A stretch of 64,000 nt of DNA from an uncultured candidatus Brocadiaceae bacterium (GTDB taxonomy: Bacteria > Planctomycetota > UBA1135 > UBA2386): assembly GCA_964538915.1 (NCBI GenBank), contig CAZIFB010000002.1:263424-327423 (forward strand), in the 5' to 3' direction. Every line of letters begins with the position of its first letter. Position 1 is the first letter of the stretch. Below, one piece after another: positions 1-64,000 of this stretch. The translations under genes and the position numbers were made by a program. The notes beneath the pieces are model-generated. The model saw only the letters and a program-made list of their open reading frames with translations. It was not told the origin of the DNA and made no database searches.

Positions 1-86
1 GCCGGAGCGGATGCGACAGCCCGCAGAGGGAAAGCCGGGGCCCGAACGGCTCACGCCAACGCGGGTTGCGATCCGATGCGGAGCGC

Positions 87-971
87 ATGGCCACGCTGCT
101 GCGCCGGTGCATCGCCGCCCTCCGGGCGCCGGGGAACGAACTCGCGTTCGCGGTGCGCAGCGGCCTCGGTTGGCAGCGCGGTCCGGTCGTTCTCGCGAAC
201 GAGGACAAGGGCGGGTTGTTCGCACCGGAACCCGCGGCGCGCGTGCAGTGCCTCGTTGCTCGCTTCGATCTCACGGACCTCGAACGCCGCTCGACGATCG
301 CGGCGTGGGCCGCGAACCTGGCGCTGCTCGAGAGCCTGGAGGCGCTGACCAGGGGTATCGCGATCCCGCACCCCGCGAACGCCGCCGTGCACGCCATCGA
401 CGTGGGAAGCGGTGACTTCCACTACGCGACGGCATTGCAGCGCTGGCTGTCGCTGCACGGCGAACCGCCCGAGCCGCGCAAGGTCGTGCTGCGCGGGTTC
501 GAGATCGACGGCCACGGGATCTACCGCGACGGCCATTCGCGCGCCGACCATGCCCGTTCCCACGCGGCGCTCGCCGCCCGCCCGGGCGACGTCGTCCGCT
601 ACGAAGTGGCCGACGCAGCGTCGGTGCGCCTTCCGGAGCAGGACGTCGCCACACTGCTGTTCCCGTTCCTCACCGCCTACCCGGCCCTGCGGTGGGGCAT
701 GCCGCTGTCGCGCTGGCGGCCGCGTCGCCTCTTGCGTCGTGTCGTTCGTTCGCTGCGGCCGGGCGGCCTCCTGGTGGTCGTCAACCAGACCGCGGCGGAG
801 TTCGAACGGCTGCTGCGCCTCTTCGCCGACGAACCGCTGGAACGGCTCGCAACCGCGTCCTTCGCCACCGATCTCGGGCCCGCCGCGGAACGAACCGCCG
901 ATCGTGTCGGGTCGGCGTGGCGCCGGCTGGAACCCGGAACGACGCCTCCCGGCCGCCCGCGGCGCGGGTAG
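87..971 (+). CDS. class I SAM-dependent methyltransferase-like protein
   Basis: Frame of ORF 66..971, first ATG at 87. Motif-I-like AIDVGSGDF, acidic post-I LRGFEID and an LRPGGLLVVV strand. High GC3. Confidence 0.55.
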   Translation: MATLLRRCIAALRAPGNELAFAVRSGLGWQRGPVVLANEDKGGLFAPEPAARVQCLVARFDLTDLERRSTIAAWAANLALLESLEALTRGIAIPHPANAAVHAIDVGSGDFHYATALQRWLSLHGEPPEPRKVVLRGFEIDGHGIYRDGHSRADHARSHAALAARPGDVVRYEVADAASVRLPEQDVATLLFPFLTAYPALRWGMPLSRWRPRRLLRRVVRSLRPGGLLVVVNQTAAEFERLLRLFADEPLERLATASFATDLGPAAERTADRVGSAWRRLEPGTTPPGRPRRG

Positions 972-1029
972 GATCCCGGCCCTCCGAATCGGCGCCGCAG
1001 GCCCCCGTGGCGCCCCGTTCGACTCGCCA

Positions 1030-3690
1030 ATGCCGTCACCATCCACAGATGCTCGTACGTCGCCTTCCAGCGACGGCCGGTCTCGCCCGAAGCCGAGGAA
1101 GAACCCCCTGCCGATCGTCGTCGGCGCCTTCGCGGTCGGCCTGATCGGCTTCCTCGTCGCAACCAGTGGCGGTGGCTCGGCGCAGGCCGAACTCGCGATC
1201 GTGCAGCGCGCCCGCAAGGACGGTCAGCTCGAGCGCGCCGCGGCGGAGATCGCCAAGTTGCGCCAGGCGTGGGGCGATGCGCAGGACGATCGACTGCAGC
1301 GCCTCGACGCCGAGCAGAAGGAACTCGACACGATCCACGGCGAGATCGATCGCCTCACGGCCCAGGTCCTCGACCCGGCGATCGCGCGCACGCATGCACA
1401 GTGGATCCTGGAGCTGCGTGCGCTCGAGGGCGGCGAGAACCCGGCGGTCGCCATCGCGGCGCGACGGGTGCGCGGTTCGTTGACGGAGACGTTGCTGCGG
1501 CGACCCGTGGTGCGCGTCGCGTCGCCCGACGCGGCGGCGCCGGATGCGAAGAAGGGGGCCGCTCCCGAGGCCGCGCCGGTGGTCGCCACCGCAGCGCCGA
1601 ACGAAGCGGCGCCGGCCCGCATCGATCCGCCGGCGGTCGGAAGGCCGGACGTCGTCGCCGCGGCGCGCAAGGAAGCGACGCGGCTCCTCGATCAGGGACT
1701 CTTCGCGCAGGCGATCGCGATGCTGCAGGAGGGGCTCGCGAACGGCGACGCCGCGGCGGCGGACGGACTCACGGCCCTGCACGAGCACCTGGAGTTCGCT
1801 CGCGGTTCGGCGCGCGCGGCGATGAACGCGCTCCTCGCGGAGGCGAAGCGTGTGTCCGCGACCAAGCCGGACGATGCGGCGCGGCTGCTCGTGGTCGCGC
1901 GCCACCGATTCCCGGCGACGGCCGAATTCGCGCCGCTCGCCGAAGCCCTGCAGAAGGCCGAGCAGGCGGTGCGCGAGGCCAAGGCGGCCGCGGCGGCGGA
2001 AGCCGCGACGCTGCTGAAGCCCGCCGTCGACGACGCGTCGCGCATCGCGACGCTCGCCGGTCTGCGCGGGCAGCTCGATGCGGCGAGGTCCGCCGAGGAA
2101 CGCGGCGACTTCGGCGCGGCGGCGGTCGTCCTGCGCGAAGCCGCGACTGCCGCGCGCGACCGCGACCCGGACTTCGCCGGCCGCCTCGAAGGGCGCGCGG
2201 TCGACGCCGACCTGATCTCCGCGTGGCACCAGGCGATCGCGAACGTGCTGCAGGGCGGGCGCACGCTGAAGTGCACTACGGCCGCCGGCCGCGCGGTCAC
2301 GCTCCAGAGCACGCAGGGTTCGGATCTCGTCGCCACCTCTGCGGACGGCACCGTGCACGTCACGTGGATCGAGGTCTCGCCGCTCGGCATCGCGATGCTC
2401 GTCGACCAGGCCCAGGTGCGCGGCGAAGCGGCCCTCGGTGCCGCGACGCTGCTCTACAAGAACACCGATCGCGAGCGCGCCGAGGTGCTCCTCGCGAAGA
2501 CGCTGCAGGCCGATGCCGCGCTGAAGGGCGCCATCGACGGCGTGCTGTCGCGCGGACGCGGCGAGCCGGTCGATTCGCGCGGTTACACGCTCGGCAAGGA
2601 AGGCTTCGTGTCGGCGCGTTCGGTCGAGCTGCAGAAGGAAGGCCAGAAGCTCGCCGCGCGCCTCGACACCGCACTCGCGGATCGCGACCCGGCCGCACGG
2701 GACAAGGTGCTCGCCGAGGTGGGGGCGTCCGGCCCCGAGGCGGTGGCCGTCCTCACGACCGCGCTGAAGAAGCAGTTCGACCAACGCATCGCGAAGATCG
2801 ACGGGAGCGGCGTGAAGAAGCAGCTCGAGCGCCTCGCCGAACAGCGCCGCCTGCTCGACACGGCGCGACAGGAAGCGAAGGCGTTGATCTACGACGAGGT
2901 GAAGTACTTCTACCCCTACAAGCCACCCGCGGTCTCGGCCGACAAGTTCGCCGAGTACAACCGCGTGCAGGCGGAGGTGAACCGCCTCGTTGCCGCTGTG
3001 CGGGTGATCTGGAAGGACGAGCGCATCAAGGTGCGCGTGCCGGCGTCGATGCGCGGCGACCTCGACCGCATCGACTGGCTCGGCAGGAACCTCGCCAGCC
3101 TCGGAGCACTCGACCAGGCGGCGATGGCGAAGATCGGCTGGGCGCGTGCGCTGCCCGCTGGCGACACGGTTTCGATCCACGACTACTGCGTCGACGCGTC
3201 GGAACGCGCCGAGATCGAAGAGTGGCGCCGGATCGAGGCCTACAACACGATCGCCGGCAAGCAGGTGAGTTCGTCCGCGCGCGAACTGCTCGCGATCACG
3301 AACGAGTACCGAGCGATGTTCCGCCACCGGCCCCTCGCGATCGTGAAGATCGTCTGCGACGCGGCGCAGGGGCACGCCGAGGAGATGACGAAGCTCGGCT
3401 ATTTCTCGCACATGTCGCCGACGCCGGGACGCACGACGCCCTACGACCGCATGCGCCTCGTGGGCTACAACGCCGGCGTCAGCGAGAACATCGCCCTGCA
3501 CGACGGGGCGCTCGGCGCGCACAACGCCTGGTGCACCTCGTCGGGCCACCATCGCAACCTTCTCGACCCGAGCCACACGGAGATGGGGATCGGTTGTGAC
3601 GGCCGCAATTGGGTCGAGAACTTCGGCGCGGGCAGCGTGTATCGTGACGACCCGGCGTGGACCGCGGCCGGGGAGGCCGCGTCGCGCTGA
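1030..3690 (+). CDS. single-pass membrane protein with long Ala-rich helical ectodomain and C-terminal CAP/SCP (YkwD-like) domain
   Basis: Frame of ORF 412..3690, ATG at 1030. Ser/Thr/Pro/Arg-rich N-tail, then TM LPIVVGAFAVGLIGFLVATSGG. C-terminus YFSHMSPTPG...GHHRNLLDPSHTEMGIG is typical of CAP domains. Confidence 0.75.
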   Translation: MPSPSTDARTSPSSDGRSRPKPRKNPLPIVVGAFAVGLIGFLVATSGGGSAQAELAIVQRARKDGQLERAAAEIAKLRQAWGDAQDDRLQRLDAEQKELDTIHGEIDRLTAQVLDPAIARTHAQWILELRALEGGENPAVAIAARRVRGSLTETLLRRPVVRVASPDAAAPDAKKGAAPEAAPVVATAAPNEAAPARIDPPAVGRPDVVAAARKEATRLLDQGLFAQAIAMLQEGLANGDAAAADGLTALHEHLEFARGSARAAMNALLAEAKRVSATKPDDAARLLVVARHRFPATAEFAPLAEALQKAEQAVREAKAAAAAEAATLLKPAVDDASRIATLAGLRGQLDAARSAEERGDFGAAAVVLREAATAARDRDPDFAGRLEGRAVDADLISAWHQAIANVLQGGRTLKCTTAAGRAVTLQSTQGSDLVATSADGTVHVTWIEVSPLGIAMLVDQAQVRGEAALGAATLLYKNTDRERAEVLLAKTLQADAALKGAIDGVLSRGRGEPVDSRGYTLGKEGFVSARSVELQKEGQKLAARLDTALADRDPAARDKVLAEVGASGPEAVAVLTTALKKQFDQRIAKIDGSGVKKQLERLAEQRRLLDTARQEAKALIYDEVKYFYPYKPPAVSADKFAEYNRVQAEVNRLVAAVRVIWKDERIKVRVPASMRGDLDRIDWLGRNLASLGALDQAAMAKIGWARALPAGDTVSIHDYCVDASERAEIEEWRRIEAYNTIAGKQVSSSARELLAITNEYRAMFRHRPLAIVKIVCDAAQGHAEEMTKLGYFSHMSPTPGRTTPYDRMRLVGYNAGVSENIALHDGALGAHNAWCTSSGHHRNLLDPSHTEMGIGCDGRNWVENFGAGSVYRDDPAWTAAGEAASR

Positions 3691-3705
3691 CAGGAGAGCC
3701 GAGAA

Positions 3706-5004
3706 GTGCCGCACCAGATCGAGATCACGAGACCGGGCGGCGCGAAGAACCTGCTGCCGATGGCCGGCGAGACGCTCGTCGTCGGCAGTAGTGCCGGCGC
3801 CGACGTGATGCTGCACGCACCCGGACTCGAGCCGCAGCATCTGCGTTTCGTTCGCACCGACGTGGGTGTCCGCGTCGAGCCGTGCCGCCCCGGCGCGTCG
3901 GTCGTCGTGAACGGCGAGGAGCTGTTCTGCAAGGATCTCGCTCCGAACGACGTCGTCGACCTCGTCGGACTGCGTCTGCGGTGGCTGCCGGAGCCAAAGG
4001 CTCCCGCGAAGGCGGCGCCGGCGCGCCCCGCGCCTGCGGCATCGACTGCGCCGGTTGCGGAGCCGCTGCGCCCCGAGCCCGCCCGAGCTGCCGCACCGCC
4101 ACCGCGACCTGTTCGCAGCGCCGTGCGCGACCGGAATGCCGCCGACGGCGCGGATCGCGACGAACGACCGCGGCGCCGCGCGAAGTCCGTCGGGTGGGGG
4201 CCGTTCCTCGTGGTCTTCGGTCTCGTGCTCGGCGGAGCGGTCGTTGCCGTGAAGCTGCTGTCGAACTCGACGTGGCCGAGTTCACCGGCGGACTACGTCG
4301 ATCTCGCGCGCGAACAGCTGAGGAACAACCAGCGCGAACGCGCTCTCGAGACGCTCGCGTTCGCGATGAAGGATGCGACCGGCGCCGTTCGCGAGGACGC
4401 ACTCGCGCTCTACGCGTCCGTGCAGAAGCTGCACGGTGAGTTCGCCATCGCACCGAAGGTCGACATCGCGCGGCAGGAACTCGGCCTCGTGACGAAGTTC
4501 GCCGAGCGCAATCTCCGCGACAAGGCGACGCGGCCGGCGGCGCGCGAGTTCGTGCGGTCGTGCGACCGCTGGCTCCAGCGCCACCGCGAGGTGTGCACCG
4601 CGTCCGAGGACGGCAAGGTGCTCTTGCGTTCGCTCGAAGAACAGCGAGGCCGCTACGTCGCGATCGCCGCGATGGAAGAACCCGACACGATGGAGGACGT
4701 GCTGTTCGGCGCCCGCGCGAAGATGTCGCTGCAGTGGCGCGAGTACAAGGTGGCGATCCGTGCACTCGACGACTACCTCGCTGCGCACCCCGGCGATGCT
4801 GTCGTCACGGCCGAACGCGAGACGATGCTGCGCGAGGGCGAGGAGTGGCTGCGGGGCCGGCTGCGACTCGTCGATCAGCTGGTCAATCGCGGCGACACGG
4901 GCGGTGCCCAGCGCGATCTCCGCAATCTCGAGGAATGGTCGGTCCTCCCGCAGTGGGAGCCGCTCGTCAAGGCGTACCGCGCGAAGCTGCCTGCGGATCG
5001 GTGA
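3706..5004 (+). CDS. FHA domain-containing single-pass membrane protein
   Basis: GTG start 16 nt after the CAP gene. N-terminal FHA fold pattern (LVVGSSAGADVMLHAPGLEPQHLRF...VVVNGEEL), Pro/Ala-rich linker, TM WGPFLVVFGLVLGGAVVAVKLL and a helical TPR-like C-terminal ectodomain. Confidence 0.8.
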   Translation: MPHQIEITRPGGAKNLLPMAGETLVVGSSAGADVMLHAPGLEPQHLRFVRTDVGVRVEPCRPGASVVVNGEELFCKDLAPNDVVDLVGLRLRWLPEPKAPAKAAPARPAPAASTAPVAEPLRPEPARAAAPPPRPVRSAVRDRNAADGADRDERPRRRAKSVGWGPFLVVFGLVLGGAVVAVKLLSNSTWPSSPADYVDLAREQLRNNQRERALETLAFAMKDATGAVREDALALYASVQKLHGEFAIAPKVDIARQELGLVTKFAERNLRDKATRPAAREFVRSCDRWLQRHREVCTASEDGKVLLRSLEEQRGRYVAIAAMEEPDTMEDVLFGARAKMSLQWREYKVAIRALDDYLAAHPGDAVVTAERETMLREGEEWLRGRLRLVDQLVNRGDTGGAQRDLRNLEEWSVLPQWEPLVKAYRAKLPADR

Positions 5005-5007
5005 CGA

Positions 5008-5565
5008 TCAGTGCGACGCCGCGAACGCGACCGCAGGAGTCGCGAGGGAAGGCGCCGAGTGGCGTTCGTCGCTCAACAGCAGCTGCCAGAACCCGACATC
5101 GTGCCATGCGTCGAACTTGCGCCCGGCGCGGACGACCGTTCCGCAGTGCACGAACCCGAGCGACTCGTGCAGTCGAACGGAAGCGTCGTTCGGCAGCGCG
5201 ATGCCGCCGAGCGCGGCGTGGAAGCCCTGCGCACGCAGCACACGGCACAGGCGCTCGTAGAGCGGGCGGCCGAGACCGCGACCACAGTGGTGCGGCGCCA
5301 GGTAGATGCCGGTCTCGGTGATCCACCGGTACGCCGAGCGTGTGCGCCACGCGCCGGACTTCGCGTAGCCGACCACTTCGCCCTCGCGCTCGGCGGCGAG
5401 CCAAGGGTAGGTGTCCTGATGCTCGCGCCACGTCGAGCGCAGTTCGTCCGCGGTGACGTCGTCGTAGCCGAAATGGATCGCCGTCGTGCGGATGTAGTGG
5501 TTGGTGATCGTCGCGAACGTCGCGAAGTCCTCCGCGTGCGCGAGCCGGATCGTTGCTCCGGTCAT
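5008..5565 (-). CDS. GNAT family N-acetyltransferase (phosphinothricin/methionine-sulfoximine acetyltransferase-like)
   Basis: C-terminal 185 aa of ORF 5008..6306: MTGATIRLAHAEDFATFATITNHYIRTTAIHF...CGRGLGRPLYERL. The ATG overlaps the meaB stop (ATGA at 5562-5565). Confidence 0.85.
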   Translation of the reverse strand: MTGATIRLAHAEDFATFATITNHYIRTTAIHFGYDDVTADELRSTWREHQDTYPWLAAEREGEVVGYAKSGAWRTRSAYRWITETGIYLAPHHCGRGLGRPLYERLCRVLRAQGFHAALGGIALPNDASVRLHESLGFVHCGTVVRAGRKFDAWHDVGFWQLLLSDERHSAPSLATPAVAFAASH

Positions 5566-6530
5566 CGCCGCCCCTTCACCAGGTCTCGGGCCGCAGTCGT
5601 CGCCAGGACCTCGCCGCGTGCGACGCGCTGGCGCGCCGCAGCCATTGCCGCGGCCGTCGAGGGATCGGCGAGGAACGCCGTCAGCAGCCGTTCGCGAACC
5701 GCGGTGTCCAGCCACTCGTCGGCCTGCCGCGCTCGACGTGCCGCGAACCTCCCGTCGGCGCGCCGTGCGGCGGCAGCACGCTCGATCGTGCGCCACAGCT
5801 CGTCGAGGCCGGCGCCGGTGAGCGACGAGCCGACGACGACCGCAGGCGGTTCCGCGCCGTCGGGATGCAGCACGTGCATGGCGATGCGGCACTGCTGCGC
5901 GGCGCGCTCCGCGGCGGCCGCGAGGTCGCCGTCCGCCTTGTGCACGAGCACCGCGTCGGCGAGTTCCATCACGCCGCGCTTGATGCCCTGGAGTTCGTCG
6001 CCGGCCGCCGGCGAGAGCAGGAGCAGGAAGAAGTCGACCATGCCGTGCACCGCGACTTCGCTCTGACCCGTGCCGATCGTCTCGACGAGAACGACGTCGA
6101 ACCCGCCCGCCTCGCACAGCAGCATCGCTTCGCGGGTGCGCGCGGCCACGCCGCCGAGGGTCTCGCCGCCGGGCGACGGCCGGATGAACGCGTTCGCCTG
6201 CCGGCTCAGCTCGGTCATCCGCGTCTTGTCGCCGAGGATGCTGCCGCCGGTGACCGCCGAACTCGGATCGACGGCGAGGACCGCGACCCGGTGGCCGGCG
6301 CCGCACAGCTGCATGCCGAGTGCTTCGATCAGCGTGCTCTTCCCCACGCCGGGCGCTCCGGTGATGCCGACGCGCAGCGACGCACCGGCGCGCGGAAGCA
6401 GCGCCTGCAGCAGTTCGTCCGCAGCGCCGGCATCGGTGTCGCGCCGGCTCTCGACGAGGGTGATGCCGCGCGCGAGGGCGCCGCGGTCACCGAGCTGGAT
6501 CGCTGCAGCGAGGTCGTGGATCGACGTCAC
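5562..6530 (-). CDS. meaB: methylmalonyl-CoA mutase-associated GTPase MeaB/ArgK
   Basis: P-loop GITGAPGVGKST, DPSS..TGGSILGDKTRM, VETIGTGQSE and HKADG motifs across the full 322 aa. Confidence 0.9.
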   Translation of the reverse strand: MTSIHDLAAAIQLGDRGALARGITLVESRRDTDAGAADELLQALLPRAGASLRVGITGAPGVGKSTLIEALGMQLCGAGHRVAVLAVDPSSAVTGGSILGDKTRMTELSRQANAFIRPSPGGETLGGVAARTREAMLLCEAGGFDVVLVETIGTGQSEVAVHGMVDFFLLLLSPAAGDELQGIKRGVMELADAVLVHKADGDLAAAAERAAQQCRIAMHVLHPDGAEPPAVVVGSSLTGAGLDELWRTIERAAAARRADGRFAARRARQADEWLDTAVRERLLTAFLADPSTAAAMAAARQRVARGEVLATTAARDLVKGRR

Positions 6531-6630
6531 GCGGACACGCTACGCGGCGGCCGTCCGTCTTGCCACGCGGGTGGTATCGGCCGACACGGGCGTGCGCACA
6601 TCGAGGTCGCGACGATACGCTGCCGCCCAC

Positions 6631-7536
6631 ATGCGCTTCGAGAACCAGCGCGGCAGCTCCAACGTCGAGGATCGCCGCGGCGACGGTGCGCCGCGTCGCG
6701 GCGGCAGTCCGTTCGGCGGCGGAGGTGTGCGGATTCCGATGGGGCGTGGCGGCGTCGGCATCGGCGGCCTGCTCGTGCTGCTCGCCCTCGCCTGGTTCGC
6801 GGGGCTGGACCCGCTCGCCCTGCTGGCCGGCAACGGCGCGGTGCGCCGCAGCAGCGGACCCGTCGCCACGACGCGTGCGGAGGAGGAGCTGAAGGACTTC
6901 GTCGGCAAGGTGCTCGCGACGACCGAGACGTGCTGGAGCGAACTGCTGCCCGCGAAGCTCCGGCGCGACTACGAGCCACCGAAGCTCGTCTTGTTCCGCG
7001 ACGGCGCGCAATCGGCGTGCGGCTTTGCCGAGTCCGCGGTGGGGCCGTTCTACTGCCCCGGCGACAGCAAGGTGTACATCGACCTGTCGTTCCTCGACGA
7101 GATGGCGCGCACGCTCGGTGCTTCCGGCGACTTCGCGCAGGCCTACGTCGTCGCGCACGAGGTGGGGCACCACGTGCAGAACCTGCTCGGCACGAACCGC
7201 CAGGTGGCAGCGTTGCGCGCTCGCGGAGCCAGCGAGGCCGAACAGAACCGCGCTTCCGTGCAGCTCGAACTGCAGGCGGACTACTTCGCCGGCGTGTGGG
7301 CGCACTTCGTCGAACACCGCATGCGAGCGACCGTCCGGCTCGACGCCGGCGACTACGAAGAAGCGATCGCCGCCGCACAGGCGGTCGGTGACGACACGTT
7401 GCAGCGGCGCGCCACGGGCCGCGTCGTGCCCGAGAAGTTCACGCACGGCACCGCCGCGCAGCGGGCGAAGTGGTTCCGGCTCGGATTCGAGACCGGTGAC
7501 CCGCTGGCCCACGACCCGTTCCGCGAAGAGAAGTAA
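6631..7536 (+). CDS. YpfJ-family neutral zinc metallopeptidase
   Basis: Frame of ORF 6070..7536, ATG at 6631. MRFENQRGSSNVEDRRG N-terminus, one TM, GPFYCPGDSKVYIDLSF and HExxH (VVAHEVGHHVQN). Confidence 0.85.
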   Translation: MRFENQRGSSNVEDRRGDGAPRRGGSPFGGGGVRIPMGRGGVGIGGLLVLLALAWFAGLDPLALLAGNGAVRRSSGPVATTRAEEELKDFVGKVLATTETCWSELLPAKLRRDYEPPKLVLFRDGAQSACGFAESAVGPFYCPGDSKVYIDLSFLDEMARTLGASGDFAQAYVVAHEVGHHVQNLLGTNRQVAALRARGASEAEQNRASVQLELQADYFAGVWAHFVEHRMRATVRLDAGDYEEAIAAAQAVGDDTLQRRATGRVVPEKFTHGTAAQRAKWFRLGFETGDPLAHDPFREEK

Positions 7537-7538
7537 CC

Positions 7539-8348
7539 TTGCGACGCCGCGTGTTCCTACTGCTCCTCGTCGCTGCCGTCGGGTACTCGCTGCTGCTGCT
7601 GGCCGTGTACCTGCAGCAGGACCTGCTCGTGTTCCCCGGCGCCGGGCGCGGCATCCGCCCGCTCGACGTGACCGGAGTCACGACGCGCGAGCTTCCCGGG
7701 CTGCGCAACGAGCCGTTCCGCATCGTCGAGTGCGTGCCCGACAAGCCCACCGCGGTAGTAGTGCACTTCGTCGGCAACGGCGAAGACCTCTGCAGCGCCG
7801 CACGCTACGCGGTTTCGTTCGCGGGGTACGGCGTGGCGGTCGTCTCGCCCGAGTACCCGGGCTATGGCGGCAGCCGCGGTCGCCCGTCGGTGGCCTCGGT
7901 CCTGCGCGCGGCGGAACTCACGACCGAACACGCGGCGGCGCTCGCGCAGCGCTTCGGCGTTCCGCTCTACGCGTCGGGCAGCTCGCTCGGCACGTTCAGC
8001 GCCGTGCACGTCGCGTCGCAGGGCAAGGTGGCGAAGTGCCTGCTGCGCGCGCCGGCGACGTCGATCGCCGCGGTCGCAGCGTCGAGCTTCTGGTGGCTTC
8101 CGGTGCGCACGCTGCTGCGGCACACGTTCGACAACCGCGATCCGGCGAAGCGCGTCACGTGCCCCGTGCTGATCGTGCACGGTGACGCCGACGAGGTGAT
8201 TCCGGTCGAGCAGGGCAAGGCACTTCGCGAGATGTTCGCGGGGCCGGCCGAGATCGTGATCGTGCCGGGCGCCGGCCACAACGATCTGTCGGTCGGGCCC
8301 GAAGGCCCGGTCGCCGCGCAGGTGCGCACGTTCCTCGCCGCGAAGTGA
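7539..8348 (+). CDS. alpha/beta hydrolase
   Basis: TTG start 2 nt after the ypfJ-like stop. N-terminal TM, nucleophile elbow GSSLG, and HGDADEVIP plus GAGHND for the acid and His. Confidence 0.75.
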   Translation: MRRRVFLLLLVAAVGYSLLLLAVYLQQDLLVFPGAGRGIRPLDVTGVTTRELPGLRNEPFRIVECVPDKPTAVVVHFVGNGEDLCSAARYAVSFAGYGVAVVSPEYPGYGGSRGRPSVASVLRAAELTTEHAAALAQRFGVPLYASGSSLGTFSAVHVASQGKVAKCLLRAPATSIAAVAASSFWWLPVRTLLRHTFDNRDPAKRVTCPVLIVHGDADEVIPVEQGKALREMFAGPAEIVIVPGAGHNDLSVGPEGPVAAQVRTFLAAK

Positions 8349-8372
8349 CGCGGTCGCGACGCGGCGCGCGGG

Positions 8373-10553
8373 TCATTCGCCGATCGTGAACTTCAGCGCG
8401 CGCGTGAACGCGAAGTCCGGCAGCAGCGGGCAGCCGCCCGGGGTCAGCAGGACCCACTGCGCCCAGACGTCGACACCGATCAGGGTCGTGTCGCACGGCA
8501 GCGGGAGCGGGTTCGGCGTGTTGCCCGGTTGGAGGATGTCGAGTGCCGGCACGATCGTGCAGGGACCGCACGCCGCCGAGATGCTCGACAGACCGAGGAC
8601 CAGCGCGATCGGCAGGGCCGTCGGGTTGACCAGTTCGAAGGCGAACGTGCTGTCGCCGATCACGGGGTCGCCGTTCCAGCTCGCGTAGTTCTGGAGCTGG
8701 CTCGTGCCGCAGCTGCCGCCGAGGTCGACCACCGCACCGGTGCCGTGCGCCTCGAGCTGATGGCCGCGGACCGTGTCGTCCGACCAGACCACGATCGCGC
8801 GATTGCTCGCGGTGTCGCCGGCGGTGTAGCGCGCCGCGATCGCGGGCACGTTCTCCGCGACGGTCGCGTTGTTCAGGATCCATTCGGTGCCACAGACGTC
8901 GCCGGTCTCCGGCGAGATGCACGTCGCGAAGACGCGCGGCAGCGACAGGCTGTTGACGCGATCCCGCCACGCGAGCAGGTAACGGTCCTGCGCGAACGCG
9001 ACGGCGGGCGCCTCGTGGGCGTGGGTGCCCGGCAAGATCTTGGCGGTGCCGAGCGACAACGAGCCAGAGCCGCAGCTGCCGCTCCAGCTCAGGAGACGCG
9101 TCTGCACGTCCTGCGCGGTGCCGGACGACCGCTGCCACGCGACAAGGAACTCCGAGCCGTCGGGCGACGCGCTCATGGGCAATGACAACGTGGCGCTCGT
9201 CGACGAGTACAACGTCGTCGCGGGAGAACATGGTGCGCCGTTCGAGCCGACGATCGCGCCGCGGATGCGGCTCGTCGATCCGGAAGTGTCTGCCCAGGTG
9301 ACGAGCCACCGCAGAGCACTGCCGCCCTGGGCCGTGATCCCGAGATGCTCCACGGGAGTCGTCAACGATGCGACCTGACTCGCGGAGCCGCTCAGCACGG
9401 GGTCCCCGGTGGCCGGCACGTGCACGATCCTGGTCCAGATTCCCGGGGGCGGCGAGGAGGTGTGACTCTCGTACGCGACGACCACGGTCTGTGCGCTGCT
9501 CGTCGATCGGGAGTCGCCGCCGAGCACCGCGGTGAGGTCCGTGCCCGTGGCGACGACCAGCGGACCGGAGACGCCCGTCGACGGATCGACGGCTCTCACC
9601 AAGACCTGGCTGAACGGGAAGGACAGTGCCTGCAGGTACGAAACGAGGAAGCGGCTGGTGCCGTTCACGTTGGCGACCGAGGGTCGGCCAGTGGTGAACG
9701 ATCCGAGGCCGGCGATCTGGACCGTGCTGCCGGACAGGGCTCCGTTGGTGGTGAGGAACTGGCCGCGGATCTCGACGGCCGGCCCGCCCGCGAACCGCGC
9801 GACCCACACCACGAAGTACCGATTCGTCGTGTCGTCGAAGGCGATCGCCGGCGTTACGTCGTCGTACCCGCCGACGGAACTCACGTCGAAGACCGCACCG
9901 ACGAGCGGGTCGAGCACCATCGGGTAGGCGGCGCCGTCGACGAAGGCGGCGGGCAGGACCCATTCGACGTGATCACCGACGACGCGGATCGAGCCGCGTG
10001 CCGTGGCGCCGTTCGCATCGACGCCGGTCACCGCGCCGAACGTCACGCCGCCCAGGCCTTCCGCTTCGTAGCGGACGCCGCCGTCGTCCGCCGCGACCAT
10101 GGGCATGTCCGTCGTCACGAGGCCGCGCACGACGAGGTCGCCGCTGCCCCCGGGCCGCGTCGCGAAGACGAAGCTCTGTTCGATGCCGTCGCGACGGACG
10201 TCGTAGACCTCGGTGAGGTCGCCGCGGTGCTGGTAGCGCACGGTGTTGTCGAGCACGATCGGCCGCAGGTCCGCACCGCCGCGCGTGAACACTTGCGTCG
10301 ATCCGCGCCGGACTTCGTCGAGCGTGAACCGGACCGGGTGCATCGTCGCGGCCCGCTTGCCGAGCGCGGGCACGAACTCCATGCCGCGCCCGTCGAATCG
10401 CGCCGAGTAGTCGGGGCCCATCGCGTGGGCGCCGTCGGCGGTCGCGGTGACACCGAACGACTCGCGAAGGACGTTCGCCGCGTTGGCGTCCTGCGCGACG
10501 GCGGACGCGCCGGTGAGGAGGGCGAGAGAGACGCTGGGAAGGTATGCGCGCAT
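8373..10553 (-). CDS. secreted repeat (beta-propeller-like) protein with shared C-terminal module
   Basis: ATG at 10553 gives signal peptide MRAYLPSVSLALLTGASAVAQD. About 7 repeats of the type P.VA....(F/L)LV.W......(I/V)RG. Cys-containing tail GGSCGTS...CGPC...GGCPLL...KFTIGE. Confidence 0.7.
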   Translation of the reverse strand: MRAYLPSVSLALLTGASAVAQDANAANVLRESFGVTATADGAHAMGPDYSARFDGRGMEFVPALGKRAATMHPVRFTLDEVRRGSTQVFTRGGADLRPIVLDNTVRYQHRGDLTEVYDVRRDGIEQSFVFATRPGGSGDLVVRGLVTTDMPMVAADDGGVRYEAEGLGGVTFGAVTGVDANGATARGSIRVVGDHVEWVLPAAFVDGAAYPMVLDPLVGAVFDVSSVGGYDDVTPAIAFDDTTNRYFVVWVARFAGGPAVEIRGQFLTTNGALSGSTVQIAGLGSFTTGRPSVANVNGTSRFLVSYLQALSFPFSQVLVRAVDPSTGVSGPLVVATGTDLTAVLGGDSRSTSSAQTVVVAYESHTSSPPPGIWTRIVHVPATGDPVLSGSASQVASLTTPVEHLGITAQGGSALRWLVTWADTSGSTSRIRGAIVGSNGAPCSPATTLYSSTSATLSLPMSASPDGSEFLVAWQRSSGTAQDVQTRLLSWSGSCGSGSLSLGTAKILPGTHAHEAPAVAFAQDRYLLAWRDRVNSLSLPRVFATCISPETGDVCGTEWILNNATVAENVPAIAARYTAGDTASNRAIVVWSDDTVRGHQLEAHGTGAVVDLGGSCGTSQLQNYASWNGDPVIGDSTFAFELVNPTALPIALVLGLSSISAACGPCTIVPALDILQPGNTPNPLPLPCDTTLIGVDVWAQWVLLTPGGCPLLPDFAFTRALKFTIGE

Positions 10554-10619
10554 GGCTGGTCTCGAGGAGCAGCGAGACTGCACGCCCGCGCGTTCGCGGG
10601 ACCGGCCTCCTTCCAGCGA

Positions 10620-12095
10620 CTAAAGGCGCCCCAGCACGAACTCGAGGCCGTTGCTCGAACTCGCCGCGCCGCCGACCTCGAAGGTGACGACCTGCAGACG
10701 GATGAGGTTGCCGGCCCACGACGGCGTGTTTGGCAGGGCGAAGGCGACGTCCGCGACCCCGCCCGACGCGACGTGTCCGGTCAGCACGTCCGGGAACGAC
10801 AGCAGCAGGCAGCCGGGCAGCGCCTGGCCGAGAACCAGCGACAGCGGCACGTTCGTCGCCGAGAGGCCCCAGACGCCGAGCGAGATCGACACGGTCGGCA
10901 ACCCGGTGCACACGGCTGCCATCGCCGTGCCGAGCCATGGCTGCGCGGTCGCGGTCAGGACGTTCGGGCCGCCGCTGCCGGCGCAGCCGGTGCCGTACGC
11001 CGTGTTCGCGGGCGGGCAGCCGGCCGTGATCGCGAGCACCGAGCGCGGGGAACTGCCGAGCAGTGCCGGTGCCTGGCACAAGAGGATCCGGCCGTCGGGA
11101 AGCACTTCGCAGGCGCCGACGAGGCCGGCGAGGCCTAGCGGCGTCAGCGCGGTCGAGCTGCCGATGTCGCTCCACGCGAGCGTGAGCGGATCGAGGCGCG
11201 CGACGCCGCGGACCGACGTCGCTGCGCCGGCGGTCACGGTGCTGAACGCACCGACGACGATCGCGCTGCCGTCGGGGTGGCGCGCCATGTCGTACGCCGT
11301 CGTCAGGTTGCCGCCGCTCAGGGTGCCGGCCACCGACCACGCGGCGCCGTTCCAACGTTGCACGGTCTGGAAGCCGCCGGCGATCAGTTCGCCGTTGCCG
11401 AGTTCGGCGAAAGCGTTCGGCACCATCGATGCGAGGTTGCCGACGGAAGACCACGCGCTGCCGTTCCATCGCGCGACGAAGCCCGTGACGCCTGCCACGG
11501 AGCCGCCGACGACGAGGTCGCCGTTGCCGAGCAGACGCATTCCGCCGGGCGAGGTCACGCCCGGGCCGAGAGCAGACCAGGCTGCGCCGTTCCAGTGCGC
11601 GATGTTGCTGGCGGGCGCGCCGCCAGCGCTCGAGAAGTTGCCGAGCACGACGAGGTCGCCGTTCGGCATCTCGACGGCGTCCTTCACGAGGAAACCGCCG
11701 ATGCCGCTGCCGAGGGCGGACCACGACGCGCCGTTCCACACGGCGATGTTGTTCACGGGCACGCCGCCCGCGTTGGTGAACGTGCCGCCGACGACGAGCA
11801 GTCCCGACGACGTGCGCAGCAGGGCGTTGACGGACGCGACGGTGCCGCTGACGCCGCCCGCGAGTGCGGACCACGACGTGCCGTTCCATCGCGCGATGCG
11901 GGCCGCGGCGACGCCGCCGATCGTGGTGAACGTCCCGCCGGCGAAGAGCCCGCCGCTGCCGTCGGGGATCGCGACCGTCACCGTTTCGGTGCTGCTCGTG
12001 AGCGCGGACCATGCCGGCGGATCGACGCACTGCGCGGTCAGCACGGATGCGGCGGCCGCGAGCGAGGCGGAGAGAAGGATGGCGCGGGCGAGCAT
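10620..12095 (-). CDS. secreted WNGxxWSxxG-repeat (propeller-like) protein with shared C-terminal module
   Basis: ATG at 12095 (MLARAILLSASLAAAASVLTAQ signal), AAGGGG-like RBS upstream. Five clear repeats (ARWNGTSWSALAGG, AVWNGASWSALGSG, AHWNGAAWSALGPG, ARWNGSAWSSVGNL, QRWNGAAWSVAGTL) spaced about 48 aa. Tail YGTGCAGSGG...LPGCLLL...EFVLGRL. Confidence 0.75.
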   Translation of the reverse strand: MLARAILLSASLAAAASVLTAQCVDPPAWSALTSSTETVTVAIPDGSGGLFAGGTFTTIGGVAAARIARWNGTSWSALAGGVSGTVASVNALLRTSSGLLVVGGTFTNAGGVPVNNIAVWNGASWSALGSGIGGFLVKDAVEMPNGDLVVLGNFSSAGGAPASNIAHWNGAAWSALGPGVTSPGGMRLLGNGDLVVGGSVAGVTGFVARWNGSAWSSVGNLASMVPNAFAELGNGELIAGGFQTVQRWNGAAWSVAGTLSGGNLTTAYDMARHPDGSAIVVGAFSTVTAGAATSVRGVARLDPLTLAWSDIGSSTALTPLGLAGLVGACEVLPDGRILLCQAPALLGSSPRSVLAITAGCPPANTAYGTGCAGSGGPNVLTATAQPWLGTAMAAVCTGLPTVSISLGVWGLSATNVPLSLVLGQALPGCLLLSFPDVLTGHVASGGVADVAFALPNTPSWAGNLIRLQVVTFEVGGAASSSNGLEFVLGRL

Positions 12096-12250
12096 GGGAA
12101 CCCCTTTCGTGCGGAATCGCGGCGGAGCACAGTAGAGGCGCACGCCGCGTCGCGACAGGTTTCGTTGCGCCGCTCGCCTGTTCCGCCTCGTGTTGCGCGG
12201 CGGGCCGTATCGGGACGAGCGCCGTTGCCGGCGCGTCGGACCCGGGGCGA

Positions 12251-14404
<2,154 letters not shown>

Positions 14405-14472
14405 CGGGCGGTGCGGAATCTAGCGGCGCTCGCCGCCGCGACCGAGGCCAAGTCGGCGTCCGTCGCCGTCCG

Positions 14473-15306
14473 ATGAAGGGCGGCATGGTCCTGCCGCCGG
14501 TGTTGCCGCCTCCTGCCCCGCGCGCGCGTGTCGTGGGGGTGCGGTCCCCGTCGGCCCGGGAACCGGATCTCGAACCGTCCGGTGCGGGGTCGGTCGAGGA
14601 CGGTGCGTCGCTCCGTTGGCCCTACCTCGCGGCTGGGATCTTCGCGGCGTGGGCGCTCGGCTTGGTGCTGCCCGGCATGTTCGCGTGGTTCCTCGCGGCG
14701 ATTCCGCACGAGATGGGGCACGCGACGGTCGGTTGCCTGCTCGGGCGGCCATCCGCGCCCGCGATCAGCCTCGCGGGCCACGCGTGGACCGGCATCGGCG
14801 AACGGCGCGACTGGCTCGTGTGGGTCACGGCGATGGCGCTCGCCGCCGCTGCGTGCGTCCAGCGAGAGCGTCTGTACCGCTGCGTGTCGCTGGCGCTGCT
14901 GGCGGTCTTCGTGCCGATGGTCGCGTTCGCCACCGCATCGGAGATCCTGATCGCGGCGGCCGGGCACCTCGGCGAACTCGTGTTCGCTGCGTACTGCTAC
15001 TCGATCTGCTGGGGCGGCGGCCGCACCGGCACGCCGGCGGAACGCGGCGCCGGCGCGTTCGCGGGCGCGCTGTTGCAGTACGGCAACCTGCGTCTGTGCT
15101 GGGGCCTGTTGCACGATGCGGCGGCGCGTGCGCACTACGCGGGGTCGGGTTCGCTCGGCATGAAGAACGACTACCTCGTGCTCGCCGAGGACCTGTGCCA
15201 CTGCGGCCTCGGCAAGGTCGCGGGCATCATGCTGGTCATGGCGGTGATGGCGCTGCCTCTCGGTCTGTGGTGGGGCGCGCACCGTGATCGCCACTGCGGC
15301 GAGTGA
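14473..15306 (+). CDS. polytopic membrane protein, M50B-like putative metallopeptidase (HExxH in TM)
   Basis: High GC3 and several TM segments. The AAIPHEMGHATVGCLLG motif resembles Peptidase_M50B-type HExGHA. The start is uncertain. Confidence 0.55.
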   Translation: MKGGMVLPPVLPPPAPRARVVGVRSPSAREPDLEPSGAGSVEDGASLRWPYLAAGIFAAWALGLVLPGMFAWFLAAIPHEMGHATVGCLLGRPSAPAISLAGHAWTGIGERRDWLVWVTAMALAAAACVQRERLYRCVSLALLAVFVPMVAFATASEILIAAAGHLGELVFAAYCYSICWGGGRTGTPAERGAGAFAGALLQYGNLRLCWGLLHDAAARAHYAGSGSLGMKNDYLVLAEDLCHCGLGKVAGIMLVMAVMALPLGLWWGAHRDRHCGE

Positions 15307-15458
15307 AGCGTCGGGCGGCACAACGCGCCTTCGGACGACACTGCGCCAGCGACGAGGTTCGCCCCGCACGTTGATGCATGTGCGGTTCGCCGCCGCTAGC
15401 TTCTGCCGCGACCGATGCCCTCTTCCCTCGTGCTCGTTCGTTCCGTGGCGACGCCACC

Positions 15459-17285
15459 ATGACGCCGTCCGACGCCGAAGCGGCGGGACCCGTCGATGGC
15501 GCCGCGTCGGCCTCTCCCGCCTCGCGGGATCGCGGGCCGAGTCGAGTTGCCGCGTTGGCCGCCTTCCTGGGCTCGCACCGCACGGCGTTCTTCGTGGTGT
15601 GGATCGTCTGGGCCGTGATGCTCGGGGCGCACTACGCCCTGGTGCTGGTCATGGCCCCCGAAGTTCCGCTCGGTGACGAGTGGTTCACCCTCGCGAGCAT
15701 GGTCGGGATCGAGAACTTCGACTTCGAGTTCCTCTGGCGGCGACACAACGAGCACCGGATCCCGGTGCCGAAGCTGATCATGTGGGCGTGCTACCACGTG
15801 GGCGGCTTCAACTTCCGCGCAGCGCCCTTGGTGTACGTCACCACACTCGGCGTCGTGACCGCGGCGACGGTCGTCGCCGCTCGGATCGTGCGCGGCCGGC
15901 AGAGCATCCTGGACGCGGTCCTGCCGTTGCTGCTGCTCCACTGGGGTCATGCGGAGAACACGCTGTGGGGCTTCCAGGCGCAGATGATCGGTTCCGCTTC
16001 GATCAGTCTGGCTCTCCTCGTCCAGATCGCGCGGCGACGGACCGCGATGGCGATCCCAGCCGCGGCGGCCGCGAGCTTCGCGGTCTGCCTGATCGCCTTG
16101 TGCGGGCAGAACGGCGTCGGCCTCGTGCCCGCGTTGTCGGTGTGGATCGGAGGGTCCGCAATCGTGCACTGGCGGTCCGGGAGTCCCGGGAGTCGCCGTA
16201 CGGCAATGGTTGTCGCCCTGCTCGCGGCGTTGCCCATCGGGGTCGTGGGCCTCGTGATGTATCGGCTGCCGATGCCACAGCGGGCGACCATCGTGCCGGA
16301 CCTGGCCGTGTCGCTGGAGTTCCTGATGAACGGGCTCGGCCGCGCGACTCAGGAAAGCCAATTGCTCGCAGGCACGTTCGTGATCGTGCTGATCGCCTCG
16401 ACCCTGGCTCTGATTGTCGTGCGGTGGTGGCGTGAGCCTGCCGAGCGCGTGCGCCTGTTCGGGCTGTTCTGCTTCTGCGGGTCCGTCACGTCCCTGGCGC
16501 TCGGCATGGGCTACGGCCGGACCTCCGCGTACCAGCTCCGCTACACCACCATCGCGGTGCCGTTGTTCGTCGCGATCCACTTCGTCTGGGCGATCTACGC
16601 GCGGGCCTGGCGGTTGCGCATCGTGCCGGTCGCTCTGCTCGCGGCTTCGGCGGCCTGCCTCCCGCAGAGCACGTTCGTCGGCAGGTTCGTCGTGTCGGTG
16701 TGGCAGCGCTCCTACACCGGACCCTTCCTCGCGGCGGTGGAGTCCGGCAAGCCGATGCCCCTCGTCATCGGCGACCACTCGGTCGTCGCCTGGCACTGGA
16801 AGCACATGCTGGACTACCTGCTCCCGGAGTTGAAGAAGCGCAGCCTCGGCATGTTCGGCCGGCTCGTGGAAGCACCGGAGTACGACCGGCAACCGATCGT
16901 CTGGGCCGACGCCGTCGCGACGAACGCGAAGATCGTCGGGGACGTGGTGACGATCGGCAGGAGCAGTTCGCTGACGATCCGGCTCCCGAGCCCCGCTCCC
17001 GTCGAAATGCTGCGCCTCGCGGTCGTGGTGGTGCCACACGGGTCGAACGTGATCCGGTTCCGCATGTCGTGGCGCGATTCGCAGCGCGAGCAGTTCAGCG
17101 AGGCGCGGTCCAGCGAACACCTCTTCGACCTCGACGCGCACGGCACACCGCTGGCGCGCCGCGCGATCCACGATCACGACTTCTGGGCGACGGTGGACTC
17201 GTGGGTCGACGAGATCCGGATCGACCTCGACGGCGAGCCCGAGGACCTCCGCATCACGTCGTTCGACGCCCTGCGGCGCAAGTAG
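15459..17285 (+). CDS. GT-C fold-like polytopic membrane protein with C-terminal soluble domain
   Basis: ATG at 15459 was chosen because GC3 rises sharply there (an ATG at 15378 precedes a low-GC3 stretch). At least 10 TM segments, first-loop acidic motif PLGDEWF, and a soluble C-terminus of about 170 aa. Confidence 0.65.
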   Translation: MTPSDAEAAGPVDGAASASPASRDRGPSRVAALAAFLGSHRTAFFVVWIVWAVMLGAHYALVLVMAPEVPLGDEWFTLASMVGIENFDFEFLWRRHNEHRIPVPKLIMWACYHVGGFNFRAAPLVYVTTLGVVTAATVVAARIVRGRQSILDAVLPLLLLHWGHAENTLWGFQAQMIGSASISLALLVQIARRRTAMAIPAAAAASFAVCLIALCGQNGVGLVPALSVWIGGSAIVHWRSGSPGSRRTAMVVALLAALPIGVVGLVMYRLPMPQRATIVPDLAVSLEFLMNGLGRATQESQLLAGTFVIVLIASTLALIVVRWWREPAERVRLFGLFCFCGSVTSLALGMGYGRTSAYQLRYTTIAVPLFVAIHFVWAIYARAWRLRIVPVALLAASAACLPQSTFVGRFVVSVWQRSYTGPFLAAVESGKPMPLVIGDHSVVAWHWKHMLDYLLPELKKRSLGMFGRLVEAPEYDRQPIVWADAVATNAKIVGDVVTIGRSSSLTIRLPSPAPVEMLRLAVVVVPHGSNVIRFRMSWRDSQREQFSEARSSEHLFDLDAHGTPLARRAIHDHDFWATVDSWVDEIRIDLDGEPEDLRITSFDALRRK

Positions 17286-17294
17286 GGCCGGACT

Positions 17295-17324
17295 CCGCAT
17301 GGGGCGCGGTGCGCACCCGTGCGG
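17295..17324. terminator. GC-rich hairpin between convergent genes (candidate bidirectional terminator)
   Basis: ccgcatggggcgcggtgcgcacccgtgcgg folds into a 9+4 bp stem with one bulge and a 3-nt loop. It abuts the metalloprotease stop codon. There is no U-tract. Confidence 0.4.
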
Positions 17325-18941
17325 TCAGGGGATCGTGACGGTGAGCGCGTCCGTCGCGGAGAGTCCTTCCACCGCGGTCGCGTCGAGGAAGAACGTCTGC
17401 AGCCACACGCGGAAGGCCGGCGGCAGCGTCGCCATCCAGTCGAGGTTCTGCACGATGTCGGGGCCGCTGCCGAGGACCGCGAGCAGGATGTCGGGCGATG
17501 GTTCGACGGTGCCGCCGAACGCGGGGATCGAGAGCGCGGACGCGCCGATCGCGACGAGGCCGATCGAGTTCGGCGCGTAGTTGCCGATGGTGAGCTCGAT
17601 GGGATCGACGAGGTTCATCGTGCCGGAACCGTGCTGCAGCGGTTTGCCGAGCGCACCCGTGATCCCGCCGCCGAGCTGGCACCAGTTCGGCGCCGTCGTC
17701 GCGTGGAATTGTGCGACCGTGTCGACGGTCTGGTTGAGCGTGAGCACGTTGTCCGCCGCGCCCGCCACGCCCATCGTGTAGCCGAGCCACGTGACGTTCG
17801 GGCTCGACCAGCGGTTGATTCGCACGCCGGGCGGGTAGGCCATGATGGTGCGGTAGGCGTCGTCCGCGGTGCGGAACCCGTAGGAATAAGGGAAGAGCGC
17901 CGAGCCCGCGTTCGCGGCGTCGTGGTGGCAGCCCATGTTGTGGCCGCACTCGTGCGTGAACGAGCGGTTCGAGATGCAGGTGCGAACGGTCACGCCGAAC
18001 GCCGACGATGCGAACCCCGTCGAGAGGTTGGTCATCAGGTACGCGATGCCGCAGTAGGCGGGCGACGCCGGGTCGGTCACGAGGTGCACCAGGTCCGCGC
18101 CGTACGTGTCGCGCAGCGCGTGCACTTCGTCCATGAAGCCGTCCTGGTCGGAGCGCAGGTTCGCGAGGTCGGTGCCCGTGCCGAGTTCGGCGTAGTTCGT
18201 CTCCGCCATGTGCACGAGCCGGAACTCGGCGGGCACACCGCTCTGCATGTGACCGTCGTTGGCCTGGGCGATCGCACCGACGATCGCCGCTTCGATCGCG
18301 GCGACACCGCCGGCGTTCTGTCGTGCGAGCGGCGTGTAGAAGACGATGACGTCGATCGTCGTCAGCGAGCAGTTCGTGTTCGGCGACCCCGACGACGAGA
18401 GTTGCGCCGGCGGCGCCACGACGGCTGTGGTGTGGTCCGTGCCGCAGCCCATGTGCGCGGGCAGCCGCCGCTGGTCGATCCGCTGCAGCACGTGTACGTC
18501 GCCGACGCCGGTGTAGGCGATCACGAACTGGCGCGCCTCGACGTCGATCGATGCCCATGTCTCACCACCCGGCGCGAGTACGACGTGCACCTCGCTCTGG
18601 CGACCGACGACGTGACCGTCGAACACGCGATAGCCGAGGGCCCACTTCCGGCTCGTGAACTCGATGTCCACGCGCTCGTCGAAGAGGTCGGCGGCGAACG
18701 TGCCGAGTGGCGGCGCGCCGCCGAGCGGCATCGCGCCGAGCGCCGTCGTGTCGACGCGCACGAACCGCGACTGCGCGACCATCGGACTGCGCGCTTCCTC
18801 GGCGGCGCTCCAGGTCTGCGCCGCGGCCGGCACCGGATCGACGAGTGTGAAGAGTGGTGCCTGCGCGCCTGCCGTGGTGAAGGCCGAGAGCGAGAACGCG
18901 AGCCAGCTCACTGCTCGCGGGATGTTGGACCATCCGGACAT
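17325..18941 (-). CDS. secreted reprolysin-like (M12B-type) zinc metalloprotease with shared C-terminal module
   Basis: Signal peptide WLAFSLSAFTTAGAQA. Metzincin motif HECGHNMGCHHD followed by a Met-turn-like RTIMAY. C-terminal tail of about 110 aa ending LSATDALTVTIP. Confidence 0.85.
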   Translation of the reverse strand: MSGWSNIPRAVSWLAFSLSAFTTAGAQAPLFTLVDPVPAAAQTWSAAEEARSPMVAQSRFVRVDTTALGAMPLGGAPPLGTFAADLFDERVDIEFTSRKWALGYRVFDGHVVGRQSEVHVVLAPGGETWASIDVEARQFVIAYTGVGDVHVLQRIDQRRLPAHMGCGTDHTTAVVAPPAQLSSSGSPNTNCSLTTIDVIVFYTPLARQNAGGVAAIEAAIVGAIAQANDGHMQSGVPAEFRLVHMAETNYAELGTGTDLANLRSDQDGFMDEVHALRDTYGADLVHLVTDPASPAYCGIAYLMTNLSTGFASSAFGVTVRTCISNRSFTHECGHNMGCHHDAANAGSALFPYSYGFRTADDAYRTIMAYPPGVRINRWSSPNVTWLGYTMGVAGAADNVLTLNQTVDTVAQFHATTAPNWCQLGGGITGALGKPLQHGSGTMNLVDPIELTIGNYAPNSIGLVAIGASALSIPAFGGTVEPSPDILLAVLGSGPDIVQNLDWMATLPPAFRVWLQTFFLDATAVEGLSATDALTVTIP

Positions 18942-19118
18942 CGGGAGAACCTCTGTCGGGGGAACACAAGCGACGGGTGGAGGCGGACATCAGAACCCGC
19001 GATGGCGTGGAGGCAACCCGTCGCTTGGAATTGACGTGGGGCGACGACTCCGCCGACCGCGCCACGGTGCCGCGACGTCCGCCGGGTCGTTGCTTTCGGC
19101 TGCACGAAAGGGCGCGAA

Positions 19119-19146
19119 TTGACGCGGTGGGCGCGGTTTCTACACT
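19119..19146 (+). promoter_or_regulatory. candidate sigma70-type promoter for the 19209 gene
   Basis: TTGACG (19119-19124), 16-nt spacer, TACACT (19141-19146), about 60 nt upstream of the ATG. Confidence 0.3.
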
Positions 19147-19208
19147 CTCCGCGATCTCACCCTGGAGTCTGCGTCGTCCCCCCGACGCAGGGGTGGCCAA
19201 TCTTCGCC

Positions 19209-20372
19209 ATGCGGAATCTCGTCTTCGCGATCGGACTGTCGATCGGTGTCTCAGCCCTCGGGCAGAGCCAGATCGCGCGCTTCGACTTTCAGAACCAGCT
19301 GAGCAGCGCCCAGCCGGCATTCGCCTACGTCGGCGACGTGGTCCTCAGCAAGTCGCATCAGTTCAGCGGACCCTCGTCGGATCGCGCGCTGTCGTTGCCT
19401 CTCTCGTGGAACACCGGTGGCAGCCTGAGCTTCACGGTGTGGCCCGGCTACGGGCAGACGATGGACTTCGGCCATCTCCGGTGGTTCGTGCTGCCGAACT
19501 CGCCCGGAGTCCAGGACTGTGTGCAGGGCGTCAGCATCTTCGCCAACGGTCTGCAGGTGGCGTTCCTGAACTCGATCCCGCAGAACACGGTGATCGACGT
19601 CGATCTGACCTCGTTCGCGTCGCTGCAGAACACGGTCTATCCGGTCACGTTCGACCTCGTCTTCGTCGGCAACCCGACCGGCACGTCGGCACACGAGATC
19701 GGCTTTCTCGAGGTGACCGGTTCCGCTTGTGACTTCACGATCCAGTCCGTGACCCCGACCTCGCTGCCGACGGCGACGACCGACTACTTCCAGATCCTCG
19801 GCGACGGCTTCCGCACGGCACAAGGCGTGTCGCGCGTGGTGCAGGTCAAGTTCGGCAACACGGTGCTGGTGCCGTATTCGCAGAACGCGTTCGTGGTGGG
19901 TTCCTACGAAGTCTTCTCCCAGTGGAAGGTGCGCGTTCGCCCGCCGCAGTGCATCCCGCCGGGGCAATACACGATCGAGATCCAGACCGACTGTGACGTC
20001 AAGTCCGTTCAGGTGTCGCTCGTCGATCCGACGGCGCCGGTGATCGCCACGGCGTCCACCTACCCGGCGGGAACGACCCAGTGCTTCTCGGTGCACGCCG
20101 GCGGAACCGGGCCGCAGATCATCGTTCTCTTCGCGAGCCCCCTCGATCAGCCGTCGGTCGTGCCTGGCCTGCTCGCGCTCGATCTCGCGGACAACTTCTC
20201 GCTCTACGGGATGGTGTTCGCGATCGGCGACTGCGTGAACTTCTGCCTGAACGTGCCGCTCGTGAAGATCGACACGTGCCACTACTTCCAGGCAGCGATC
20301 TGGCACAACAGCAACCTCTCGCTGACGAGCCCGCTGCCGACGACCCGGCGCGTCACGACCTGCTGGTACTGA
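19209..20372 (+). CDS. secreted protein with IPT/TIG-like domain and shared C-terminal module
   Basis: ATG at 19209 with signal MRNLVFAIGLSIGVSALGQS. IPT-like segment FTIQSVTPTSLPTATTDYFQILGDGF...YTIEIQT. GC3 is host-like although total GC is lower. Confidence 0.7.
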   Translation: MRNLVFAIGLSIGVSALGQSQIARFDFQNQLSSAQPAFAYVGDVVLSKSHQFSGPSSDRALSLPLSWNTGGSLSFTVWPGYGQTMDFGHLRWFVLPNSPGVQDCVQGVSIFANGLQVAFLNSIPQNTVIDVDLTSFASLQNTVYPVTFDLVFVGNPTGTSAHEIGFLEVTGSACDFTIQSVTPTSLPTATTDYFQILGDGFRTAQGVSRVVQVKFGNTVLVPYSQNAFVVGSYEVFSQWKVRVRPPQCIPPGQYTIEIQTDCDVKSVQVSLVDPTAPVIATASTYPAGTTQCFSVHAGGTGPQIIVLFASPLDQPSVVPGLLALDLADNFSLYGMVFAIGDCVNFCLNVPLVKIDTCHYFQAAIWHNSNLSLTSPLPTTRRVTTCWY

Positions 20373-20614
20373 GCCCCCGCCTGTGCGGGCGGCGCTCGCG
20401 GTGCCCTGGGAGCCGCCGCATTCAGCCCTGCTGCGAGCGAAAGGCACCGTAGCGCGGCGGTTCCGGTGCTACCGGACGTGCCTCGTGTCGTCCGCGACCA
20501 TGCCTCCCTCGTGGAGGGGGTTCCCCTGCCCGGTTTCGGGCGATGCCACCGAAAGGTGCCCCGGGTCCGTGGTCGATGGGATTGGCGGCAGGCAAGGCGG
20601 CGAATCCCGGCACC

Positions 20615-23308
20615 ATGCACGAAAGCAAACCAGGCACCACGCGGCGGGCGAACGGTCGCGCCGCTGCACGGGCGGGGTGGATCGTCTCGGCGATCGTTGC
20701 TGCCGTCTTTTATTCCACGGTGCCCGTCCCGCCGTTCGTCGGCGCGGCTGTCTTTCTCGGCCTCGCCGCCGTCGCGTTTGCGTGGCCGTGCCCTGCCGCG
20801 CGGATGAGCGGGGGCGCGATGGACCTCGTCGACGCCACGCCCGTGCCGACGTGGGGAACGGGGCCCGACGGCCGCGTGCAGTTCTGCAATCGCGCGTTCC
20901 ACGAATGCACTGGCCGCGATGGCAGCGGGGTGCCCGACGAAGAAGCGTTTGCCGAAGCCCTGCACCCGGAGGAGCGCGACTCGGTTCTCGCGCGGCTCGT
21001 CCAGTGTGCTTCGACCCGATCCGAATGGACGGGTGAGTTCCGCATGTGGCACCGCGACGGGCGGCACCGTTGGATGTCCGGAACGGCGCGGCCCCGCTTC
21101 GATCCGACCGGCGCGTTCCTCGGCCTCGTCGGTGGCTGCGTCGACATCGACGAACGCCGACGCGCCGCTGCGGCAGAAGCGGAGGCCCACGCACGCCTGC
21201 AAGTGTTCGTCGACCACGCCGCCGCGGCGGTCGCGATGTTCGACAAGGACATGCGCTACCTGGCATGCAGCCGGCGGTGGCTGTCGGACTACGGCCTCCA
21301 GAACGAGTCGGTCCTCGGGCGCAACCACTACGACGTCTTCCCGGAGATCCCGGAGCGGTGGAAGGAGATCCATCGCCGTTGCCTGCAGGGCGCGGTCGAG
21401 ATGTCGTCGGCCGATCACTTCGAACGGGCGGATGGCAGGTGTCAGTGGCTCCGGTGGGACGTGCGCCCGTGGCGCGCCGTCGACGGTTCGATCGGCGGCC
21501 TGATGATGTTCACCGACGACATCACGGCGACGCTCGAAGCCGCGCGCCTGCGCGAGACGACGGCGACGGTGATGGAAGCCGTCGCCGCGGATCGCCCGCT
21601 GCCCGAGGTGCTGGCGATGCTCACCACCGCGGCAGAGCAGACGTACGCCGACCTCCGGGCTTCGGTCCTGCTGCTCCGCGACGGCAAGCTGTGGCTCGGT
21701 GCGGGCCCGTCGTTGCCGCCGGACTACAACGCGGCGATCGAAGGGCTCGCGATCGGACCTTCGGTCGGCTCCTGCGGCACGGCCGCGTTCACGGGTCGAC
21801 GTGTCATCGTCGCGGACACGTGGGTCGACGCGAAGTGGGAGGTGTGTCGTGAACTCGCTCGACGGCACGATCTGCGCGCGTGCTGGTCGCAGCCCATCGT
21901 CGCTGGAGGCAGTTCGTCCGGCGCCGGCGCGCGAGTGCTCGGCACCTTCGCGATGTACTTCCGCACACCGCGCGAGCCGACGCCGCAACAGATCCGGCTG
22001 GTGGAGGACCTGGCGCACCTCGCCGCGGTCGCCATCGAACGCTGCCGCGCGAGCGAAGCGCTGCACACCACGCTGCGCGACCTCGTGGCGGCGCGTCGGC
22101 AGGCGGAAGCAGCCAGCCTGGCGAAGAGCGAGTTCCTCGCGAACATGAGTCACGAGATCCGGACCCCGATGTCGGCGATCCTCGGATTCGCGGACATCCT
22201 CGCGGACGAGCCGCTGGCTCCGCTCCTGCCGCGACAACGGCAGGAGGCCCTGGCGGCGATCCGCCGCAACGGCGACCACCTCATCGCGGTCATCAACGAC
22301 GTGCTCGACATCTCGAAGATCGAGGCGGGCAAGATGTCCGTGGAACGGATCGCCACGGACGCGCGGCAGGTGGTCGACGACGTCGTGTCGCAACTGCGAG
22401 AGCGTGCCGAAGCGAAGGGGATCGCAGTCGAGGTGGTGCACGCCGCCGACGTCCCGCGCTCGTTCCTCGCCGACCCGCTTCGCCTTCGCCAGATCCTCGT
22501 CAACCTGCTCGGCAACGCGATCAAGTTCACCGACACCGGTTCGGTCACCGTCGCGACGGAGCTCGCACCCGGCTCCGATGGTGCGCCGTGGTTGCGAGTG
22601 AAGGTCGTCGACACCGGAATCGGGATGAGCCCTGGTCAGTGTGTGTCCGTCTTCGACGCGTTCACGCAGGCCGACACGTCGACGACGCGGCGATACGGCG
22701 GCACGGGGCTCGGGCTGCGAATCTCCAAGCGGCTCGCCGAGGTCCTCGGCGGCGACATTGCGGTCGAGTCCGAACTCGGGCGCGGCAGCGTGTTCACTCT
22801 GCGGGTGCCGGCGCCTCCGGTGCCGGACGGCAACGCGTCGCCCGCTCCGGTTCGCGCGGCGATGCCCGAACGCGCCGACGCCCGGCCGTCGCTCGCGGGC
22901 GCGCGGATCCTGCTCGCGGAGGACGGCCGCGACAACCAGCGCCTGTTGACGCTGCTGCTGCACCGCGCCGGTGCCGACGTCACGATCGCGGAGAACGGGC
23001 GGGCGGCGGTGGCAGCGGTGTGCGAAGGGGCCGATCCGACCGCCGCGTTGCGCTCTCCACGCCCCTTCGATCTCGTCCTCATGGACATGCAGATGCCGGA
23101 GCTCGACGGCTACGCCGCGGCGGCGATGCTGCGAGCGAAGGGCTTCTCGGCGCCGGTGATCGCGATCACTGCACACGCCCTGGCCGGTGACCGTGAACGG
23201 TGCATCGCTGCCGGCTGCGACGACTACCTGCGCAAGCCCGTCGATCGGGTCGAATTGGTCCAAGCGTGTGTGCGTGCCATGGACCGCGGCCGACAGTCGG
23301 GCGCCTGA
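20615..23308 (+). CDS. hybrid sensor histidine kinase (TM, PAS, PAS, GAF, HisKA, HATPase_c, REC)
   Basis: H-box SHEIRTPMSAILGF, N/G boxes LLGNAIKFT and GGTGLGLRISKRL, and receiver ILLAEDGRDNQ...DLVLMDMQMPELDGY. ATG at 20615; an upstream alternative exists at 20543. Confidence 0.9.
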   Translation: MHESKPGTTRRANGRAAARAGWIVSAIVAAVFYSTVPVPPFVGAAVFLGLAAVAFAWPCPAARMSGGAMDLVDATPVPTWGTGPDGRVQFCNRAFHECTGRDGSGVPDEEAFAEALHPEERDSVLARLVQCASTRSEWTGEFRMWHRDGRHRWMSGTARPRFDPTGAFLGLVGGCVDIDERRRAAAAEAEAHARLQVFVDHAAAAVAMFDKDMRYLACSRRWLSDYGLQNESVLGRNHYDVFPEIPERWKEIHRRCLQGAVEMSSADHFERADGRCQWLRWDVRPWRAVDGSIGGLMMFTDDITATLEAARLRETTATVMEAVAADRPLPEVLAMLTTAAEQTYADLRASVLLLRDGKLWLGAGPSLPPDYNAAIEGLAIGPSVGSCGTAAFTGRRVIVADTWVDAKWEVCRELARRHDLRACWSQPIVAGGSSSGAGARVLGTFAMYFRTPREPTPQQIRLVEDLAHLAAVAIERCRASEALHTTLRDLVAARRQAEAASLAKSEFLANMSHEIRTPMSAILGFADILADEPLAPLLPRQRQEALAAIRRNGDHLIAVINDVLDISKIEAGKMSVERIATDARQVVDDVVSQLRERAEAKGIAVEVVHAADVPRSFLADPLRLRQILVNLLGNAIKFTDTGSVTVATELAPGSDGAPWLRVKVVDTGIGMSPGQCVSVFDAFTQADTSTTRRYGGTGLGLRISKRLAEVLGGDIAVESELGRGSVFTLRVPAPPVPDGNASPAPVRAAMPERADARPSLAGARILLAEDGRDNQRLLTLLLHRAGADVTIAENGRAAVAAVCEGADPTAALRSPRPFDLVLMDMQMPELDGYAAAAMLRAKGFSAPVIAITAHALAGDRERCIAAGCDDYLRKPVDRVELVQACVRAMDRGRQSGA

Positions 23309-23389
23309 GTCCCGCGCCGCCGACGCGCCCGAGGGACGAGACTCCCGGCAGGCAGCGCCGCCCTGGCGTCGAAACCGGTCGCGGGTTCG

Positions 23390-25954
23390 TCAGCGCACTC
23401 GACGAACCGGCCGCAGGCCGACACCCGAGTCGCGCGAACTCGCCGGCAGTCCCGTGCGCGCGGTCGATCGCGCGGCGAGAGGGCTGTCGACGCACGAGCC
23501 GCCGCGGACGGCGCGCGGTGCGTTCGGCGGAGTTCCGGCGCGCTGCCGCAGGCCGTCGCCCGCTCGCAGCGTGCCCTGACCGTACGCGAGCTTCTCGTCC
23601 GCGCACCATTCGGCGACGTTGCCGTGCACGTCGTAGAGGCCGAACGGATTCGGCGCGAGTGCGCCCGTTCGCTGCGGTCGGCCGCCGAACCATCCCTGCG
23701 CCGCGACGCCGAGCGGGTCCCGCCCGGTGCACCACGGTGTGTCGGTGCCCGCGCGACACGCGAATTCCCACTGCGCTTCCGTCGGCAGATGCAGGCCGGC
23801 GCGGGCCAGCGTCGCGACGGCTTCCGTCCACGCGATCCCGACCGCCGGCAACCGGGGGTCGCCGTCGACGGTTTCGCCGCCGAGGCGCGCCCACTGTCTG
23901 CGCGTGAGTTCGGTGCTCGCGATCAGGAACTCGTCGAGCGAGACCAGTTCGCCGCCGAGCTCGTCGTCGTCCGCATCGTCGTCGTTGCCGGCCATCCCGG
24001 GGTCGCCCCGGCGTGTGCCGAGTCGCAGGATCCCGGCCGGGACCAGCACGAACACGATGCCCGTGTCGGCGTCCGCGCGCAGCTTGCCGGTCGCGGGGTC
24101 GCGCGAGGGCCAGGGGTGACCCGGTGTGTGCGTGTAGAGGTCGAGGAACTCGCACAGCATCGTCGTGCGGTCGCAGCCGAGCGGAACGAGGCCCGGCAGG
24201 GGGCGCATGCGCATTCCGCGATACGCGGTGCTGGCGCCCAGGCCATCGCTCGTGGTGATCGCTGCCAGTGTCTGCTTCCACTCCGCTTCGGTCGTCTTGG
24301 CGGCGGGACGCGCGACGTCGCGTAGGAATCGGAGATCGGCGGCGATGCGGGCGTGGGGGCCGCCCGGAGCGGCGAATGCTCGCAGGGCCTCGCGCAGGCG
24401 GACCAGCGCGTTCTCGAGGTGCTCGTCGACGGGGTCCGTGAACCGCCCGCCGGGACTCCCGGCCTTCTTCGCGGCGAGGCCGCGCAGACGTTCGTCCACC
24501 TTGTCGACCTCGGCGACGAGCGGTGCTGCCTGTCCGTCGAGCCAGCTGGTGAAGGCGCTCTCGTTCTCGGGCCATGGCGGCGGGAGTGCTGCGGCGGCGC
24601 TCATCGCGGTGGCCAGGCGTTCTTCGTTGGCGAGCAGCCGGAATCCGGCGTCCGCCTTCGCGGTGACCTCGTCCTTCTGGCGTTGCACCTCGTCGAGCGA
24701 CGCGTGGGCGATGTGCAGGCCCCACGCGAGGCCGCCGATCGCCGTGAGCAATGCGACGGCGGCGAGCGCGACGGCGGCGGACTGGGCCCGGTTGCGGCGG
24801 ACGAACTTGCGCAGCCGGTACCACGTCGTCGGTGTCGCCACCTGGACCGGTTCGTCGGCGAGATGGCGGCGTAGGTCCGCCGCGAACTCACCGACCGTGC
24901 CGTAGCGCTCGTCGCGCGACTTCGCGAGCGCCTTGCCGGCGATGCCGTCGAGATCGCCGCGGAGCGCGAAGCGCCGTTCGCGCGGCGCGGCCGCGCTCGG
25001 CGGTGCGTGCCGGTGCTCCGCGATCACCGTGGCCATTCCTGCGAGACCGCGGGCGCGCAGCACGACGCCGGGGATCGGCAGCTGGTCCGTGAGCAGTTCG
25101 TAGAGCTGCACACCGAGGGCGTAGACGTCCGTGCGCGTGTCGATGTCCTCGACGCGGCCCGCCGCCTGCTCAGGGCTCATGAACTCCGGCGTGCCCATGA
25201 GCGTGCCTTGGAACGTCATCGCGCCGCCCTTCAGCAGCGGGTCGTTCAGCGACTTCGCGATGCCGAAGTCGATGATCTTCGGTTGCGGGTTCCCGTCGGG
25301 GTCCGCGACGAGCACGTTGTTGGAGCTGAGATCGCGGTGCAGCACCGCCTTCTGGTGCGCGTGCTGCATCGCGTCGAGCACCATGAGGAACAGGCGGAGC
25401 CGTTCCCGTACGGGCGCCCTCCGTTGTCGGCACCACGCGACGAGGGTCGGGCCCGACACGAGTTCCATCACGAAGTACGGACGGCCCTTCGGCGTGGCTC
25501 CGGCGTCGAGCAGGCGCGCGATGCCCGAGTGATCCATCCGGTTCAGCGCCTCGCGCTCGGCGGTGAAGCGGCCGAGGATCTCGCGCGAGTCCATGCCGGG
25601 ATTCAGCACCTTCACCGCGACCGGTCGCCGGATCGGCTCCTGTTGCTCGGCGCGATACACCGTGCCGAAGCCGCCGCGCCCCAGGATTTCCTGCAGCACG
25701 TAGACACCGAGACGCATCGGCAGGGTGTCGGCGTCCTGCAGCGCCGGCTCGCGAGGGGGCTCGCCGTGCGTCGTGGCCGGAATCGTGATCCCGCACGACC
25801 CGAGCCAGCCGCGGATCGTTCGTGCGTGACGCGACTCCCGGCGCAGGAGTTCGCGCAGCGCGTCGTCGCGGCGGCCTTCGTCGCCGTCGAGAATGCGCAA
25901 CACTTCGTCTTCGACGTGCTGCGGCAGGGTGTCGTCGTGCGGGGCCCCGGTCAT
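23390..25954 (-). CDS. transmembrane Ser/Thr protein kinase with C-terminal FGE-sulfatase (SUMF1-like) domain
   Basis: Kinase motifs GRGGFGTVY, VAVKVL, HRDLSSNNVLV, DFGIAK and GTPEFMSPEQ. TM AAVALAAVALLTAIGGLAWGL. C-terminus LPTEAQWEFACRAG...YDVHGNVAEWC...RGGS. Confidence 0.9.
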   Translation of the reverse strand: MTGAPHDDTLPQHVEDEVLRILDGDEGRRDDALRELLRRESRHARTIRGWLGSCGITIPATTHGEPPREPALQDADTLPMRLGVYVLQEILGRGGFGTVYRAEQQEPIRRPVAVKVLNPGMDSREILGRFTAEREALNRMDHSGIARLLDAGATPKGRPYFVMELVSGPTLVAWCRQRRAPVRERLRLFLMVLDAMQHAHQKAVLHRDLSSNNVLVADPDGNPQPKIIDFGIAKSLNDPLLKGGAMTFQGTLMGTPEFMSPEQAAGRVEDIDTRTDVYALGVQLYELLTDQLPIPGVVLRARGLAGMATVIAEHRHAPPSAAAPRERRFALRGDLDGIAGKALAKSRDERYGTVGEFAADLRRHLADEPVQVATPTTWYRLRKFVRRNRAQSAAVALAAVALLTAIGGLAWGLHIAHASLDEVQRQKDEVTAKADAGFRLLANEERLATAMSAAAALPPPWPENESAFTSWLDGQAAPLVAEVDKVDERLRGLAAKKAGSPGGRFTDPVDEHLENALVRLREALRAFAAPGGPHARIAADLRFLRDVARPAAKTTEAEWKQTLAAITTSDGLGASTAYRGMRMRPLPGLVPLGCDRTTMLCEFLDLYTHTPGHPWPSRDPATGKLRADADTGIVFVLVPAGILRLGTRRGDPGMAGNDDDADDDELGGELVSLDEFLIASTELTRRQWARLGGETVDGDPRLPAVGIAWTEAVATLARAGLHLPTEAQWEFACRAGTDTPWCTGRDPLGVAAQGWFGGRPQRTGALAPNPFGLYDVHGNVAEWCADEKLAYGQGTLRAGDGLRQRAGTPPNAPRAVRGGSCVDSPLAARSTARTGLPASSRDSGVGLRPVRRVR

Positions 25955-26034
25955 CGGCCCGGGATCATCGCGTCCCGCGCCGTTCGCGCCACATGCCGCT
26001 CGACGCCGCGCAGGTTCGCGTGTGCACTGGCGCC

Positions 26035-26694
26035 ATGGAGTCCGCGAAGTTCGTCCCGTACCCCGATCGCCACGTCCCCGCCGGGTCACCGGAGGCGGCG
26101 GCCGCCGCGTTCCACGACGTGATGCGCCGCCGGCGAAGCGTGCGCATGTTCAGCGACCGGCAGGTGTCGCTCGAGACCGTGCAGTGGCTCGTGCGCTGCG
26201 CCCACAGCGCGCCGAGCGGTGCCAACAAGCAGCCGTGGCGGTTCGTCTGCGTTCGCGATGCGGCGACCAAAGCACGCATTCGCGAAGGCGCCGAGGCGGA
26301 GGAACGCGAGTTCTACTCCCGTCGCGCGAACGAGGAGTGGCTGCGCGATCTGGCTCCGCTGGGCACCGACGAGAACAAGGCGTTCCTCACGATCGCGCCG
26401 TGGCTCGTCGTCGTCTTCCAGACGCTGCGTGGCGACGACGGGAGTCAGGTCTACTACCCGAAGGAGAGTGTCGGGCTCGCCTGCGGTCTGTTTCTCGCCG
26501 CGGCGCAGTGGGCGGGTCTCGCGACGCTGACGCACACCCCGAGTCCGATGGCGTTCCTCGGGCAGATCCTGGGGCGGCCGGCGCACGAACGGCCGTTCCT
26601 GCTGATCCCGGTCGGGTATCCGGCCGAGCCGTGCCTCGTGCCAGCGAAGGCGCTCGAACGCCGCCCTCTCGAAGAGGTGATGGTGGTGGTCTGA
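26035..26694 (+). CDS. nitroreductase-superfamily flavoprotein, iodotyrosine deiodinase (IYD)-like
   Basis: RRSVRMF, APSGANKQPWRFVCV, EEREFYSRR...W..DL, and TLTHTPSP...LLIPVGYP. ATG at 26035 in the frame of ORF 25822..26694. Confidence 0.85.
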   Translation: MESAKFVPYPDRHVPAGSPEAAAAAFHDVMRRRRSVRMFSDRQVSLETVQWLVRCAHSAPSGANKQPWRFVCVRDAATKARIREGAEAEEREFYSRRANEEWLRDLAPLGTDENKAFLTIAPWLVVVFQTLRGDDGSQVYYPKESVGLACGLFLAAAQWAGLATLTHTPSPMAFLGQILGRPAHERPFLLIPVGYPAEPCLVPAKALERRPLEEVMVVV

Positions 26695-26777
26695 CGAAAA
26701 AATGCCGACGGAGCGCGTGCGGTTTGCCGCGAAGGGGCCTTCCCCGGGTGTCCACGAAAACGAACCGAAGGCACCCG

Positions 26778-28238
26778 ATGAACCGCTCCCTCCTCGTCCT
26801 GCTCGCCAACGCCACGCTGACCGCCACGGCGCTCGCGCAGGGTTCCCCCGACTTCCTCGTCACCTACTCGCAGCCCGAGCAGACGTTGTCCGGCAGCGCT
26901 GGCACCGTCCTGCAGTTCCTCTACCCGAACGAGATCGCGCACCTCGAGTGGTCGAACGGCCCGTGCGCGAGCATGTCGGCCGAGAAGTGGGCGCCGCGCA
27001 CCTGCTTCCAGACGATGGCCGGTGACGAGAACAGCGACGCGTTGTTCTGGAACCCGACCCTCTTCGGCAGGATCGACGCGCTGGTCGACGTGCCGGTCGC
27101 CGGCTCGCCGATCGGTGGCCTCGCGAACGCGCGCACCGTGTTCTGGTCGCCCTCGGTCGACATGGGCATCGGCGTCAGCGGTGGGCCGGGTCTGCGCGCC
27201 GGTGACGTCGGCCGCATCGTCCGCAACTCGTCGCTCCAGGACGGTCAGGTCGAGTACTACATGCGCCGAGAGGACTTCAACTCGGCGCTCGGATTGCCGC
27301 TCAACACCATCATCGACGTCGACGCGATCGCGTGGGCCCCGGGAATGGGTGTCTACTTCTCGCTCGACCAGGACGTCTTCGCGTTCCCCGCGTGCGGTCC
27401 CACCATCATCCGCGACGGCGACATCGTGTGCGTTCCCGAGCCGTTGCTCACCTACACGTGGGACATGCGCATCCAGAGCGTGGTCCCGAACTCCGCTCAC
27501 GTCGTCTACACCGAGGCGCAGGTGGACTTCATGGTCGCCAACGCCGGCGTCGCCGATCGATTCGGCAACTGCATCCCCAACGCCGTCGACCTCGAGTCTC
27601 TCGAGATCGACTGGAACGCCCAGGCGGCGGTGATTCCCGGTTGCACCGGCCTCGTCGTACACCGCCCGCACTTCATCTTCTCGACCGAGACGATGACCGG
27701 CGCCGGCCTGCTCACGACGGTCGGCGGCGGCTCGATCTACAACGCCACGTGTGCGCCCGCTGCGACGCCTTGCGGCGGTGGTCCGACCCTCGGCTGGCAG
27801 ATGGGCGTCCAGCCGGTGAACGCCGCGCTCGGTGCACCGAGCTTCGTCAACGCGCTCACCTTCACCCGATCCGTCCGCTACTCGATGGAGCCGCAGGTCC
27901 ACGTCGCGACGAACCCGATCGGCGGCCTCCCGTTCGGCTGGCAGAACGTCGACATCAGCTCGCCCTTCCCGATCAACATCATCGTCTGGACGACGGCGCC
28001 CGTCGGCGTCAACACGGTCGCGCAGAGCTTCCCCAACCCGTTCTGGCTGCTGACGCACCCCGACTTCTATCCGATGCCCACGATCTGGACGAGCTGCCTC
28101 ACCGCGGGCGGATTCGCGACCTGGCCGATGCTGCCGCTCCCTCCCGGGTTCACCGGCAACGTGGTCTTCCAGTCGGTCGGCTTCTCGACGCTCGGCTCGA
28201 TCGAGTTCAGCACGCCGATGACTCTCGAGATCCAGTGA
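26778..28238 (+). CDS. secreted hypothetical protein with shared C-terminal module
   Basis: ATG at 26778 with signal MNRSLLVLLANATLTATALAQG. High GC3 and no recognisable catalytic motif. The tail ends NVVFQSVGFSTLGSIEFSTPMTLEIQ. Confidence 0.7.
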   Translation: MNRSLLVLLANATLTATALAQGSPDFLVTYSQPEQTLSGSAGTVLQFLYPNEIAHLEWSNGPCASMSAEKWAPRTCFQTMAGDENSDALFWNPTLFGRIDALVDVPVAGSPIGGLANARTVFWSPSVDMGIGVSGGPGLRAGDVGRIVRNSSLQDGQVEYYMRREDFNSALGLPLNTIIDVDAIAWAPGMGVYFSLDQDVFAFPACGPTIIRDGDIVCVPEPLLTYTWDMRIQSVVPNSAHVVYTEAQVDFMVANAGVADRFGNCIPNAVDLESLEIDWNAQAAVIPGCTGLVVHRPHFIFSTETMTGAGLLTTVGGGSIYNATCAPAATPCGGGPTLGWQMGVQPVNAALGAPSFVNALTFTRSVRYSMEPQVHVATNPIGGLPFGWQNVDISSPFPINIIVWTTAPVGVNTVAQSFPNPFWLLTHPDFYPMPTIWTSCLTAGGFATWPMLPLPPGFTGNVVFQSVGFSTLGSIEFSTPMTLEIQ

Positions 28239-28242
28239 GCCG

Positions 28243-28270
28243 CGCGGCGCGCCGTGCGGACGGCGCGCGC
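28243..28270. terminator. GC-rich hairpin between convergent genes (candidate bidirectional terminator)
   Basis: gcgccgt / acggcgc arms give a 9-bp perfect stem (28447-style numbering not used: arms at 28247-28255 and 28260-28268) with loop gcgg, extendable by 2 bp across a bulge. It fills the 33-nt gap between stop codons. Confidence 0.45.
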
Positions 28271-28271
28271 C

Positions 28272-29705
28272 TCACACCTGAACGGTCTTCCAGCGGCCGC
28301 GGCGGAACATGAGGAACGCCGCGACCGCGAACGCGGTCTCCGAGAGCGGGATCGACCAGAAGACGCCGCGGGGGCCGAGTTCGCAGGCGAATGCGAGAAT
28401 CGCCGCGAGGGGCAGCTCGAGCACCCAGAAGAACCAGAAGTGCAGCCAGGTCGAGGTGCGGGTGTCGCCGGCCCCGTTGAACGACTGAACGGCGACCATG
28501 CCCCACGCGTAGAAGACGTAGCCCGACGCGACGATGCGCAGCGTGTCGACCGCGTGGTCGGCGACGAGCCCGTCGCTGACGAAGATCTGCACGATCTCGC
28601 GGGGCCACACTTCCAGCACGATGGTCACGACGGCGAGGAACAGCATGTCGTACGACGCGGTGAGCCACACGGCCCGCTCCGCACGTTCCGGCTGCCGCGC
28701 GCCGAGGTTCTGTCCGACGAGCGTCGCGGCGGCGTTGCTCAGGCCCCATGCAGGCAGCAGCGCGAAGATCAGGATACGGATGCCGGTCGTGTAGCCAGCC
28801 GTCGCGGCCTCGCCGAAGCTGCTGACGAACCGCATCAGGAACAGCCAGCTCGTCGTAGCGATGAGGAACTGACCGATGGTGCCCACGGACAGCGTCACGA
28901 GCGTCCACATCGCGCGCGGGTCGAAGCGCAGCAGCGGCGACAGGCGCACCCGGCCGTTGCCGCGGGAGAGCAGGTGGAACTGGTAGATCACCGCGATTGC
29001 GCGGCCCGTGCACGTCGCCACGCCGGCGCCGGTGACGCCGAGTTGCGGGAACGGACCCCAGCCGAAGATCAGCAGCGGATCGAGGACCAGGTTGATGCCG
29101 TTCGCCAGCGCCAGAGTCTTCAGTGCGAGGATGGGGTCGCCGGCGCCGCGGAAGATCGCGTTCTGGAGGAAGAGCAGAGTGACGATCACGTTGCCGCCGA
29201 GCATCCAGCGCGCGTAGCCGGTGCCCACGGCGACGACCTTCTCGTTGTGGTCCGTCATGAGCCCGAGCAGTTCGGGCGCGAACACCAGCGCCGGTATTCC
29301 GAGCACGACGCCGAGAACGAGCCCCAGCCCGATCGCCTGCGAGCCGGAGATGGCCGCACCGGGCAGGTCCTTCTCGCCGACGCGGCGTGCGACGGTCGCG
29401 GTGACCGCCATGCCGAGGCCGAACGCGATCGCGTAGACGATCGACAGCATGCCCTCGGTGGCGCCGATCGCGGCCACGGCGGCGCCGCCCGTCGGTGCGA
29501 CGCCGTTCCAGCCGTCGTCGATGCGGTTGACCCACCAGATGTCGACGAGAGCGAACGTGGACTCGAGCGCCATCTCGAGGACCATCGGGACCGCGAGCAG
29601 GAGGATCGCGACCGGCAGGCTGCCGCTCGTGTAGTCGTGGTGTTCGCCACGCAGGCTGCCGAGGACGTGCTGCCAGAAATCGCGGGTGATCGGGCGTTCG
29701 CTCAT
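28272..29705 (-). CDS. MATE family efflux transporter
   Basis: 477 aa with 12 TM. N-terminus LPVAILLLAVPMVLEMALESTFALVDIWWV, with the duplicated MatE repeat pattern. Confidence 0.9.
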   Translation of the reverse strand: MSERPITRDFWQHVLGSLRGEHHDYTSGSLPVAILLLAVPMVLEMALESTFALVDIWWVNRIDDGWNGVAPTGGAAVAAIGATEGMLSIVYAIAFGLGMAVTATVARRVGEKDLPGAAISGSQAIGLGLVLGVVLGIPALVFAPELLGLMTDHNEKVVAVGTGYARWMLGGNVIVTLLFLQNAIFRGAGDPILALKTLALANGINLVLDPLLIFGWGPFPQLGVTGAGVATCTGRAIAVIYQFHLLSRGNGRVRLSPLLRFDPRAMWTLVTLSVGTIGQFLIATTSWLFLMRFVSSFGEAATAGYTTGIRILIFALLPAWGLSNAAATLVGQNLGARQPERAERAVWLTASYDMLFLAVVTIVLEVWPREIVQIFVSDGLVADHAVDTLRIVASGYVFYAWGMVAVQSFNGAGDTRTSTWLHFWFFWVLELPLAAILAFACELGPRGVFWSIPLSETAFAVAAFLMFRRGRWKTVQV

Positions 29706-29781
29706 GTGCTCGCCACGACGACGCGCGGCAACGGGGCGCGGAGCATAGCGACCCGTTCGTGTGCCGCGACGGCGACTGCGG

Positions 29782-30948
29782 TCAGAGCCCGGCGGCGCGC
29801 AGGCGCGCCCGCTCGCGCATCCACAGTCCGTGCAGTCCGATCGCGAACGCGGTCAGCAGGAGCAGCGCGCGGCCCCGCGAACTGCCGTCGTCCGGGCCGT
29901 CGGGTTCGATGCCGGGTACGGGAACGCCCGCGGTCAGTCGATCGAGGTCGATCGACCGCACCTCGATGGCGCGGCAGTCCGCTTGCGCCCGCTTCGTGTT
30001 CGCGCGGACCGAAGGCGACGCAAGGCCCCACAGTTCGCGCAGCGCGTCGGCGGCCGCCAGCGACGCCCACGGCGCGTCGGGTCGTGCGGCCGCCACGATG
30101 CGGGGCAACTCGTCGGCGGCGCGCAGGCGGACGAGGGCGTCGATCGCGGCGAGCGCGGTTGCATCGTCGGCGCGCAGAAGGGCACGCAGGGTGGCGATGG
30201 ATTGCGGCGTCTCGCGGCGGGAGGACTGCCGTGCCGCCTCGGCGCGATCGCCGTCGCGGGCGGCGAAGGCGCGAAGGGACAGCGGTCCCGTCGTGCTCGG
30301 TGCGCCGTCGTTGGCGATCGCGAGCAGGAGGGCCGGCAGTACGAGTCCGCCGTCGCTGCGGCCGCGCACACGCACGTGCGACGGCGTTCGCCATGCCTTC
30401 CACGCCACCTGCCCGCACAACGCGCCGCCGACCCGGAGCATCTCTGCACGCGGGTCACCGTCGACGGCGACTCCGGCCGCGTGGCCGATCAGCACGGACG
30501 CGTCCAGCATGCGCGGTTCGTCGAGGGCATCGGCGTCGAGCGCGGCGAGCACCGTCCGGACCTGTGGCGGCGCTGCGAAGTCGGGCGGTACGAACCAGTC
30601 CTCGACACCGTCCGTGGTGCAACTCCACACCATCGGCGTGCCGCCGCCGATCGAGCAGGAGCCCGTGGCGACGAGGCCGTCGGGAAGCGTCACTCGCGTC
30701 GCCGAGAACTCCATGCCCCGCGCGGTCCACACGATCGTGAACGGGTCGTCTGCATCGAGATCGCTCGGCCACTCCGGCCGGGCGCGCAGAGCCGTTCCGC
30801 AGAGCCAGTCGATCGCGGGCACGCGGGCCCGCGATGCCCGATCCGCCACTGCCGCTCGCAGTTCGATCGGCGTCTGCGCCGCGGCGGTGCCGAGTACGGC
30901 GATCGACGTCGCGACGATCGCGCGCAGTTCAGCGGTGTACGAGGCCAT
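29782..30948 (-). CDS. hypothetical exported protein with HEAT-like C-terminal repeats and C-terminal TM anchor
   Basis: ATG at 30948 (MASYTAELRAIVATSIAVLGTAAAQ). The end of the protein is ...GPDDGSSRGRALLLLTAFAIGLHGLWMRERARLR, a TM plus basic cluster. It overlaps the upstream gene by 20 nt. Confidence 0.55.
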   Translation of the reverse strand: MASYTAELRAIVATSIAVLGTAAAQTPIELRAAVADRASRARVPAIDWLCGTALRARPEWPSDLDADDPFTIVWTARGMEFSATRVTLPDGLVATGSCSIGGGTPMVWSCTTDGVEDWFVPPDFAAPPQVRTVLAALDADALDEPRMLDASVLIGHAAGVAVDGDPRAEMLRVGGALCGQVAWKAWRTPSHVRVRGRSDGGLVLPALLLAIANDGAPSTTGPLSLRAFAARDGDRAEAARQSSRRETPQSIATLRALLRADDATALAAIDALVRLRAADELPRIVAAARPDAPWASLAAADALRELWGLASPSVRANTKRAQADCRAIEVRSIDLDRLTAGVPVPGIEPDGPDDGSSRGRALLLLTAFAIGLHGLWMRERARLRAAGL

Positions 30949-32155
30949 CGTCCTCGGCGGCCACGGCGTCGCCTTCCATCGACGCTTCGGCGTCCGCGGC
31001 GGCCTCGAGCGCTTCCGCCTCTTCGGCCATCTCCTGGATGTGCTCTTCCGACGGCGCCACGAGGGCCATCGTCGCGGCCGCCGATGCCGCGTTCGCACGG
31101 CGACGGCGCAGACGGCTCACGAGCATGAACACGACGATCAGTGCGACAGGCGAAGCCCCGACGATCCACCGCCCCTGGTCGGACAGAGCGTCCCACCGGG
31201 CGCGGGCCTTCGCGAACAGGGCCTTGCCCGAGTCGATGACGCGCTGGAGGCCCTCGACCTGCGCCGTCTTGTCGGCGCGAACCTGGGACAGCGCGACCTC
31301 GACGAGCGGCCGCAGTTCGGATCCTTCGGTGCCGAGCCTGCCCTCGAGTGCGGCTGCGGTGGACGGCTCGGCCAGCACGCCGAGACGACCGATCGCGTAG
31401 CGGCGCAGCATCGCTTCCCGGTGGCCGAGCACCGCGACGAGAAGCGTCGTCTCGTCGGCTCTCGGGAGCTTCGGCGACAGACCCTGGAACAGCCAGGCGA
31501 GTGCGTCGCCGGCGCCGTTCGCAGCGCGTTGCTCCAGGGCGTTCGCGGCGCGAAGGAGATGGTCCCGCGCATCGAGGTCGTGCAACGCGATCAGCGCGGC
31601 TTGTACGTCGGTGGCCTTCGGGGCGCCCGTCTTCGTCGGAGCCGTCGCCGAGTCGGACGTGTCCGTGCGCTCGAGCAGCGCGAGCAACGGTTGAACCGCC
31701 GCCGGCCTGCGCAGTTTGCCGAGCAACTGCGCGGCGATCGTCCGCACGTCGCGATCGGCGTCCTCGAGTGCAGCGATCGCCGGCGCGACGGAGCTGATGC
31801 TCGCGTGGCGCAGCAGGGCGTTCACCGCCTGCAGTCGGGCGACGGCGTGCGGGCTGCGTACGACGACCCGGTTGCACACGGTGATCGCCGGTTCTCCGTT
31901 CAGGCGGGCGAGCAGGTACCCGGCGCGCGTCGCGACCTTGTCGTTCGGCGAGTCGGTGAGCTGTCCGAGTGCCTCCGGATCGGCCTTCGCGCCGGCGCGT
32001 TCTGCCAGCAGCAGCTTCGCGCGTTCGTCATCGGTCGGCGGCGCGGTGGGCGGGGCCACCTGGACCGGTGTCGGGGTCGCGCCTGGCACAGCCGGAGCAG
32101 GTGTGGGCTGTTGCGGCGACAGCACCGAGAGAAGACAGAGTTCGAGCAGGCCCAT
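30929..32155 (-). CDS. HEAT-repeat (PBS-lyase-like) exported protein with C-terminal TM and acidic cytoplasmic tail
   Basis: ATG at 32155 (MGLLELCLLSVLS); the GTG at 32167 is an alternative. Repeats ARLQAVNALL / DRDVRTIAAQLLGKL / AVQPLLALL. TM VALIVVFMLV followed by RLRRRR. Confidence 0.65.
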   Translation of the reverse strand: MGLLELCLLSVLSPQQPTPAPAVPGATPTPVQVAPPTAPPTDDERAKLLLAERAGAKADPEALGQLTDSPNDKVATRAGYLLARLNGEPAITVCNRVVVRSPHAVARLQAVNALLRHASISSVAPAIAALEDADRDVRTIAAQLLGKLRRPAAVQPLLALLERTDTSDSATAPTKTGAPKATDVQAALIALHDLDARDHLLRAANALEQRAANGAGDALAWLFQGLSPKLPRADETTLLVAVLGHREAMLRRYAIGRLGVLAEPSTAAALEGRLGTEGSELRPLVEVALSQVRADKTAQVEGLQRVIDSGKALFAKARARWDALSDQGRWIVGASPVALIVVFMLVSRLRRRRANAASAAATMALVAPSEEHIQEMAEEAEALEAAADAEASMEGDAVAAEDDGLVHR

Positions 32156-32250
32156 GCAGATCCTCACTGCAGCCGCTCATCGGTCGGAACGGCCCGCGGC
32201 CTACAGGCAGTGTCCGCGTCAGTGGAGCCGCCCGTGGCATCGGCGTCCGG

Positions 32251-32631
32251 TCACGTTGCGATGCCCCTTCCCGCGAACCATCCGGCTGCACACGCGGCGA
32301 GACAGCCGAGCAGCGTCGCGAGGACGTACACCGAGGCGAGCCCTGTCGCGCCGCGCTGCAGGTACTTCAAGGTCTCCCAGCTGAACGCGGAATAGGTCGT
32401 GAAGCCGCCGAGCACGCCGGCGGTTAGCACCGTCTGCACGTTCGCCGGGAGCCGTTCTCCGCCGGTCGAGATCGTCATCACGAACGCGATCGCGAACGAG
32501 CCGAGCACGTTCACGGCGAGGGTCCCGGTCGGGAATCCTTCGCCTCCCGCAGGTTGCAGCCAGCTTTGGACCAGGAAGCGGGCGCCCGAGCCGATCGCTC
32601 CGCCGAGGCAGACCCAGAGGAATTGCGCCAT
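32251..32631 (-). CDS. crcB: fluoride ion channel CrcB/FluC
   Basis: C-terminal 126 aa of ORF 32251..33069: MAQFLWVCLGGAIGSGARF...GTLAVNVLGSFAI...GFTTYSAFS. Confidence 0.9.
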   Translation of the reverse strand: MAQFLWVCLGGAIGSGARFLVQSWLQPAGGEGFPTGTLAVNVLGSFAIAFVMTISTGGERLPANVQTVLTAGVLGGFTTYSAFSWETLKYLQRGATGLASVYVLATLLGCLAACAAGWFAGRGIAT

Positions 32632-32761
32632 GCGGCGACCGATTCTGGCGCCGCACCGATCCGTGTGCGACGGGGGAACCCGGAACGACGCGGCGATGTC
32701 CCGTCGCGGCGGCCGCTGGTATCGTCGCGCGCTCGTTCTCCCGATCGCGGACAGGACACTC

Positions 32762-33895
32762 ATGGCCCACCCCCTTCTCTCCCCGTTCCTCACCTTCGTC
32801 GCCTGCACCGCGGCCGCACTGGCGCAACAGAACGAGGCCCTGCGCAAGGCCTTTGTCGATGCCGACGCGCCGCGCAGCGTGATCACGGCCGCTGCCGAGC
32901 AGGTCCTGGCAGCCGACGCCGCCGGCCGTGCGCGCTTCGTCGCGACACTGCGGGCGATCGCTGCGGTGGCCCCGAAGGTCGAAGCCGCGCCTCCGGCCAA
33001 GGACGCTCCTCCGCCGGCGAAGGCGCCCGAGTTCGCCGATGCCGTCCGCGAGACGATGGCAGCTGCCATCGGCGACGACGGGGAGGCCGCGAAGGCCGCG
33101 CTCGTGAAGCTCGAGCCGGAGCCTGCCGCCCTTCAGCGTCTCGACGAGCGTGGCAAGGCCATCCTCGCGCGCTGTCTCGTGCTGACGGTCCGCAAGAAGG
33201 CAGAGACGAACGCGGTGTTCGCGGGGCAGTACGCCGAGATCTCCGACTTCGGTCCCGAAGCGGCCGACCTGCTGCTCAAGTGGACCGTGACGCCGCCGCG
33301 CGACGTCGCTCGCGCCGACGAGTTCCGCGTCGCGTGCCTGCGCGCCGTTCGCGACGTGCTGCCGGTCGAGCGGGCCACCGACGCGACGCGGGCGACGCTG
33401 CGCGAGATCGCCGGCAAGGCGCAGTCGGCGGGCAACCAGAACCTCTTCATCACCGCGGCGTGCGCGATGCACCAGTTCGGCGATCCCGTCCTCTTCGACG
33501 GAGTGAAGGAGCGGCTCGAGAAGGGAGCGAGTTCGGAGACGCCGACCGAGCGCTACATGGCGACGAACACGCTCGCCGACCTGCACTACCAGCTGCGCAA
33601 CTACGAGGAGGCCGTGAAGTGGTTCAAGGCGGCCGTCGAGGTGGGCGAGAGCGTACCGGAGGTCCAGCAGGGACAGGCCACCACGATCTACAACACCGCG
33701 TGTTCGCTCGTGCTCTCGAAGCGCAACGACGAGGCGCTGCAGTACCTCGAGAAGGCCCTGCAGGCCGGCGCGAAGAGCCGCCCGCTCGCCAAGGCGATGA
33801 TCGACGCCGACCACGACATGAACGGCTTGCGATCCGACCCGCGCTTCGCCGCGCTGATGGAGCGCTACTTCGGCAAGGCCGCTGCGCCGAAGTGA
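32762..33895 (+). CDS. secreted helical/TPR-like repeat protein
   Basis: ATG at 32762 with signal MAHPLLSPFLTFVACTAAALAQQ. TPR-like YQLRNYEEAVKWFKAAVE...YNTACSLVLSKRNDEALQYLEKALQAG. Confidence 0.65.
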   Translation: MAHPLLSPFLTFVACTAAALAQQNEALRKAFVDADAPRSVITAAAEQVLAADAAGRARFVATLRAIAAVAPKVEAAPPAKDAPPPAKAPEFADAVRETMAAAIGDDGEAAKAALVKLEPEPAALQRLDERGKAILARCLVLTVRKKAETNAVFAGQYAEISDFGPEAADLLLKWTVTPPRDVARADEFRVACLRAVRDVLPVERATDATRATLREIAGKAQSAGNQNLFITAACAMHQFGDPVLFDGVKERLEKGASSETPTERYMATNTLADLHYQLRNYEEAVKWFKAAVEVGESVPEVQQGQATTIYNTACSLVLSKRNDEALQYLEKALQAGAKSRPLAKAMIDADHDMNGLRSDPRFAALMERYFGKAAAPK

Positions 33896-33938
33896 TTCCC
33901 GCGCCCGGCGGCCCGATCCGCCGCTGGCCGCCGCCGGG

Positions 33939-35075
33939 CTAAGCCCGGCCCGATCCGCTGTCGCGCGGCAGGGCTGTGACGCGCGCGCAGAGCGCGTCCG
34001 CTGTCGCGCGATCCGCGGCGAGCACCGTCGCGTGACCGACCTTGCGGCCCGGTCGCGCAGCCTTGCCGTATGCGTGCAGGTGCACCCCGGGGATCGCGAG
34101 GACGTCGGCACGAGCCGGCAACGAGCCGATGAAGTTCACCATCGTCGCGTGACCTCCCGCGGTCATCGCCGTGCTGCCGAGCGGCAGGTCGAGGATCGCT
34201 CGCAGGTGGTTCTCGAACTGCGAGCACTCCGCACCCTCGATGGTCCAGTGGCCCGAGTTGTGCACACGCGGCGCGAGTTCGTTCGCGATCCAGCGATCGC
34301 CCTGCAGGAACATCTCGACGGCCAGCAGGCCGACATAGTCGAGTTCGCGCAGCAGCACCGCCACGAACTCACCGACCTCGCGGACGAGCTTCGCCGGCAC
34401 GTTGGGAGCGGGCGCCCGCGAACGGGCGAGGATGCCGCTCTCGTGTTCGTTCTCGACGAGCGGGTAGACCGCGATCTCGCCGCGACGGTTGCGAGCAGCG
34501 AGCACGGACACTTCGTGATCGAACGCGACCATGCGCTCGACCACGAGTCCACCGGACTCCGCCGGGCGCAGCGAGTCGAACGCGGCGTCGGTCGCGGCCG
34601 ACAGGGCGGGACCGGGGGCGAGCCGCACCTGGCCCTTGCCGTCGTAGCCGAGGCGGCGGGTCTTCACGATGCAAGGTGCTCCGACCGCGGCGACCGCGGC
34701 GTGCAGTTCCGCGCGTGTGTCCGCGGCGCGGTGCTCCGCGGTCGCCATGCCGATGGACGAGAAGAGCCGTTTCTCGAAGATGCGGTCCTGACCGATCTCG
34801 AGGGCTCGCGGCACCGGCGCCACGGTCGCGTGTTCAGCGAGCCACTGCGCGGCCTGCGCCGGCACGTTCTCGAACTCGAACGTCACGACTTGGACGCCCG
34901 CGACGAAGCGCGCGAGCGCCGCCTCGTCGCGGTAGTCGGCAACGACGAGTTCGGCGACATGGCCGGCGACGGCGTCCGGCGACGGGTCGAGACAGCGGAA
35001 GCGCAGGCCGAGCGGGGTGCCGGCGAGGGCGAGCATGCGCGCGAGCTGTCCGCCGCCCAGGACACCGACGATCAT
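33939..35075 (-). CDS. purK: N5-carboxyaminoimidazole ribonucleotide synthase
   Basis: [18 protein letters not shown]-grasp [12 protein letters not shown], and [14 protein letters not shown]. The ATG overlaps the purE stop (ATGA). Confidence 0.92.
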
Positions 35076-35581
35076 CCGCGCGGCTCCGTTCGCGGATCGG
35101 TCGCGGCCAGGACCGAATCGGTGGTCTTCTTGCGCCGCGCATGCAGTGCGCGCCGCACCTCGGGGTGCGTGGCGCCGACGATCGATGCCGCGAGCAGCGC
35201 GGCGTTGATGGCGCCTGGCTTGCCGATGGCGAGTGTGCCGACCGGCACGCCGGCCGGCATCTGCACGATCGAGAGGAGGGCATCGAGACCGCGCAGCGCA
35301 CCGACGTCGATCGGGACGCCGAGCACCGGCACCAGAGTCTTCGCTGCAACCATGCCCGGCAGGTGGGCGGCGCCGCCGGCGCCGGCGACGATCGCCTGGA
35401 GACCGCGCGACTCCGCGGTGCTCGCATACTCCATGAGCCAGTCGGGCGTGCGATGCGCCGACACGATGCGGCACTCGTGAGGGACGCCGAACTCCGCGAG
35501 GGTTTCGCTCGCGTGTCGGAGGACTTCCCAGTCGGTGCGCGACCCCATGATCACGCCGACCAGCGGTTGTTCACTGTTCAT
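35072..35581 (-). CDS. purE: N5-carboxyaminoimidazole ribonucleotide mutase
   Basis: [21 protein letters not shown], and [13 protein letters not shown]. Confidence 0.95.
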
Positions 35582-35683
35582 GCGCCGTCGTCGGTCGCCG
35601 GGCTCGGACGACCGTGGCTAGAGGGTAGCCAGCCGTCGACGCGGTGCGAGAACGGGTTTGCCGAGATGCCGGCCGTGTCCCTG

Positions 35684-36556
35684 TCAGACCGCGCGGAGAA
35701 GCCCCGACTGCGCCATGTCGAGGAGGCGCGCGATGCGATCCTCGATCGGCGGGTGCGTCGCGAACCAGCGGAAGACGCTCCGCCCGGAGAGCGGGTTGAC
35801 GATCGCGAGGCTCGCGGTCGCGGGCGCGGGGGCCGGACCGCCGTGCGCGACCATCGTTTCGCCGATGCGCTGCAGCTTGCCGAGTGCACTGGCCAGGGCT
35901 TCCGGCTCGCCGGTGAGGCGGGCGGCCCACTCGTCGGCGAGATACTCGCGGCTGCGGCTGATCCCCATCTGCAGCATCGTCGCGCCGATCGGCGCGAGAA
36001 TGGCCGCCGCGAGGCCACCGCCGGCGCTGCCCTCCTCTTCGTTCTGCGCGCTGCCGCCGAACATCGCCGCGAACTGCAGCGTGTTGCCCACGTACGAGAC
36101 GACCGTCGCCGCGGCGGCCGCGATGCTCGCGACCAGCGTGTCGCGGTTCCGAACGTGCGCCAGTTCGTGGGCGAGCACACCGCGCAGTTCGCGCGGGTCG
36201 ACGAGGCGCAGCAAACCCTCCGTCACGGCGACGACCGCGCGGGACGGACTGCGGCCCGTCGCGAAGGCATTGGGCGTCGGGTCGGCGACGATCGCGAGCC
36301 GCGGGGCCGGGATTCCGGCGCGCTGCGCCAGGTCCGCGACCATCGAGTGCAGCGCCGGGAATTCGTCCGGTCCGAGCAGGCGGGCGCCGCTCATCCGCAG
36401 CACCAGTTTGTCGGAGAACAGCCAGGCGCCCAGGTTCATGGCGATGGCGAGCACGAGGAAGACTGGCAGTGCCCGGCCACCGACGAGGCCGCCGATGCTC
36501 ACGAGCAGCGCCGACAGCACGCCGAAGAGGAAGATGGTCTTGAGTTGGTTCTTCAT
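35684..36556 (-). CDS. htpX: zinc metalloprotease HtpX (M48)
   Basis: NAFATG, HELAHVRNRD (HExxH), 4 TM, and FATHPPIEDRI. Confidence 0.92.
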   Translation of the reverse strand: MKNQLKTIFLFGVLSALLVSIGGLVGGRALPVFLVLAIAMNLGAWLFSDKLVLRMSGARLLGPDEFPALHSMVADLAQRAGIPAPRLAIVADPTPNAFATGRSPSRAVVAVTEGLLRLVDPRELRGVLAHELAHVRNRDTLVASIAAAAATVVSYVGNTLQFAAMFGGSAQNEEEGSAGGGLAAAILAPIGATMLQMGISRSREYLADEWAARLTGEPEALASALGKLQRIGETMVAHGGPAPAPATASLAIVNPLSGRSVFRWFATHPPIEDRIARLLDMAQSGLLRAV

Positions 36557-36601
36557 CGAAGAGTCAGGTGGGCGGGTTGTCCGTCACGTGAGCGGAGCGG
36601 G

Positions 36602-36919
36602 TCAGCCGCGGGCGCGCTGTCGGCGCCGTTCGACGAGCCGGCGGAGGCTGTCGGCGGCGCGGCGCGCGAGCCGGTGGACGCAGCGTTCCGCCGAGCTGTC
36701 GACCGAGCGGAAGTGGAGGTCGTCGCCGCCTTTCAGCCGCACCGCGAGTGCGCAGGTCTGGTCGACGCCGCCGCGCGGGCCGTTGTCGTCGGAGACGCGT
36801 AGGCTCACATCGGCGATGCGCGGAGCGAACCGGTCGAGGGCGGCCTCGAGGCTCTTCCTCGCATGAACGGCGAGGTTGTGGCACGGCGAGCGGTCCCGGA
36901 ACAGGATCAGGATGTTCAT
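36602..36919 (-). CDS. short HPF/RaiA-family ribosome-associated protein-like
   Basis: 105 aa. The pattern L..A..RF...I..V.+.+.D.NGPRGGVD..C...V.L.G matches, by memory, the short HPF/RaiA family common in proteobacteria. Confidence 0.55.
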   Translation of the reverse strand: MNILILFRDRSPCHNLAVHARKSLEAALDRFAPRIADVSLRVSDDNGPRGGVDQTCALAVRLKGGDDLHFRSVDSSAERCVHRLARRAADSLRRLVERRRQRARG

Positions 36920-37048
36920 GGCGTGGTCTCGATTGACGTGGGCGGACGATCGGCGCCCGAGACCGTTTCATCCAGTCGATAGATCGACACGGAGAATTCG
37001 AGATTCTGGAAGGCAGCGGCGCCGCTCGGCTAGCTTTCCGACCCTCGC

Positions 37049-37960
37049 ATGGACTGGCTGAACTACCACCATCTCCGCTACTTCTGGACCGTTGCCCGCG
37101 AAGGGAGCATCGCCCGTGCGAGCAAGCTGCTGCACGTCTCGCAGCCGTCGATCAGCACGCAGCTGCGGCAACTCGAGACGTTCCTCGGTGAGAAGCTGCT
37201 GCAACGACACGGGCGCGGTCTCCAGCTCACGGACATGGGGCGGTTCGTGCTGGGATTCGCCGATCAGATCTTCTCCCTCGGGCGCGACATGCTCGACGCG
37301 GTGCGCGATCAGCCCACCGGGCAGCCTCTGCGACTGCAGGTCGGCGTCGCCGACGTCGTGCCGAAGGCGCTGTGTCACGGTCTGCTCGCGCCCTTGCTCG
37401 CGAGCGACCCGCCGGTGCGCATCGTCGTGCTCGAGGATCGGCCGGAGCGGCTGTTGGCGGAACTCGCGGTGTTCGGCCTCGACGTGGTGATCGCGGACGT
37501 GCCGGCCGCTTCCGGCACCCGGGTACGGGCGTTCCACCATCCGCTCGGTTCGAGCCCGGTCAGCGTCTTCGGCGCGAAGAAGCTGGTCGCCGGACTCCGG
37601 CGCGACTTCCCGGCTTCGCTGCGCGAGGCACCGTTCGTGCTGCCGCTCGAACAGACCGAACTGCGACGCGAGTTCGACGCTCTGATGCGCGAGCGCGACA
37701 TACGGGTCCGGGTGGTCGCCGAGGTGGAGGACTCCGCGCTGCAGAAGCGTTTCGCTGCGTCCGGGGCGGGTCTCATGCTCGCGCCGTCGGTGCTGGCGAA
37801 GGACCTCGCGGCGATCCACGGCCTGGTGCCGTGCGGCGACCTGCCCGGGCTGGAAGCGCGCTACTTCGCGATCACGGTCGATCGCCGCCTGAAGCACCCG
37901 GCGCTCGCGGTGCTGATGCGCAACGCGCGGCGCGGGCTCTTCGGTGAATCACGGGGCTGA
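37049..37960 (+). CDS. LysR family transcriptional regulator (NhaR-like)
   Basis: MDWLNYHHLRYFWTVAREGSIARASKLLHVSQPSISTQLRQLE HTH, with a LysR substrate-binding domain following. Confidence 0.9.
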   Translation: MDWLNYHHLRYFWTVAREGSIARASKLLHVSQPSISTQLRQLETFLGEKLLQRHGRGLQLTDMGRFVLGFADQIFSLGRDMLDAVRDQPTGQPLRLQVGVADVVPKALCHGLLAPLLASDPPVRIVVLEDRPERLLAELAVFGLDVVIADVPAASGTRVRAFHHPLGSSPVSVFGAKKLVAGLRRDFPASLREAPFVLPLEQTELRREFDALMRERDIRVRVVAEVEDSALQKRFAASGAGLMLAPSVLAKDLAAIHGLVPCGDLPGLEARYFAITVDRRLKHPALAVLMRNARRGLFGESRG

Positions 37961-38060
37961 GACGTTCGTCCGGAGCACCGGGACTTCCACTTTCTCGAAG
38001 TGTTCCGTCGCACCTTCGAACGCGACCGGCGCCGCGCGCCGGCCAAGATGCCGCGCGCAC

Positions 38061-38999
38061 ATGCCCCAGGTCTCGCCACTCTTCTACGCCGGTTTCCTGA
38101 CGTTCGTCGCGCTCATGCTCGCGCTGGATCTGGGCGTGTTCCACCGCAAGGCCCACACTCCCTCGGCGCGCGAGGCGGGGGCGTGGACGATCGTGTGGAG
38201 CTCGCTCGCGGCGGCGTTCGGCGGGTTCGTGTGGCTGCAGTTCGGTTCGAGCGCGGCGCTCGACTACTACACGGCGTGGTTGATCGAGCAGTCGCTGTCG
38301 ATCGACAACATCTTCGTGTTCGTGGTGATCTTCGCGTCGCTGCGGATCCCGCCCGAACTGCAGCATCGGGTGCTCTTCTGGGGCGTGCTGTCCGCGGTCG
38401 TCCTGCGCGCGGTGATGATCTTCGGCGGCGTCTGGCTGATCGAACACTTCCAGCCCGTGCTCTACGCCTTCGGTGCCCTGCTCTTGATCACCGGCCTCAA
38501 GCTGGTTGCACGCGGAACCCACGAGGAGCCGAGCGGTGGCGAGTCTCGCGCAGTCGCCTGGTTGCGGCGGCGGATCCGGGCGACCGATCAGCTGCACGGG
38601 CAGCGCTTCTTCGTCCGTCAGGACGGCCGCCGCCGAGCGACGCCGTTGTTCGTCGCCCTGCTGCTGGTCGAAGGCAGCGACGTCGTGTTCGCGGTCGACT
38701 CCATTCCGGCCGTCTTCGGCGTCACGACCGATCCGTTCCTCGTCTTCACGTCGAACATCTTCGCGATCCTGGGGCTGCGCTCCCTGTTCTTCCTGCTCGC
38801 GGGGATGGCCGGCAAGTTCGCCTACCTGAAGCCGGCGCTCGGCATCGTGCTCGGGTTCGTGGGCCTGAAGCTGGTGGCGCATTCCGTGGTCAAGGTCCCG
38901 ACGCTCGTGTCGCTCGCGGTGATCGTGGTCGTGATCGGTGGCGGGATCGTGCTCTCGATCCTGCGGCCGGCGCCGGCCGCGCGCGCCCACGGCGCGTGA
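38061..38999 (+). CDS. TerC/Alx family integral membrane protein
   Basis: ATG at 38061. EQSLSIDNIFVF and VEGSDVVFAVDSIPAVFGVT duplicated TerC motifs. Confidence 0.9.
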   Translation: MPQVSPLFYAGFLTFVALMLALDLGVFHRKAHTPSAREAGAWTIVWSSLAAAFGGFVWLQFGSSAALDYYTAWLIEQSLSIDNIFVFVVIFASLRIPPELQHRVLFWGVLSAVVLRAVMIFGGVWLIEHFQPVLYAFGALLLITGLKLVARGTHEEPSGGESRAVAWLRRRIRATDQLHGQRFFVRQDGRRRATPLFVALLLVEGSDVVFAVDSIPAVFGVTTDPFLVFTSNIFAILGLRSLFFLLAGMAGKFAYLKPALGIVLGFVGLKLVAHSVVKVPTLVSLAVIVVVIGGGIVLSILRPAPAARAHGA

Positions 39000-39041
39000 G
39001 TGCCCCGCATCCGAGCCTCTGGTCCGGGCGAACGTCCGGCC

Positions 39042-39413
39042 ATGCCCGCGGGATCCGGCGAGACGAAGACCTGTGTCACCTGTGGTCGTTCGATGACGTG
39101 GCGACGCCGATGGGCGCGGGATTGGGACGCCGTCCGTCACTGCAGCGCCACGTGCCGCCGCGGCGTCACGGCGATCGACGCTGCGCTCGAACGGGCGATC
39201 GTCGCGCTGCTGGCGGGGCGCGCGGCGGACGCGAGCGTCTGTCCGTCCGAGGCCGCGCGCTCGGTTGCTTCGGAGTGGCGCCCGCTGATGGAGCGCGCCC
39301 GGATGGCGGCGCGACGCCTGGTCGTGGCGGGTGTCGTCGAGATCGCGCAGGGCGGTCGTGTCGTGGACCCTTCGACCGCGCGCGGCGCCATCCGCGTCCG
39401 CCGGCGCCGCTGA
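39042..39413 (+). CDS. DUF2256 zinc-ribbon / DUF3253 fusion protein
   Basis: KTCVTCGRSMTWRRRWARDWDAVRHCSATCRR followed by a DUF3253-like ICPSEAAR...WRPLME..R.AARRL...G. Confidence 0.7.
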   Translation: MPAGSGETKTCVTCGRSMTWRRRWARDWDAVRHCSATCRRGVTAIDAALERAIVALLAGRAADASVCPSEAARSVASEWRPLMERARMAARRLVVAGVVEIAQGGRVVDPSTARGAIRVRRRR

Positions 39414-39416
39414 ACG

Positions 39417-40859
39417 TCAGCGGCTGGCCGTCGCGCCGTTCGCCGGCGGACCGAACTCGCCGCCCAGCGACTTGAAGATCGCGACGAGGCTGCCGGCGAC
39501 CTGAGCGTCGCTCGCGACGAGATCGTCTTCGATCGTCGCGACCGTGCGCTCGCTGTCGATGACGGCCTGGAAGTCGGACAAGCCGGCGCGGTACTGCGAC
39601 TGTGCGAGGTCGACGGCGCGCCTGGCCTGCTCGGCGGCGCGCTGCAACGAAGAGCGTCGCTCCTGTTCCCGCACGAAGCGCGTCATCGCGTTCTCGGTCT
39701 CCTCGATCGCGAGCAGGACGGCCTTCTCCCACGCGAGCTGTGCGGCCTCGGCCGTCGCTTCGAGCGACTTCACGCGCTGGCGCAGCCGGCCGCCGTCGAA
39801 CAGGTTCCAGCGCACCGACGGACCGAAGGCCACGAGGTCACTGTCTCTGTCGAAGACGTCGGCCGCCGCGTTCGCGGACAGTCCGAGGGTGCCGCCGAGC
39901 GTGAAGCGCGGATACCGGTCGCCCTCCGCGACGCCGATGCGCGCGACCGCCGCCGCGAACCGCCGTTCCGCCGCCTGCACGTCGGGGCGGCGGCGCAGCA
40001 GGTCGGTCGGGAGGCCGACGGCGACTCTCGTGGGCAGGGTCGGCAGCGGAGCGACGGTGTCGAGTTCGCGCGGCAGGTCGGACGGAGCGGCGCCGAGGAG
40101 GACCAGCAACCGGTTCTGCGCCGTCGTTGCGGCGGCGACGAGGGACGGCAGGCGAGCGCGGGTGGACTCGACGTTCGTCGCGGCCTGCGCGACGTCGCGC
40201 TCCACGACGAGGCCGGCGTCGAAGCGGGCGCGCACCAGGCCCAGCGTGCGCTCCTGCAGTGCGAGGTTCTCCTGCGCGATCCTCAGCCGCTGTTGCGCGG
40301 CGCGGAGGTCGATGTAGGTGGCGGCGACTTCGCCCGCGACGGTCACCGCCGCGGCGCGAACGTCGTCCTCGCTGGCGGCGAGGTCGGCGTCGGCAGCCTC
40401 GACGGAGCGGCGCACGCGACCCCAAAGGTCGAGTTCCCACGACGCGTCCGCGGCGATCGTGTGGATGTTCGTTCGCGGGATGAACGCGCCGAACGGCGTG
40501 TTCTTGCTCTCGCTGCGGTGTTCGTACGACCCGCGTCCGTCGATCGACGGCCATTGGTCGGCGGCGGCGACGCCGCGCAACGCGCGCGCCGACTCGAGGC
40601 GGGCCAGCGCGGCCCGCAGGTCGAGGTTGTGCACGAGCGCGCGGTCGACGAGGTCCGCGAGCAGCGGATCGCCGAACGTGCGCCACCACGCGCCGGGAGC
40701 CGCGGGCTCGCCGACGAGTCCGGCGTCTTTCGGCTGTCGCCAGTTCGCCGCGAACTCGGCTTTCGGCGGTTCGTAGTCCGGGCCGACCGACGCACAGGAC
40801 GTCGCGAAGAGGGCCGCGGCGGCGAGGAGCGCCGCGCGAACGGGGTGGGAGGAGGACAT
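39417..40859 (-). CDS. RND efflux outer-membrane lipoprotein, NodT family
   Basis: ATG at 40859. Lipobox-like LFATSC, PDYEPP, and duplicated OEP repeats. The start overlaps the RND stop by 1 nt (TGATG). Confidence 0.9.
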   Translation of the reverse strand: MSSSHPVRAALLAAAALFATSCASVGPDYEPPKAEFAANWRQPKDAGLVGEPAAPGAWWRTFGDPLLADLVDRALVHNLDLRAALARLESARALRGVAAADQWPSIDGRGSYEHRSESKNTPFGAFIPRTNIHTIAADASWELDLWGRVRRSVEAADADLAASEDDVRAAAVTVAGEVAATYIDLRAAQQRLRIAQENLALQERTLGLVRARFDAGLVVERDVAQAATNVESTRARLPSLVAAATTAQNRLLVLLGAAPSDLPRELDTVAPLPTLPTRVAVGLPTDLLRRRPDVQAAERRFAAAVARIGVAEGDRYPRFTLGGTLGLSANAAADVFDRDSDLVAFGPSVRWNLFDGGRLRQRVKSLEATAEAAQLAWEKAVLLAIEETENAMTRFVREQERRSSLQRAAEQARRAVDLAQSQYRAGLSDFQAVIDSERTVATIEDDLVASDAQVAGSLVAIFKSLGGEFGPPANGATASR

Positions 40860-43800
40860 CACGCGAACTCCATCGAGGGCGAGGGGGTGGAAGTACTGCG
40901 CTCGGTTGCCGGCGCGTCCTCTTCGGCGTGGCTGTGGTTCGCCGCGATCAGCAGGTAGAAGACCGGAACGACGAACAGCGTGAACACCGTGCCGATCGCC
41001 ATGCCGGCGACGAGCACGATGCCGATGCTGTTGCGTGCGGCCGCGCCTGGGCCCGCGACGAACACCAGCGGCAGGTGGCCGAAGATGGTCGCCGCGGTCG
41101 TCATCAGCACCGGGCGGAGACGTGTCGCCGCGGCTTCGCGGATCGCCGCCAACTTGGCGGTGCCGCGCTCCTGGAGGACGTTCGCGAACTCGACGATGAG
41201 GATGCCGTTCTTCGCGATGAGCCCGACCAGCGTGATCAGGCCGACCTGTGAGTAGACGTTGATCGTCGTCGTCGTCTTGGAACCGACCCAGTCCCACTCC
41301 AGGTAGGGGAACAGCAGTGCACCGCTGATCGCGAGGGGCACCGAGCCGAGGAGCACGATGAGCGGGTCGCGGAAGCTGCGGAACTGGGCTGCCAGCACCA
41401 GGTAGACGAGCGCGATCGCGAACCCGAGCGTCAGCACGAGCGTCGAGCCTTCGTGGCGGATCTGTCGCGACTCGCCGGCGTAGTCGATCGTGACGCCGGG
41501 CTTCACGACGGCGGTCGCGGCCTCCTCGAGCGCGCGCAGCCCTTCTTCCTTGGTGACGCCCGGGAGGACGCCACCGAACACGCGGACCGAGTTGCGCTGC
41601 TGGAAGCGATTCAGTGTTCGCGGTGACGCGCTCGCTTCGATGTCGACGAACGACGACACCGGCACGAGGTCGCCCCCGGGCGTCTTGATCTTGAGGTCGA
41701 GCAGGGGGCCCACCGACGAGCGGCCGGCGCGGTCGATCTGCGGGATGACCTTGTAGCTGCGGTCGTAGAAGTTGAAGCGGTTCACGTAGCCGCCGCCGAG
41801 CAGCGCGCCGAGTTCGCGGCCGACCCCGGCGAGGTCCATGCCGAGGTCCGCGACCCGTTCGCGGTCGACACGCACACGGGCCTGCGGCCGGTCGATCTTG
41901 AGGTCGGTGTCGACGTAGGTGAACTTCCCGCTCGCCCAGCCGGCGCCGAAGATCGCCATCGACTGCTCGAGCAGTTCCTCGACCGGACCGGAACTCTGCA
42001 GCACCAGTTCGACGTCGTGCATGCCAGACGTCGGCAGCGGCGGGTCGAGACGCGGGAACACGCGCACACCCGGCACCTGCGACAGCTGGTAGAAGAGCGG
42101 GCCGTAGACCTCGCGCGTCGAGCGCTCACGCTCGGTCCAGTGCTTGTGGACCATGCCGCCGAAGCCGCCCCAGTCGGCGACCAGCGACCACATGAACTTC
42201 GTCTCGGGCTGCGCACGCACGACCTTCGCGACCTCGCGCGACGCGGCGTCGACGGCTTCGAGCGTGGCGTCCGGCGCGACGTCGAAGAACAACGAGATGT
42301 GGCTCTGGTCCTCGACGGGCGCGAGTTCGCGGCGGGATTCGGTGTAGAGCGGCACGGCAGCGAGGCCGATCAGCACCGCGAGGACGACGATCGCCCATCG
42401 GAGCGAGAGCGCCACATCGAGCGTCCACACGTAGGCGCGGCGCACGACGGCGAAGCCCTTGTCGACCTGGCGCGTGAGCCACGCTTCCTTGCCGTGGTCG
42501 CGCACCGCGAAGCGGCTCATCATCGGCGACAGCGTCACTGCGACGATGCCGGAGACGAGGACCGCCGCTGCGAGCGTGATCGCGAACTCGAGGAACAGCG
42601 CGCCCGTCATGCCGCCCTGGAAGCCGATCGGCGCGTAGACCGCTGCGAGCGTGATCGTCATCGCGACGATCGGACCGAGCAGTTCGCGCGCGGCTTCCAT
42701 CGCCGCCTGCAGGCGTGTCTTGCCCATGCGAACGTGACGCTCGACGTTCTCGACGACGACGATCGCGTCGTCGACGACGAGGCCGACCGACAGCACGATC
42801 GCCAGGATGGTCAGCAGGTTGAGCGAGAAGCCGCACGCCGCCATCACGACAACCGCGCCGATCAGGGACACCGGCATCGCTACCAGCGGCACCAGCGAGG
42901 TTCGGATCGAGCCGAGGAACAGGAAGACGACGAGTGCGACGATCCCGATCGTCTCCATCAGCGTGAAGGAGATCTCCTTCAGGGCGTCCCGCATGAACAT
43001 CGTGCCGTCGTAGGCGAGGTTCATCTCGATGTCGGGCGCCAGCGACGGACGGATCGCGTCCATCTCCGCGACGAGCCGGTTGCCGACGGCGATCTCGTTC
43101 GCGCCGACGAGCGGCCACACGCCGAGGTAGACGCTGGGGCGGTCGTTGTACTTCGCGGTGAAGTCCGCCTCCTCCGAGCCGAGTTCGACGCGTGCGACGT
43201 CGCCGATGCGCACCACGGCGCCGCCGCGATCGATGACGATCAGCTTCTCGAACTCCTCGACCGAACGGAGGTCCGTGTCCGCCAGCAGGTTGATCTGAAC
43301 GAGGTTGCCCTTCGTCTGGCCGACGGCGGCCAGGTAGTTGTTGCGCTGGATCGCGGCGTAGATGTCGCCGGGCGCCAGGTTGACGGCGGCGAGCTTGTCG
43401 GGGTCGAGCCAGATGCGCATCGCGAGCGGGCGACCGCCTTCCTGGTTCGTGACACGCTGCACGCCATCGATCGTCGCGAACTGCGGCTGCACGTTGCGCG
43501 ACAGGTAGTCCGTCAGCTCCGCGAGTGTGCGCTGCTCCGACGTGAAGCTGAGATAGAAGCTCGCGTACGGGCGATCGGCGCGCTGCACGTCGATCATCGG
43601 CGGCTCTGCCTCGGAGGGCAGTTCGCTGCGGATCTGCTGCAGGCGGGCCGTGACTTCCGCGAGGGCCTTCGTGGTGTCGTAGTCGAGCTCGAGGCGAACG
43701 GTGACCTTGCTGACGCCGGCGCGGCTCTCGGACTCGATGTGGTCGACGCCACCGATCGACGAGACCGCTCGTTCGATCGGCGTGGTGAGGAAGCCTCGCA

Positions 43801-43990
43801 CGTTCTCGGCGGACGCGCCGACGTAGACCGTCGTGACGATGACCGAGGCCGAGTCGAGTTTCGGATACTGCTGCAACGGCAGGCCGAAGACGGCGCGGAT
43901 GCCGACCAGCACGATCAGGAGGTTGGCGACGAGCGCCAGGACGGGGTGGCGGACGAAGGTGTCGGTGAAGGAGCGCATCGGGGGCCTCAC
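40859..43990 (-). CDS. RND (AcrB/HAE1-type) efflux permease
   Basis: 1043 aa with 12 TM and two large periplasmic loops. FVRHPVLALVANLLIVLVGI, VLSVGLVVDDAIVVVEN. An alternative ATG (MRSFTDTF) lies at 43978. Confidence 0.95.
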   Translation of the reverse strand: MRPPMRSFTDTFVRHPVLALVANLLIVLVGIRAVFGLPLQQYPKLDSASVIVTTVYVGASAENVRGFLTTPIERAVSSIGGVDHIESESRAGVSKVTVRLELDYDTTKALAEVTARLQQIRSELPSEAEPPMIDVQRADRPYASFYLSFTSEQRTLAELTDYLSRNVQPQFATIDGVQRVTNQEGGRPLAMRIWLDPDKLAAVNLAPGDIYAAIQRNNYLAAVGQTKGNLVQINLLADTDLRSVEEFEKLIVIDRGGAVVRIGDVARVELGSEEADFTAKYNDRPSVYLGVWPLVGANEIAVGNRLVAEMDAIRPSLAPDIEMNLAYDGTMFMRDALKEISFTLMETIGIVALVVFLFLGSIRTSLVPLVAMPVSLIGAVVVMAACGFSLNLLTILAIVLSVGLVVDDAIVVVENVERHVRMGKTRLQAAMEAARELLGPIVAMTITLAAVYAPIGFQGGMTGALFLEFAITLAAAVLVSGIVAVTLSPMMSRFAVRDHGKEAWLTRQVDKGFAVVRRAYVWTLDVALSLRWAIVVLAVLIGLAAVPLYTESRRELAPVEDQSHISLFFDVAPDATLEAVDAASREVAKVVRAQPETKFMWSLVADWGGFGGMVHKHWTERERSTREVYGPLFYQLSQVPGVRVFPRLDPPLPTSGMHDVELVLQSSGPVEELLEQSMAIFGAGWASGKFTYVDTDLKIDRPQARVRVDRERVADLGMDLAGVGRELGALLGGGYVNRFNFYDRSYKVIPQIDRAGRSSVGPLLDLKIKTPGGDLVPVSSFVDIEASASPRTLNRFQQRNSVRVFGGVLPGVTKEEGLRALEEAATAVVKPGVTIDYAGESRQIRHEGSTLVLTLGFAIALVYLVLAAQFRSFRDPLIVLLGSVPLAISGALLFPYLEWDWVGSKTTTTINVYSQVGLITLVGLIAKNGILIVEFANVLQERGTAKLAAIREAAATRLRPVLMTTAATIFGHLPLVFVAGPGAAARNSIGIVLVAGMAIGTVFTLFVVPVFYLLIAANHSHAEEDAPATERSTSTPSPSMEFA

Positions 43991-45099
43991 TGCTTCGTGA
44001 CGAGGGCCTTGTCGTCGACGAGCACGTCTTCGCGCAGCTTGAAGGAGCCGAGCGCCGCGACGCGTTCGCCGGCCTTCACCCCTTCGACGACGACGATCTC
44101 GTCACCGAGCGAGGCGCCGGCGCGCACGCGGCGCGTCTTCGCCCGCGTCTTGCCGTCCTCGGCTTTCACGATCGCGAACACGTAGTCGCCTCCCGGGCCG
44201 CGCCGCAGCGCGCTGACCGGCACCACGACGACTTCGTGCGGGGCTTCGACGGGCACGCGAACCCGCACCGACGCGCCGGGCGTCGGCAGCGGCTGGAGGC
44301 CGGACAGCAGTGCTCGTACGGTCGTGTTGCGCGTCGTGGCCTCGACGCGCGCGTCCATCGCCACGATCTTCGCCGCGGCGGTGCGCTCGTCGGCGGTGAC
44401 TTCGACCTGCTGTCCGAGTTGGAGCCGAGTCGCCGTCTCCTGGGTCACCGAGAAGTCGACGTGCACGGCGTCGTCGACGCCTTGCAGCGTGGTGATCGTC
44501 GTTCCGGGCACGAGGTACTGGCCGGGGTGCAGATCGACCATGCCGACGCGCGAGCGGAACGGGGCGCGAACGACCTTCTGCTCGATGACCGCCTTCGTGC
44601 GGGCGACGTTCGCCATCGTGCGGTCGTGTTCGGCGCGGGCGCGATCGACGTCCGCCGCCGAGGCTCCCTGGTCCTTCAGCGCCTGCTCCATGCGCGCGAG
44701 CATCGAGGCGGCGAGGCGGGCGTCGGCCTCGTAGGCAGCGAGTTCCGCCTGTTCGACCGCAACGTCGAGTTCGACGAGGATCGCTCCGGCATCGACCACG
44801 GTGCCGGTCTCGAGCTGCACCTTGCGAACGGTGCCGGCAAGTTCGTTCTTCAGGTCGATGGACTGCAGGGCGCGCACGGTGCCGATCGCGGTGGTCGACC
44901 GCGCGAACATGCGCGTGCGGGCGTCTGCGCCCTCGATGGCTTCGGCCATTTCGCCGTGGCCCTGGGCCGCCTGGCTGGCGGCCCGCTTGTTCTGCTTGGC
45001 GAGCCAGATGCCGCCAGCGATCGCGGCAGCGACGACGAGCAGCAGGGCGGTTCCGACGATGCGGAACCGGAGGGAGCGTTGGGCGGCGGGAGGAGTCAT
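43987..45099 (-). CDS. RND efflux periplasmic adaptor (MFP/HlyD family)
   Basis: N-terminal TM anchor, lipoyl/hairpin/beta-barrel pattern, and VPVSALRRGPGGDYVFAI. Confidence 0.9.
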   Translation of the reverse strand: MTPPAAQRSLRFRIVGTALLLVVAAAIAGGIWLAKQNKRAASQAAQGHGEMAEAIEGADARTRMFARSTTAIGTVRALQSIDLKNELAGTVRKVQLETGTVVDAGAILVELDVAVEQAELAAYEADARLAASMLARMEQALKDQGASAADVDRARAEHDRTMANVARTKAVIEQKVVRAPFRSRVGMVDLHPGQYLVPGTTITTLQGVDDAVHVDFSVTQETATRLQLGQQVEVTADERTAAAKIVAMDARVEATTRNTTVRALLSGLQPLPTPGASVRVRVPVEAPHEVVVVPVSALRRGPGGDYVFAIVKAEDGKTRAKTRRVRAGASLGDEIVVVEGVKAGERVAALGSFKLREDVLVDDKALVTKQ

Positions 45100-45106
45100 G
45101 GGGGAC

Positions 45107-45126
45107 GGAATTAGACCGGTCGACTA
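45107..45126. promoter_or_regulatory. candidate TetR operator upstream of the efflux operon
   Basis: ggaattagaccggtcgacta contains the 8-bp palindrome GACCGGTC. It shares GGAAT(T)AGACCGGTC with the site at 45794. Confidence 0.4.
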
Positions 45127-45173
45127 CAGTCGGGCCGGAGTCAGGGATGGGGTAATGGGCGGACGGGGTGGAC

Positions 45174-45782
45174 TCAGCGGCGAGGCTCGCCGAGCAAGGT
45201 GTCGAAGACGAACGCCTGGAAGTCGTCCAGGGCGGCGATGCTGCGGTCGATCTGCATGCGGATCGCAGCACCTTCCCACAGCATCACGAGCACATTCGCC
45301 AAGCGGTCGGCGTCGTGCTTTCGGTCGATCTCACCGGCGTTCTGGCCTTCGCGAATGACCTGAGCCAGCAGAGCGCTCCACTGCTGGTAGCAGCACCGAA
45401 CCGCGGCGTGCACCGGCTCGCTCAGGCTGGCGGTCTCGAGAGCCAACTTCGGGATCAGGCACTCGACCGTCGGGCCGTTCGCGGCGCACTCGGCTCGTGC
45501 TTCCGCGAACATCTTGCGCAGGCGCTGCACCGGGGTCATGCGGCGGTCGCTCAGCAGCGGCTTCACTTCGGCGAGGTGTTCGTCCCGAGCGCGCTCGATC
45601 AGGGCCACCCCGAACTCCTCCTTGGAGGCGAAGTAGTGGTAGAACGAGCCCTTCGGAACCCCTGCTGATTGAAGGACTTCAGCGATACCGCACCCATTGA
45701 ATCCCTTCTTTCCGAACAGCTCGGCGCCCGCCGTGAGGAGGCGATCGCGGGTGTCGAGGTCGCGGGGTGGGTCGAGGGTCAT
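45174..45782 (-). CDS. TetR/AcrR family transcriptional regulator
   Basis: ATG at 45782. HTH GFNGCGIAEVLQSAGVPKGSFYHYFASKEEF. Confidence 0.9.
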   Translation of the reverse strand: MTLDPPRDLDTRDRLLTAGAELFGKKGFNGCGIAEVLQSAGVPKGSFYHYFASKEEFGVALIERARDEHLAEVKPLLSDRRMTPVQRLRKMFAEARAECAANGPTVECLIPKLALETASLSEPVHAAVRCCYQQWSALLAQVIREGQNAGEIDRKHDADRLANVLVMLWEGAAIRMQIDRSIAALDDFQAFVFDTLLGEPRR

Positions 45783-45793
45783 GGGTGGCGGCC

Positions 45794-45816
45794 GGAATAG
45801 ACCGGTCAGTCTAATA
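45794..45816. promoter_or_regulatory. candidate TetR operator upstream of tetR
   Basis: ggaatagaccggtcagtctaata forms the inverted repeat AATAGAC-N6-GTCTAAT around GACCGGTC, 12 nt upstream of the tetR ATG. Confidence 0.4.
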
Positions 45817-45882
45817 CCGCCGCCGCGGTCACGTCGCAAGTCCGTCCTGCCATGTTCTTCCGGCGACGCTGCGCCGCGGCGA

Positions 45883-47187
45883 TCAACCGACGGTGCGATC
45901 GAGCAGAAGCCGCACGCCGCTCGCCTGGAACCGGGTGTCCGCAGGCCAGAAGTTGCGGTACTGCGCGCGCGCCTGGCTGCGCGGAGTGGCGAACGAGCCG
46001 CCCCGGAGCACTCGCTGGTTGTCCATGAACTTGCCGTTGTACTCCATCAGGGCACCGGGGAACGGACGGTAGCCGGGATACGGCTCGTAGTGGCTCTGCG
46101 TCCACTCCCAGGTGTCGCCGGCGAGTTGCCGCACGCCGTGCCGCGACGCGGCAGGCGCCGCATCGAGTACGCCGGACATCGGCTCGTCGTCGAGCAGGTT
46201 TCCCCCGCGCTGGTCGAAGCCCGACACGCGCGCCGCATGTTCCCATTCGCACTCGCGCGGCAGGCGGGCGTGCCTCCAAGCGGCGAACTGCTCGCCGTAC
46301 CAGCGTGCGAATGCGTCGGCTTCGTAGAACGACACGTGGCAAACCGGTGCATCCGGTTCGACGGGAACGAGCCCGCGCAGCGTGAATCGCCGCCATTCCC
46401 CACCGTCGTGTTGCCAATAGAGCGGCGCTTGCCACCCGTGCTGCTGCACCGCTGCCCAGCCGTTCGACAGCCACAGCAGGGGATGCCGGTAGCCACCGTC
46501 GTCCACGAACGCGAGCCATTCGGCGTTGGTCACGAGCCGGTCCCCGAGTGCGAAGTCGGGCACCAGGATCCGGTGCGCGGGCAGTTCGTTGTCCCAGCAG
46601 AATCCTTCGCCGTCGTGTCCCAGCGTCTGTGGGCCGCCGCGGTGATCGACCGCGCGCATCGGCGACGACTCGGCAGATGGATGCCGCGCGGGCGGTGCAT
46701 AGGCGCGGCGAAGAGGTTCGGGCGCCGACCAGCGGATGTGCAGGATCTCGGTCAAGAACAGCTCCTGATGCTGCTCTTCGTGTTCGAGTCCGATCACCAC
46801 TGCGTCGTGCAGCGCGGCGAACTTGGCGCTGTCGGCAGAGCGGAGCAACGCGATCGTCGCGTCGTCGACCGCAGACCGGTACTCGCGCACGTCGGCAGTG
46901 GACGGTTGCGCGACGCGCCCGCGCATCGGTCGGGGCAGGCGTGGCCCGAGTCCCTCGTAGTAGCTGTTCAGCGCGTAGTCGAATCCGGGGAAGTCGTCGA
47001 ACGCGGCGCCGTTCGGCCGCAGCACGTTCGCGGCGAAGAACCAGCTCGTGTGGCCGAGGTTCCACCACGGCGGGCTCACGTCGGGCATCGACTGGACGCG
47101 GAAGTCCTCCGCGGCGAGGGGGGACATCAGGCGTTCGCTGCGGGCGCGCACCGCGAGGAATCGCGCCAGGAGGGCGTTTCGCTCCAT
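45883..47187 (-). CDS. egtB: EgtB-type sulfoxide synthase (DinB-like + FGE-sulfatase domains)
   Basis: DinB-like N-domain with iron-binding motif H-x3-H-x-E (LEHEEQHQE). C-domain WEWT...YPGY...EYNGKFM.NQ.VLRGGS. Confidence 0.85.
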   Translation of the reverse strand: MERNALLARFLAVRARSERLMSPLAAEDFRVQSMPDVSPPWWNLGHTSWFFAANVLRPNGAAFDDFPGFDYALNSYYEGLGPRLPRPMRGRVAQPSTADVREYRSAVDDATIALLRSADSAKFAALHDAVVIGLEHEEQHQELFLTEILHIRWSAPEPLRRAYAPPARHPSAESSPMRAVDHRGGPQTLGHDGEGFCWDNELPAHRILVPDFALGDRLVTNAEWLAFVDDGGYRHPLLWLSNGWAAVQQHGWQAPLYWQHDGGEWRRFTLRGLVPVEPDAPVCHVSFYEADAFARWYGEQFAAWRHARLPRECEWEHAARVSGFDQRGGNLLDDEPMSGVLDAAPAASRHGVRQLAGDTWEWTQSHYEPYPGYRPFPGALMEYNGKFMDNQRVLRGGSFATPRSQARAQYRNFWPADTRFQASGVRLLLDRTVG

Positions 47188-47338
47188 CCGCGGATGCTAC
47201 GGGAGCGGCGCGCGGTTCCACCATGGCGGCGGACACCGTTCCGCGCGTCCCGGTGTGGGACGGTGCGGGGCGGGTGCCTACAGGCCGTGCGATCCCGACC
47301 GATACCGGCGCGTGGATTTCGGGCCGATCCTGTTGGTC

Positions 47339-47590
47339 ATGAGTGCGGGGCTGCTGCCAGTGGGGCTCGTGCGTGCGCTGCACGGGCGACGCAACATCGC
47401 GATGCTCGCGCTCGCGCTCGCGTTCGGCTGGTTCTTCCTGAGCGGTTGCTACTTCGCCGTCTTCCTGCAACTGGGGGGCGACGACGCGGCGTGGCTGCTC
47501 GGCGTCGGCGCACTTCTCGCGGCCGTCGCCGTCACGTGGACGCTGCGCCGCAGCCGGACCGCGATCTCGTCGGCGCGACGCGCGGCGTGA
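47339..47590 (+). CDS. small two-TM membrane protein (hypothetical)
   Basis: ATG at 47339, 83 aa, GC3 about 90%, two hydrophobic helices. Its stop directly abuts the bcp stop (tgatca). Confidence 0.4.
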   Translation: MSAGLLPVGLVRALHGRRNIAMLALALAFGWFFLSGCYFAVFLQLGGDDAAWLLGVGALLAAVAVTWTLRRSRTAISSARRAA

Positions 47591-48130
47591 TCACTTCGCT
47601 GGTTTGCGAGCAGCCTTCTTCGCAGCCTTCTTCACGGCCTTCTTCTTCGCTGCGGCCGGTGCACCGCCGCGCAGTTCGACGAGTTTCGCGCGCACGTGGT
47701 CGGCGTGGCCGGCGGCCTTCACCTTCGCCCAGTGGTGCGCGACCGTGCCGTCCGGCGCGATCAGGACCGTCGACCGGATGACGCCGATCGTCTCCTTGCC
47801 GTAGAGCACCTTCTTGCCGTAGGCGCCGTAGGCCTTCATCACCTTCTTGTCGGCGTCGGTGAGCAGCCGGATGCCGAGGGAGTGCTTGGCGATGAACTTC
47901 TGGTGCGCGTTTCCGCTGTCCGCGCTGCAGCCGAAGACCTCCGCGTCGAGACCGCGGAACTCGGAGTTCGCCGCGGTGAACTCGCAAGCCTCGACCGTGC
48001 AGCCGGGCGTGTCGTCACGTGGGTAGAAGTAGAGGATGACCCAGCGGCCGACCAGGTCGCGCAGCGACACGGTCTTGCCGTCCTGGTCGGGAAGTTGGAA
48101 CGCCGGGGCAGGCTTGCCGATCGAGACCAT
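47591..48130 (-). CDS. bcp: thioredoxin-dependent peroxiredoxin Bcp with Lys/Ala-rich C-terminal tail
   Basis: ATG at 48130. FYPRDDTPGCTVEAC (CxxxxC). The terminal 25 aa are GGAPAAAKKKAVKKAAKKAARKPAK. Confidence 0.9.
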   Translation of the reverse strand: MVSIGKPAPAFQLPDQDGKTVSLRDLVGRWVILYFYPRDDTPGCTVEACEFTAANSEFRGLDAEVFGCSADSGNAHQKFIAKHSLGIRLLTDADKKVMKAYGAYGKKVLYGKETIGVIRSTVLIAPDGTVAHHWAKVKAAGHADHVRAKLVELRGGAPAAAKKKAVKKAAKKAARKPAK

Positions 48131-48279
48131 GCAGCGATGATCCGGCAGCCGAGGGCGGAAGCAAGGCCGCGCGTCGTCGCATGGACGTGACACACCGCGC
48201 ATGAGGATTTGGGTGCGGTGGTCGCGGCGGCCTTCTACTCTGCGGCCGTGGTGACCGGCGACGAACGGACAACGCGGCG

Positions 48280-49044
48280 ATGATCCTCGTCACCGGCATG
48301 ATGCGCTCCGGCACGTCGCTGGTCTGTCAGGTCCTCACGAAGCTCGGGCAGTCGTTCGGCGACCCGAGTGCGATGATCCCGGCCGATCGGTGGAACGCCG
48401 GCGGCTACTTCGAAGTGCGCGAAGTGATGGACGTGAACAGCCGTATCGTCACGGGCATCTCGCGCACCGCGTCGCCGTTCCATGCCTGGGCCGCGAAGGT
48501 CGCCTACGTCGCGATGCCGTCCGTGCGGTCCTTGCCGCGCCGCGCCGGGCGGCACCGCGCGACCATCGAGGACCTCGGCCGCCGCTACCGCGGCGCCGTG
48601 CTCAAGGACCCGCGCTTCTGCCTCACGATGCGCTTCTGGCGGGAGTGGGCGGAGGTCGACCGCATCGTGGTGTGCATCCGCCATCCCGCGTCGGTGCTGC
48701 ATTCGCTGTCCCGTCGCCATTCGCTGCCGAGGTGGCTCAGCGCGCGCTTCTACGCCTGGCACGTGAACGCGCTCGTCGACCAGCTGCCATCGGCTTCGGT
48801 CGTGTTCCTCGACGTGGACCGTCTGGTCGACGGGGCCGGGGACGAATTGGAGGCGCTGCGGCGCGGCATCGGCGCGAGCACGCCGGCGTCCGTGAACATC
48901 CTCGACGACGTCGTCGACCCCGATGCGTTCACGCGCGTCGATGGCGACGCGACGGCGTGTCCGGAGATCGCGGTGGCGGCATGGCAGCGTTTGCGTGCAC
49001 TCGCTGCTGCATCGCGCGCGGGGTCCGCTGGCGGAGCGGTTTGA
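48280..49044 (+). CDS. sulfotransferase family protein
   Basis: N-terminal PAPS 5'-phosphosulfate-binding-loop-like MILVTGMMRSGTS, and a later KDPR..L.M segment. The stop is 2 nt before the next gene. Confidence 0.7.
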   Translation: MILVTGMMRSGTSLVCQVLTKLGQSFGDPSAMIPADRWNAGGYFEVREVMDVNSRIVTGISRTASPFHAWAAKVAYVAMPSVRSLPRRAGRHRATIEDLGRRYRGAVLKDPRFCLTMRFWREWAEVDRIVVCIRHPASVLHSLSRRHSLPRWLSARFYAWHVNALVDQLPSASVVFLDVDRLVDGAGDELEALRRGIGASTPASVNILDDVVDPDAFTRVDGDATACPEIAVAAWQRLRALAAASRAGSAGGAV

Positions 49045-49046
49045 GC

Positions 49047-50681
49047 ATGCGTCTTCCGACCGCGTTCGACCTGGACCGACGGGTGGTGCGGCGATCCTTC
49101 GCCATCGCCTTCGCCCTGCTGGCGTTCGTCGTGCGGCTCGTCGGCATAGGCAGTCAGCCGCTCTGGTTCGACGAGGCGATGACGCTGCACATCGCGCACC
49201 AGCCGGGCGGTCTCGGCCTCGTGCACAACACGCCGCCACTCTACTACGTGGCGCTCGACGTTTGGACGCGGGTGTTCGGCGTAGAGCCGACGGGGCTGCG
49301 GTCGTTCTCCGCGGTGTGCGGCGCACTGTTCGTGTGGGCGTCGTTCCACGCCGCACGAGTCATGTTCGGCAACGGCGCTGCGTTCGCTGCCGCGACGTTC
49401 GCGCTCGTCGCTCCGCTGCACCTGTACTACTCGCAGGAGGCGCGCGCCTACTCGCTGCTGCTCGCCCTGCTGATGGTCGTGCAGTGGGCGGCGTGGCTCG
49501 TGCGGGAACGTGTGCGAGCCGGCGCGGTGGTGGCGCTGTGCGCCGGCTCGATCGCCGCGCTCTACACGCACTTCCTCGCCTCGATCCCTCTGGCGTTCAC
49601 CTTCGCGACGGCTGCGTGGTCCGCATGGCGCGGCGGTCGCCGCGAGTGCCTGCGATCGATCGTCGTCGCCGGCGTGGTTGCGGTGGCGTCGCTGTTGCCG
49701 TGGCTCTGGTGGTGGAAGCGGCACACACCGTTCCACGCGAGCGACATGCAGTGGCTCGCGATGCTGTGGCGCGAGTCCTCGGGTGTCGACCTGCTCTCGG
49801 CGTCGGCCGAACTGCTCGTGTTGGGTGGCCAGCAGGGATCCCCGCTCTTCCTGAAGCAGTTCTCGACCATGGCGTTTCCGCCGGTGTTGCGGCTGGTCGG
49901 ACTCGTCGCGTTCGTGGTGCTGCTCGGCGTCGCAGCGGTGCGTCTTCACGCTTCGGGCCCACCGCTGCGTCGCGTGTTCGCGCACTGTGGCTTCGCGACC
50001 GTCGCGCCGATCGCCGTCCTGTTCGCCGCTTCGTTCGTGCATCCGACGTACGCGCCGGGGCGCTACGACCTGGTTGCGTTCCCCGCGCTCACGCTCCTCG
50101 TCGGGTGCTCTTGTGCCGTGGTGTTCGCGACCCCACGGCGGTGGGCGCACGCTGTGTGGCTCGCCGCGCTGGCGGCCTTCGTCGTGGCTGCGGCGGCGAA
50201 GGACCGGGACTATCTGACCGCACCCGCCGCGGTCGATCCGTTCCGCTCCGTCGCGGCCCAGCTCGCGGAACAGGTGCGGCCGGAGGACGCGGTCGTGTTG
50301 TGTGGCAACACCGGTGTGCCGGTGCTCGCGCACCTGGCGCAGCGCGGCTTCCAATGGCACGAACGGAGTTGTCGCGCGTCGGACGGCCGGAGCTTCGTTT
50401 GCCGGCTCCTGCCGCCGTCGCTCGAGGAGGCGCCGGCGACCGCGAGCCGCTACCTGCAGGCGCTCGAAGATGGGTCGATGCCGGGCTCCCTCGCCGCGAT
50501 GGCGACGGAAGGGCCGGCTCCGTCGATCTGGCTCGTGCTCGGCGAGGAGCTGCGCACGGGCGGCCGCGATCCCGCGATGGACGCCGTCGGTCGACAACTC
50601 GTAGCCGCCCTCCACCAGGGCGGCTACGCGGACGACGGCGGCGAGCCCGCTCTCGGCATCCTGCACTTCCGGCGACGCTGA
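49047..50681 (+). CDS. GT-C glycosyltransferase, family 39/ArnT/PMT_2-like
   Basis: ATG at 49047. First-loop PLWFDEAMTLHIA, multiple TM segments, and YYSQEARAYSLL. Confidence 0.8.
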   Translation: MRLPTAFDLDRRVVRRSFAIAFALLAFVVRLVGIGSQPLWFDEAMTLHIAHQPGGLGLVHNTPPLYYVALDVWTRVFGVEPTGLRSFSAVCGALFVWASFHAARVMFGNGAAFAAATFALVAPLHLYYSQEARAYSLLLALLMVVQWAAWLVRERVRAGAVVALCAGSIAALYTHFLASIPLAFTFATAAWSAWRGGRRECLRSIVVAGVVAVASLLPWLWWWKRHTPFHASDMQWLAMLWRESSGVDLLSASAELLVLGGQQGSPLFLKQFSTMAFPPVLRLVGLVAFVVLLGVAAVRLHASGPPLRRVFAHCGFATVAPIAVLFAASFVHPTYAPGRYDLVAFPALTLLVGCSCAVVFATPRRWAHAVWLAALAAFVVAAAAKDRDYLTAPAAVDPFRSVAAQLAEQVRPEDAVVLCGNTGVPVLAHLAQRGFQWHERSCRASDGRSFVCRLLPPSLEEAPATASRYLQALEDGSMPGSLAAMATEGPAPSIWLVLGEELRTGGRDPAMDAVGRQLVAALHQGGYADDGGEPALGILHFRRR

Positions 50682-50785
50682 TTCGACGCGGGCGTCCCGT
50701 CGGGACGTGCGCCGGTTCGCGCGGTCCGGTCGATGCCACGCTTTTTCCTGCCACGCGGCAGTCGACCGGTCGTTGCCGTCCCTCC

Positions 50786-52261
50786 ATGTTCGAAGCGCTG
50801 AACGCGGCCTCTCCTGCCAACAAGTACCAGCTCGGCTGGGTCGAGCTGGCTCCGGTGCAGTTCCAGGCGGAAGTGCCGAAGTGGCTCGCGCAGCTCGGCA
50901 AGAGCGCACTGACGGGCGGGCCGCAGCAGGCCCAGCGCGTCGCGCTGGTCGACGAGTTCGCGCGCCTGCTGCAGATCCAGAAGCAGATCCTGCAGAAACA
51001 GGGCGGCGCGAACGCCGCGGTGGACGTCGGGCGCGCGGACGAGAACGTGCGCTGGTTCGGCGAGGTCGTGAAGAAGAAGTTCGGCGCGGCACCGAAGACT
51101 CCGGCGCCGGAAACGGGCCTGCAGCCGCTGCTCGACCGCAACGACCTGCTCGCGGGCAAGCTGGCGGTGCTCGACGAGAAGCTGCAGCTCGTCAACTACT
51201 GGCTGCGCGGCGTGAAGACGTTCCCCGAGCACCAGCAGGGCCAGTCGCTCCTGTTCCAGTACCTCGGCAACGCGCCGAACGCGAAGGTGCGCCTCATCCT
51301 CGAGGTGTTGTGCGCGGACGCCGGCAAAGCCGTGTCGTTCAAGGAGCCCGGGCCGTTCAAGACGTCGTACGGGTTCGACAAGGGGCTCGTCGCGGAACGG
51401 AAGAAGGAAGTCGCATGGACCGACGAGCGCTTCAAGAAGGCCGTCAAGGGCGAGCTCGGCGCCGGGTACGGCGTGCAGGCGAAGGGGCAGTGCGAACTCG
51501 AGTTCTCCGGCTTCAAGGCAAAGCTCGAGGGCGAAGCGTGGGCCGGTGTGCGCGCGAAGATGGAAGGCGAGGCCGGCTTCGGCGCAGGCAGTGGTGCCTT
51601 CGCGAAGGGCTCCGTCGAGGCGGAGATCGGCATCAAGCTGAAGGGTGTCGCGTCGATCGACTGTGCCGACGTGTTCCTGTGTGAAGTGAGCGCCGAGGCG
51701 TTCGCCGGTGCGATGGCCAAGGGCGAAGTCGAGGTCACCGTGACCGTGGGGCAGGTGACCGTGAAGGCTTCGGCGGAGGCGTTCGCCGGCGCACGACTCG
51801 TCGGCGAGGCGAAGGCGACGCTGCGGCTGCAGGGCTACGACCTCTTGAAGGCCGAGGCGAAGGGCGCACTGACAGCCGGCGTCGGCGGCAAGGCCGAGTT
51901 CGAACTCCAGTGTTCGCTCTTCAGCGGCAGCAGCCTCAAGGTCGAGGCCGGCGCGACACTCGGCGTCGGTGCCGAGGGCGGCACGAAGTTCACGGTCTAC
52001 GCGGGCAACATCGCGCCGGCGCTCGCGGCGCTCTACTACTCGGTGCACCTCGGCCTGCTCGGCCAGAAGAAGGAGAAGTACGTCTGGAAGACCTACTTCC
52101 GCGAACTCGAGCAGAACGAGCGACTCTTCGAGAAGGCGCGCGGCGTGATCGAGGAGCAGATGAAGACGCTGATCCTCGAACGCAACCGCCTGTTCACCGA
52201 GTTCTCGGCGTGGAAGCAGCTCGAAGGACTCGCGACCTTCCGGCGCACCGGCGTGGTCTGA
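50786..52261 (+). CDS. orphan protein with amphipathic beta-hairpin-like repeats and C-terminal coiled coil
   Basis: ATG at 50786 in the frame of ORF 48923..52261. Host-like GC3 and no signal peptide. The repeat block runs from GAGYGVQAKGQCELEFSGFKAKLEGEA to GTKFTVYAG. Hydrophobic NIAPALAALYYSVHLGLLG, then a heptad-like tail. Confidence 0.7.
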   Translation: MFEALNAASPANKYQLGWVELAPVQFQAEVPKWLAQLGKSALTGGPQQAQRVALVDEFARLLQIQKQILQKQGGANAAVDVGRADENVRWFGEVVKKKFGAAPKTPAPETGLQPLLDRNDLLAGKLAVLDEKLQLVNYWLRGVKTFPEHQQGQSLLFQYLGNAPNAKVRLILEVLCADAGKAVSFKEPGPFKTSYGFDKGLVAERKKEVAWTDERFKKAVKGELGAGYGVQAKGQCELEFSGFKAKLEGEAWAGVRAKMEGEAGFGAGSGAFAKGSVEAEIGIKLKGVASIDCADVFLCEVSAEAFAGAMAKGEVEVTVTVGQVTVKASAEAFAGARLVGEAKATLRLQGYDLLKAEAKGALTAGVGGKAEFELQCSLFSGSSLKVEAGATLGVGAEGGTKFTVYAGNIAPALAALYYSVHLGLLGQKKEKYVWKTYFRELEQNERLFEKARGVIEEQMKTLILERNRLFTEFSAWKQLEGLATFRRTGVV

Positions 52262-52271
52262 ATCGCCGCTG

Positions 52272-52739
52272 CTACCGCGCCTTGCCGCGCGACGGCTTCT
52301 TCGTCGTTCGCGACGGCTTCTTCGCCGACTTCGCCCGCCGCGGCGCCGGGGCCGAACCGCCGCCGTCGAACTGCGCGAGCAGTTTCTTCGGCGCCTGCGC
52401 GCGGTAGCTCTCGTCGAGCCACACTTCGAGCTGCGCCATCGGCGGCAGCGGCGCCGAGTCGAACGACATCGACACCCAGCCGCTCTTGCCGACGCCGTAC
52501 GGCGTCGGCTGTGCTCCCGGCAGCGACAACGCGAGCGGGTGCGACTCGGGCAGCTTCAGCGACAGCCCGGGCGGGTCGCCGGGAGCGCTGAGGTACGCGA
52601 ACGTCTTGTCGTTCACCGCGAGGTCCATGTGCCCGGGCCACGGGCTCTTCAGGTGGGCGCCGGGGTAGCGGCGCAGGCCGAGTTCGCGCAGATGCGCGAT
52701 CGCAGCAGCCGCGGGAGTCGTTCGCTTCGTGGAGGCCAT
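52272..52739 (-). CDS. MmcQ/YjbR family DNA-binding protein with basic KKPSR-repeat tail
   Basis: KTFAYL...LSLKL...PYGVGKSGWVSMSF pattern. The tail is PRRAKSAKKPSRTTKKPSRGKAR. Confidence 0.75.
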   Translation of the reverse strand: MASTKRTTPAAAAIAHLRELGLRRYPGAHLKSPWPGHMDLAVNDKTFAYLSAPGDPPGLSLKLPESHPLALSLPGAQPTPYGVGKSGWVSMSFDSAPLPPMAQLEVWLDESYRAQAPKKLLAQFDGGGSAPAPRRAKSAKKPSRTTKKPSRGKAR

Positions 52740-52787
52740 GCGGCAAGCCTAGCGGAGCAGGCCGACGAGATCGGTCGGCGATGTCGT

Positions 52788-54401
52788 TCACCGCCTGGAG
52801 GGCCGCGTCGCCCGGTTGCGCAGCGACTCGTAGTACGGATCGAGCGCCTCGAGCTGGGCCCGGTTCGGCAGCGCGCGCGCGCTCGGGCTCGCATCGAAGA
52901 CCATGGCGGTCGGGGCCGACGGCGCGAACGCCGGCCACTTCGGCAACCCCGGTCCGTTCGGATCCCCTGTCTTCGCGAAGTTGACCCAGTAGCTGCCCAT
53001 CAGTGCCGAGATCGTCGTGTCCTCGGGGCGCACGGGAGGCGGCGAACCGGAGTCGCCGAAGACGGGTGCAGGCAGATTGCCGAAGACGTACGCGATCTCG
53101 TCACCGTGCGCGGCGCCCGCGCCGGCCGGGGTGCGGGGGCCCCGGTGATCGAAGTAGTAGACGAACGCCTTGCCCCTGCCCTTCTCCGTCTGCAGTCGCG
53201 CCCAGGCCCACGTGTGCCAGGCGACGGTCAGCTCGCGGAACAGGTCCTTCGTCGAGCGCACGGCTTCCAGGTCGGTCGCGTGTGGATACACGGAGAGGAT
53301 CCCGTCGGCGTGCCGCCCGAACCCCGCACGCACGCGCTGCTCGAATCGCGCGGCGGTCACGCCGGCAAGCGGCGCGAACGGGGCTCCCTCGTCCGAGTTC
53401 GTGCCGACGAGGATCGGCGTGTCGTGGAACTTCTTCGCGGAGTAGAGCTCGTACGGGTCGCCCGGCAGCACGTCGCCGTCGAAGACCGGCCAGAACACGA
53501 TGCCGCGACCCATGCCCGCACTCTGGGCGGCCTGGATCTTCGCGGCGGGCAACTCACGGGCTGCGGCGACGTCCGGCGCGCCGAGGCTCTCGAGGAAAGC
53601 TCTTCCCGTCGCTTCCGCGACGCGCAGCGGCGGCACGTTCACGCCTTCCTCGGCGGCCTGCTTCGCGCTGCCGAAACTCCCCCCGCTCTCGGAGATCACG
53701 CGGTGGAAGAGTCCTTTCGCTGCCGGCGAAACCGCGAGCATGCTCACCGACATGCCGCCAGCGGACTCGCCGAAGATCGTCACGCGGCCGGGGTCGCCGC
53801 CGAACTTCGCGATGTTCGCCTTCACCCACTGCAGGCCCGCGATCTGGTCCAGCAGCCCGTAGTTGCCCGACCCCTTGCCGCTCTCGCGGCTCAAGTCCGG
53901 GTGGGCCAGGAAGCCGAACGCGCCGAGCCGGTACGCCACGCTGACGAGCACGACTCCCTTCGCCGCGAGCTTCGTCCCGTCGTACAGCGGGGCCGCGGTC
54001 TGGCCGCCCACGAAGCCGCCGCCGTGGATCCACACCATCACGGGCAGTGCATCGCCGGCGGCTTTCGCCGGCGTCCACACGTTGAGGTAGAGGCAGTCTT
54101 CGCTCGTGTCCGGCGGGCCGCCGAAGAGACGCGAGAACATCGCGTCCTGCATGCACGCCGGCGCGAAGTGCGACGCGTCCTTCACGCCCGTCCACGCCTG
54201 GACCGGCTGCGGCGCCTTCCATCGCAGCGAACCGACCGGCGGCGCCGCGAAGGGAATGCCCTTGAACGACGTCACGCCGTCGGCGGCGACGCCACGCACG
54301 CAGCCTCCGGTCACGCAGGCTTCGTGGATCTGGGCCCGGGCGGCCGTCGCGAACGAGAGCGCCGAAGCGGCGAGGAACAGCATCTTCATGGCGTGTGTCA
54401 T
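52788..54401 (-). CDS. secreted carboxylesterase type B (para-nitrobenzyl esterase-like)
   Basis: Signal MKMLFLAASALSFATAARAQ, EDCLYLNVW, WIHGGGF, GESAGG. The ATG at 54401 overlaps the yciI-like stop (ATGA); alternative ATGs lie at 54389 and 54383. Confidence 0.9.
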   Translation of the reverse strand: MTHAMKMLFLAASALSFATAARAQIHEACVTGGCVRGVAADGVTSFKGIPFAAPPVGSLRWKAPQPVQAWTGVKDASHFAPACMQDAMFSRLFGGPPDTSEDCLYLNVWTPAKAAGDALPVMVWIHGGGFVGGQTAAPLYDGTKLAAKGVVLVSVAYRLGAFGFLAHPDLSRESGKGSGNYGLLDQIAGLQWVKANIAKFGGDPGRVTIFGESAGGMSVSMLAVSPAAKGLFHRVISESGGSFGSAKQAAEEGVNVPPLRVAEATGRAFLESLGAPDVAAARELPAAKIQAAQSAGMGRGIVFWPVFDGDVLPGDPYELYSAKKFHDTPILVGTNSDEGAPFAPLAGVTAARFEQRVRAGFGRHADGILSVYPHATDLEAVRSTKDLFRELTVAWHTWAWARLQTEKGRGKAFVYYFDHRGPRTPAGAGAAHGDEIAYVFGNLPAPVFGDSGSPPPVRPEDTTISALMGSYWVNFAKTGDPNGPGLPKWPAFAPSAPTAMVFDASPSARALPNRAQLEALDPYYESLRNRATRPSRR

Positions 54402-54754
54402 CCCTTCTTCGGGTCGGGGCGGAAGAAGACCTCGCGCACTTCCATCGACGATCCGCCGGCGACGAGGCCCTTCCTCGCCCATGCGAGCGCGGCGTCGAGA
54501 TTCGCGGCCTCGATGACCATCAGGCCGCCGATGTGCTCCTTGGTCTCGATGTACGGACCGTCGCTGACGACGACCTTGCCGTCGGGCTTCTTGCGGAGCG
54601 TCGTCGTGATCGGGGAGAGGCCGCAGGCGAACTTCTTGGCGCCGGCGGCTTCGAGCTCGCGATTCACGGCATAGATGGCCTCGATGGCCTCCGGGGTCAT
54701 GCTGGACGGGTCGAAGTCGTCGGGGAGGTACGAAGCGAGCAGGTATTGGGGCAT
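54398..54754 (-). CDS. YciI/DGPF family protein
   Basis: C-terminal 118 aa of ORF 54398..55702: MPQYLLASYLP...VVSDGPYIETKEHIGGLMVIEAANLDAAL. Confidence 0.85.
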   Translation of the reverse strand: MPQYLLASYLPDDFDPSSMTPEAIEAIYAVNRELEAAGAKKFACGLSPITTTLRKKPDGKVVVSDGPYIETKEHIGGLMVIEAANLDAALAWARKGLVAGGSSMEVREVFFRPDPKKG

Positions 54755-54867
54755 GGGGGATCCTCGGGTTCTCGGGGGAGTGCTTCTGCGGCTCGGGGCC
54801 GCTGGCGCGTCGTTGCGTGTGCACCTGGTCGCTCCGGCCACCGGAAATCGACAACCGGCGTCAGGTT

Positions 54868-56118
54868 TTATTCGAGGCCGCGGATCCGCTCGCGCAGGAA
54901 CTGGCGTTCCGGCTCCTGCTGCGTCAGTGCCAGCGCGTTCTCGTAGGCGGCCCTGGCTTCGGCGGTACGGCCGAGGCGGCGGAACATGTCCGCACGGGCG
55001 GCGTGGGCCAGGTGGTAGTTCGCGAGGTGGCCCTGCTCCAGCATCGCGTCGATCTGCGCCAGTCCGGCCCCGGGGCCGTCGCACATCGCGACCGCGACGG
55101 CGCGATTCAGCTCGACGATCGGCCACGGCTGCAGGCGCACGAGTTCGTCGTAGAGCGCGACGATGCGTCGCCAGTCCGTCGCCGCGGCCGTGGCCGCTCC
55201 TGCGTGAACGGTCGCGATCGCGGCCTGCAGGGTGTACGGCCCGAACCGGCGCGTCTTCAGCGCGCTGTCCACCAGCGCAACGCCCTCGGCGATCAGCGCC
55301 GCGTTCCACAGGGACCGGTCCTGCGCTTCGAGCAGGACGAGTTCGCCGGCGGGGGACGTTCGCGCGGCGCGCCGCGACTCGTTCAGCAGCATCAGGGCGA
55401 GCAGGCCGAGCACCTCCGGCTCGGGGTGCAGTTCGACGAGCAGGCGGCCCAATCGGATCGCTTCGCCGGTCAGTTCGGCGCGCGTCACTTCGACGCCCGC
55501 GGCAGAGGAGTAGCCCTCGTTGAAGACCAGGTACACGACCTGCAGCACGGCACTCAGCCGGTTCGGCAGGTCCTCCGGCGGCGGCACTTCGTACGGGATC
55601 GGCGTCTCGCGGATCTTCGCCTTCGCGCGCACGATGCGCTGCGCCACCGTTGCCGGCGCGACCAGGAACGCGCGCGCGATCTCCTCGGTAGACAGGCCGC
55701 ACACTTCGCGAAGCGTGAGCGCGGCGCGTCCTTCCGGCGGCAGTTCCGGGTGGCAGCAGGTGAAGATCAGTCGCAGGCGGTCGTCCTCGATCTCCGCCGT
55801 CGCGGCGCCTTCCTCGTCAGAGGGGGCTTCGTCGATGCGCGCCTCGAGGCGAGCGATCAGCTCCGTCTGGGCGGCGTCGAGCCGCGTTCGCCGCCGTATC
55901 GCGTCCACCGCCTTGAACCGCGCGGTCGAGACGAGCCACGGGCGAGGGTTGTCCGGGATGCCGGTGAGCGGCCAGGTCTCCAGTGCCGTGGCGAACGCCT
56001 CCTGCATCGACTCCTCGGCCAGGTCGAGATCACCGAGCAGGCGCACGAGCGTCGCCAGCACGCGACCCGACTCCGCGCGGTAGAGCGTCTCGATGGTCCG
56101 ATGGAGTGGCTCGGGCAC
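54868..56118 (-). CDS. ECF sigma factor with long C-terminal TPR-like extension (ECF42-type)
   Basis: GTG start. Sigma2 PRPWLVSTARFKAVDAIRRR, sigma4 REVCGLSTEEIARAFLVAPATVAQRIVRAKAKI, and a helical extension of about 230 aa ending in TPR-like repeats. Confidence 0.9.
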   Translation of the reverse strand: MPEPLHRTIETLYRAESGRVLATLVRLLGDLDLAEESMQEAFATALETWPLTGIPDNPRPWLVSTARFKAVDAIRRRTRLDAAQTELIARLEARIDEAPSDEEGAATAEIEDDRLRLIFTCCHPELPPEGRAALTLREVCGLSTEEIARAFLVAPATVAQRIVRAKAKIRETPIPYEVPPPEDLPNRLSAVLQVVYLVFNEGYSSAAGVEVTRAELTGEAIRLGRLLVELHPEPEVLGLLALMLLNESRRAARTSPAGELVLLEAQDRSLWNAALIAEGVALVDSALKTRRFGPYTLQAAIATVHAGAATAAATDWRRIVALYDELVRLQPWPIVELNRAVAVAMCDGPGAGLAQIDAMLEQGHLANYHLAHAARADMFRRLGRTAEARAAYENALALTQQEPERQFLRERIRGLE

Positions 56119-56197
56119 AGGCGGCTCGGCGACATGTTACGCGAGCGTGTGGACAAGTGTCGCGGGGGCGGGTCCGTTCCGCCAATCGAGCAATGTG

Positions 56198-57433
56198 CTA
56201 CATCCTAGGGATGTCGAGGTTCTTTAGTGCTCCCCCGTCGCCACGGCTCTTGTGCATGAAGTTGCGGCGATCGAAGACGATCTCGCGAGCTGTGGTGCGG
56301 AGAACGATTCGCATTTCGTCGATTCCCCAGTCGATTCGCACTTCCCCCGGTCGCTCCTCAATACTGGAGGTCACGACAAGCGGTTCTGTTCGCAGGACGC
56401 CGTTGACTGGGATAACAAACCGCTTCTCTTGATGGTTGTCCCAGTTTTCACCGAATCCCCAGGTCTTGTCCACGATTGTATTTGAACCCTGTGTCATTCG
56501 GATTCGCCACCCGCCACCCTCCTTGTCTTCTCGGCCCGTTCGGACGAAGCACGTGACGTCAAGCATCCTCTCGGGTTCGCGTCCGGTGATGTGCACGTCT
56601 TGCGATGACTTGCCGACGCGATCCGAGACGACAACGCGCAGTTCGTGTTCGCCGGCGACCTCGACCCCGATCTTTGCACGAGCCTCGGTCAGGCCGAGAT
56701 CCTTGCCATCGAGGAACCAAGCAAACTGCAACCTAGCACCAACGCTGCTTCGAGAGGAGGAAGCGTCAGCGTCTACACTGAAGGGCACATCTCCTACCAA
56801 CGGTGCCGCTTGAACGTTTGCAATGGGCAGGGGACCTACGGGCCTAGCGTCAATCTCGAGACGCCAGCCAGACTTGGCATTTAGCAGTGCCGCCGAAGCA
56901 GGGAATGAAAAGTGCTCCAGCACCGGGGACCGGGACGCCGGCATGGTGCGTTCTCCCAGGGCTAGGCGCGCAAGGAGGGTCTCGCCGTCCTTGACCAAGA
57001 CGTCGATCGCGAACTGGGTTCCCGCGCGCTCGTCCTGTCCGTCAAGTTGGATGGAGCCATGCAGTGCTCCGTCTTGGGCGACGGCCGCGCTGGTCGCCAA
57101 GACACCGTTGCTTGGCGGTCCAATTCGCAGATGTGTCTCTTGGTCGTGCAAGTACCACACGCCGCTGACTGCCACGAGCGCCGCGAGGGACACGGAGAAG
57201 TAGAAGACGATCCTCCACTTGCGCTTCCTTGTGGCCTTCTCTTGGAAGGTTGTCTTGATAGTGCGCTCTCGCCTCTTCTTGCCCAGCAACCAAGCCAGAA
57301 GGCCCCCGCGCTCCTCCCACATCTGCTCCTCAAGGGTGCCTGTCTCTCGCCGCGAGTGCGTTGACTCACTGTGAGTTGTAGCCCTCCCCTTTACAGATGC
57401 GCGCCCTTCGATCTTGTCAGCATCGTCGTCCAC
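56198..57433 (-). CDS. membrane-anchored PKD-domain protein on a low-GC islet (hypothetical)
   Basis: 411 aa. Basic cytoplasmic N-terminus, TM WRIVFYFSVSLAALVAVSGVWYL, and PKD-like PFSVDADASSS...FAWFLDGKDLG...GEHELRVVVSDRVGKSS. GC about 55% and A/T-ending codons (AGG, CCT, ACA, GTA) are unlike the neighbouring genes. Confidence 0.65.
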   Translation of the reverse strand: MDDDADKIEGRASVKGRATTHSESTHSRRETGTLEEQMWEERGGLLAWLLGKKRRERTIKTTFQEKATRKRKWRIVFYFSVSLAALVAVSGVWYLHDQETHLRIGPPSNGVLATSAAVAQDGALHGSIQLDGQDERAGTQFAIDVLVKDGETLLARLALGERTMPASRSPVLEHFSFPASAALLNAKSGWRLEIDARPVGPLPIANVQAAPLVGDVPFSVDADASSSRSSVGARLQFAWFLDGKDLGLTEARAKIGVEVAGEHELRVVVSDRVGKSSQDVHITGREPERMLDVTCFVRTGREDKEGGGWRIRMTQGSNTIVDKTWGFGENWDNHQEKRFVIPVNGVLRTEPLVVTSSIEERPGEVRIDWGIDEMRIVLRTTAREIVFDRRNFMHKSRGDGGALKNLDIPRM

Positions 57434-57671
57434 CGCGTTCCTCTGTGACAGTTCCCTTGTGGAGTTGCCGGATACAGCCGCGGCGTCGAGCGCGCCCCGC
57501 GCAGTGATTCTCTTGCTACTCTTGACTGTTGCAGGCTAGCGCTGCGTGAGATCCCTTTCCATCCTGCGCGGCACTCCGCTCGGTCTCGGTCGAGCGCCCC
57601 GTTGGGGGAGCGCCACGCGGATGATCTGCGGGCGGGATCGGCCGCAAGCCCCGGCGCGACCGCGAGGGAGC

Positions 57672-57691
57672 GGTGGGCCGTGCTGGATTCG
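57672..57691 (-). repeat. 20-nt duplicate of the tRNA-Val 3' end (att-like scar)
   Basis: ggtgggccgtgctggattcg is identical to 57769-57788 inside the tRNA, offset by 97 nt. Confidence 0.8.
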
Positions 57692-57767
57692 CCGTGGAGT
57701 GTCGTGCTGCGCGCGACGCGATCACGCCGCGGCGGCATGGGCCGCGCCTTACGCCTCTGGCGTGAGA

Positions 57768-57843
57768 TGGTGGGCCGTGCTGGATTCGAACCAGCGACTT
57801 CGACCTTGTGACGATCGCACTCTACCAACTGAGTTAACGGCCC
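57768..57843 (-). tRNA. tRNA-Val (anticodon CAC), CCA encoded
   Basis: The reverse complement GGGCCGTTAACTCAGTTGGTAGAGTGCGATCGTCACAAGGTCGAAGTCGCTGGTTCGAATCCAGCACGGCCCACCA folds as a cloverleaf. It has a 7-bp acceptor stem, D arm ACTC/GAGT, anticodon stem CGATC/GGTCG with loop GTCACAA, and T arm GCTGG-TTCGAAT-CCAGC. Confidence 0.93.
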
Positions 57844-57946
57844 GTTCCACGCTGCCGGCGCACCGGCAGACTCGGGCCGCGCACCCTAGCGATCGCCCAT
57901 GGGTGATGCAAGCGCCTAGTTCGGCGCCCGCGCCCGCCGGAATGGC

Positions 57947-58894
57947 TCACGCGGGCAGGTTCGGCAGCGCGCCGTACAGGGCCGTCTGCAGCGTCAGCGT
58001 CGTCGCTTCGCGTCCGGCCTTCGCGAACGCGTGCACCATTGCGCGGGCGATCTCCGGCGTGCGGCCCGACGACATCGTGAACGCGATCATGCCCGGCCCG
58101 TGGCCGCAGATCGTGGCGCCGGCGGCGCCGGCGTCGACGGCGGCAACGAGCGCTTCCGACAGGCCGGGTACGAGACGGCGCCGGTAGGGCAGGTGCACTT
58201 CGTCGACGATGCAGTGACGCAGCAGGTCTTCGTCGCCGTGCTGCAGCGCCTGTAGCACGCCGATCGTGCGACCGGTGCTGCGCGCGGCCGCGGCGTGCGG
58301 CAGGGTCGGCGGCAGCACACGCTTCGTGTCGGCGGTTCCCATCTGCGCATCGGGCAACGCGATCACGTAGTGCCAGTCGCGGTGGATCGGGAACGGCACG
58401 ATGCGCTGCTGCAGCTGCGTCGCTTGCGGCGCCGACATCGGCACCGTCGCGCAGAGGCCGCCGAGCAGCGCCGCGGCGCCGTGCGCCGGGTCGCCGCCGA
58501 GAGGCACGAGTGCGTCGAGCAGCTGGGACGCCGTGGCTTTCTTGCGACCGAGGCGCACCGCGAGCGCGAGTCCGGCGGCGTAGCCGGCGCTGATCGTTCC
58601 CATGCCGGTGCCGCGCGGGATGGTTCCTTCGACGACGACGTGCAGCCCCTTCAGCAGCGACACGTCGAACAGTTCGGCGCCGACCCGGAGGCCGCGCAGG
58701 ACCGGGTCGTGCCGCGGATCCTCCATGTGCGCGCTCGGGTCGTCGCGGCGCTCGATCGACACGACGCCGTCGGTGCGCGGTTCGGCCGTGATGCCGAGCG
58801 CCAGGTCGAGTGCCAGTGCGACCACTCCGTAACCCGGGCCGAGGTTCGCGGCGCTCGCGGGCACGTGGAAGGTGATCGGGGTCGTCTTGGCCAC
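57947..58894 (-). CDS. thrB: homoserine kinase (GHMP family)
   Basis: VPASAANLGPGYG (motif I) and PRGTGMGTISAGYAAG (motif II) across 315 aa. Confidence 0.8.
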   Translation of the reverse strand: MAKTTPITFHVPASAANLGPGYGVVALALDLALGITAEPRTDGVVSIERRDDPSAHMEDPRHDPVLRGLRVGAELFDVSLLKGLHVVVEGTIPRGTGMGTISAGYAAGLALAVRLGRKKATASQLLDALVPLGGDPAHGAAALLGGLCATVPMSAPQATQLQQRIVPFPIHRDWHYVIALPDAQMGTADTKRVLPPTLPHAAAARSTGRTIGVLQALQHGDEDLLRHCIVDEVHLPYRRRLVPGLSEALVAAVDAGAAGATICGHGPGMIAFTMSSGRTPEIARAMVHAFAKAGREATTLTLQTALYGALPNLPA

Positions 58895-58971
58895 GAAGGT
58901 GTATCGGCCACGCCGGCGCCGACATGAAACCCCCGCGGGGCCGGCGGCTCAACGGCGCGGCCCCCGCCGCG

Positions 58972-60990
58972 TCACGGGTCGATCACGAGCGTCGCGGGGC
59001 CGCCGACGACTTCGGTCAGTCCCGCGGCATCGAACACGATGCCCGTGAACGTGAAGCGCAGGCCCTGCAGGATGGTCGCGATGGCGCCCGGGAGCTGGAA
59101 GCCGGTGCTCGCATTGCCCGCCGCATCGAGCACACCCGCGCTGTTCGGGAGGATCGGCGTGTTGAGGATCGTGAGGCCGAGGCCGGTGAACGCGTCGAAG
59201 TTCATCGGCACGGGCACACCGTCGAGGAGGAAGCCGGGCGCTTCCCCGGTCACGCCGAACGCCAGCAGGTAGCTCTGTCCGGCGCGCTGCGCCCCGCCGC
59301 GGAGGTCGAGGGGGTGGGCGAACCCGGGCGCCGCGGAGACGTGGGCGAGTCGCGGCAGCAGCGCCGCGGTGTAGGGCTGCTGCGGCAGGTCGAGGAAGTT
59401 GTCGACGCCGGGTCCGACCAGGAGCGTCGTCTGCGTGCTGTCGAAGTACGGCACCGTGCGGATGCGCCGCGAGCCTGGGCCGTTGATGTCGGCGAGGTTC
59501 TGGATGCGAAGGAGCAGGCGATTGCCCGCCGGCACGATCTGCGCGACGTCGACGAGGTCGATCGTCATGAGGTGCGTGCCCGCGATGCCGACGCGCACGC
59601 CGTTCGTGCCTGCGGTGATCCAGTGGATCGCACCTGCCGGGTCCTGGTGCGCGAGGACGGCGGTCAGCTGGAAGTTGCCCGTCGTGTCGTCGACGGTGAG
59701 CTTCACCTGAGGTCGCCCGAGGATCTCGATCGCTTCGGTCAGGGGCGCCGAGACGAAGACCTCCTGGCTCGGGGCGATGTTCGCGGTGACGTTGTTCGGT
59801 GCGAGACCGGCGCCCTGCGCGACGTAGTCGAAGATGTCGTACGCCGCGGGCACGACGTGGTTGATCACGTTCGTGAGGTTCTGCGCCATCGGCGGCAAGG
59901 GCTGCAGCGCCTGCGTGCCGACGAAGTGCCAGCGTGTGTTCGCGGTCGCCGGTGGCCACTGCGTCGACGTGCGATGCTCCCAGACGGTCGTCGGGTTCAG
60001 GTGCAGCGCGGTGCTCGTCGGCTGCATGCCCGCTTCGACCAGTGGTTCGAGGTCCACGCCGTTCGGAATGCCCTTCATGTAGCGATCGAACCAGCGGCGT
60101 CGCAGGTCGTTCATCACCGCGGTCTCCATCGCGTTGTCGACCGTGGAGTGGCCGCTGCCCGTGGACAGGAACAGGCGCTTCGGTCCTTGCGGCAACGACA
60201 GCAGTTCGTCGACCGAGGGGTTGTTGACGATCTTGAAGTCCTGCATCGCGACCATGGAGAGCACCGGCACGGTGGACGTGCCGAGGTTCGCGAGCAGAGT
60301 CTGGTTGTACGGCGTGTCGATCTGCGCGCGCAGACCGACGAAGTCGTTCGCGTCGACGAGCGCGAGCCACGGGTGCGCCGCCGGCTTGTCGATCACGATG
60401 TGGTCGACGACCATCACGCTGCCAGGAACGTTCGCGTCGAGGTGGTCGAGCGGCGCGATCTGCGGCGCGATCGCGAGCACTGGCGGGTAGTTCGTGACGA
60501 ACCCTGCCAGTGGCAACGCCCGTCCGGACCACGCCGCGGCTGCGTACGACTTCTTGCCGCCGCCCGAGAACCCGGTCACCGCGAGGCGCGCCGGGTCGAT
60601 CGTCGTGCCGGCGACCGCGGCCTGCGCGAGGCCGTGCGACTCCGCCGTGTCGAGCAATTCGCGATCCTGCGTGCTGCCGGGACGACCGGGGTCGGTGAAC
60701 GCGTACGCGACGTAGCCGCCGGCCGCGAGGCTGTTCGCCGCGGTGACGACGTTGCTGTCGTTCTTCGTGCCGCCGTCACCGGCGTGCATGACGAGCACGC
60801 CCGGCCAGCCGATCGGCCCGGCAATCGCGTTCGGCGTGTAGATGTCCATGCCGGTCATCTCGCCGTCGGAGAACGTGATGGCGACGGTCTGCACGACGAC
60901 CCCGAAACCGCCGGGCGGCGTCGGCGGATCCTGTGCCAGGAGCGCGCCGGTGGTCGCGAAGAGAAGGAGGGTGCGCGAGGTCGCGTTCAT
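58972..60990 (-). CDS. secreted CocE/NonD (X-Pro dipeptidyl-peptidase S15-like) hydrolase with shared C-terminal module
   Basis: ATG at 60990 with signal MNATSRTLLLFATTGALLAQD. Nucleophile GFSGGG, a PepX_C-like beta-sandwich (WFDRYMKG...), and a tail ending GGPATLVIDP. Confidence 0.8.
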   Translation of the reverse strand: MNATSRTLLLFATTGALLAQDPPTPPGGFGVVVQTVAITFSDGEMTGMDIYTPNAIAGPIGWPGVLVMHAGDGGTKNDSNVVTAANSLAAGGYVAYAFTDPGRPGSTQDRELLDTAESHGLAQAAVAGTTIDPARLAVTGFSGGGKKSYAAAAWSGRALPLAGFVTNYPPVLAIAPQIAPLDHLDANVPGSVMVVDHIVIDKPAAHPWLALVDANDFVGLRAQIDTPYNQTLLANLGTSTVPVLSMVAMQDFKIVNNPSVDELLSLPQGPKRLFLSTGSGHSTVDNAMETAVMNDLRRRWFDRYMKGIPNGVDLEPLVEAGMQPTSTALHLNPTTVWEHRTSTQWPPATANTRWHFVGTQALQPLPPMAQNLTNVINHVVPAAYDIFDYVAQGAGLAPNNVTANIAPSQEVFVSAPLTEAIEILGRPQVKLTVDDTTGNFQLTAVLAHQDPAGAIHWITAGTNGVRVGIAGTHLMTIDLVDVAQIVPAGNRLLLRIQNLADINGPGSRRIRTVPYFDSTQTTLLVGPGVDNFLDLPQQPYTAALLPRLAHVSAAPGFAHPLDLRGGAQRAGQSYLLAFGVTGEAPGFLLDGVPVPMNFDAFTGLGLTILNTPILPNSAGVLDAAGNASTGFQLPGAIATILQGLRFTFTGIVFDAAGLTEVVGGPATLVIDP

Positions 60991-61106
60991 CGTGGAGAGA
61001 TCCGCTGGGGTCCCCTCGAAGAACCAGCGTCGCGAGAACGCACGCGGATTTCTCGGCCCGGTCGACACACGCGGCGGCGAACGGCGTGTGCGCCGCCGTC
61101 AGGCGG

Positions 61107-62636
61107 TCATTCGTCGCCGAACTTGATGCCCTGCGCCAGGGGCAGGCTCGCACCCCAGTTCACGGTGCTCGTCTGGCGGCGCATGTAGATCTTCCAGCTG
61201 TCGGAACCGGATTCGCGGCCGCCGCCGGTCTCCTTCTCGCCGCCGAATGCGCCGCCGATCTCGGCGCCGCTGGTGCCGATGTTGACGTTCGCGATGCCGC
61301 AGTCGCTGCCGATCGAGGAGAGGAAGCGCTCCGCGGCGCGCACGTTCGCCGTGAAGATCGACGAACTGAGGCCCTGAGGGACGTCGTTGTTGAGTGCGAT
61401 CGCCTCGTCGAGCGACTTGATGGGCATCACGTACAGGATCGGCGCGAAGGTCTCCTCCTTCACGATCGGTATGCAGCCGTCGCAGCGCACGATCGCCGGC
61501 ACGACGTAGGCTCCGCCGGCGATGGCCTTGCCGACCTTCGCGCGAGCGCCGCCCTGCACGACCCTGCCGCCCTGCTCCCTGGCGGCCGCGATCGCATGGT
61601 CGAACGCCTTCGCGGATGCTTCGTCGATCAGCGGACCGACGAGCGTCTTCTTGTCGAACGGATCGCCGATCGTGCACTGCGCGTACGCCTTCACGAGCCG
61701 CGCCTGCAGTTCGTCCACGACCTTCTCGTGAACGAGCAGCCGCCTCGTCGTCGTGCATCGCTGGCCGGCGGTGCCCACCGCCCCGAAGACGATGCCGCGC
61801 ACCGCGAGCGACAGGTCCGCGTCGTCCATCACGACGATCGCGTTGTTGCCGCCGAGTTCCAGCAGCGAACGGCCGAAGCGCTGCGCCACGCGCGGCCCGA
61901 CGATGCGGCCCATGCGCGTGCTGCCGGTCGCGGAGACGAGCGGGATCGCCGGATCGTCGAGCAAAGCGCTGCCGACGGTGAGGTCGGGGCCGATGACGAG
62001 CCCGACGAGCGGCGCCCATTCCTTGCCGAGCACTTCCGCCGCGATCTTCGTCATCGCGATCGCGCACAGCGGCGTCTTCAGCGACGGCTTCCACAGGCAG
62101 CTGTCGCCGCACACGAGCGCGAGCATCGAGTTCCACGCCCAGACCGCGATCGGGAAGTTGAACGCCGTGATCACGCCGACCGTGCCGAGCGGGTGCCACG
62201 TCTCGCGCATGTGGTGGTTCGGCCGTTCGCTCGCGATCGTGAGACCGTAGAGCTGGCGCGACAGTCCGACGGCGAAGTCGGCGATGTCGATGCACTCCTG
62301 CGCTTCCCCGAGGCCCTCCTGCAGGATCTTGCCCGCCTCGAGCGTCACGAGCCTGCCGAGCAGCTCCTTCTTCTCGCGGAACGCGTTGCCGATCCGGCGC
62401 ACGTACTCCCCGCGCTTCGGGGCAGGGAGTTCGCGCCAGCGCAGGAACGCGGCGTGCGCCGCCTTGCTGACGGCGGCGTAGTCCTTGGCGTCCGCCATCT
62501 GCACCGCGCCGATCGTGCTGCCGTCGACCGGCGAACGCACGGTGAGCGTCTCGCCCTTGGTCTTGCGCCAGGTGCCGTCGAACGCGCCGCTGGCGGTCTT
62601 GTCGAGTCCGAGTTCCGCGAGGAAGGAGAGATCCAT
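61107..62636 (-). CDS. alpha-aminoadipic semialdehyde / piperideine-6-carboxylate dehydrogenase (ALDH7 family)
   Basis: ELGGNNA, catalytic GQRCTT, and the family-typical C-terminus GGEKETGGGRESGSDSWKIYMRR. ATG at 62636; a GTG alternative lies at 62654. Confidence 0.92.
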   Translation of the reverse strand: MDLSFLAELGLDKTASGAFDGTWRKTKGETLTVRSPVDGSTIGAVQMADAKDYAAVSKAAHAAFLRWRELPAPKRGEYVRRIGNAFREKKELLGRLVTLEAGKILQEGLGEAQECIDIADFAVGLSRQLYGLTIASERPNHHMRETWHPLGTVGVITAFNFPIAVWAWNSMLALVCGDSCLWKPSLKTPLCAIAMTKIAAEVLGKEWAPLVGLVIGPDLTVGSALLDDPAIPLVSATGSTRMGRIVGPRVAQRFGRSLLELGGNNAIVVMDDADLSLAVRGIVFGAVGTAGQRCTTTRRLLVHEKVVDELQARLVKAYAQCTIGDPFDKKTLVGPLIDEASAKAFDHAIAAAREQGGRVVQGGARAKVGKAIAGGAYVVPAIVRCDGCIPIVKEETFAPILYVMPIKSLDEAIALNNDVPQGLSSSIFTANVRAAERFLSSIGSDCGIANVNIGTSGAEIGGAFGGEKETGGGRESGSDSWKIYMRRQTSTVNWGASLPLAQGIKFGDE

Positions 62637-62704
62637 GGACCGGTCACTGTCCACGGCGGCTCCTGCGGCGCAAGTTCGGCGTGGGAGCGCCCCGGAAGGC
62701 GTCG

Positions 62705-62752
62705 CCCGAAACGGCGAACGGCTCCCCGCGCGTTGGCGCGAGGAGCCGTTCG
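62705..62752 (-). terminator. candidate intrinsic terminator after the SdrD-like gene
   Basis: On the minus strand, GAACGGCTCC...GGAGCCGTTC forms a perfect 10-bp stem with an inner CGCG/CGCG extension, followed by CCGTTTC. Confidence 0.5.
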
Positions 62753-62775
62753 AGAGGAGCGGGGACCGCTCGGCG

Positions 62776-64000
62776 TCAGCGCCAGATGCGGTTGTCGTTG
62801 GCGCGCTCGAGCGCGTTCTTCAGGCAGGTCTGGTAGTGGCGCTGCGAGTGCCACACCGGCGTGTAGGGGTGGCAGGCGAGGCTCTGCGCCGCACGCAGCA
62901 GGAGCTGGCCGATCGTCATCTGGCCGAGGGCCGGGTCCTGGATCACGCACTCCGGGTGCACGTAGCCGGCGGCGACGTTGCAGTGCATCGCGAGCAGTTC
63001 ACTCGAGAGCTGGTTGCCCATGTTCCAGCTGTTCGCGCAGCCGAAGAACGAGCCGAGCTGTTCGCGGCTGCACGGCGCGACGTAGCCGCCGCAGTTGTTG
63101 ACGAGGTGCAGAGCCGGGATCCACTGGAAGCTGTTGCACTTGTTGCGGCCGTTCCTGCTCTTCCAGAAGCACACCGGCTTCGCGTTGCACGGCAGCACCG
63201 ACTGGGCGACCGCGAACTGCTGCACCGCGAGGTCCGCGCATTCGCAGACGTTCACTTCGCGCGTCGCTGCGGCGGTGGCCACGTAGCCGGCCTTCACTTC
63301 GAGTTCGACCGTGTAGGTGCCCTTCGGGACGTTGGTGAAGCGCCAGGCGCCGCTCGCGTCGGTGAGCGCGGTCCGTTCGTCGCCTTCGCTGACGAGCTTG
63401 ACTTCCCAGCCGCCGAGACCGGTTTCGCCGGCGTCGCGGACGCCGTCGCGATCCAGGTCGCGGAAGACGTTGCCGGTGACGTCGCTGCCGTTGCCGTCGC
63501 CGATCACGAAGCCGTCGTACGAACGCACGGCGCACTGGCCGGTGACCGGGTGGATGCCGCCGTCGATGAGGTACGGGTGGGTCGGACCGTAGGTGAGGTC
63601 CCACTTGTCACCGAGCAGCACCTTCCAGCTGCACGGCGTGAACTCCGACGACCGGAACTTCAGCAGGATGCTCTGGCCCTGGCCACCGAGACCGAGCCCG
63701 TAGACCGCGGGGTCCTGGTTGTTCGTGAAGGGCAGCGACAGCGAGATGACGCCGGCGTTGTTCTCGACGCTGACGAAGCGATCCATCGGGTCGTTCGTCG
63801 AGGCGACTTCCTCGAGGCCGGCGCTCGTCACGTGCACGTAGTAGGTGCCGCTCGCGATGGCCGGGTCGAAGGCGAGATACACCGACTCGTTCGCGAACTT
63901 GTACGTGTAGCGGCCCGTGTTCGGATCGAGCGTGGACGGCGCGGGAACGCCGTTCGCGTTCACGAGGCGCAGCGGCCACAGATTGTCCGAGCAATTGACC
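62776..64000 (-). CDS. secreted SdrD B-like (Cna-B fold) domain protein with Cys-rich helical C-terminal domain; 5' end outside the window
   Basis: GNVFRDLDRDGVRDAGETGLGGWEVKLV...TDASGAWRFTNVPKGTYTVELE. The frame stays open to position 64000, so the annotated M at 63963 is an internal GTG. Confidence 0.7.
   Translation of the reverse strand, partial: VNCSDNLWPLRLVNANGVPAPSTLDPNTGRYTYKFANESVYLAFDPAIASGTYYVHVTSAGLEEVASTNDPMDRFVSVENNAGVISLSLPFTNNQDPAVYGLGLGGQGQSILLKFRSSEFTPCSWKVLLGDKWDLTYGPTHPYLIDGGIHPVTGQCAVRSYDGFVIGDGNGSDVTGNVFRDLDRDGVRDAGETGLGGWEVKLVSEGDERTALTDASGAWRFTNVPKGTYTVELEVKAGYVATAAATREVNVCECADLAVQQFAVAQSVLPCNAKPVCFWKSRNGRNKCNSFQWIPALHLVNNCGGYVAPCSREQLGSFFGCANSWNMGNQLSSELLAMHCNVAAGYVHPECVIQDPALGQMTIGQLLLRAAQSLACHPYTPVWHSQRHYQTCLKNALERANDNRIWR

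Follow-up and report, generated by a model that had tools for sequence, protein, structure and literature searches.

Genes and features of the window

The window, meaning the whole stretch of 64,000 nucleotides that was analysed, contains two neighbouring genes, here called A and B, which lie on the same strand and are separated by an intergenic gap of 66 bp (Table 1). According to their translations, inspected by eye, both products begin with a signal-peptide-like N-terminus ending in AQ, and the description of the two in the first-pass annotation as a tandem, co-directional pair of exported proteins agrees with this, coordinates included. The body of B matches Rax2/DUF5122 propeller models in an hmmscan against Pfam and NCBIfam, and the body of A has no match in hmmscan. 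An exact look-up of B and of the methylmalonyl-CoA mutase encoded in the window returned no record. The other proteins compared here are C, a metzincin whose body matches Reprolysin/Mep72 over aa 193-419 (hmmscan), D, an IPT-like protein, E, an orphan, and F, a CocE/NonD hydrolase.

Table 1. Coordinates of the exported proteins of the window and of their N-terminal and C-terminal features.
Feature	Position	Strand	Basis or remark
A, gene (726 aa)	8373..10553	-	
A, signal-peptide-like N-terminus MRAYLPSVSLALLTGASAVAQ	10491..10553	-	By eye, translation
A, C-terminal domain, predicted beta-sandwich (aa 601-726 of 726)	8376..8753	-	Family HMM envelope, reaching the last residue
B, gene (491 aa)	10620..12095	-	
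B, signal-peptide-like N-terminus MLARAILLSASLAAAASVLTAQ, followed by Cys	12030..12095	-	By eye, translation
B, C-terminal domain, predicted beta-sandwich (aa 357-491 of 491)	10623..11027	-	HMM, AlphaFold2; founding member of the searches
C (metzincin), signal-peptide-like N-terminus	18861..18941	-	By eye, translation
C (metzincin), C-terminal domain (aa 413-538 of 538)	17328..17705	-	HMM, hhalign
D (IPT-like protein), tail	20070..20369	+	No signal in HMM, hhalign or population tests
E (orphan), tail	27936..28235	+	No HMM signal
F (CocE/NonD hydrolase), tail	58975..59305	-	Marginal HMM score; possible remote member

Homology of the C-terminal tails

The first-pass annotation had grouped the tails of all six proteins as one shared module. 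Profile comparisons uphold this grouping for A, B and C, whose tails, on this sequence evidence, are one domain family of about 125-135 aa; they place F at the margin and give no signal for D and E. Compared pairwise, the tails of A and B show no significant likeness (Smith-Waterman z=1.5 against shuffles, last 130 aa), B-E is the sole pair to reach z=3.7, all other pairs stay below 1.6, and BLAST among the six tails gives nothing below E=0.01. Since neither pairwise method reaches significance, the motif matching of the first-pass annotation is not statistical evidence.

With profiles, A aligns to B-like tails only at an hhalign E-value of 2.5e-4, over 116 columns from end to end. Together with its ortholog it reaches 79% probability and E=1.6e-5 against the same B-like tails, and against the wider family 96% and E=2e-9, its alignments spanning 116-120 columns overall. 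Against a family HMM made before its inclusion, A scores 24.8 bits, the best of 1,000 shuffles being 8.5, and an ortholog of A (P0169) joined the family independently at E=1.2e-5. The tail of B scores 142 bits against an HMM of 150 database tails. C is a divergent, Cys-poor member of the family: it scores 23.8 bits, compared with 13.1 for the best of 1,000 shuffles, and HMM positions 6-136 align to its residues 418-537, up to the second-to-last residue of the protein. Before its own inclusion, C was found at E=4.4e-4 among 4,359 ORFs, and its hhalign match to the family (60% probability, E=8.4e-5) is weaker than that of A. No orthologs of C were found from which a sub-profile could be made.

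The tails of D and E are, by sequence, not demonstrably the same module as those of A, B and C. Their scores against the family HMM are reached by 239 and 318 of 1,000 shuffles, respectively, both are absent at E<10 through 10 HMM iterations, and profiles of their orthologs give hhalign probabilities of at most 1.4% against the family. Sliding windows of 100-200 aa over the D, E and F ortholog alignments, run against the family in local, global and low-mact modes, yield nothing significant. The tail of F may be a remote relative, as suggested by a score of 6.9 bits that only 8 of 1,000 shuffles reach (p ~0.008) and by an hhalign match to the family of E=0.013-0.02 at only 2-3% probability, with 55 columns in register. 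Family tails are among the best weak matches of an HMM of the F tail, which at E=2.3e-4 also picks up the C-terminal end of another protein (L016:157-1443).

All six tails, D, E and F included, could still be very divergent members of one superfamily for which the profiles are too weak, a reading that we regard as somewhat improbable. In their best local hhalign alignments, E and F match the same late motif in register; in the case of E (1% probability, E=0.056), the alignment comprises 30 columns and amounts to this motif, GG..P..G....Q. Against the HMMs of the E and F tails, family tails score slightly above their own reversed or shuffled versions (p ~0.01-0.035, from non-independent samples), and an HMM of half the domain finds more weak matches at the very C-terminal ends of long ORFs, which hints at divergent members not yet recognised. 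The AlphaFold2 model of the E tail is beta-rich and its last strands show a similar pattern; however, the model has low confidence (pLDDT 58.8), so that little weight attaches to its Foldseek matches, generic Ig V-set domains at TM ~0.33. Against this superfamily, no test on D or E is significant, and D does no better than reversed sequences (p=0.73).

Fold and sequence features

The tail of B is modelled by AlphaFold2 with high scores (pLDDT 95, pTM 0.88) as an all-beta structure of 10 strands, and the domain is accordingly predicted to be a compact all-beta sandwich. Among the best 50 Foldseek matches in the PDB, the closest are generic Ig-like sandwiches with TM values of at most 0.48. These include the GH158 C-terminal domain (6PAL/9P26), GM2 activator (2AG2) and NIS1 (8XGL), as well as the arrestin-like N-domain of VDUP-1 and macroglobulin MG domains. 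The domain is like them in fold class and unlike them in detail (best E 1.3e-3, query-normalised TM 0.33-0.48, rmsd 6-12 A and identity 5-19% among the best 50), so that the models point to a resemblance of fold class only and not to membership.

Most members share a conserved Cys pair, GxGC...PGC, and a late P..G....Q motif; A has two Cys pairs, GGSCG...CGPC and LPCD...GGCP. At the N-terminus, the first 45 residues include a hydrophobic stretch in 102 of 111 full-length B-like representatives, and the first 60 include an [AG]QC motif in 74 of the 111. The conserved Cys pairs and the signal-peptide-like N-termini together indicate an extracytoplasmic setting. The C-termini of A (ALKFTIGE) and B (LEFVLGRL), like the ALTVTIP ending that also occurs, lie inside a predicted beta strand of the globular domain, in line with the earlier remark that the tail has no PEP/TM/basic signal. 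PEP-CTERM-type signals were rejected, as there is no tripartite end of motif, transmembrane segment and basic residues and no match to NCBIfam sorting-signal models. According to two sources (10.1101/2023.06.07.544157, PMC11980579), the elements of the PEP-CTERM/exosortase, LPXTG/sortase, GlyGly-CTERM and MYXO-CTERM/myxosortase systems recur at the C-termini of dozens of exported proteins per lineage. In this recurrence the present domain resembles them; unlike it, a globular beta domain of ~135 aa, they combine a short motif with a transmembrane helix and a cluster of basic residues, all within the last 25-35 residues. Dockerin was rejected by eye only, no Ca-binding D-rich repeats being seen.

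Family size and host range

A profile of the B tail matches at least 1,711 protein cluster representatives at E<=1e-3, 838 of them at E<=1e-10, the clusters being defined at 50% identity and the profile being narrow. A word-indexed homolog search returned one match only for the B tail, which indicates that the word index is too insensitive here, and 23 short fragments for an alignment of 21 tails. Genomes were scanned with 8 tails and the motif [VI]LPQGLPGC, and 20 loci were confirmed; they are biased towards B-like genes because of this motif. Nineteen of the loci are strong and come from MAGs titled Planctomycetota (17), from a Brocadiaceae (1) and from an unclassified source (1), and the twentieth is a weak match in a Saprospiraceae. 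Several genes per 100 kb of these loci encode the domain, and the family appears to have grown large within one lineage of uncultured, high-GC Planctomycetota.

The first-pass annotation had not recognised the tail as a named family, and the searches bear this out. When the six proteins and 21 diverse tails are compared with Pfam-A and NCBIfam by hmmscan, the tail matches no family at E<=1. No sequence relatives of the domain were found in the PDB, and no description of it was found in the literature on C-terminal sorting domains of Planctomycetota. The domain merits at least a family entry, with which hundreds of "hypothetical proteins" would gain a domain annotation.

Carriers and position of the domain

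The proteins that carry the domain have unrelated bodies behind signal-peptide-like N-termini, as the first-pass annotation had proposed. These bodies include Kelch, RCC1, FG-GAP and DUF5122/Rax2 propellers, Laminin_G_3, NIDO and zincins, among them the metzincin C; many further bodies have no Pfam match. The best 150 B-like representatives share one layout, at a length of ~490 or ~830 aa.

Among these best 150 of the 1,711 representatives, the domain is present in a single copy and ends on the last residue of the protein in 148, and 113 of the 150 finish with F, Y or W. Within the loci, 50 of 55 distinct members have the domain at most 10 residues from the end. Such a terminal bias is stronger than a module for generic binding calls for, and would be expected of a terminal recognition signal.

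The position is nevertheless not always the extreme C-terminus, as had been claimed, since three of the 26 non-B-like members carry the domain N-terminally or internally, followed by 195-362 coding residues. In L004:5180-6859 and L016:13509-15464 nothing separates it from the signal peptide, and 244 and 362 residues, respectively, lie behind it, while in L018:16549-18891 it lies between an HEMGH zincin and 195 further residues. The downstream residues are in the same frame and GC3 is unchanged across the junctions in all three cases. These members are divergent, with first-pass E-values of 2.4e-4 to 7.6e-7 in a small database. Their existence argues against an obligate C-terminal export signal.

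A putative binding or anchoring handle

Planctomycetota have unusual cell envelopes, and how their large exported proteomes are displayed or released is poorly understood. That the tails of A, B and C are homologous, how large the family is, its fold class, its lack of a named relative and its variable position are shown above. To the further reading, in which the unnamed beta domain shared by the three proteins would act as a common binding or anchoring handle, we give about even chances. On this view the domain is a mobile extracytoplasmic module, usually the last one, fused to Sec-exported proteins with unrelated bodies. It would link these propellers and enzymes to a single common partner, for instance a cell-envelope component, a surface layer or a receptor protein, and would not be a cleavable, exclusively C-terminal signal for a translocon. 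Judged by its architecture, the domain looks more like a shared module for binding or anchoring than like an established tag for secretion. With its large family and confidently predicted fold, it marks an entire class of exported propellers and enzymes, which offers a concrete way to ask where they go and what holds them.

The main functional alternative is that the tail is a folded C-terminal sorting signal, with a logic like that of the T9SS CTD, which would deliver its carriers to an undescribed outer-membrane translocon or attachment enzyme of this Planctomycetota lineage and might be removed; we consider it unlikely. In its favour speak the terminal bias, the diversity of Sec-type cargo and the number of such genes per locus. 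The T9SS CTD (Por_Secre_tail, PF18962/TIGR04183) is likewise a C-terminal Ig-like sandwich found on many Sec-exported proteins, in many copies per genome. Some T9SS cargo, PorZ among them, also combines a propeller with a beta-sandwich CTD, and cutting the last residues of a T9SS CTD blocks secretion (PMC5445135). Against it, the tails have no match to PF18962, TIGR04183 or TIGR04131 at E<=1, and there is no CTD fold among the best 50 Foldseek matches, on which grounds the T9SS CTD itself was rejected. The domain has 10 predicted strands, ~135 aa and Cys pairs, compared with 7 strands and ~72 aa for the CTD (criterion ~70-100 aa; PMC5445135). Its hosts are Planctomycetota, whereas a 2017 review confines T9SS to Bacteroidetes (PMC5445135), and three relatives carry it N-terminally or internally. 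No machinery gene was recognised in the window or the inspected loci, and no T9SS component genes are present among the genes inspected in the window and ~500 kb of related loci. The earlier proposal that the tail marks cargo of an undescribed export or surface-attachment route finds no direct evidence in the genes inspected, nor in a sequence or fold match to the T9SS CTD. A more specific form of it seems distinctly improbable, namely that the domain is the recognition handle of a lineage-specific pathway for outer-membrane export or covalent surface attachment, an independently arisen functional analogue of the T9SS CTD whose rare copies at the N-terminus or inside proteins would be derivatives that do not signal. 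A tail shown to be a targeting signal would establish a new route of secretion or attachment.

The binding or anchoring handle also has to be weighed against a purely intramolecular role, in which the tail would serve folding, stability or capping, as a PPC-like unit without a common external partner. PPC domains are small beta-sandwiches at the C-terminus of secreted metallopeptidases and other hydrolases, and the present domain resembles them in fold and in its place on secreted enzymes, including a metzincin and a zincin. We hold this role to be quite unlikely: PPC (PF04151) was rejected, having no Pfam match to the tails, most carriers here are, unlike those of PPC, non-enzymatic propellers, the domain can precede the body, and its fusion to seven or more unrelated kinds of body fits poorly with a body-specific cap. 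More in keeping with it, most carriers among the best 150 hits are beta-propellers of one lineage-specific family, of ~490 or ~830 aa. In addition, one conserved Cys of B-like proteins lies just behind the signal peptide and a second one where the tail begins, an arrangement consistent with a disulfide that would close the body onto the tail.

The exported proteins of the window

The tandem exported proteins A and B are encoded in the same direction, 66 bp apart, in a window of approximately 70% G+C. The first-pass annotation placed this co-directional pair correctly, and the four further proteins to which it assigned the same C-terminal module (C to F) are real ORFs with similar N-termini. 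In A and B, a signal-peptide-like segment, judged by eye, ends in AQ. The MAG GCA_016794565.1 is syntenic with the window, with protein identities of 94-96%.

Exported proteins of the window and members of related loci (L004, L016 and L018, local coordinates) in which the domain is not terminal
Protein	Coordinates	Strand	Description
A	8373-10553	minus	726 aa; body without any domain match
B	10620-12095	minus	491 aa; body matches Rax2 and DUF5122 beta-propeller models
C	17325-18941	minus	Metzincin; signal-peptide-like N-terminus (by eye)
D	19209-20372	plus	Weak IPT/TIG match; signal-peptide-like N-terminus (by eye)
E	26778-28238	plus	Orphan; signal-peptide-like N-terminus (by eye)
F	58972-60990	minus	CocE/NonD / PepX_C hydrolase; signal-peptide-like N-terminus (by eye)
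L004 member	L004:5180-6859		Domain directly after signal peptide, then 244 residues
L016 member	L016:13509-15464		Domain directly after signal peptide, then 362 residues
L018 member	L018:16549-18891		Domain between zincin and 195 more residues

Size, spread and fold of the domain family

The B tail defines an unnamed domain of approximately 125-135 aa. HMMER, run in full over 1.84 billion cluster representatives with a profile of this tail and its single close relative, matched 1,711 proteins at E<=1e-3, 838 of them at E<=1e-10. Among the best 150 of the 1,711, the domain ends at the last residue of the protein in 148, 113 close with an aromatic residue (F, Y or W), a hydrophobic N-terminal stretch is present in 102 of 111 full-length sequences, and the majority are propeller proteins of ~490 or ~830 aa. 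Searching one genome from each GTDB species for the motif [VI]LPQGLPGC yielded 20 confirmed loci: by NCBI record title, the 19 strong ones comprise 17 Planctomycetota MAGs, one Brocadiaceae and one unclassified record, and the remaining one, from Saprospiraceae, matches weakly. Metagenomes contributed six additional loci; the sample is biased, as loci were retrieved via B-like genes. GC content fits the Saltatorellus clade (67-70.5%), a hint and no more.

AlphaFold2 modelling of the B tail with 42 homologous tails (pLDDT 95, pTM 0.88) gave a compact, all-beta structure of ten strands and one short helix. Foldseek searches against the PDB returned generic Ig-like sandwiches only (best E-value 1.3e-3, TM-scores <=0.48), including the GH158 C-terminal domain, GM2 activator, NIS1, arrestin-like and macroglobulin domains. 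The structural comparison with T9SS CTDs that had been proposed found no such CTD in the top 50 of these matches. Family profiles had no match among PDB sequences, and 21 diverse tails matched no family in Pfam or NCBIfam. The first reading recognised no named family here, and a search of Pfam (2025), NCBIfam 20.0 and PDB sequences, together with the searchable literature, likewise gave no description of the domain; as a new family, it fits best into a kind that is already known, the accessory beta-sandwich domains found on secreted proteins.

Among the B-like representatives (P0002-P0151), [AG]QC occurs within the first 60 residues of 74 of the 111 full-length proteins and a further Cys lies at the body/tail junction (tCPA), which suggests a possible disulfide joining the N-terminus to the tail. 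Their conserved terminal aromatic recalls the C-termini of outer-membrane proteins.

Membership of the window proteins

The matching of short motifs between the six tails, on which the first-pass annotation relied, is not evidence by itself, since at this level the similarity does not exceed chance. In Smith-Waterman comparisons of the last 130 residues with shuffles, the A-B pair reached z=1.5, B-E was the sole pair as high as 3.7 and every remaining pair stayed below 1.6; BLAST of the six tails gave no match below E=0.01, and none matched a Pfam or NCBIfam model at E<=1. The question was therefore settled by profiles.

An HMM iterated from 150 database tails was run over every translated ORF from the window plus 34 related loci (535 kb), with E-values relative to this small database of 4,359 ORFs. 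Protein A joined at iteration 3, having scored E=5e-4 while still outside the model; P0169, its ortholog from GCA_016794425.1, joined independently (E=1.2e-5), and C joined at iteration 5 (E=4.4e-4). D, E and F did not appear even at E<10 during these iterations. Against the best of 1,000 shuffles, A scored 24.8 versus 8.5 bits and C 23.8 versus 13.1, the latter covering HMM positions 6-136 and reaching the second-to-last residue. With hhalign, A aligned to B-like tails over 116 columns (E=2.5e-4); A together with its ortholog reached a probability of 79% against B-like tails and 96% (E=2e-9) against the wider family, and C alone 60%.

For D, E and F, tail profiles were built from 4, 18 and 11 full-length orthologs, respectively. 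Those of D and E reached a probability of <=1.4% against the family, and that of F 2-3% (E=0.013-0.02, 55 in-register columns), with N-terminal windows of the three proteins scoring only slightly below the tails. The final family HMM found nothing in D and E and gave F 6.9 bits, equalled by 8 of 1,000 shuffles. Conversely, when family tails were scored with the tail HMMs of E and F, they came out slightly ahead of reversed or shuffled versions of themselves (p about 0.01-0.035; the samples are not independent); with that of D they had no advantage (p=0.73). A late GG..lP..G....Q/T motif can be seen by eye in the correct order in E and F, and the best local hhalign alignment of E covers exactly this stretch, both below significance. 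The E-tail model is poor (pLDDT 58.8), and its Ig V-set matches (TM about 0.33) carry little weight. In these sequence comparisons, A and C belong to the family, D and E give no HMM or hhalign signal of membership, and F is marginal; of the six proposed carriers, A, B and C are supported by profiles and shuffles.

The motif of the F tail, G.lDa.G.....l.lP.a.a..l.GlrF..tG.v (window 58975-59305), recurs at the C-terminus (E=2.3e-4) of L016:157-1443 (minus strand), another protein, which weakly matches a right-handed beta-helix; the F tail may be a mobile C-terminal module in its own right or else a diverged offshoot of the main family. An HMM restricted to the final third of the domain yields weak matches (E=5e-4 to 0.4), nearly all in the final 50 residues of long ORFs (L012:14936-16723, L012:10481-13105, L027:13477-16188, L028:1555-2688 and L017:15849-16991), hinting at more divergent members that a full-length profile may overlook. 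GCA_016794425.1 carries a tandem pair of A-like genes, encoding P0169 (L022:3429-4145; 238 aa, tail 57% identical to that of A) and a 743-aa protein (L022:4376-6607), both ending in the family domain.

Position and possible role of the domain

Bodies that carry the domain in related loci include Kelch, RCC1, FG-GAP and DUF5122/Rax2 propellers, a Laminin_G_3 lectin-like domain, a NIDO domain and a HEMGH zincin, and many have no Pfam match. This variety, together with metzincin C, bears out the core of the original idea: a mobile module attached to exported proteins whose bodies are unrelated. Its position is C-terminal in 50 of 55 distinct members of the loci and clearly non-terminal in three (see table), so it is not always at the extreme C-terminus as first claimed. 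GC3 and GC2 are constant across the domain junctions of these three proteins, indicating that coding continues in the same frame. A location of the domain outside the cytoplasm is indicated by its conserved Cys pairs and by the Sec-type N-termini (by eye) of its carriers.

The most likely reading, given about an even chance, is that this extracytoplasmic Ig-like module serves as a shared handle by which varied exported proteins would be held to a single common partner. The extreme bias towards the terminus and the conserved aromatic at the very end are real support for a sorting domain. However, the T9SS CTD must be read at the C-terminus, and loss of two residues by truncation abolishes secretion (PMC5445135), whereas the present domain is also found N-terminally or internally; an obligate C-terminal signal should not tolerate such copies, while a binding or anchoring module would, and a sorting role is regarded as unlikely. 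Neither the window nor the loci inspected contain a secretion or sortase-like gene; cargo and machinery genes can be unlinked. An intramolecular cap or folding role, suggested by the dominance of one propeller family among carriers, is less likely still, the bodies being too varied to fit.

Other features of the window

Within a coding region (786-874, minus strand), ARAGORN calls a 'tRNA-???' whose anticodon has two bases, probably a false positive because Rfam shows only tRNA-Val (57768-57843) in the window. At 349-3690 (plus strand), a protein of ~1,100 aa has a C-terminal CAP (cysteine-rich secretory protein) domain as its sole recognisable domain, and an FHA-domain protein (3691-5004) is encoded directly downstream. 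The E gene adjoins a Ser/Thr protein kinase with a C-terminal formylglycine-generating-enzyme-like (FGE-sulfatase) domain (23390-26149, minus strand), a fusion that recurs in L031:5010-7583, L032:7239-9779, L033:5552-8149 and L034:916-3480; the neighbourhood of kinase, nitroreductase, E and MatE is kept in several related MAGs. The E family (~485 aa, without Pfam domain) is single-copy in the window and forms paralog pairs in related MAGs, either adjacent (L031:8410-9864 and 10001-11449) or with one short gene between (L033:10001-11461 and 11995-13452), and its Cys, PD.Y and STP motifs are invariant at identities down to 38%.
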